A DNA stretch of 29,844 nucleotides from a virus (taxonomy: Duplodnaviria; Caudoviricetes): the IMG/VR virus record IMGVR_UViG_3300010148_000073, positions 1 to 29,844 of that record. The stretch is one strand, 5' to 3'. Positions 1 to 29,844 of this stretch are shown here, in pieces (the first letter of the stretch is position 1; each line of letters opens with the position of its first letter). A model generated the notes under the pieces. It ran no database searches and had not been told where the DNA came from. It was given only the letters and a program-made list of their open reading frames with translations. A program made the position numbers and the translations under genes.

Positions 1-2
1 AA

Positions 3-11
3 TGTTTATAG
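3..11 (+). promoter_or_regulatory. Archaeal TATA-box-like promoter element (TGTTTATAG)
   Basis: TTTATA at 5-10 lies about 30 nt upstream of ATG 38. The same 9-mer recurs at 9849-9857 upstream of the MCM-like gene. Confidence 0.5.
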
Positions 12-37
12 CCCTGTTTCGCCCGAGGCCGGGTTCC

Positions 38-901
38 ATGAAGTTAGAAGACATGATTCACGATGCAGAACACCCCCTCAGTGCAATCAAAGAGATGCTC
101 TCTGAGGGCAACCTCCCAGATTTGCTATTGCACGGCCCACCCGGAACAGGCAAGACGACCACTGCCCACGCCATTGCCAGTCACGTAGGGGCTGAGATAC
201 ACGAGTTCAACGCCTCTGATGAGCGTGGTATAGATTTCATACGCAACAGAGTCAAGGAAGTAGCCACACAAAGAGGCTACAGCGACCACACAATCATTCT
301 GCTCGATGAGGCTGACGGCCTCACCAAGCAAGCACAGGACGCTCTCAGGCGCATAATAGAGACTGGCCATGCTCTATTCATACTGACAGCGAACGACTAT
401 GCGAACATCACAGGCGCATTGAAGTCACGCTGTCTGGCATTCAACTTCAGACCATACAACGCAGAGGAGGTACTGACTCTACTGCAGACAAGGTTCCCTA
501 ACCTTACCACAGAGCACTCAGCCATAGTGGCAGCCGCATGGAACGGCGACCTCAGGGAAATCAGCAGAGCCATGGAGAGAGCGACTAGTGTGGACAATCT
601 AATTGCCATAGCAGGGAGCACCGCACAAACCTACGCAAACCCCTCACTATCTATCGTTGGAGGCGATTGGGAGAGTCTGAGAAAGGAACTGCTCATACTA
701 ACCGGAGTCTCTACCATTTCAATGTTAAATAGGTTGCACGATAAAGTGCGACAACTTGATATGGAGCCTGCTAGGTTCCATCACTATTCCCGCATCTGGG
801 GAGATGCAGTGCTGGCCGCCCATCAATGGCCCCTCGGCTACGAGGGGTTTGTTGATTGGTTCGTGGGTAGTCTCGCTTCCTTGTGGGATAAGGAAGAGTG
901 A
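38..901 (+). CDS. rfcS: Replication factor C small subunit (clamp loader AAA+ ATPase)
   Basis: LLLHGPPGTGKTT Walker A, EFNASDERGID, ILLDEAD Walker B, AQDALRRIIE and ALKSRC (SRC motif). Start at ATG 38 is inferred; the frame is also open from position 2. Confidence 0.93.
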   Translation: MKLEDMIHDAEHPLSAIKEMLSEGNLPDLLLHGPPGTGKTTTAHAIASHVGAEIHEFNASDERGIDFIRNRVKEVATQRGYSDHTIILLDEADGLTKQAQDALRRIIETGHALFILTANDYANITGALKSRCLAFNFRPYNAEEVLTLLQTRFPNLTTEHSAIVAAAWNGDLREISRAMERATSVDNLIAIAGSTAQTYANPSLSIVGGDWESLRKELLILTGVSTISMLNRLHDKVRQLDMEPARFHHYSRIWGDAVLAAHQWPLGYEGFVDWFVGSLASLWDKEE

Positions 902-906
902 AGAAA

Positions 907-2217
907 ATGAGTGATAATGAATTACCGGAAGAAGTGAAAGAAAGATTGCGATGGTACGCTGAGCAACACAGCGTGTCAGAGGACGAGGCAGCAAAGCAGT
1001 ACCTCGACTACATCGAGGAGCATCTCGGCATCGTCAACCCAAACGAAGAGGATGAGGACTTCCTCGTTGACGCAGCAGAGACGTTCGTCGTTGAGAGAAG
1101 AGTCATGCAGGCTCCCGGCGGTAGCACCGTCGAGTGGGTAGGCTGTTTCATAGCCATCGAGCCAAAGATACGCGACAAGAGAGCCAACATCCGAGAGCAG
1201 GCACTGTCAGAGGCCAGAAAAGACCTCACTAACGCCATCAATGGTGGGAGGATAGCACGTGCCTTCGTTGAGAATGGTGTGTGGATGCTTGAGAAGGCCA
1301 ATGGCATAGTAGCCTCCACGCAAGAAAGGTTCGTAGAGGGTGAAGACCCATGGTTCCTAGTGAGGGACAGTGGGATGACTCTCTGTTTGCTGCAAAGCAA
1401 CCCTGACTGGGCACGACATGGAGAGCCAATCGCACCGTCTCTGTTCAGCAGAACCTACAGGTTCTACGGGAACGAACCTCAGATGTACGCCGATGACATG
1501 CAGGCCATACGCATTGACGTAGGAGGAGCGACTGAAGAGGACGTTTCCAAGGCTGTCAGGATAGGGCAGGCGTGTAAGATACAATTACGCCCACAAGGCA
1601 CTGTCACTGAGGGTTGGGAGGACTCCTATCGCGCTGCTAACAACTTCTTCGCCAACGTAGTCTACACAGACGATTTCGTGGAAGAGAGCGACAGGCAGTA
1701 CCTCAAGGGAGAGATTCTCATGGGCGGCATGGATTCCTATGTCGCTGATTTGACTGAACTGATGGAGGTCTACCAGAACCAATCTGAGAAGGTATCTGGC
1801 TATGACACCCCCGTTGGTCCTCTCGTTTGCATCAAGGGAAAGGTAACTGACATCAACAGGACCGGATATGAGACTGAGTACGACCCATACGGCAAAGATT
1901 TCAGCATGAGAGTATCCTCCTTCCAATTACAGAGGGAGTTCGCCAATGACATGTGGAGGAAGGAAATCACTGTCAGAGTACATGGTTTCCTAGGTGACGA
2001 GTGTCACGCATTCGACTACGAGGGTCGTGAGGGGTGGAAGCCCTATGCAGTGAAGTCCACGGTCTACATCTTCGGTAGGCTCGGTGTGAGAGCCACTGAT
2101 GACGGGCAGGTCCCTGCCATGAAGGCCATGGGCATTTACGTCCCTCCTCGGCTGGCAATCCCAGCCGGTGAGGGTGGCGACACGAGCCTAGACCAGTTCG
2201 GCGGTGGTGGGCAATGA
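907..2217 (+). CDS. Probable ssDNA-binding (OB-fold, RPA-like) protein with PIP-like C-terminus
   Basis: OB-like strands VCIKGKVTDI and TVYIFGRL. Flexible tail GEGGDTSLDQFGGGGQ. Lies between the clamp loader and the ATPase. Alternative GTG start at 898. Confidence 0.55.
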   Translation: MSDNELPEEVKERLRWYAEQHSVSEDEAAKQYLDYIEEHLGIVNPNEEDEDFLVDAAETFVVERRVMQAPGGSTVEWVGCFIAIEPKIRDKRANIREQALSEARKDLTNAINGGRIARAFVENGVWMLEKANGIVASTQERFVEGEDPWFLVRDSGMTLCLLQSNPDWARHGEPIAPSLFSRTYRFYGNEPQMYADDMQAIRIDVGGATEEDVSKAVRIGQACKIQLRPQGTVTEGWEDSYRAANNFFANVVYTDDFVEESDRQYLKGEILMGGMDSYVADLTELMEVYQNQSEKVSGYDTPVGPLVCIKGKVTDINRTGYETEYDPYGKDFSMRVSSFQLQREFANDMWRKEITVRVHGFLGDECHAFDYEGREGWKPYAVKSTVYIFGRLGVRATDDGQVPAMKAMGIYVPPRLAIPAGEGGDTSLDQFGGGGQ

Positions 2218-3188
2218 GCGGTTTCAAAGCATTGAAAGAAAAGGAGAAGTCCTTGGGCGAAGGTGTCCAAGAGGCTCTTCATAACGTCGCTAAGACTCCA
2301 ATGACCCCGGAAACGAAAAAGCCCATGCAGGAGAAACCAAAGGAAACTGAGTGGTTCGCTGAGGAAATAGCACCCATAACAGGTGAGTTCGGCGGAGTGG
2401 TGGGGGATGACGGAACCTGCAAAACAGCAGTTGTTTTCGACAGCATCCCTAAAGGCCAATGCTGCCTCGTAATAGACTTCGATGGTGGCGGCGCCAAACT
2501 CCGTGACGCCTTCTACCAAGACAGGCGCTCTGAGTTCAAGTGTCAGAACCCATGGGTGATGGAAGGGGAGGCCAGAACGGCCTACAACTACCCTGCTACT
2601 CATGACAAGGTCATGGCGATAGGCAGGAGAGCCCTAGAATGGGCTCAGGCCCAGAATAGCGCTGAGTACGAAGGAGAGCGCTTACACACTGTCCTAGTGA
2701 CCGCTGTGGACCTCTGGGACTCAGTAGCGAGTGCTTGTATGTTCATCGAAGACCTAGGAACAGCCCCAGACGGCATAGGGGCGAAAATCAGCCCTCATGA
2801 GAAAGTAGGAATGAGGTTCAATTGGCAGATACGCAGCACTCGGTTCCATCAATTGACGTCTTTGTGCAGAGAATTGACCCGACATGGTGTCAATGTCTAC
2901 TACGAGACCCATTGGAACTACGAACAGACAAAAGACGGCAGTATGACGGGCAACAGAAAGCCCAGATGGGAGAAGCAGACCGCTAACTACCTACATACCG
3001 TCTTGGAGATGCAATCCACATCCGTGCGAGATGACGAAGGTCGTCTGACAGGCGAAACACGCTATGAGGCCACTTTCACCAAATCTCGCAGTCGGCCAGA
3101 CCTTCTGAATAAGACCAGATTGGTCATGACGACCTATGAGGACAAGAATCACAAATGGAACGGATTGCCCGAATTGAAGGGTGAGTGA
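2214..3188 (+). CDS. RecA-superfamily (RadA/Sak4/AAA_24-like) ATPase
   Basis: Variant Walker A GVVGDDGTCKT, LVIDFDGG strand, Walker-B-like TVLVTAVD, VNVYYETH. ATGA overlap with the upstream gene. Confidence 0.7.
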   Translation: MSGFKALKEKEKSLGEGVQEALHNVAKTPMTPETKKPMQEKPKETEWFAEEIAPITGEFGGVVGDDGTCKTAVVFDSIPKGQCCLVIDFDGGGAKLRDAFYQDRRSEFKCQNPWVMEGEARTAYNYPATHDKVMAIGRRALEWAQAQNSAEYEGERLHTVLVTAVDLWDSVASACMFIEDLGTAPDGIGAKISPHEKVGMRFNWQIRSTRFHQLTSLCRELTRHGVNVYYETHWNYEQTKDGSMTGNRKPRWEKQTANYLHTVLEMQSTSVRDDEGRLTGETRYEATFTKSRSRPDLLNKTRLVMTTYEDKNHKWNGLPELKGE

Positions 3189-3419
3189 GTGTCACGAAAA
3201 CTCATCATACCTGAAAATAACTGTGAGCGCTGTGACGGCCTAGGAGTGCTAATGAAGATAGTTGACACTCTCCATGGGAAGGACTTCGACCCGGTGATGT
3301 GCGATTGCTTGCTAGAGAAGCAATATAGCGAAGACCGAAAAGTTCTTATACACGACGCATGCGAGGCCGCGCCAGAATTGGGACACTGCTCTAAAGGGGT
3401 GAGAGAATCACCCGAGTGA
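3189..3419 (+). CDS. Small Cys-rich putative zinc-finger protein
   Basis: CERCDGLG...CDC pattern. GGTGA SD, GTG start directly after the previous stop, GTGA overlap with the next gene. Confidence 0.6.
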   Translation: MSRKLIIPENNCERCDGLGVLMKIVDTLHGKDFDPVMCDCLLEKQYSEDRKVLIHDACEAAPELGHCSKGVRESPE

Positions 3420-4156
3420 GTCTCGGCAAGGCTGGCCTCATCTCATTCTTGACAGGATTCGGACCGGGAGTGGGTGACCTACGTCTCAAGGCAGCACAGA
3501 TGTCGCTGTCTGGGACGGTCGCTCTCCCCACACACATGCTGCACACGAGAATCAGTGCCACTGTGGATGACGCTGGTGACATAGTCATAGCCGACTTGGC
3601 TAAACTGCTGACGTTCGTCAAGACGCTACCACAGGACGCATTAGTGAGTCTGTGGCAGCCTAAGAACAGCACCTTGAGGGTCATATCAGGCAAGACTGAA
3701 CTGACCCTGCCTACCACCGACTATGTAGCCTCACACAAGAACGTGACCAAGGCCATGGCGTTGGTGACAGATGCAGAGAACAGCAACTGGAAGTCATGGG
3801 CAGGCAAGGCACTCACGTGCTACGGGAGACTGCAAGTGGCTGACTTGACTCAACTGAAGTCAGTAGAGAAAGTGATTGGCAAGGACACCCCTGTCACGAT
3901 GAAGTTCGACCCCAATGAAGAGCATCTCGAGTTCGCTGCAGGGGCACGTGGCAGTGCGTCGATGTCCATCTGCGTAGACGTGGAGGACTGTGACGGTCCC
4001 GAGGCCAAGTCCCACTACGGGTCTTGGCTGCCTCAAGTGCTGCACATGATACCTGCTGGTTCGGTAGAACTTTACACTGCCAATGACTTCGTGTGCATAT
4101 TCCGTCACACCGAGAAGGACCACCTACTACTAGTGATGGATAAGAGAGGTGAATGA
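3416..4156 (+). CDS. Probable divergent DNA sliding clamp (PCNA-like)
   Basis: 246 aa matches PCNA size. Two-domain alternating helix/strand pattern ending HLLLVMDKR. Directly upstream of polB in a block that also has RFC. Canonical motifs are weak. Confidence 0.6.
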   Translation: MSLGKAGLISFLTGFGPGVGDLRLKAAQMSLSGTVALPTHMLHTRISATVDDAGDIVIADLAKLLTFVKTLPQDALVSLWQPKNSTLRVISGKTELTLPTTDYVASHKNVTKAMALVTDAENSNWKSWAGKALTCYGRLQVADLTQLKSVEKVIGKDTPVTMKFDPNEEHLEFAAGARGSASMSICVDVEDCDGPEAKSHYGSWLPQVLHMIPAGSVELYTANDFVCIFRHTEKDHLLLVMDKRGE

Positions 4157-4157
4157 G

Positions 4158-6476
4158 ATGATTGTGGATGACTACTACGAAAACGGCGAGACTCCCATTA
4201 TCTACACACGATATCGTGATGCTGACGGGACTCTGATAGAGGACAGTGTCAGGCACTACAAGCCTTACTTCTGGATTCCTGCTAATGTAGGGGAGTTCCG
4301 CAAGCGCAGACTGCTAGTCAGATATCCGGGCACCGTCATCACCGATGAGACATCAGTGGGCTTGGACGGCACTCCACTCGTCAAGGTCGAGGCTGAGTCT
4401 CCCTTCGATATCATCAGTATGAGGAGGGAGTTCGACAAGACCTACGAGGCTGACATCAGATTCACAGACAGGTGGTTGATAGACAACGTCCCTGTCATGC
4501 CAGAGTGGAAGCCACGCAAGTGGTGGTTCGACATAGAGGCAGACCCCGAAGAGGGCTTCACTACCATCATCGCTGTGATAGATAGCGACTTAGACACACC
4601 AGTGGTATTCGCATGGGCAGACGAGCGAACCAATTGCTCTTACGATGACAGGCTTGCCTTGTACTATCGTGAAGTGCGTGACGTAACCTACGAACTAAGG
4701 TTGTATGGCTCAGAGTCTGAACTCCATGAGGGATTCGTAGAGTTCCTACAGGAACGTGACCCTGACATGCTGATAGCACACGCAGGTTCCTTCTTCGACA
4801 TACCTCACTTGATAGAGAGGATACCCAACCCCCAGAGGCTCAGTCCAGTGGGGCAGATACGTAAGATGAAGAGAGGGAAGGACAGGTATGACCCCACCGA
4901 CCAGCCCATAGTGGGTAGGTGGCAGTTCGATACGGCGGCACAGGCTGTCACTGGCACTGGCTTTGAGCGTGTCTGGAAGGACAGTGGTGGCGGACAACTG
5001 CCATCACTCAAACTAAACGACATCGCTGAGACTGTGGGCTTGGGCTCCAAACTAACTGAGGATATAGAGGGGATGGATGTCTACAATGGATGGTACGAGT
5101 ATTGGGATGACTTCGTAGACTACTGTCTGCTTGACACTCATTTGCTACGAGGGATAGACGAGGCACGGAACGTGACTGACTTCTACGTAGAAATGGTCAG
5201 ACTATGCGGAGTCTCCCTCCCATCAGCCTGTAATGTCACTAACTTCGCTCGAGGGCTACTGTCTCGAAGGACTGACAAGAAGGCACACACTCGATTCAAG
5301 GCGGGTGACATTGACAAACTCAAGGGGGCCGAGGTAGGCCTCAATTGTGTGACAGGCCTTCATGAGGGTGTAGGTGTCATAGACTACAAGGGACTGTATC
5401 CCTCGATAATTCTAGGCAGCAATCTGTCATACGAGACGAAGAGAGACGGGCCCGGTGAGAACATCATCCAGTTGGAGAATGGTTCGTACTGGGACCAGTC
5501 GGAGCAAGGACTGCTTCCCTCTGTGGTGCAGTATCTCTTCGAGTACCGTGACACATGCAAGCAACGCATGCGAGACGCCGAGACTCTAGAGGAGAGAGCG
5601 GCATGGAACACCACACAGATGGCAGTCAAGAGAGTGATGGCCAGCCTCTATGGTATGTGTGCTCACATCGGCTATGGGTGGGCTGATGGTGACATCGCAC
5701 ACACTATCACTCAAGAGGGCAGGCGTTGCATCCGCCTCCTAGATAGCGTGGCCACCACCTACGGATACGAGTGCCTCTACGGACACACGGACTCGGCATT
5801 CGTCAAGGTCCCCAACGTGGAAGAGGCACACAAACTCGCTGACAAGATAACAGTGGCAGTGCAGAGGGAAACAGGCAACAACATGCTCTTCGCTGAACTG
5901 GAGGCTTGGATGCCCTATTGGCTACTGACCAAGAAGAACAGGTACGTAGGCAAGATAGTCTGGCCAGAAGAGGAGGATGGCAAACTCAAGGTAGCAGGCT
6001 TCGGTATGAAGGCATCGAACACTGCACCCCTATCCAAGAAGATACAGAAGGGAGTGTTCGAGTTGATATGTGATGGCGCTAATGAGGATGCTGTTCAGGA
6101 GTTCGTGTACCCCATAGCCATGAGCGTCAGGAAGGGCGACGTTCAATTGGAGGATGTGTCAATGAAGACCAGATTGAGTATGGACTTGAAGGACTACAAG
6201 GTGCTCAGTGGTGCATCAAAAGCAGCGTCCTTCTATAATGACAAATTCGACGAGAAGTTTGGCAAAGGTGACTCGGTTCCATGGACTTACGTCAAAGAGG
6301 AGCCGGGCATCGCAGCCTATCGTGAACCAGAGGATTTGGAGGGTCTCACATTGGATTCAGATATGATTTTGAAGAAAATGCTAAAGACCAAGTTGGACAG
6401 TATCTATTCTACCCTTTCTTGGGACTTGGACGGAGCACTCGGTGCACCCACTCCCAAGGCTTACGGGTGGTGGTGA
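4158..6476 (+). CDS. polB: Family B DNA polymerase, archaeal type
   Basis: ExoI FDIE, ExoII FFDIPHL, ExoIII YCLLD, motif A DYKGLYPSII, motif B KRVMASLYG, motif C YGHTDS, KKNRY. GAGGTGA SD at 4146-4152 favours ATG 4158. Confidence 0.97.
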   Translation: MIVDDYYENGETPIIYTRYRDADGTLIEDSVRHYKPYFWIPANVGEFRKRRLLVRYPGTVITDETSVGLDGTPLVKVEAESPFDIISMRREFDKTYEADIRFTDRWLIDNVPVMPEWKPRKWWFDIEADPEEGFTTIIAVIDSDLDTPVVFAWADERTNCSYDDRLALYYREVRDVTYELRLYGSESELHEGFVEFLQERDPDMLIAHAGSFFDIPHLIERIPNPQRLSPVGQIRKMKRGKDRYDPTDQPIVGRWQFDTAAQAVTGTGFERVWKDSGGGQLPSLKLNDIAETVGLGSKLTEDIEGMDVYNGWYEYWDDFVDYCLLDTHLLRGIDEARNVTDFYVEMVRLCGVSLPSACNVTNFARGLLSRRTDKKAHTRFKAGDIDKLKGAEVGLNCVTGLHEGVGVIDYKGLYPSIILGSNLSYETKRDGPGENIIQLENGSYWDQSEQGLLPSVVQYLFEYRDTCKQRMRDAETLEERAAWNTTQMAVKRVMASLYGMCAHIGYGWADGDIAHTITQEGRRCIRLLDSVATTYGYECLYGHTDSAFVKVPNVEEAHKLADKITVAVQRETGNNMLFAELEAWMPYWLLTKKNRYVGKIVWPEEEDGKLKVAGFGMKASNTAPLSKKIQKGVFELICDGANEDAVQEFVYPIAMSVRKGDVQLEDVSMKTRLSMDLKDYKVLSGASKAASFYNDKFDEKFGKGDSVPWTYVKEEPGIAAYREPEDLEGLTLDSDMILKKMLKTKLDSIYSTLSWDLDGALGAPTPKAYGWW

Positions 6477-6480
6477 AAAA

Positions 6481-6600
6481 ATGGAAGAAGGAAAGACAAA
6501 ACAAATGAGGCAAACGACGCTGTGGGAGTTCCTCCCCGGCAATGGAAGACAGACCACCTTGGAGGAGTTCGGTGTCAGAAGAACAGCAAATACCCACTGA
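6481..6600 (+). CDS. 39-aa microprotein with two tandem PIP-box-like motifs (not in ORF track)
   Basis: Manual translation MEEGKTKQMRQTTLWEFLPGNGRQTTLEEFGVRRTANTH*. GGTGA SD at 6472-6476. Fills the gap between polB and the next gene. Confidence 0.75.
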   Translation: MEEGKTKQMRQTTLWEFLPGNGRQTTLEEFGVRRTANTH

Positions 6601-6853
6601 CGCTGTGCTCTGGCGGGTGGCTCACCTACTTCGTGAAAAGAACGAGAAGTATGGCGATAGCGCTCTTGACCCAATGAGATTATTCTACAAAGGTGGAAAC
6701 GACGCTGCTGACATGATTAGGATACGGATAGATGACAAGTTGTCTCGACTGGCACGTGGTAGTGAGGGTATCGAGACAGACCTCGACATCTATCATGACC
6801 TCATTGGTTACCTCGCGCTTCTCATAGTAGCACTAGAGGGCGGTGAGAAGTAA
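6572..6853 (+). CDS. Nucleotide-modification-associated domain 1 (Nmad1/DUF1599-like, all-alpha) protein
   Basis: LLREKNEKYGDS...RIDDKLSRL...DLIGY pattern. GGAGG SD at 6561-6565 favours GTG 6572 over ATG 6542. Confidence 0.7.
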   Translation: MSEEQQIPTDAVLWRVAHLLREKNEKYGDSALDPMRLFYKGGNDAADMIRIRIDDKLSRLARGSEGIETDLDIYHDLIGYLALLIVALEGGEK

Positions 6854-7773
6854 TGGGTTTGACTCTGGTCTATGATGACCAATCATCCTATGCTTGGGCA
6901 CCCAAGATGGGAGAAGAGGACATTATAATCAGAGTGAGTAAATCCACACTTACTGCTAGTAAGTGGTGCCCCAAGCAACTGTGGTTGTCAAAGACTCATG
7001 AGGTTCCGCAGTTGCAGCACGATTACCTAGTGATAGGTGACGATGTGCATCAGAGCATGGAAGCGTTCTATGACAACATAGATGCTGACAATATCCCACT
7101 GCTGAAAGAAGCGGCAGAAGAGGGCAAGGACCGATTGGTGATGGAGCAACTCAGGACATACCTCCCTAGCCGTGACGAGGTCATCGGCATGAGGAGAGAT
7201 TCCTCAAAAGACGAGCCCTTCTATGAGTTGGAGTATGACCATAACATCACGTGGTTGCTTCGGAATGAGATACTCAGACTGTCTCTCACCGAGGCAAAAC
7301 ATTTCTTACCTGTAGCAAACGAGGTGAAACTCTCACCGAGAGCCACGTTCCATGTAGATGACAGGGAAGTGAAAGTGCAACTAGTGGGTATCATTGACCG
7401 AATCTTCAGTGAGGGTGAGAGCGGTCTGGCCCTGATGGAGTTGAAGACAGGGAAATGGCACCCAAGGAAACTGTCTGCCATGAGAATGGAAATGGCGTAC
7501 TACAAGATGCTCATCGAACTGTCTACTGAAGACGAATTGAAAGAGGCAGGGCTCAATGACAAGATGGTCACTCATTGGGGCTGGCGATACAGCGCAGCAG
7601 ACAGGCTTGACTACGAGCCAGTGAAGAGAGTGAGCGAGCGTGCTATGCAGACATCGTTGAACAAACTGCTACGCATGTACGTGGACCAAGAGTTCCCTGT
7701 CACTAAGGACGACTTCAAGTGTTCTTACTGTGACTACATGGACCTCTGTCCGAAGTTCAAGGTGGAAGCATAA
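6853..7773 (+). CDS. Cas4/AddB-like PD-(D/E)XK nuclease with probable Fe-S cluster
   Basis: N-terminal CPKQ, GDDVH, GIIDRI, MELKTG and C-terminal CSYCDYMDLC (1+3 Cys arrangement). Confidence 0.88.
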   Translation: MGLTLVYDDQSSYAWAPKMGEEDIIIRVSKSTLTASKWCPKQLWLSKTHEVPQLQHDYLVIGDDVHQSMEAFYDNIDADNIPLLKEAAEEGKDRLVMEQLRTYLPSRDEVIGMRRDSSKDEPFYELEYDHNITWLLRNEILRLSLTEAKHFLPVANEVKLSPRATFHVDDREVKVQLVGIIDRIFSEGESGLALMELKTGKWHPRKLSAMRMEMAYYKMLIELSTEDELKEAGLNDKMVTHWGWRYSAADRLDYEPVKRVSERAMQTSLNKLLRMYVDQEFPVTKDDFKCSYCDYMDLCPKFKVEA

Positions 7774-8054
7774 TGGACAGAGACTTCCGCATTGCAGTAG
7801 AAGAAATCAGGTGGTCGGCAAAGGACCAACTGCGGCAAGCGATGGTAGTCTCCTTGAGAAAGCAGTTCGGCAGTAACAATGTATTCATGCACTTCTCTGA
7901 CGATATCCCCAGAGGGCTACTGGTAGACCCAGTGCCAATTGGGGATTCCTTGGACATCAGGATACCGAAGGACCTCAGTCCTACATCAGTCGAAGAACTG
8001 TACTTCGCGTGTGTGAGTGCTTGTCAAGAATTTAAGTTGGGTGAAAGAGAATGA
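7773..8054 (+). CDS. Hypothetical protein (93 aa)
   Basis: TAATG and ATGA overlaps with both neighbours. No motif recognised. Confidence 0.7.
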   Translation: MDRDFRIAVEEIRWSAKDQLRQAMVVSLRKQFGSNNVFMHFSDDIPRGLLVDPVPIGDSLDIRIPKDLSPTSVEELYFACVSACQEFKLGERE

Positions 8055-9121
8055 ACATCATAGAATTTGACTTCCCCCGAGAGGCTGGCCTGTTCAGGAA
8101 GGTAGTGCATACTCCGAAGGAGTTGGAAACCTACTGGTCCTCATTACGCAACAGTCAGTGTGCCTACACGAGCGTGTATGGGTTCAGGGCAGTGAAGCCC
8201 AGTGGAAAGAGGGGGGAGTACAACACTGCCATCGTCCGACACTTCGTGTTGGACTTCGACAGGAAAGCGAGAAAGGCAGGTCTGGTAATCGACGTGTCTG
8301 GTGACGAGGTTCTCAGTCAAGTAAGGAGAGCACATCAGATGCTCATGGACAAAGACGTGCATCACGCCGTATGGTTCAGCGGTAATGGCTTCCACATCTG
8401 GATTAAACTCTCCAAGACCCATCGCCCTTCCACAGGCAGCGAGGTCTCACTCATCAAAGCAGCAGGCAGGAAGGTCATCAACGGTTGGAAGGACGCCTTG
8501 GACTTGACCTGCATGGACCCCACGGTGCCCTTCGACATGGCCAGACTCATACGCATACCTAACTCCTACAACGCCAAGCAGCACGTTGGACGTTGGAGCA
8601 TACCACTGAAGAGCGAAGAACTCCTCGAGTGGTCTTGGGATGACATCTGCGAACGAGCAGAGCGTCATCGACGAGGGCAGTACATGTACGGCATCAACGG
8701 GGTGGACTTACCCATCGAGCAAGTCAAGAACACACGCTTCACCTCATCCGGTCCAGCGCTGGAATTCGACACAGTAGAGATGAACGGCATCAAGATACTA
8801 CCGTGTCTGGTAGAGGCTGCATGTCAAGTGGGGAGCAACCCCCCACACGATGCACGCAAGTCACTGGTGATTTACCTAGCGTCCAGACTCAGGAACTTCC
8901 TGCCGGTCGAGAGGACCACACCAGAGGCTCGCAATGAGCACGCTGAATTGATATCTCAATATCTTCACACGTTGCAGTGGGCAGATTACGATGAGGGAGT
9001 GACACGATACCACGTGTCCACCATAGTCAATGGGGGATACCACCAGCACTGTGCATCTCTGGAGTCCGGTGGTCTCTGTCTAGGCAGGTGCCAGTTGTGG
9101 GATGGGACGGGGTCACTATGA
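8051..9121 (+). CDS. Archaeo-eukaryotic primase, PriS catalytic domain fused to PriL-like Fe-S domain
   Basis: VLDFD (motif I), FSGNGFHIW (motif II), DMARLIRIPNSYN (motif III). C-terminal LPCL...HDAR...DYDEGVTRYHV...HC...GLCLGRC supplies four Cys. Confidence 0.92.
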   Translation: MNIIEFDFPREAGLFRKVVHTPKELETYWSSLRNSQCAYTSVYGFRAVKPSGKRGEYNTAIVRHFVLDFDRKARKAGLVIDVSGDEVLSQVRRAHQMLMDKDVHHAVWFSGNGFHIWIKLSKTHRPSTGSEVSLIKAAGRKVINGWKDALDLTCMDPTVPFDMARLIRIPNSYNAKQHVGRWSIPLKSEELLEWSWDDICERAERHRRGQYMYGINGVDLPIEQVKNTRFTSSGPALEFDTVEMNGIKILPCLVEAACQVGSNPPHDARKSLVIYLASRLRNFLPVERTTPEARNEHAELISQYLHTLQWADYDEGVTRYHVSTIVNGGYHQHCASLESGGLCLGRCQLWDGTGSL

Positions 9122-9813
9122 AGCCCCTGATAATCGACAGCAACGAGAGAGGGGCCTTGCCTGATTCGATAGTTCGCAAGGCCATGGAAAAGAAACCACC
9201 TGTGCCAACCAAGAGAGAGCATCTCATCGTAGGTGATTACCTGTGTGGACAATGGCACATAGAAGCGAAGACCATCAGCGACTTCCTAGAGTCCCTTCGG
9301 TCTGGGCACATCATGAGGCAATTGGATAACCTCGATGCGAACGTGCCGCAATTCGGCATCCTAGTGTGGGGCGATGTGGGTGCATACGTCAAGCAGGTGA
9401 AAGCACGTGGTGGCACCACCAATTACAGCGCAGCGGTCAAGCAAGTATCAGGGGGGCTGGCACGTATAGCAGCCGACTTTGGTTGTTTGACCTACCGAGC
9501 CCCTGACCTCATGGAAGCATCGTACTTCATGGTAGGCTTGCATCAAAAGACCTACAAGAGCGCGAGCAGGCATGGTGCTCAAGCGATTAAGAGAGTATCT
9601 AGCAACGATGTGAGGGTCGACATGCTCCGTACCATCCCCGGTGTGGGTGACGAGATGGTTGACAATATCATCTCGGAGTGCGGGAGTCTTGAAGAGGCAG
9701 CCTGCGGCGAGTGTCTCAAGGGAGTGAAGCGGATGGGTAAGGTGCTCAGGAATAGAGTCATCGAGGCTCTCACAAGCGAGGACCCAGTGCGAATCGAGCG
9801 CCGTTCTTCTTGA
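9118..9813 (+). CDS. ERCC4/XPF-family structure-specific nuclease with HhH domain
   Basis: IIDSNE, GDY, IEAKTISDFLESLRSG, TIPGVG (HhH). ATG 9118 overlaps the primase stop (ATGA). Confidence 0.9.
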   Translation: MKPLIIDSNERGALPDSIVRKAMEKKPPVPTKREHLIVGDYLCGQWHIEAKTISDFLESLRSGHIMRQLDNLDANVPQFGILVWGDVGAYVKQVKARGGTTNYSAAVKQVSGGLARIAADFGCLTYRAPDLMEASYFMVGLHQKTYKSASRHGAQAIKRVSSNDVRVDMLRTIPGVGDEMVDNIISECGSLEEAACGECLKGVKRMGKVLRNRVIEALTSEDPVRIERRSS

Positions 9814-9835
9814 GATTCTTACGTTATTCTTTTCC
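9814..9835 (+). terminator. Possible oligo-T archaeal terminator
   Basis: T-rich run TTCTTACGTTATTCTTTT just after the ERCC4 stop, in the only sizeable gap of the block. Confidence 0.35.
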
Positions 9836-9848
9836 GATAGCATAGATT

Positions 9849-9877
9849 TGTTTATAGACTGGTCAATGTACGAGGTG
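9849..9877 (+). promoter_or_regulatory. TATA-box-like element TGTTTATAG plus GAGGTG Shine-Dalgarno
   Basis: TTTATA at 9851-9856, SD at 9872-9877, ATG at 9880. The 9-mer is identical to that at 3-11. Confidence 0.55.
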
Positions 9878-9879
9878 GT

Positions 9880-11337
9880 ATGGCAAGAACTTGGGAAGAT
9901 TATACCGCCGTACAGAAGTACCCCATACTGAGACATTACGTAGAGAGATACAGGAAGACATCGTTCTTCAATGAGACACCAGCAATCCTGTCCTTCTTCT
10001 TTCTACAAGGACAAGCAGTCGCTGACTACATACGAATACCAGTCTGGGCTAGTTACCTAGACCCTAGGTTCCACGTGTTCTGGATTCAACCCACTCGTTC
10101 TGGTAAGTCGATAGCATGGGAATTCATTGGTGAGATTGCTAGGCACGCAGGCATTGATGCTGACATCTTCACCTCTGGGACTGACGCTGGTCTGATTGGT
10201 TCGTTCAAAACTCACAAGGATGAGGATGGGAACTACTACACAGAAGAGGTGCCCGGCTTGCTGAATGGGAACAAACTACTCAACTTCGATGAGGGTAGCA
10301 TCTTGCTACAGCCTAGCCCGAAGCAGTTCTTCCAAGAGGTCATACTCTATCTACAACAAGCCATGAACCCCATCGGTAGCCACAGCAACACACTCACCAA
10401 GCACATGAAGGACGGAAAGATTGAGACTGAGTCTCGTGTGTCCTTCTGGATTACCACTTTCCCTCCTGCAGGCGTGAAGGAGTACGTGCTGACAAAGGGA
10501 TTGTTCCAGAGAGTGCTATTGTACTACGCTCCTTGGGACAATAACATGAGAATGCAGGTCTCCAAGCGCAGGATGAGCGGTGTATGGTCAGACCAGATGG
10601 ACGAGGTGATGTCCACAGAGGACATCGCAGAGCATTTCGTTGACGTGCAGAGCCTCGTCATGGAGCATCTAGTGGCCTGCTCTGACATCAACATGAAGAT
10701 GTGGCACGACCTAGACCCGAACGTCAAGGAAGAGCGTGCAGAGAGGGAGAGAATAGTCAGGGACGCTGCCCTTTCTATGTTCGAGAAGAGCAAGGACTTC
10801 GACCCAGCAGTGGAGTTGGCTGTCGATGAGTTCTATCATCTGGTGACTGGCATGGATGCCAAACTCAGTGATGTGGTGCTGTCCTTCATGCCGAACATCG
10901 AGAACTATCTCAATATCCTAGCCACGCATCTGCTCTTAGTAGAAATGAATGAGAAGCGGGCATCAGGAATGTATGACCCTGCAGTCAAGTGGGTGGTCAC
11001 GGGTGACCACATCGACATGGCCATGGAGATACTCTACGACGTCTACGAGCGTCTCATCATATGGCTGGAGAGTGACTTGGAACTGGGTGCTACAAAGGCA
11101 GCCAAACTAGCGAAGACGGAAGCATGGAAGCAAGCCATGGCAGCGTGCGCTTCGGTCGACCTAGGTGACCACCGTGGTGACGGATGGTACTTGAAGAAGG
11201 ACATCATCAAAGCCTACGGTCGTCTGGCTGACCGCAGTCAGCCTGTGGTCTACAAACACTACAACGATATAAGAGCCTCCTTTAAGGAAACGAAGATGGG
11301 CGGCGTGCCTTACATTAGATGGAGCGAAAAAGAATGA
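9880..11337 (+). CDS. MCM-like AAA+ helicase lacking the usual N-terminal domain
   Basis: HVFWIQPTRSGKS (Walker A variant), SGTDAGLIGS (MCM-like), PGLL..LLNFDEG (Walker B), LQQAM, GLFQRV (arginine finger). Confidence 0.75.
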   Translation: MARTWEDYTAVQKYPILRHYVERYRKTSFFNETPAILSFFFLQGQAVADYIRIPVWASYLDPRFHVFWIQPTRSGKSIAWEFIGEIARHAGIDADIFTSGTDAGLIGSFKTHKDEDGNYYTEEVPGLLNGNKLLNFDEGSILLQPSPKQFFQEVILYLQQAMNPIGSHSNTLTKHMKDGKIETESRVSFWITTFPPAGVKEYVLTKGLFQRVLLYYAPWDNNMRMQVSKRRMSGVWSDQMDEVMSTEDIAEHFVDVQSLVMEHLVACSDINMKMWHDLDPNVKEERAERERIVRDAALSMFEKSKDFDPAVELAVDEFYHLVTGMDAKLSDVVLSFMPNIENYLNILATHLLLVEMNEKRASGMYDPAVKWVVTGDHIDMAMEILYDVYERLIIWLESDLELGATKAAKLAKTEAWKQAMAACASVDLGDHRGDGWYLKKDIIKAYGRLADRSQPVVYKHYNDIRASFKETKMGGVPYIRWSEKE

Positions 11338-11930
11338 CAAGTATAATGGCGTTAGATATCGAAACTGGAAACTACTCTTGGGAGATAGGAGGGTGGGCCA
11401 ACACCCACCTCTTCGAGCCTACAGTAGTTTGCACATGGGATGGGAAAGAAGGACACGTCTTCTCCAAGGAAGACATTGATGTCAATGACAGCACATGCCA
11501 CACTCTCAACGCCAAGACCCTAGGAGAACATCTGGAAAAGCACATTGACTCTGGCGGGAAGATAGTGGGGCACAACCTCATGGGGTTCGACCTACCCGTA
11601 TTGAGAGACGCTCTCGATTGCTTCTATGCAGGTCACCTAATGAGGAATAATGAACTGGTAGTAGACACGTCTGCGCTTCTGCGCTCTGCCACCTCATACG
11701 CGCATCATCTCGATGATGTATGCAAACACACACTCGGTGTGGGTAAGACGCAGAAGTCAGAAGATGCCCCTAAAATGTGGAGAGAGGGCAAACACATAGA
11801 GGTTGCAGAGTACTGCCTGAAAGACTGCCAGTTGGTCTACGACATGTGGATGCACGGACAGCAGGAAGGCTTCGTCAAGAACAGGAACCCTGAGACCGGA
11901 GTGATAGATGACATAGAGGTGATATGGTGA
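11334..11930 (+). CDS. DEDDy 3'-5' exonuclease (RNase H-like, YprB type)
   Basis: ALDIET, IVGHNLMGFDLPVL, LDDV, EYCLKD. ATG 11334 overlaps the helicase stop. Confidence 0.88.
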   Translation: MTSIMALDIETGNYSWEIGGWANTHLFEPTVVCTWDGKEGHVFSKEDIDVNDSTCHTLNAKTLGEHLEKHIDSGGKIVGHNLMGFDLPVLRDALDCFYAGHLMRNNELVVDTSALLRSATSYAHHLDDVCKHTLGVGKTQKSEDAPKMWREGKHIEVAEYCLKDCQLVYDMWMHGQQEGFVKNRNPETGVIDDIEVIW

Positions 11931-12052
11931 ACCTACTAGAAGACGCTCCTGCAGGTTTCTTTCAGACTTTCTACATCACCATGTGTGAGTACCTCAATGT
12001 CGACCCCGACGCACTATTCATCCAATTAATGGAGGAAGCAAACAATGAGTGA
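11924..12052 (+). CDS. 42-aa acidic microprotein (not in ORF track)
   Basis: MVNLLEDAPAGFFQTFYITMCEYLNVDPDALFIQLMEEANNE*. GAGGTGA SD at 11916-11922. Overlaps both flanking genes; the start could be GTG 11927. Confidence 0.65.
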   Translation: MVNLLEDAPAGFFQTFYITMCEYLNVDPDALFIQLMEEANNE

Positions 12053-13568
12053 GCAAGAAAAGCAAAGCGGAAGAGAAGCACAAATGAGCAACATAAAGGC
12101 AGCCATGAACGTGGCTGAGACCGTAAGGTCTACCCTAGGTCCAGCAGGTATGGACAAGTTGCTGACGAACGGCAGCCACCACACTGTGACTAATGACGGT
12201 GTCACTGTCCTGAGAGAACTGGACATCGCACACCCCGGTGCACAGATGATGGTGGAAGCAAGCAAGACGCAAGAGGCAGTGTGCAAAGACGGCACTACCA
12301 GCGTCGTTGTGACAGCAGGCCAGATGCTGGCTCTCAGCCAAGGCCTATTGATGAGAGGCATACACCCACGTGTGCTCATCAGGTCCTTCCAAGAGGGTAA
12401 GAACCTAGCACTAGAGCACCTCGAATCTCAGGACATCGAGATTCTGGACGCAGCCAAGACCGCACTACGAGGTAAGGCTGCAGAGAGCGACTTGGATTAC
12501 GCTGCTGAGTTGTGCTTGAAGGCGTGCGAGAAGGCCGCAGGCAATCTGGACCACATCACTGTCATCACACAAGCAGGTGGTGCACTGTCAGACTCCTACG
12601 TCCAAGACGGGCTTGTCATCAACAAGGAGTTCGCCAATGAGGTAGAGAACAAGTCAGTGGAAGGCAACATCAACATCCTACTACTCAACGGAGGACTAGA
12701 GGGGTACGACATCAAGGAAGTGCAGATGCAAGTCGAGAACATGCAGCAGTTGCACGAGTTGAAGCAACAGGAACTAAACATGCTGAGCGAGGTCGCTTCC
12801 ATGGTGGCCGGTGCAGTAGGGCCAGACGGTGTTGTCTTCGTGAGGGACAGCGTGCATGAGGCAGTAGCACACTACCTCTCCCAGCACGGCATCCCGCTAG
12901 TCACACGTTTGCAGCAAAGCGATATGGAAGGCTTGTCCAGATTGTTGGACGTGCCCATCTACCACAGAGTGACTGATGTTGATGAGCCCATCATGGCAAC
13001 AGACGCATCTGTCAAGCAAGAGAGGATAGGTGACTTGGATTTCATCACTGTATCAGGTAGTGGTGAGGCTACGTGCCTAGTAGTCAGAGGTGCCACCAGA
13101 CAGACCATAGAGGAATACGAGAGAGCATTCGACGATGCCATTGGCGTCACCTGTCTGGCCATGAGTGACGGAGGCAAGGGTTTCCCCGGTGGCGGGGCCT
13201 CTTTCTCAGCAGCATCCATGACTGTGAGAGAGCATGCAGCCACAAGGCCCAACATGACAGCGAGAGAGAGGATGTGTCTCGAGGCATACGCAGACGCTCT
13301 GGAGATTATACCAGCAGCGATAGCGAACAACGCAGGCATGGACCCACTAGACGTGGTCATGGAACTTAGGTCGGCTGAGGACGGTGTCGGCCTGTACATA
13401 GACGATAGAGGGGTCGGTGAGATATGCAACACACTAGAGAAAGGAGTGGTGGAGCCAGAGTCTCTGGTGAAGCAAGTCATCAGCAGTGCGACTGAAGTAG
13501 CCACTGCCATCTTGAGGATAGACGACATCATGGCAATGAGGGAAGACAATGGAAACCTTGTTGGCTAA
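12045..13568 (+). CDS. Group II chaperonin (thermosome subunit)
   Basis: STLGPAGMDKLL, VTNDGVTVL, DGTTS, RGAT...EEYERAFDDA, PGGGA, LEIIPAAIANNAGMD, GVVEP, AILRIDD. Helical-protrusion-like segment present. GGAGG SD. Confidence 0.97.
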   Translation: MSEQEKQSGREAQMSNIKAAMNVAETVRSTLGPAGMDKLLTNGSHHTVTNDGVTVLRELDIAHPGAQMMVEASKTQEAVCKDGTTSVVVTAGQMLALSQGLLMRGIHPRVLIRSFQEGKNLALEHLESQDIEILDAAKTALRGKAAESDLDYAAELCLKACEKAAGNLDHITVITQAGGALSDSYVQDGLVINKEFANEVENKSVEGNINILLLNGGLEGYDIKEVQMQVENMQQLHELKQQELNMLSEVASMVAGAVGPDGVVFVRDSVHEAVAHYLSQHGIPLVTRLQQSDMEGLSRLLDVPIYHRVTDVDEPIMATDASVKQERIGDLDFITVSGSGEATCLVVRGATRQTIEEYERAFDDAIGVTCLAMSDGGKGFPGGGASFSAASMTVREHAATRPNMTARERMCLEAYADALEIIPAAIANNAGMDPLDVVMELRSAEDGVGLYIDDRGVGEICNTLEKGVVEPESLVKQVISSATEVATAILRIDDIMAMREDNGNLVG

Positions 13569-13695
13569 TCTCTGCTTCGGTTGCTGGGCACTTGTGGGTC
13601 TAGTATTGTTCTATACTGCTCTCGATAGAGCAGTCTTCTCTTTATTAAATACTCGGACATTTATTAAGAGAGACAATAAAACCGAGGAAGAGTAA
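13549..13695 (+). CDS. 48-aa single-pass membrane microprotein (not in ORF track)
   Basis: METLLANLCFGCWALVGLVLFYTALDRAVFSLLNTRTFIKRDNKTEEE*. Hydrophobic N-half, GAGGGA SD, overlaps the chaperonin end. Confidence 0.6.
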   Translation: METLLANLCFGCWALVGLVLFYTALDRAVFSLLNTRTFIKRDNKTEEE

Positions 13696-13704
13696 TAAGT
13701 CTGG

Positions 13705-13867
13705 TTGTCTTGGGAAAGACAAGAGCGGGCGCGGCATCGTGAGGGAGGAACAAAGTCTTCATTTTCTTTGCTTCTGTGGTTCTACAGCACTCTTCTTCCC
13801 CTCCTCCCTCACAGCCCATATCAAAACAAACTAGGAGCGGAAGCGAGACCAAGCCCATAGGCCTTGG
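13705..13867. other. Cluster of stem-loops at the convergence point (structured RNA or terminator region)
   Basis: TTGTCTT-GGGA-AAGACAA hairpin (13705-13722). An 11-bp inverted repeat GTGAGGGAGGA/TCCTCCCTCAC (13739-13749/13802-13812) encloses two small hairpins. CCAAG/CTTGG stem at 13849-13867. Confidence 0.4.
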
Positions 13868-13883
13868 AAGATAGATAGCAACA

Positions 13884-14057
13884 TCAGTCACCTTGAATGT
13901 GCGCTTTCATAGCCAACACATCCCGGTAACCTGCGACGAAGAGAATGGAAATTATGACACCGCCCAGCAAAGGCATGACAGCAGGCAGGGTATCATTGAA
14001 AGAGATGTCATAAGCCGCTACTTCTCTGGCTATTTCATTGGGTCTGATGTCCAACAT
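13884..14057 (-). CDS. Small single-pass membrane protein (57 aa)
   Basis: MLDIRPNE...AVMPLLGGVIISILFVAGY hydrophobic segment. ATG 14057 follows the upstream stop by 1 nt. Confidence 0.6.
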   Translation of the reverse strand: MLDIRPNEIAREVAAYDISFNDTLPAVMPLLGGVIISILFVAGYRDVLAMKAHIQGD

Positions 14058-14058
14058 A

Positions 14059-14352
14059 TCAATACCCCATTTCAAACTTGGATGGACCCTTCATGTTCCT
14101 GACGCTCTGCACTGCAAAGCGAATCTTCTGAGTGCTATGGAGGTTCCAGAACTCTCCTTCCTTGAGGCCGAACTCCTTCTCGACTCGTTGGCACAATTCG
14201 TAACGAGAGCACTTCTGTAAGTCATCGTCTATCTTGAGACCCAAGACTGCCGACACCTCTTCGTCAGTGTATTTGACACGCCTGTCCAGCCACACGTAAG
14301 CATAGCCCATGACCATCATCAACTTACGTGCAGACCAGTGAAATAAGCCCAT
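14059..14352 (-). CDS. Hypothetical protein (about 97 aa) with amphipathic N-terminus
   Basis: GGAGG SD upstream of MGLFHWSARK. Protein-like composition and co-oriented with the virion block. Confidence 0.7.
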   Translation of the reverse strand: MGLFHWSARKLMMVMGYAYVWLDRRVKYTDEEVSAVLGLKIDDDLQKCSRYELCQRVEKEFGLKEGEFWNLHSTQKIRFAVQSVRNMKGPSKFEMGY

Positions 14353-14476
14353 GTTCATCCCTCCGTCTGTGCCATCCAGTAGTCCCAATCCCAATCAGGA
14401 TGGGCGGCTCTCAACTTGACTAGACTATCACTCCTATCTTTCTCAGAAGCCATGTCATGAACCGCCCGTACTGCAT

Positions 14477-14505
14477 TGGTGTAGAAACTACACCGTTTCT
14501 ATTTT
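14477..14505 (+). terminator. Hairpin followed by T-rich tract
   Basis: GGTGTAG-AAA-CTACACC (14478-14494) followed by GTTTCTATTTT on the + strand. Confidence 0.35.
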
Positions 14506-14580
14506 ACAGTTTCGGACTAGCGAGCCAGTATGTGTTGTTATCGTTACCCTCTGGAATGAGCGAGTTGTTGTCGGACATCA

Positions 14581-14775
14581 TCAGCATCCCATCTTACACA
14601 TTCCCTTATCGAGTTGCTTGCCACACTTCGGGCAAGCACGTTGGGCTTTCCTGACACCACACATACCACCCTTGCCGACATCGGCAGTCTTGGTTGGCTT
14701 CTTGGGATTCTTACCTCCCATTGGCTTCAATGCGATAACGATAGCGACTTTGCCTTTCTTATTCTTCTTCGCCAT
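14581..14775 (-). CDS. Small basic Cys-rich protein (putative Zn-binding, nucleic-acid binding)
   Basis: MAKKNKKGK...CPKCGKQLDKGMCKMGC. Overlaps the upstream gene; GGAG/GGTG SD. Confidence 0.65.
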   Translation of the reverse strand: MAKKNKKGKVAIVIALKPMGGKNPKKPTKTADVGKGGMCGVRKAQRACPKCGKQLDKGMCKMGC

Positions 14776-15088
14776 CAGCACCGCTCCATGGTAACCCCTT
14801 AAGAGTCGTCGGGTTTAATTTTTTCTCGAGACCAGCCCGGCACTTGTCTTCTAATGACTCAACATCAATAGTATCAGTTAGCCACGTCATGACTTGCTCT
14901 TCAGTCACGTTTGCATAGTCTATGAACCCACTAAGGTCTGTCATATCCAGAGGACTGCACCCGCTAACTCGGTGGCTGTGCCCGTCTTGGTTTGCGATGC
15001 ACTCCCAATGTAAGAAGTAAATTACATCCTCCTTGTCTTCGTAACTTGCATGTCTATCCATTTCATACACTCTCCAACTTATCTCCAT
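14759..15088 (-). CDS. Tail-fibre-associated conserved phage protein (DUF7936-like)
   Basis: W.V..M...DVI..LHW...FIDYANVTEEQVMTWL...NPTT.KGLPW pattern, typical of small proteins next to marine phage tail fibres. GAGGAGG SD. Confidence 0.7.
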   Translation of the reverse strand: MEISWRVYEMDRHASYEDKEDVIYFLHWECIANQDGHSHRVSGCSPLDMTDLSGFIDYANVTEEQVMTWLTDTIDVESLEDKCRAGLEKKLNPTTLKGLPWSGADGEEE

Positions 15089-15089
15089 A

Positions 15090-15254
15090 TTAGCCCCTCC
15101 TCGGCTTCTGCCACAGTGCTCCGCACTCAGGGCATTCCCATATCAGTATTCTGGTGCCTCTCTCGTTGATGTAGCGCCCCTCTATGCGCCTTGCCAGTAT
15201 GGAAGCAGAGCAATCAGGGCACTCCTGACTGAGCCTCTGAATCAATTCACCCAT
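15090..15254 (-). CDS. 54-aa zinc-ribbon microprotein resembling the TFS/TFIIS C-terminal ribbon (not in ORF track)
   Basis: MGELIQRLSQECPDCSASILARRIEGRYINERGTRILIWECPECGALWQKPRRG*. CxxC-x25-CxxC-G-x2-W. Fits the gap with 1-nt spacers on each side. Confidence 0.75.
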   Translation of the reverse strand: MGELIQRLSQECPDCSASILARRIEGRYINERGTRILIWECPECGALWQKPRRG

Positions 15255-15255
15255 G

Positions 15256-15465
15256 TCAATCCATCCATTCTGGCTTGGTAGGCATATTTAGCAATGCTTC
15301 CTCTGGGGTGCTGTGCTCATTCGGTAAGTCAAGCAATGCCTGCCTGTAAATTTGCAATTGTGCTTGCTGAGTGTTGTCTAACAATGAGTATGGTATAGCC
15401 AATTGGTACTTGTCCATATCTGATAGTGCTGTGTCTCTCATTCCTCTTAATTCATCCCAATCCAT
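15256..15465 (-). CDS. Phage tail (fibre) assembly chaperone-like protein
   Basis: WDELRGMRD.AL...D...YRQALLDLP...PTKP pattern. Directly downstream of the tail fibre; AGGTGA SD. Confidence 0.8.
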   Translation of the reverse strand: MDWDELRGMRDTALSDMDKYQLAIPYSLLDNTQQAQLQIYRQALLDLPNEHSTPEEALLNMPTKPEWMD

Positions 15466-15473
15466 AATATCAC

Positions 15474-18400
15474 CTACAAGTCAAATGCCACATACAGTAT
15501 CCCTGAAACGTGAGTCACACTACCGCCGCTTGTCTGCCTCTTTATCAAAAGAATGTCATCTGCGGCGACAGTCAGTGGACTTGCTAGTTCAACTGTTGTG
15601 GTATAGTTAGTACCAGTTGGATTCGATAGTGAGGTTCTTGCGACATCGACATCTAAAGTTGTCTCCGAACCCCCGCTAAATTTCCTTATTCGCCATGTGT
15701 CTGTTCCTGAATTAGTGGTTATAGAACCAGCATAGTAGTGAAGAGAGAGAGCCATTACCTTACCTGCTCTCGGCATTGGATAACCGTTTGGATTGACAGT
15801 CCCATCACCGCCCGGAGGTACACGCAAATCAACAGTCCCGCTTCCCATGCTTGTCCTCTGGTAGTAATACTTCTGCATGGTATTGAAAGATGATTTACTA
15901 TCGCTCTTTACATTACCAGCGACTGTAATACCATCGGCATCAGAGTGGATTCTGAATCTCTCTGTTGCCGCCCCGCTTGAGATGCTGCTTGTACCGGCAT
16001 AGAATATCAAGTCGTTAGCATTCTCAATTCTCCAATCGTTGTAGTTGTCACCACTACCCCATGTATCATGCGTCCCTCGCATCAGTTCTATTCTTGGCGT
16101 AGGGCTTGAGTTAGTATCCGCATGAACCCTGATTGTCTTAAGCGGGTTATCATCTTGGAACATGATAGCCCCACCGGCTTTTATCCTCATCCTCTCGACA
16201 GCAGCAGTGTCATCGTTTTGGTCAATGGGTGATGTGAAGAATGTTAAAGTCCCACCCTTGTCACCTGAACCATGGGCTTCTGCGGCATAAGCCGCCATAC
16301 CAGCAGATGCTTCAAGCACACTACTTGGGTCATTACCATCTACGGAATCAAAACCAATCCCACCAAGTAAATCACCACCAGCAGTTGATGTATCTGCTCT
16401 GACAATCATCATTCCGTTATCGGCATCAGCGCCAGTGTGATTGATTTGGAATCTATTCTCAGGTGTTACAGTGCCTATTCCTACCTTACCATCACCCTCT
16501 ATACTCATACGGGTGTTGTTTCCGTTGGTCTTGAAAACAATGGGGTCTGTGTCTTCTGTTCTAATTTGAAGACCGTCATTTGAATGGTCGCCAATTACCT
16601 TATTGCCGCCATCAAAGGTGATACTTTTGTCATTTCCAGTCACAGTGATGGTACCGGCTACTTCTAATTCTGTCGAAGGAGTCGTAGTGCCTATTCCGAC
16701 ATTACCTTCGTTCGTTCCACCATTGTCTATGGCTAGTCTTGTAGTACCATCATTTGTTGCTACTGAAATAAAACTTGAACCTGCGGCTAAATACCCCTTA
16801 CCAGCAGAATCACCGAATGCAATACCACTTGTGGTATTATTTGTTCCCACGACTGTCACATCTAGGTGAGCAGTTGGGCTTGTATTGTTTATTCCAACCT
16901 TACCAGATGCGTCAACGATTACCCTTGCTTCGGTATTCACCTCATCATAGATGGAAAACTTATCAGAGTTGTTTGCTAACTTACCAAGACTCCACTTGTT
17001 CGTTCCTCCCTCTGCGAAGAACACTACTGAATATCCATCATCGGGCGTGTCTATCTTTATCCCTGCGTTGGCATCTGTTGATTCAAATATCGCTAAGTCA
17101 TTTGCGGCAGATTTAACGTGTAGTGGTGCATCATCGGCATCCAAAGCACCGATACCTACGTTGCCCCCTAGTGGGTTGAGAACTATTTGTCTAGCCCCAT
17201 CGGTGTGTGTCCTCCCCTGAATGTATAGTGGGTAGGGGCTTGCGTTGTGCAGACCGAATGCAAACTCGGAGTTTTCGTTCGTGAATATCTGTCCAGCACT
17301 CGCACCGAATGTCAATGATGCCGCCGCAAGTGAACCTCTATCGACATGAAGTTTTGCACTAGGACTCGTAGTGCCTATTCCGAAATTACCTGACGTATCG
17401 AACCTAGCAGCCTCTCCACTACCCCAAGTTCCATTGTTCACACAGAACTTAATGCTCTTATTACCTGAACCGCTTTGTAGGTTCAATGCGTCACCATGAT
17501 AGCCAACCGAGGCTCTTGCGTCAGCAAACGTCATTTGGGTAGGCACATTGCCTTCGCCCATCTTAGCGATAACACCAGTGGAATGTTCGACATGGAGTGG
17601 TGCGTCTGGTGCTGTAGTGCCTATACCTAGTTTGCCTGAGATGTAGTTTTTGTCTTCGTCATTGATGTACAGTCCCCATTTGGTCGTCACTTGGTCTGAT
17701 TGACTGACAGCATAGTCTCCGTAGTAGAGGAATCCCTCATTGACTACTGCCGAGTCACCACTTGCGTCTGTGACGTTGTGGTCGAATACCGACTCAACCA
17801 CCCTCGCCCAGTTTATCGTGATGTCACCGCCTGTTCGGGAACCACCGATGTCTACCTCTCCTGAGAGACCACGTAGGTTGTTGATGTTCGCTGCTCTGTT
17901 ACCTGAGACGACTGTAAGCCCTCTAGTACCATGTGTATTACTTACTGTCCCGGTGTCTTGTATTGACACATAACCGTATGTACCATACATGGCAGATACG
18001 GTTGGTGCAGCATTGGTGCCATCGCTTGCCGATACCCCATAAACACCTGCCATCGCACTGATGTTTGTCATACCGGAGGTTCCGTTCCTCTGGTCCTCTG
18101 CATACCCATAGATAGCATAGACAGCGTCCGCGTCACCACTGGCACTGATTCTGGTATCAGACCAGACACCGTACAGCCTGTGCTCGTCGGATAGGTCGCC
18201 GCCCGTCGCGTTAGAAACAGCGTTCACGTACAAGCCGCCTTGCTCTCTGTCGCCGCCTGTTGCCGTGCTTCCAGTCGAGTCGTGGTCGATGAAGAGGCCG
18301 AAGTCGTTATCTACAGATGAGTCTGTAGCATTGTGGTCAATGGTCTGGTTACCCGTAAGGCCCAGTATAGTCCCATCAAAGGTGAGTGCGGACTCACCGT

Positions 18401-21400
18401 TCAGAGCATCAGCACTACTGAACGTGGCTATCCTATTGTTAGAGCCGTTAGCGACTGCCGAGACTGCTCCACCACCACCAGAAGCAGCAGCGAATGACAA
18501 GTTACCAGCACCGTCTGTTTGTAGGACGTGTCCGTTAGACCCGTCAGCAGGAGGTAATTTCCAGATTACATTCGCTGAATAAGCAGAATCATCAGGAGAC
18601 TCGAAGCCAACGTAGTGATTGTTGTTCTCGTCATAGAATCTTGCTTCTGTTTGTGCCATCAGCCTCAAGTCACGGAAAGTCAAAACATGGTCAGACATTA
18701 TTCTAAAGTTGTTAGAGCCATTTACATCGAAGTAAATTCCTGTTTGACCATCTATGTTCAATAGTCCTGTATCGTTTTGTATTAGACCCTCACTACCACT
18801 GTGGTTGATGAACATATCATTGTCTGCACCAAAGTATAGTTTCTGACTATCTATAGGTAAAGAGATATGACCTGTGTCAGAATTAATCTTCAACCTAGCA
18901 ATGCTGTTATCAGTATATACCTCAGCAGCATTGTAACTACCCATTGGGTCAGAAGTACCTGAAGTTAATTCTAAGTTCCCACGCCCGTAAGCATCAGTGG
19001 CGACGAACCTAACACCAGCACCTACTCTACTGCCAGTCTCCCCTGATGAGTCCTCGTTGTTGTAGAACAGCAGGCTTCCAATCTTATCACCAGCAGCGTG
19101 TGCTGCATCTCTGCTGTTCAGAAGTATGGTTGGGTTATTGGTGGCGGTTACATCTAACAACGCTCTAGGAGTTGTACTACCTATTGCTACATCTACATTT
19201 TCAATAGCAAAGTTTCCGTCAGAGGGGAAACTGAGTGCTTGCGTGCCATCACTCGCATTCTTGATTTTGTATGCTCCTTGACTGATGTGAATGTCATTGT
19301 TTTGCACAAACAAATCTCCACCAGTCACTTGGAGTTTGTGAGAAGGAGATGTAGTGCCTATCCCGACTTTCCCTTGGAAGTAGACTTGAGCATCCTCTAT
19401 CTTCACCCTCGTAGTGCCTTGCGTCTTGAGTTGTATAGGTGAAGCAGCGTTTGCAGTAATGATGTCCAAGTTTGTCCCTGATGTAATGAATCTGACATCG
19501 AAGTCATCTGAGAATGGGTTCTTCATGTCTATGAAAGCACCCGATGGGCCACCCATTTCTATGCTAGAGTAGCCGCTACTTCTCTCAAGATTCAACCGTT
19601 GAGCAGTGAAGTCACCAGCGTAATTGTTTGTGATGAAACCAGAGTCATTGTTGAATGCTGATAGTGGTATCTCCGAAATGAGTTTTCTCTTGTCTGCTCC
19701 GTTGTCTAGGATGATAAGTTCATCTTCTGAACTAACGACTGCTTGTGTCATGTCAGGAAGTTCGGACATGTCGAGAGTGAGTGTGACGCTACCACTGCCT
19801 CCACCACCAGATATCCCTACGCCTGCACTGACGTTGGTGATGTCACCAGTGGTGGTGCTGTACCCATAGGACTCAATCTTGTCCTGTATGGCTGCTGATG
19901 TCATCAGGCTGGTGTCGTTGTCAGCGAAGGACTCGCTGCTCGTCTGCAGGCTACCGGCTGCGAGTTCTGATACAGTGAGACCAGCGACGTTGAACGTGAG
20001 TGTCTCATCACTTTGCTGATTGAGGGTGAAGGCACCACCACCAGTCAAGCCTGTGCCTGCTGATAGGGTTATCTCATTGTTGTAGAGGTCATGGGTGGTG
20101 ATGACATTCCCGTTCTGACGTAGGTCACCAGTCAGGTTGATGTCACCTGCCACGTCTAGTTTGTAGGAAGGCGTAGTATCGCCTATTCCGAGCCTCCCAG
20201 CAGAAGTGACTCTCATTGCCTCTGTTCCCGAAGCATCAGTATCAGCATTCAACGCCGCAGTATAGAATCTAATATCGGTTGCAGGTTCTCCTGTTCCCGT
20301 TCCACCACCCAAATACAATCTATTAGTGGTAGCATCTGCATAACCATAGATTAGGTTGTAATCGTTATTGGTGTAAGTCCTACCTAATATCCTTGAGTCC
20401 TTTACAGTATTATCAGAATCGGTGTTTGTTATCATTACGTTGCCAACAACGTGTAGTGGTGTCTGTGGGCTTGTAGTGCCTATTCCGACCTTGCCATTAG
20501 AAGCAATAGTTACTCTATCAGTTCCGGCAGTTTGGAATGTCTGAGTATTATTACCGAAGATTAGTCTGTTTTGTCCGGTTTGACCTGCGTGTGCCAAGGC
20601 GTAAGCAACCGCAAGGCTACCCTCCACGTGCAACTCTGCTTCTGGAGTTTCAGTGAGGATTCCGACCCTGCTGTTTTCTGTAATGGTCATCGCAGTAGCG
20701 AGCGTGGTAGAAGAACCAGAAGGTGTGGTCTGGAACTTCAAACCACCTGCTAAATTACCACCATCGTTGTAGGCAAGAACCCTAGCAGCACTGTATGTCC
20801 CTGTGTCGGTTCCGCTATTGTCGTTGTTGGAGAAGGTAATCTGCCCAATTGTATTCTCAGCATTTCTAGCACCATGAAGGAGAATGTTTGCTTGTTGGCC
20901 GCTAGTCGCTGTTGTCTGTACCGATAGAATGGGCGAGCCTGAACCTTGTGTAATTAGATTCGTGTTCGATGCACTACCATCGAATGTGAGATTCGCCTCT
21001 GCATTCATGGCGTCTGTACCAGTCGCAGTGACCAGTCTGTTGTTACTACCATTGGTCATGAAGTCAGAGACATCCACGCTCACCGTATCACCAGTGAGGT
21101 CAATGCCTGTACCTGCTGCGAGGTTCGTGTTGTCACTGATATCTATGCTTGACAGCAGAGCCATGCTGCCAAGGCCTAGGTTCGTGCGAGCGTTGGATTT
21201 CTGCGTACCAGTGAGTCCCTGTGACGCTGTGTCCACTCGGAGCCTGTTGCCCAGTGCAGTGGTCATTGTGGTGTGGAACGAGGCATCATCGTTGATAGCA
21301 GCAGCCAACTCGTTGAGCGTGTCGAGCGTACCCGGTGCTGAGGCTATCAAATTCGAGACTTCAGTATCCACGTAAGACTTGATGGATTGTTGGGTAGCCA

Positions 21401-24059
21401 AGTGACTGGCTGAGTTCGAGGCCATGTTATCTTCGTCTAAGACCGGCACTACCAAGTCCACAGTGTCATCAGATGTCTGGTATGTCGCAGTGATGAAAGT
21501 CTCAGTGTTGCCAGTGAACATAGCCCCGGCGAAGTCCTTGACTTGAGCCCCTGTCAATTGGGTATCAGGGTTGGTGATTGTCATGACGAATGGGTCGCCA
21601 GTGGTTCCAGCGCCAGACCAGTTGGTTCCTGCTGTCCCCGTGGCCGATACGAACTTGATGAACTTGCCTTGCGCTATGGTTTTCGCATCGTTATCGTCGT
21701 CTCTGATGGTGAATGTCGTGAGTTGATTGGTGTTGGTAGCGTTGAGAGTAGTGCCACTGAAAGCCAAGTTACTGCCTGCCGTGAGGAACTTCAAGACGCC
21801 AGCGCTGTCATCCCAGAACAGTATCCTGTCAGCGTTGGGGTCACTGAGATTCTCGAGACCTAGGTGGCTCAATGAGATGGTGCCAGAACTTGTGATGCTG
21901 CCCCCAGTTAGGCCCGTGCCCGTGGCTACGCTGGTGACCGTCCCTGTTGTGGTGCTGTACCCATAGGACAGTATCTTGTCCTCTATCGCAGCACTGGTCA
22001 TCAGGCTGGTGTCGTTATTGGCAAAGGACTCCGAACTGGTCTGGTACGCATCAGCATGCAATGAGCCGAAGGGTATGTTTGCAATGGACAGAGTGTCACC
22101 TGTCAGGCTGAGGGGCGATGAGGCACTCAGGTTCGTGTTATCGCTGATGTCAACAGCGGACAGGGTGGAGAGTGTACCCAGACCCATGTTAGTCCTAGCG
22201 TTGGACTTCTGGGTGCTGGTCAAGCCTTGTGAGGCAGTATCTACACGCACTCGATTGGACAGGGCAGTGGTAATCGTGGTATGGAAGGACGCATCGTCAT
22301 TGATTGCAGCAGCCAGTTCGTTCAGTGTGTCCAACGCACCGGGAGCACTGTCAATCACATTGGATACTTGTGTATCGACATAGGCCTTGATTGATTGCTG
22401 CGTAGCAAGATGGGTGGCTGAGTTAGAGGACAGGTCATCCTCGTCATGGACAGGTACGACGAGGTCCACGGTATCGTCAGACGTCTGGTAGGTAGCGGTG
22501 ATGAAAGTCTCCGTGTTACCTGTGAACAACGCACCTGCTAGGTCCTTGACCTGTGCGTCAGTGCGCTGCTCTGCGACTACGAGGTCAATCGTCCCGTCAC
22601 TGTCCTGATATGTCGCAGTGATGTCGGTTTCAGTATTGCCTGAGAACATACCTCCTACTACGTCTTGGACTTCCTCCGTGGTGAGTGTGGGTGAGTCAAT
22701 GAACTCGAACGCAGTACCCCCAGAATTGACTCTGATATGCTGACCAGCAGAGCCTAGGGAGGATGGCGTGTCAGTCAGAGTGGTGAATGCCATGGTGCTG
22801 ATGGCTGCTTGGTAGTCACACCTGAGCCATGTGCTGCCCTCGAAGATGAAGGTGGCTCTCTGGTCAGGTAGCAGTGTGGTATTGAGGCCTGTCGAGTCGA
22901 ATACGATGTTGCCGCCGTTAGCGGCTGCGCTGTTGCACACCTCTATCACATGGCCTTCTGGGAAGAGGTAGGTAGAGCCACTCTTCTCTGGGTTGAGCGT
23001 GATAGTGGCGCCGTTTGCTGGGGCGAAGATGAACCACTTGTCCCCATGAGAGGATATGGTGTAAGATGCTGTGCTGAGGGCGCCTGTTGGTGCAGCCACT
23101 CCCTCTGTGAAGAGCCTCTTGGTGATGACCCCCGTCTCGTTGTTGTTCTGCCCAGCGAAGAAGAGGTCGTCATTCATCCTGTTTGAACTTCGGTCTACTC
23201 CATCACCGGGGCCGTACCCTAGGCTCGTGCCTGAACGCCCAGTCGACATCCACAGTGCTCCGACGTCAATCTTGGTGCTACCGTTGGTGTTGTTGCCCAG
23301 CACCCCAGCCTCATTGCCAGAGAACAGCGCGTTCAACTGCGCTGCGGTATTGATGCCCTCTGCTGCACCTTTGCTAATCTGACTGAGTTCGCTGCCGTCT
23401 GTGACTATGGTCCCAGAGGAAAGAGGGGTCATGTATATCGGGTTGGAGCGTGTGAATATCCTCTTGTCATTGACTTCCTGTACGTCTATCTTGTGTGTGC
23501 CACCACCTGCGTTGAAAGAGCACCGGAGTGTGGCAAGTGCGACGACTTGGTCATTCAGGATACTGCCACCCGTATCGTAGTCTATGAGGAATTGACTTGG
23601 TAATTGGGGGTACAGTCCGGTGCTAGTCTGAACTGGAGAACCACCATCGACGTGTATTCTGGCCATCCCTCCTTGTGAAGCCAAATAGACCACGTACATC
23701 GACTGTTCTCCAGATGCTGCCAAAGGCGTACCTGTAACGCCGAGGTTGCCACTGCCTATCGTCACAGTGACAGACCCTCCGGGCCCACCTCCGAACTCGT
23801 ACAGCACACCGTCTAGGACTACATACCCACCTTGCACGTTCAGCGTGTGAGTAGTATTTCTCACCACTGCTCCGGGTTGGTTGTTTACTGCATTTCTGGT
23901 AGAGCCGTAAGCGGTGTCTTGGAGCCGTATTATACCATTTCCTCTGAGGCCTTGTAGTAGATTGGATAGAGTGGTGGAGGAAAGAGCGTCACCGTCTCTC
24001 AGACCTTCGGCTCCAAGAGTATTCTGTGCTGCTGTATGTCCCCCTAGTGCGTCTACCAT
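15474..24059 (-). CDS. Giant modular tail fibre / receptor-binding protein (about 2861 aa)
   Basis: G/T/S/N-rich. Two APGxLDTLNELAAAINDD fibre motifs, 11 GxVGIGTTxPxxxLxV-like repeats and internal duplications. Followed by a chaperone. AGGTGA SD favours ATG 24059. Confidence 0.9.
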   Translation of the reverse strand: MVDALGGHTAAQNTLGAEGLRDGDALSSTTLSNLLQGLRGNGIIRLQDTAYGSTRNAVNNQPGAVVRNTTHTLNVQGGYVVLDGVLYEFGGGPGGSVTVTIGSGNLGVTGTPLAASGEQSMYVVYLASQGGMARIHVDGGSPVQTSTGLYPQLPSQFLIDYDTGGSILNDQVVALATLRCSFNAGGGTHKIDVQEVNDKRIFTRSNPIYMTPLSSGTIVTDGSELSQISKGAAEGINTAAQLNALFSGNEAGVLGNNTNGSTKIDVGALWMSTGRSGTSLGYGPGDGVDRSSNRMNDDLFFAGQNNNETGVITKRLFTEGVAAPTGALSTASYTISSHGDKWFIFAPANGATITLNPEKSGSTYLFPEGHVIEVCNSAAANGGNIVFDSTGLNTTLLPDQRATFIFEGSTWLRCDYQAAISTMAFTTLTDTPSSLGSAGQHIRVNSGGTAFEFIDSPTLTTEEVQDVVGGMFSGNTETDITATYQDSDGTIDLVVAEQRTDAQVKDLAGALFTGNTETFITATYQTSDDTVDLVVPVHDEDDLSSNSATHLATQQSIKAYVDTQVSNVIDSAPGALDTLNELAAAINDDASFHTTITTALSNRVRVDTASQGLTSTQKSNARTNMGLGTLSTLSAVDISDNTNLSASSPLSLTGDTLSIANIPFGSLHADAYQTSSESFANNDTSLMTSAAIEDKILSYGYSTTTGTVTSVATGTGLTGGSITSSGTISLSHLGLENLSDPNADRILFWDDSAGVLKFLTAGSNLAFSGTTLNATNTNQLTTFTIRDDDNDAKTIAQGKFIKFVSATGTAGTNWSGAGTTGDPFVMTITNPDTQLTGAQVKDFAGAMFTGNTETFITATYQTSDDTVDLVVPVLDEDNMASNSASHLATQQSIKSYVDTEVSNLIASAPGTLDTLNELAAAINDDASFHTTMTTALGNRLRVDTASQGLTGTQKSNARTNLGLGSMALLSSIDISDNTNLAAGTGIDLTGDTVSVDVSDFMTNGSNNRLVTATGTDAMNAEANLTFDGSASNTNLITQGSGSPILSVQTTATSGQQANILLHGARNAENTIGQITFSNNDNSGTDTGTYSAARVLAYNDGGNLAGGLKFQTTPSGSSTTLATAMTITENSRVGILTETPEAELHVEGSLAVAYALAHAGQTGQNRLIFGNNTQTFQTAGTDRVTIASNGKVGIGTTSPQTPLHVVGNVMITNTDSDNTVKDSRILGRTYTNNDYNLIYGYADATTNRLYLGGGTGTGEPATDIRFYTAALNADTDASGTEAMRVTSAGRLGIGDTTPSYKLDVAGDINLTGDLRQNGNVITTHDLYNNEITLSAGTGLTGGGAFTLNQQSDETLTFNVAGLTVSELAAGSLQTSSESFADNDTSLMTSAAIQDKIESYGYSTTTGDITNVSAGVGISGGGGSGSVTLTLDMSELPDMTQAVVSSEDELIILDNGADKRKLISEIPLSAFNNDSGFITNNYAGDFTAQRLNLERSSGYSSIEMGGPSGAFIDMKNPFSDDFDVRFITSGTNLDIITANAASPIQLKTQGTTRVKIEDAQVYFQGKVGIGTTSPSHKLQVTGGDLFVQNNDIHISQGAYKIKNASDGTQALSFPSDGNFAIENVDVAIGSTTPRALLDVTATNNPTILLNSRDAAHAAGDKIGSLLFYNNEDSSGETGSRVGAGVRFVATDAYGRGNLELTSGTSDPMGSYNAAEVYTDNSIARLKINSDTGHISLPIDSQKLYFGADNDMFINHSGSEGLIQNDTGLLNIDGQTGIYFDVNGSNNFRIMSDHVLTFRDLRLMAQTEARFYDENNNHYVGFESPDDSAYSANVIWKLPPADGSNGHVLQTDGAGNLSFAAASGGGGAVSAVANGSNNRIATFSSADALNGESALTFDGTILGLTGNQTIDHNATDSSVDNDFGLFIDHDSTGSTATGGDREQGGLYVNAVSNATGGDLSDEHRLYGVWSDTRISASGDADAVYAIYGYAEDQRNGTSGMTNISAMAGVYGVSASDGTNAAPTVSAMYGTYGYVSIQDTGTVSNTHGTRGLTVVSGNRAANINNLRGLSGEVDIGGSRTGGDITINWARVVESVFDHNVTDASGDSAVVNEGFLYYGDYAVSQSDQVTTKWGLYINDEDKNYISGKLGIGTTAPDAPLHVEHSTGVIAKMGEGNVPTQMTFADARASVGYHGDALNLQSGSGNKSIKFCVNNGTWGSGEAARFDTSGNFGIGTTSPSAKLHVDRGSLAAASLTFGASAGQIFTNENSEFAFGLHNASPYPLYIQGRTHTDGARQIVLNPLGGNVGIGALDADDAPLHVKSAANDLAIFESTDANAGIKIDTPDDGYSVVFFAEGGTNKWSLGKLANNSDKFSIYDEVNTEARVIVDASGKVGINNTSPTAHLDVTVVGTNNTTSGIAFGDSAGKGYLAAGSSFISVATNDGTTRLAIDNGGTNEGNVGIGTTTPSTELEVAGTITVTGNDKSITFDGGNKVIGDHSNDGLQIRTEDTDPIVFKTNGNNTRMSIEGDGKVGIGTVTPENRFQINHTGADADNGMMIVRADTSTAGGDLLGGIGFDSVDGNDPSSVLEASAGMAAYAAEAHGSGDKGGTLTFFTSPIDQNDDTAAVERMRIKAGGAIMFQDDNPLKTIRVHADTNSSPTPRIELMRGTHDTWGSGDNYNDWRIENANDLIFYAGTSSISSGAATERFRIHSDADGITVAGNVKSDSKSSFNTMQKYYYQRTSMGSGTVDLRVPPGGDGTVNPNGYPMPRAGKVMALSLHYYAGSITTNSGTDTWRIRKFSGGSETTLDVDVARTSLSNPTGTNYTTTVELASPLTVAADDILLIKRQTSGGSVTHVSGILYVAFDL
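16470..20489. repeat. Dispersed 11-17 nt direct repeat GTAGTGCCTATNCC inside the tail fibre
   Basis: Copies start at 16684, 17368, 17614, 19351 and 20473. Partial copies at 16470 (AGTGCCTATTCC) and 20181 (GCCTATTCCGA). Confidence 0.8.
19846..22043 (-). repeat. Duplicated ~34-aa fibre segment (about 19846-19946 and 21943-22043)
   Basis: QTSSESFA[ND]NDTSLMTSAAI[EQ]DKI.SYGYSTTTG occurs twice. Shared 21-mer GTGGTGCTGTACCCATAGGAC at 19852 and 21949. Confidence 0.85.
21121..22553 (-). repeat. Duplicated ~141-aa fibre shaft module (21121-21545 and 22129-22553)
   Basis: QVKD.AGA.FTGNTETFITATYQTSDDTVDLVVPV...LDTLNELAAAINDDASFHTT...QKSNARTN.GLG...DISDNTNL, repeated at an offset of 1008 nt. Confidence 0.9.
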
Positions 24060-24061
24060 TT

Positions 24062-24247
24062 TCACCTGCTCCTTGATACTCTTGTCAGCCCTATCTGTCT
24101 ACGCATCTTGGGCCTTCGCACTCCTATCTTAGAGTGTCGACTGTATTGCTTTTGCTTCTTCCTCTTGAGGTTCCTGTTAGATAGCCTCTTGACTCGGGCA
24201 GCGGCTAGTTTGGCAGGGCGTTGCGAGATGTAGGACCTGCGTGCCAT
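24062..24247 (-). CDS. Protamine-like highly basic peptide (about 61 aa)
   Basis: 23 Arg+Lys and no Asp/Glu. GGAGGT SD, start overlaps the upstream stop, ends just before the fibre start. Confidence 0.7.
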   Translation of the reverse strand: MARRSYISQRPAKLAAARVKRLSNRNLKRKKQKQYSRHSKIGVRRPKMRRQIGLTRVSRSR

Positions 24248-24594
24248 CACTCGACCTCCAGCACGAACGAGAACGCGATTTCATTTTGAGCGTTCTTCAA
24301 GAATGGCTCGATGGCTGCACGATATATGGGCACGAACTCACCAGTGGAGGGGTCCTTGTATTGTAGGTACACCTCTTGCACATTTGAGTTGTAGACGTAA
24401 GAGGTATCGAACACTCCCTCTACTCTCAGGCTCTGGTCGTCGATGATAGTCACCGTGGGTGTGATGGAAGCCAGCGTGCGTGCCCCTCCATCATCCTCTC
24501 TGGCGTCTGTGCCGTCACTGCCGATGTGCAACTCATTGACTAGAGTGGAGAGATGCTCTATCATACGCCTCTTTATCGAATTGAGCACGGGCAT
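24247..24594 (-). CDS. Probable baseplate/tail-fibre attachment protein (115 aa)
   Basis: MPVLN...LHIGSDGT...VQEVYL...PFLK...IAFSFVLEV resembles fibre N-terminal/collar-type domains. TAATG overlap and GGAGG SD. Confidence 0.55.
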   Translation of the reverse strand: MPVLNSIKRRMIEHLSTLVNELHIGSDGTDAREDDGGARTLASITPTVTIIDDQSLRVEGVFDTSYVYNSNVQEVYLQYKDPSTGEFVPIYRAAIEPFLKNAQNEIAFSFVLEVE

Positions 24595-26384
24595 TACAGA
24601 CCACTCCTCCGTATCATGCCTTTCACCACGCCTATCTCGTGGCTCTTGGGTCTTAGTAGGACTATGTCGCACGAGCCAGTCGGGATGCTACCACCAGACG
24701 GGGCTTGTAGTGTCACGCCTGTGAATGTTGTGCTGGTTTTGCCGGTATATGCGACATGGACGGCTGCAGTAGCAGTCTTCCTGACCATGAGATTCCCAGT
24801 AGAGGGGAACCCGTCAGTAGATGTGACAGTGATGGTGCCACCGTTATGGCTGCCGGTCTGTCTGGGCGCTAGTCCTGTCCCTAGTGCTGAACGGCCAGCA
24901 CTATTACCTGTGTCGTATCCACGATGGCCTATCAGGAAGCCAGAGTGCCTGTCTATCGTGGTGGTAGGGAAGGTGATGTCAGTCACGCTGCTATGCACCC
25001 TAGGTGTATTGACAGCGACTGTACGACGGAAGGCCGCCCCGTTGATTCGCAATGGCATCTGTCCCATGTTGAACTTGTTGCTCTTCACGATGCCATCATC
25101 GAAGCCTGCATCCTGCTCTTGGCTGGTCTCGCCTTCGTTGCTGGAGCCCATAAGCACCTTCTCTAGGCCGGTGTCATAGGACACCATCTGTATTTCTGAG
25201 GAATTGTCTGTCAGGTTGTGCTGTATTTCGATGATGGCTTGCCTGCTGCTACCGAGTTCTCGGTCTGCGAAGGTCACGACGTCGCCGGGCTGTAGATTGG
25301 TGGAGTTTCTGACTCCTCTCATTGATATCGACATGTTCGCTTTTCGGTTCAGTCTTAGCATCTGCCTAGCAGAGCGTTGGCTCGCTTGCAAGGACGTGGC
25401 TGTTGGGTCTATCACAGTCTCAGACTTGACCATGCCTGCTTGTTTCTGCTTCTCAGTGTCATCGAGCGTAATGCTGTTGTCATCATTCACAGCGACTTTG
25501 ACGCCTTGTAGTACTATGCGATTGGGGACATCGTCCACCTTGTTCCTAGAGATGTCCGTAGCCAACTGTGCATTGAGCACGTTATCAGTCTGCGCGAAGT
25601 TGTTAGGGGCGTAGATGAAGTTCCCGAACACGTCATGGTAGATGGCGTAGTTGTCGTTTCTGCCTAGCAACCTAGCAGCCTGTGGTATGGTTCTCCTGAA
25701 CATGTTCGTGGACACGAACGCTCTGCTGTGCTTGACGTTGGCATTGCCCTTGTAGGTAGTAGTGCCTGCGACGTTGGATGAGGAGAAGGGCCTGCCTAGT
25801 GAGATGGAATTGAGTGAGTGTTTCTTGTCTCTGAAGAGCCTCATGACTATGTCAGTCGTTCGCAGACCGACGTTCACGACCTGCCCTGCTCGCATCTCAT
25901 CTACATCGTCCATGCCTAACTGGGATAGCGTCTGACCCTTGAGGTTCCTGAGGTTGAAGCGGCTGCCCTCGGTTGCGGTGGTGACGCTGTGCGCTCTTAT
26001 CTTGGATGAGCCAGCGAACAGGAGCACTGGTGGTATGACCCCTGTCGTCATCTTTTTGTCGTTGAAGAACACAGTGGGTGTAGTGCTGACACCGTCTGCA
26101 GGATAGTGCCTCATAAGGAGGGAGTCCTCCTCTTCAGTGAAGGAGTAACGGCGACCATGGGTGACTTGGAAATCGGTGTTTAACGGCTTCTTCACGGTTA
26201 ATTTACGGCCAGAGACGTCATTTGCGTTTTCATATATGGCATGGTAAATGGCGTTGTCAACCAAGTTCGGCTCGCTCACTCGAGATGCTACTGTAGTCCT
26301 TACCGCGTCTTGCTTGCCACCATCCACAGTCACCGTGCTAGAGTTGGTAGTAGTTAGAGTTGGGAAGACAGCAACACCAGTCAT
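24594..26384 (-). CDS. Probable baseplate hub / distal tail protein
   Basis: PNRIVLQG...NLQPGDVVTF...IIEIQHNL pattern typical of hub (gp27/gpD-like) proteins. Lies upstream of the fibre genes. Confidence 0.6.
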   Translation of the reverse strand: MTGVAVFPTLTTTNSSTVTVDGGKQDAVRTTVASRVSEPNLVDNAIYHAIYENANDVSGRKLTVKKPLNTDFQVTHGRRYSFTEEEDSLLMRHYPADGVSTTPTVFFNDKKMTTGVIPPVLLFAGSSKIRAHSVTTATEGSRFNLRNLKGQTLSQLGMDDVDEMRAGQVVNVGLRTTDIVMRLFRDKKHSLNSISLGRPFSSSNVAGTTTYKGNANVKHSRAFVSTNMFRRTIPQAARLLGRNDNYAIYHDVFGNFIYAPNNFAQTDNVLNAQLATDISRNKVDDVPNRIVLQGVKVAVNDDNSITLDDTEKQKQAGMVKSETVIDPTATSLQASQRSARQMLRLNRKANMSISMRGVRNSTNLQPGDVVTFADRELGSSRQAIIEIQHNLTDNSSEIQMVSYDTGLEKVLMGSSNEGETSQEQDAGFDDGIVKSNKFNMGQMPLRINGAAFRRTVAVNTPRVHSSVTDITFPTTTIDRHSGFLIGHRGYDTGNSAGRSALGTGLAPRQTGSHNGGTITVTSTDGFPSTGNLMVRKTATAAVHVAYTGKTSTTFTGVTLQAPSGGSIPTGSCDIVLLRPKSHEIGVVKGMIRRSGL

Positions 26385-29300
26385 CAGCCGTTCACCTCGT
26401 TGTCATCCCTACTGCTCTCGTTCGAGTGGTCGCTCTTGTTCAAGTCAGGTCCGGGGAATATGGACTGGGTAAATCTAGGCTGTACGCTGAAGTCGTCACC
26501 TCTGATGGCGTCACCCCTCATGTGCTCCAAGGTGTTGTTACTGACTATGATTCTGGCTATTGTCTGTTTCAGGCTGTTGGTGAACGAGGAACTCTCGCTT
26601 CCGGGAATGCGTGGCCCAACGCTAGACGGCACGGTGTAACTGCTGGAAGTGAAGAAGTAGGACGGGGGGTAGGGTGCATTGGTAGTGGCCGGGTTAGTCG
26701 CTCTCAAGAACTTGGAACTGGTAGTCGCTCTGGCATTGGGCGTGTCATAGGTGAATACCCCGTACCTACCACCAGCAGTACCCGACAGTGCATCGCCCTT
26801 GTCCCTGAATATCTCCACGTGCCTGTGGTCTAGCACACGCACAGGTCGTAGCAGGAACTTGATGCTCTTGTCCTTCTCATTGGTCTGGTAGGACATGGAG
26901 TTGTGGTCTGCGCTTTGGTAGGGGTTGCTGCTCTTGGCCGAGCCTGAGGACGTGCCCCAACCTAGGTCGCTGACAGGCTCCATGTAATTCATGAGGTCCA
27001 TGACGAGCGTGCCTCCCAGAGGCCAGATGCCGTGTGTGTGATTGAGGCGCATGACCTGCTTGAAGTTGGAGAAGTTCAGGCTATCCAGCCTGTAGTCATC
27101 CAATGCCTTGGTGTCAGTCTTCACTCCTGCTGCCACGATGTACCTCTTACCTGCCCCTCTGTCGGTATGCAGGCTGTGTGCTTCAGTGGCCAGAGCAACG
27201 TAGTCATTGGAACTGGTGTCGTTTATCTCCCCTACTGTGTTCACGTCAAGGCCTATCCTAGGGGAGATTCGAGAGATGGGCTCTTGGATGGACTCTGAAG
27301 CCGGGGCCAAGTCACCCACTGCTCTCTCCACGTTCGCACCTGCCATCGCCTCAGGCTTCAGCAACCCGTCTGTCGCTGCTACGTCCAATCTCCTGCTAAT
27401 TCCCCTCTTGACTTCCGTGCTTTGAAGCGCATCGTTCCGTGGTCGTGTGTACCCAAGGCCTGTAGCAGGCTCTGATGTAGCGTGTGACATCACCAAGCCA
27501 CTGCTCTCCAATGGTATGTCTATGTCCTGTAACACATCCTCATTGAAGGCAGTGGGCCATCTCACCCCTCGACCGTCCCCCCTGTCCCCTATCCTCTTGG
27601 CAGTAGCAGGGTTGTATGGGTCTAGGTTGGCTCTAGAGAGTCCCATCCCATGTGGCGCAGCGAAGGTCTGGGCAGACACTGTCCTGTCTGTGGCACGGTA
27701 CGCAACCTCAGGGTCCCAAGCAGGTCGAACGCCGAAACTCCTGACAGGGAACCTCCTGACATCCTCGCCTGTGGTGTTCCCCCACCAATCAGTCATGTAG
27801 TGTGCGAGCGCAGGCGCGAGGCTCCTCTTAGGTGACATGGTAGCAGCACCGAAACCGGGGTCTAATGCATTCGCTAGATAATCACCTTGGTGGGCACGTA
27901 CCACTGGTACACTGGCAGTGTCATTGTCCACATTGAAGGAGATGTAGTTCCGAACAGCGCACCCGAACGGTCTGGTTATCCTTCTGCCATGGCTGTATCG
28001 GACCTGTTGCAGTTTGAGGTCAGAGCCTATCATAGCCGATGCATTCGTCAATCTCTCCATCATTCCTGTGTAACCCGCTGCTCTGGTGGCGGTGCTGCTG
28101 GCAGACGTGCTTGTGTAGATATTCGTAGTGAACTGGTCGCTTTGCACGTAGACTCCGAAGCGATACCCTGAGTGGTTGTTGACAGTGTACTTGTCATCCA
28201 AGGCTTGTGTAGCCCACAACGCCCATCTGGGCCTGTTCGGGGCTTGCCGGATGCAGAAGCGATACCCGAAGTTAGCAGGTCTCCTGTGATTGACGCTGTT
28301 GATTGAGTCTGTTATGGCTGTTCGAGTCACTACACCGAACTGGCCCGCACTACCACCCTCTTGGTACACCACGGGGCTGTCCCAGAACCTGCTCCAACCG
28401 GGACCAGCCGTGCCCCATAGGGAGAGGTCGCTGGCTTGCGCTCCGAAGCGAGAGCCGCCCGGCCAGAACGCACCGAAGTGGTGCTTCTTTTGATTGAGGC
28501 TGTTGTCTGTCCTCGCTTGTGGGCTGTTCAAGGCATCCGGGCTGACTAGGGCTAGAGCAGTGTCACTACCTACAGTGCTGGTGCCCTTTACGTACCCCCT
28601 GAAGTCGAATGGTCCGTCGCTGATGACGTAACTGAAGTTCTGGTATCGTATGGTTTCGTAATGCTCGGGTAAGTGGTTGTATGGCTTCTTGTCCACAGCA
28701 GCATCGCCTATGTTGCTACGGCTGTCTGAGTAGAACGTCACAGGTCTGCCTAGATTGTAGTGCCACATGGAGAGGTAGGCATCTGGCAGGTGCCCTGTCT
28801 GTGTGTCTTGGCTTCCGGGTGCTAGGTCCTCTATGATATGAGCGAAGACGCTTCGCGCCTTGTCTGTCAATATCTCTCCCGGTGCGTAGTTGGAGTGGTC
28901 TGCAGTCAAGCGTATCACGGCACCCGCAGCACATGCCGTGTAGAAAGCAGCGTCACAGGTGAGACCGTAGAACACATTGGTGGTCTGACTGGCTTGACCG
29001 CTGGACACACCACGATGAGTGTAAGATGCCCTGTGCTGCACACCGTCTGCACCAGTGACTACGAGTCTGTGACCCATGTACCTGTCCCCTACCTCAGGGA
29101 AGAGGGAGTTGTTGTCCACTACTATCTGGTTGTTGCTCGAGTCTGTGCTCAGGACCTTGCACTGCGCGACGTGTGACATGTACGAGTGGGTGTATGGGTG
29201 TATGAAGTGAGACGGATAGCCAGTCATGACCGATTGCGAGCCTATCGAACCATACCCTGAGCGGCTGTAGAGGTAGTAGTCCTCTGGTCTGGTCCAAGCC

Positions 29301-29842
29301 GTCAAATGACTGACGGTTGAAGGGTCAGCAAGGGAGTCACTGCTCTTCAGTGCTGGTGACCACCAAGGCACGGTGAGGGTGTATCCGGGTGTGGCCACTT
29401 GGAACATTCCCGGTCGGTACGGCAGGCTCTTCCTGCTCCAAGCAGGAGAGGTGTTCTCGTTGATACCGAGGGGGTTGTAGAGAGCGAGTGGTGGGAGATT
29501 GGTGAACTGCTGGTTCGGAGAGGGGTCGATGTCGAGCATGACTTCGTTCAAGAACACCTCGCAGCCTCTGACGTCTGCCTTGATGGCGTGGGAGAGGACA
29601 AAGTCATACCCGGTACCGTTCCATTGCAACGCGATGACAGTGACTACCTGAGCGTCAGTCAGGATGGGGTACTTGGTGCCACTGTCAGAACCAAAGTCGA
29701 AGTTGTCGCTGAAGCCCATGACCTGTTGCGAGTACAGATTGGGTTGTATGACAATCTGATAAGCGCCAGTCTCCATGGGGTCTGGGAAGTTCCAATGAGT
29801 GCTGTAGTTAGTGCCCACCTCCAGTTTGAGACGGTGGTCACC
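26384..29842 (-). CDS. Large virion structural protein, C-terminal part (5' end outside window)
   Basis: More than 1144 codons open, continuing to the window edge (GDHRLKLEVGTN...). S/T/G/P-rich; TGATG overlap with the next gene. Confidence 0.7.
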   Translation of the reverse strand, partial: GDHRLKLEVGTNYSTHWNFPDPMETGAYQIVIQPNLYSQQVMGFSDNFDFGSDSGTKYPILTDAQVVTVIALQWNGTGYDFVLSHAIKADVRGCEVFLNEVMLDIDPSPNQQFTNLPPLALYNPLGINENTSPAWSRKSLPYRPGMFQVATPGYTLTVPWWSPALKSSDSLADPSTVSHLTAWTRPEDYYLYSRSGYGSIGSQSVMTGYPSHFIHPYTHSYMSHVAQCKVLSTDSSNNQIVVDNNSLFPEVGDRYMGHRLVVTGADGVQHRASYTHRGVSSGQASQTTNVFYGLTCDAAFYTACAAGAVIRLTADHSNYAPGEILTDKARSVFAHIIEDLAPGSQDTQTGHLPDAYLSMWHYNLGRPVTFYSDSRSNIGDAAVDKKPYNHLPEHYETIRYQNFSYVISDGPFDFRGYVKGTSTVGSDTALALVSPDALNSPQARTDNSLNQKKHHFGAFWPGGSRFGAQASDLSLWGTAGPGWSRFWDSPVVYQEGGSAGQFGVVTRTAITDSINSVNHRRPANFGYRFCIRQAPNRPRWALWATQALDDKYTVNNHSGYRFGVYVQSDQFTTNIYTSTSASSTATRAAGYTGMMERLTNASAMIGSDLKLQQVRYSHGRRITRPFGCAVRNYISFNVDNDTASVPVVRAHQGDYLANALDPGFGAATMSPKRSLAPALAHYMTDWWGNTTGEDVRRFPVRSFGVRPAWDPEVAYRATDRTVSAQTFAAPHGMGLSRANLDPYNPATAKRIGDRGDGRGVRWPTAFNEDVLQDIDIPLESSGLVMSHATSEPATGLGYTRPRNDALQSTEVKRGISRRLDVAATDGLLKPEAMAGANVERAVGDLAPASESIQEPISRISPRIGLDVNTVGEINDTSSNDYVALATEAHSLHTDRGAGKRYIVAAGVKTDTKALDDYRLDSLNFSNFKQVMRLNHTHGIWPLGGTLVMDLMNYMEPVSDLGWGTSSGSAKSSNPYQSADHNSMSYQTNEKDKSIKFLLRPVRVLDHRHVEIFRDKGDALSGTAGGRYGVFTYDTPNARATTSSKFLRATNPATTNAPYPPSYFFTSSSYTVPSSVGPRIPGSESSSFTNSLKQTIARIIVSNNTLEHMRGDAIRGDDFSVQPRFTQSIFPGPDLNKSDHSNESSRDDNEVNG

Positions 29843-29844
29843 AG

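Follow-up and report, generated by a model that had tools for sequence, protein, structure and literature searches.

A conserved gene for a tandem PIP-box micropeptide directly behind polB in magrovirus-like viruses of marine archaea

What is encoded by the 39 codons that directly follow a viral DNA polymerase gene and whose predicted product carries, twice over, a motif of the PIP-box type, the general means of docking on PCNA? The question is raised by IMG/VR record IMGVR_UViG_3300010148_000073 (Caudoviricetes), of which a stretch of 29,844 nucleotides, referred to below as the window, was analysed at its full length. The virus encodes its own PolB, sliding clamp, RFC and primase together with a chaperonin, and its related contigs reach 105 kb, against ~90–100 kb for magrovirus-like viruses, a combination that marks it as magrovirus-like. 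The ICTV profile of magrovirus-like viruses lists PCNA, RFC and PolB and mentions no such peptide (PMC10768690). Among named viruses, haloarchaeal tailed viruses come closest, with 25% PolB identity. The chaperonin is of the thermosome type (12045–13568; PF00118, 2.4e-106) and lies inside the viral replication region; a pattern scan of genome contigs for the viral thermosome found no close relative. The Poseidoniales order is the likely host lineage, as indicated indirectly by the magrovirus literature, by gene content and by a single 2.2-kb contig binned in a Poseidoniales MAG. This contig, which may be a viral fragment within the bin, carries an ORF with ETRQTTLEEFGFEFD (L161:84–293, plus strand). 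PCNA was found in 23 of the 26 genomes of the order to which this MAG belongs.

The short ORF occupies positions 6481–6600 of the plus strand, from ATG 6481 to TGA 6598–6600, and its translation is MEEGKTKQMRQTTLWEFLPGNGRQTTLEEFGVRRTANTH (39 aa). The ATG lies 4 nt downstream of the polB stop codon (TGA 6474–6476) and is preceded, again at a distance of 4 nt, by a GGTGA Shine-Dalgarno-like site (6472–6476, plus strand) placed within the last polB codons; sites of the GGTGA or GGAGG type likewise precede most other genes of the window. The first box, RQTTLWEF (R10–F17, 6508–6531), overlaps no other plausible gene. The second, RQTTLEEF (R23–F30, 6547–6570), follows after an LPGNG linker, so that Q11 and Q24 are 13 residues apart. 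The two boxes are written in different synonymous codons, AGG CAA ACG ACG CTG TGG GAG TTC in the first and AGA CAG ACC ACC TTG GAG GAG TTC in the second. In all of these points, from the GGTGA site and the spacing to the divergent codons, the coordinates and the codon listing bear out the description given in the initial annotation of this DNA. Across the six-frame translation of the window (~59,700 codons), the loose motif Q..[LIM]..[FWY] is found 34 times, and the boxes of the micropeptide are its sole adjacent in-frame pair. A Pfam search of the 39-codon ORF returned no family, and the exact 39-aa sequence is present in the protein collection, where it has no name. Two contigs, both from the metatranscriptomic libraries of a single study, match positions 6338–6484 and 6418–6579 with zero differences, the remainder having no coverage. 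They are compatible with a transcript that runs from polB into the ORF, and are no proof of transcription.

Conservation of the ORF was assessed in an IMG/VR scan with the window PolB, which retrieved 78 related loci (54–100% identity); the 65 that include the 3′ end of polB were examined. Wherever PolB ends in YGWW (63–100% PolB identity), a small box-bearing ORF directly follows polB (33 of 33 loci), the position at which the initial annotation had suggested looking for a conserved QxxLxxF ORF in relatives. The small ORF starts 2–6 nt past the polB stop and contains one or two boxes of the RQTTLEEF type. Its start codon is ATG in most of these loci and TTG in L048, L049 and L051, where TTG is the start that yields both boxes; in L003, also among the 33, the contig ends directly after box 2. 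No box ORF was found in any of the 32 examined loci with a PolB ending in YW or LW. A coiled-coil ORF of 66–125 aa occupies the position after polB in 30 of these 32 loci, and in the remaining two the available sequence runs out. In the loci with a PolB ending in YW (L021–L078), this coiled-coil ORF shares a conserved segment, ...LARAVCELQEEL..., and ends in APTxVG.

The pattern of nucleotide substitution indicates what has been conserved. Among 23 distinct nucleotide versions of box 2, synonymous codon variants number 12 against 6 non-synonymous ones. The former involve AGA/AGG/CGA, CAG/CAA, four Thr codons, TTG/CTG and TTC/TTT, and the Q is invariant. It is likewise invariant among the 14 first boxes listed, which also display synonymous changes and have L or I at the hydrophobic position and F, W or Y at the aromatic one. 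Third-position variation with the residues kept is seen at all 8 codons of each box. RQTTLEEF, the sequence of box 2, is the ancestral and nearly invariant box. It is unchanged despite a different downstream gene in L011, L038 and L043–L047, and despite an indel-shifted frame relation to the downstream gene in L008 and L016–L020. By this measure both motifs are selected at the peptide level, as had been surmised earlier from the synonymous differences between the two boxes of the window. The stretch 6481–6600 is a real, conserved gene, which we consider distinct from a chance ORF above all because of its conservation in all 33 YGWW loci, and it is likely to be translated right behind the viral polB.

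The textbook PIP core reads Q-x-x-[LIMV]-x-x-[FYW]-[FYW]. Both boxes of the micropeptide have the Q, the L and the first aromatic residue of this core, all of them conserved, and lack the second aromatic residue (F-L in box 1, F-G in box 2). The Fen1 tails of the Poseidoniales order likewise stop at the first aromatic residue: they read GQTSLFSF, GQTSLLEF or GQSTLLDF in five of five genes from five genomes of the order of the Poseidoniales MAG, and RNase HII tails in Poseidoniales-order genomes are similar. The micropeptide box thus appears to be of the type that ends Fen1 in these genomes, a match that supports the earlier assignment of both motifs to the PIP class. The disordered terminus that characterises this class is here represented by the entire product of 39 aa.

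The same box also occurs as a C-terminal tail on proteins of related viruses. A viral N6_N4 DNA methylase (L123:2995–3963, minus strand; PF01555, 1.2e-54) ends in ...SQTTLEEFFN, a canonical PIP box that hints at clamp-coupled methylation of newly made viral DNA. A protein of 103–128 aa, which the 63% PolB clade encodes directly upstream of the primase-like gene (L048:7463–7774, L046:5490–5876), has the tail RQTTLREYF or RQTSLTEYL; the window protein in the equivalent position (7773–8054) has no such tail. Since these viral enzymes carry the box as a C-terminal tail, the clamp at viral forks is indicated as a binder.

The gene behind polB belongs to a wider family of micro-proteins, ~17–69 aa long (two database members are longer), with one or two RQTTLEEF-type boxes, whose genes lie within replication modules on contigs of marine archaeal viruses that agree with magroviruses in size and gene content. 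When 1.84 billion representative proteins were searched with a profile built from 21 peptides, 18 matched at E≤1e-3: 16 small proteins (29–111 aa) with the same boxes, mostly doubled, and two long repeat proteins. The matching proteins are 'hypothetical protein' or nameless in their sources, and some are encoded on contigs of 81–103 kb. One profile match, P0008 (436 aa), contains about nine repeats of ...QMTLEEFLP..., a PIP-like box many times over. A scan of viral contigs with P0005 gave a single, unrelated match.

A degenerate DNA pattern for RQTTLEEF had at least 81 matches in at least 80 IMG/VR loci. Among the matches listed, 31 lie directly after polB, many of them on contigs of the PolB-scan set, and 36 lie in micro-ORFs at loci without polB. 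A further seven belong to a double-box protein of 81–85 aa encoded after a PolB of 42–43% identity, three fall inside longer ORFs and four are off-target, with F in place of L. The protein of 81–85 aa (L094:2875–3117, minus strand, and six similar loci) has a CxxC pair along with RQTTLEEF and GQTKLTDFY, and its gene lies 315–509 nt after that of PolB. Four loci with micro-ORFs were checked by Pfam: in L083, L113 and L117 the micro-ORF lies ~1.1 kb upstream of a gene for ATP-dependent DNA ligase, and in L080 it is downstream of the RFC-S and MazG genes. In three of the records in which the micro-ORF locus has no polB, PolB is encoded ~10 kb away. A 252-aa ORF upstream of the L083 micropeptide has no likeness to the viral clamp alignment (A1) or to A4. 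In a check on whether the peptide-bearing viruses of the ligase context lack a clamp, the clamp profile A1 matched none of four viral records and PF00705 none of five, one of which is known to carry a clamp of the A1 type; neither result is therefore informative on clamp absence.

Two boxes are present in 25 of the 47 distinct peptides and a single box, with no other domain, in the other 22. The spacing from Q to Q is 13–15 residues in 24 of the 25 double-box peptides, and the ORF stops one residue past box 2 in four of the 47. The family shows that ORFs of 17–40 codons, which gene callers often drop, can rank among the best-conserved genes of these genomes. The marine archaeal viruses that carry it in their replication modules are abundant and uncultured.

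The replication module of the window includes the candidate partners of the micropeptide. The family B DNA polymerase (4149–6476, plus strand; PF00136, E 2.5e-35) lacks a PIP box, its C-terminus reading ...KAYGWW. Upstream of it, 3416–4156 (plus strand) encodes a protein of 246 aa that is a sliding clamp of the PCNA type by its predicted fold and a candidate target of the peptide. The model (pLDDT 92.5, pTM 0.87) is a two-domain clamp with Foldseek TM of 0.70–0.71 to the archaeal PCNAs 3aix_A, 3lx2_A and 1rxm_A, and structures of PCNA bound to Fen1 and RFC-L peptides (1rxm, 1isq) are among its fold matches. At the level of sequence, this protein has a weak PHROG match, no Pfam match (neither PCNA_N nor PCNA_C) and no PDB sequence match, the clamp profile included. 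Its comparison with the profile of host-order PCNAs by hhalign gave a probability of 9.7%, with no detectable sequence likeness. The proposal that this gene encodes a divergent clamp has therefore held. The viral clamp diverges faster than PolB, with ~65% identity where PolB has ~85%, and 25–30% where PolB has ~57%. The module further comprises an RFC-small-like clamp loader subunit (2–901, plus strand; phrog_168, 2.3e-39) and a 439-aa OB-fold protein (898–2217) with tandem OB domains as in SSB, RPA or POT1, for which no Pfam, PHROG or PDB sequence match was found. The disordered C-terminal tail of the latter contains DTSLDQF (2179–2199, plus strand), which resembles a PIP box without the Q. 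Tails of the form GEGG-[DEN]-T-[ST]-x-x-Q-[FY] are conserved in both PolB clades. By its modelled fold, the 439-aa protein is likely a viral ssDNA-binding protein with a partner-docking tail.

A complex of the viral clamp with the micropeptide was predicted from an alignment of each, with three controls. The score was 0.50 (runs of 0.50, 0.52 and 0.00) against 0.01 for the best control. Of 157 solved complexes, 116 reach the mark of this procedure, as do 2 of 215 mismatched pairs; a passing score of no more than 0.60 is seen in only 18 of the 157 solved complexes and in both of the passing mismatches. Contact agreement between the runs was at least 0% and partner pLDDT at least 28, and the prediction yielded no interface. 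The prediction therefore lends weak support to docking of the peptide on the viral clamp. As PCNA–PIP complexes have already been solved, the pass may reflect likeness only. In this complex prediction, of a kind suggested earlier for the product of 3416–4156, the score lies above the best control but is weak, with one run at 0.00 and the interface missing.

We consider it probable, on balance, that the micropeptide competes, as a free peptide, for the PIP pocket of PCNA-type clamps. The 39-aa product would occupy the pocket on which PIP-tailed enzymes dock, and this occupancy would keep those enzymes off the clamp. The viral PolB, since its tail is YGWW and not a PIP box, would escape displacement. 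The boxes are 5–7 residues apart, which by our own estimate probably puts two pockets of one ring out of reach, so that doubling of the box would serve either to raise rebinding or to join two rings. Counting against competition, a free peptide expressed alongside the viral replisome could also get in the way of PIP-tailed proteins that the virus itself encodes, and both boxes lack the second aromatic residue of the textbook motif.

As to which clamp is the main target, the case for host PCNA falls a little short of an even call, and that for the virus's own clamp is weaker though still substantial, the remainder going to both or to neither. The match of the box to Poseidoniales-order Fen1 tails is a point for host PCNA, as are the near-invariance of the box while viral clamps have diverged beyond recognition and the presence of other tails on PolB and the SSB-like protein. 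The weak score of the modelled complex would favour the viral clamp, as would the position of the gene directly behind polB in the replication module and the occurrence of the box on viral enzymes that are expected to ride the clamp at viral forks. Both clamps may be targets, and the idea put forward in the initial annotation, that host PCNA is jammed while an immune viral clamp is spared, is left unsupported in its second part by the weak docking score on the viral clamp and by the box on viral enzymes. A stronger form of the proposal is that these minimal, often doubled PIP peptides are anti-PCNA weapons that would flood the host clamp and stop host replication and repair, the virus meanwhile relying on its diverged clamp and its YGWW-tailed PolB. 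We regard this as a tentative and rather doubtful extension; if true, archaeal viruses would have their first described host takeover factor aimed at the clamp.

A positive role for the same binding is less likely but deserves consideration: the two boxes might tie one ring to a second, or the clamp to a further protein of the viral replisome, and so aid replisome assembly as an adaptor. The recurrence in separate lineages of a tandem build with a fixed period of 13–15 residues would fit such bridging, and so would the position of the gene directly behind polB and, weakly, the docking score on the viral clamp (0.50 versus 0.01 for the best control, with one run at 0.00). Against it, the single-box members, which make up 22 of the 47 and have no other domain, could not form a bridge. 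The peptide shows no second binding surface, and PolB's own tail is conserved and different.

The resemblance of the DTSLDQF tail of the SSB-like protein to the box means that the true docking site of the peptide could be a non-clamp partner of that tail. Under this explanation, which seems to us quite improbable, the peptide would mimic the tail GGDTSLDQFGG and rival it for a site on PolB, primase or the clamp loader. The disorder of the tail and its conservation in both PolB clades are as this would have it, and in the YGWW clade DTSLDQFG can be set beside QTTLEEFG. However, the tail of the other clade has no L (DTSTTQY, DTNSNQF), so that no PIP-like helix is expected there; the invariant Q of the peptide is missing from the tail; and the box is far closer to the Fen1 tails of the Poseidoniales order.

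It is more improbable still that the ORF has no functional product and that its conservation is a by-product either of signals for neighbouring genes, for instance a Shine-Dalgarno site for the gene that follows, or of an RNA element. In its 3′ part, the ORF does overlap the downstream gene (6572–6853, plus strand; phrog_1485, E 4.8e-11), which likely starts at GTG 6572, and box 2 contains GGAGGAG (6561–6567, plus strand), the putative Shine-Dalgarno site of that gene, 4 nt before the GTG. This account is opposed by the third-position variation with kept residues in both boxes, of which box 1 overlaps nothing, and by the presence of the family in other gene contexts. An Rfam search of the ORF stretch found no family, and its RNA fold is not unusual (z-score −0.54), which argues against an RNA element. 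An earlier start of the downstream gene at ATG 6542 was rejected, as L002, a 99% relative, has ATA there. The equivalent codon of the L008/L016 clade is CTG, with no canonical start upstream of the conserved EEQIPTD. Two antisense ORFs, 6381–6674 and 6409–6597, were also rejected, as the substitutions fit the plus-strand frame instead.

Least credible of all is a programmed frameshift that would fuse the boxes to the polymerase as a recoded C-terminal extension: cellular PolBs with a C-terminal PIP box exist, the viral PolB is without one, and the ORF, whose start lies 4 nt beyond the polB stop, reads open upstream into polB, but we rejected such a fusion since the frame varies among relatives between +1 (start 2 or 5 nt past the stop) and +2 (3 or 6 nt) and each of the 33 loci keeps a start codon of its own, while in-frame stops lie 8–14 codons upstream in L004 and L016, no slippery heptamer is seen in the sequence, and, among the matches listed, the peptide gene occurs without polB in 36 other loci.

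With competition for the PIP pocket retained as the preferred reading, the micropeptide can be set beside several known systems. C-terminal PIP tails are known on archaeal Fen1, RNase HII, the RFC large subunit and PolB. The micropeptide shares with such tails the succession of Q, T/S, T/S, L, two residues and an aromatic residue (QTSLFSF, QTSLLEF and QSTLLDF in Fen1), but it is a stand-alone gene without an enzyme and its box is often doubled. Viral docking on a clamp through a short terminal motif is familiar from the clamp-binding tails of T4 gp33 and gp55 and from SIRV2 proteins that recruit host PCNA; unlike the micropeptide, those proteins have a second functional domain. Among cellular small proteins, TIP, p21 and Spd1 control the clamp via a PIP motif, and p21 and p15PAF are disordered PCNA binders of eukaryotes. 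The micropeptide resembles p21, p15PAF and Spd1 in being a short, disordered PIP carrier that would act by competition, whereas these are cellular regulators of at least 100 residues with other functions and the micropeptides are viral and ~17–69 aa long. In the account given in PMC10939359, Spd1 has tandem PCNA-binding motifs.

TIP, the Thermococcales inhibitor of PCNA, is a small archaeal PCNA binder that blocks PCNA; as described in PMC6204406, its non-canonical PIP motif is followed by a 17-residue amphipathic helix and it breaks the PCNA trimer. The micropeptide is likewise a small, putatively PCNA-directed protein in an archaeal context, but going by that description of TIP it is set apart by its canonical boxes and by having no such helix (PMC6204406). 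Another small virus protein aimed at a sliding clamp is the phage inhibitor Gp168 of Twort, which according to PMC8565349 sits in the DNA channel of the beta clamp of bacteria; it thus differs from the micropeptide in using the DNA channel instead of the peptide pocket, and there is no sequence relation between the two. The complex of Gp168 (7evp) is among the fold matches of the viral clamp.

No description of such peptides was found in the literature on magroviruses, PCNA, the PIP box and archaeal-virus sliding clamps, as far as searched, nor any virus-encoded family made solely of one or two PIP boxes. The family offers a short and easily synthesised probe of how these viruses handle the host replisome and of whether their diverged clamp belongs to the PIP network. 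Elsewhere in the window, two large ORFs on the minus strand (15474–24065, 2863 aa, and 26384–29818, 1144 aa) have no Pfam match, and the first of them contains repeated HLATQQSIK[AS]YVDT units.
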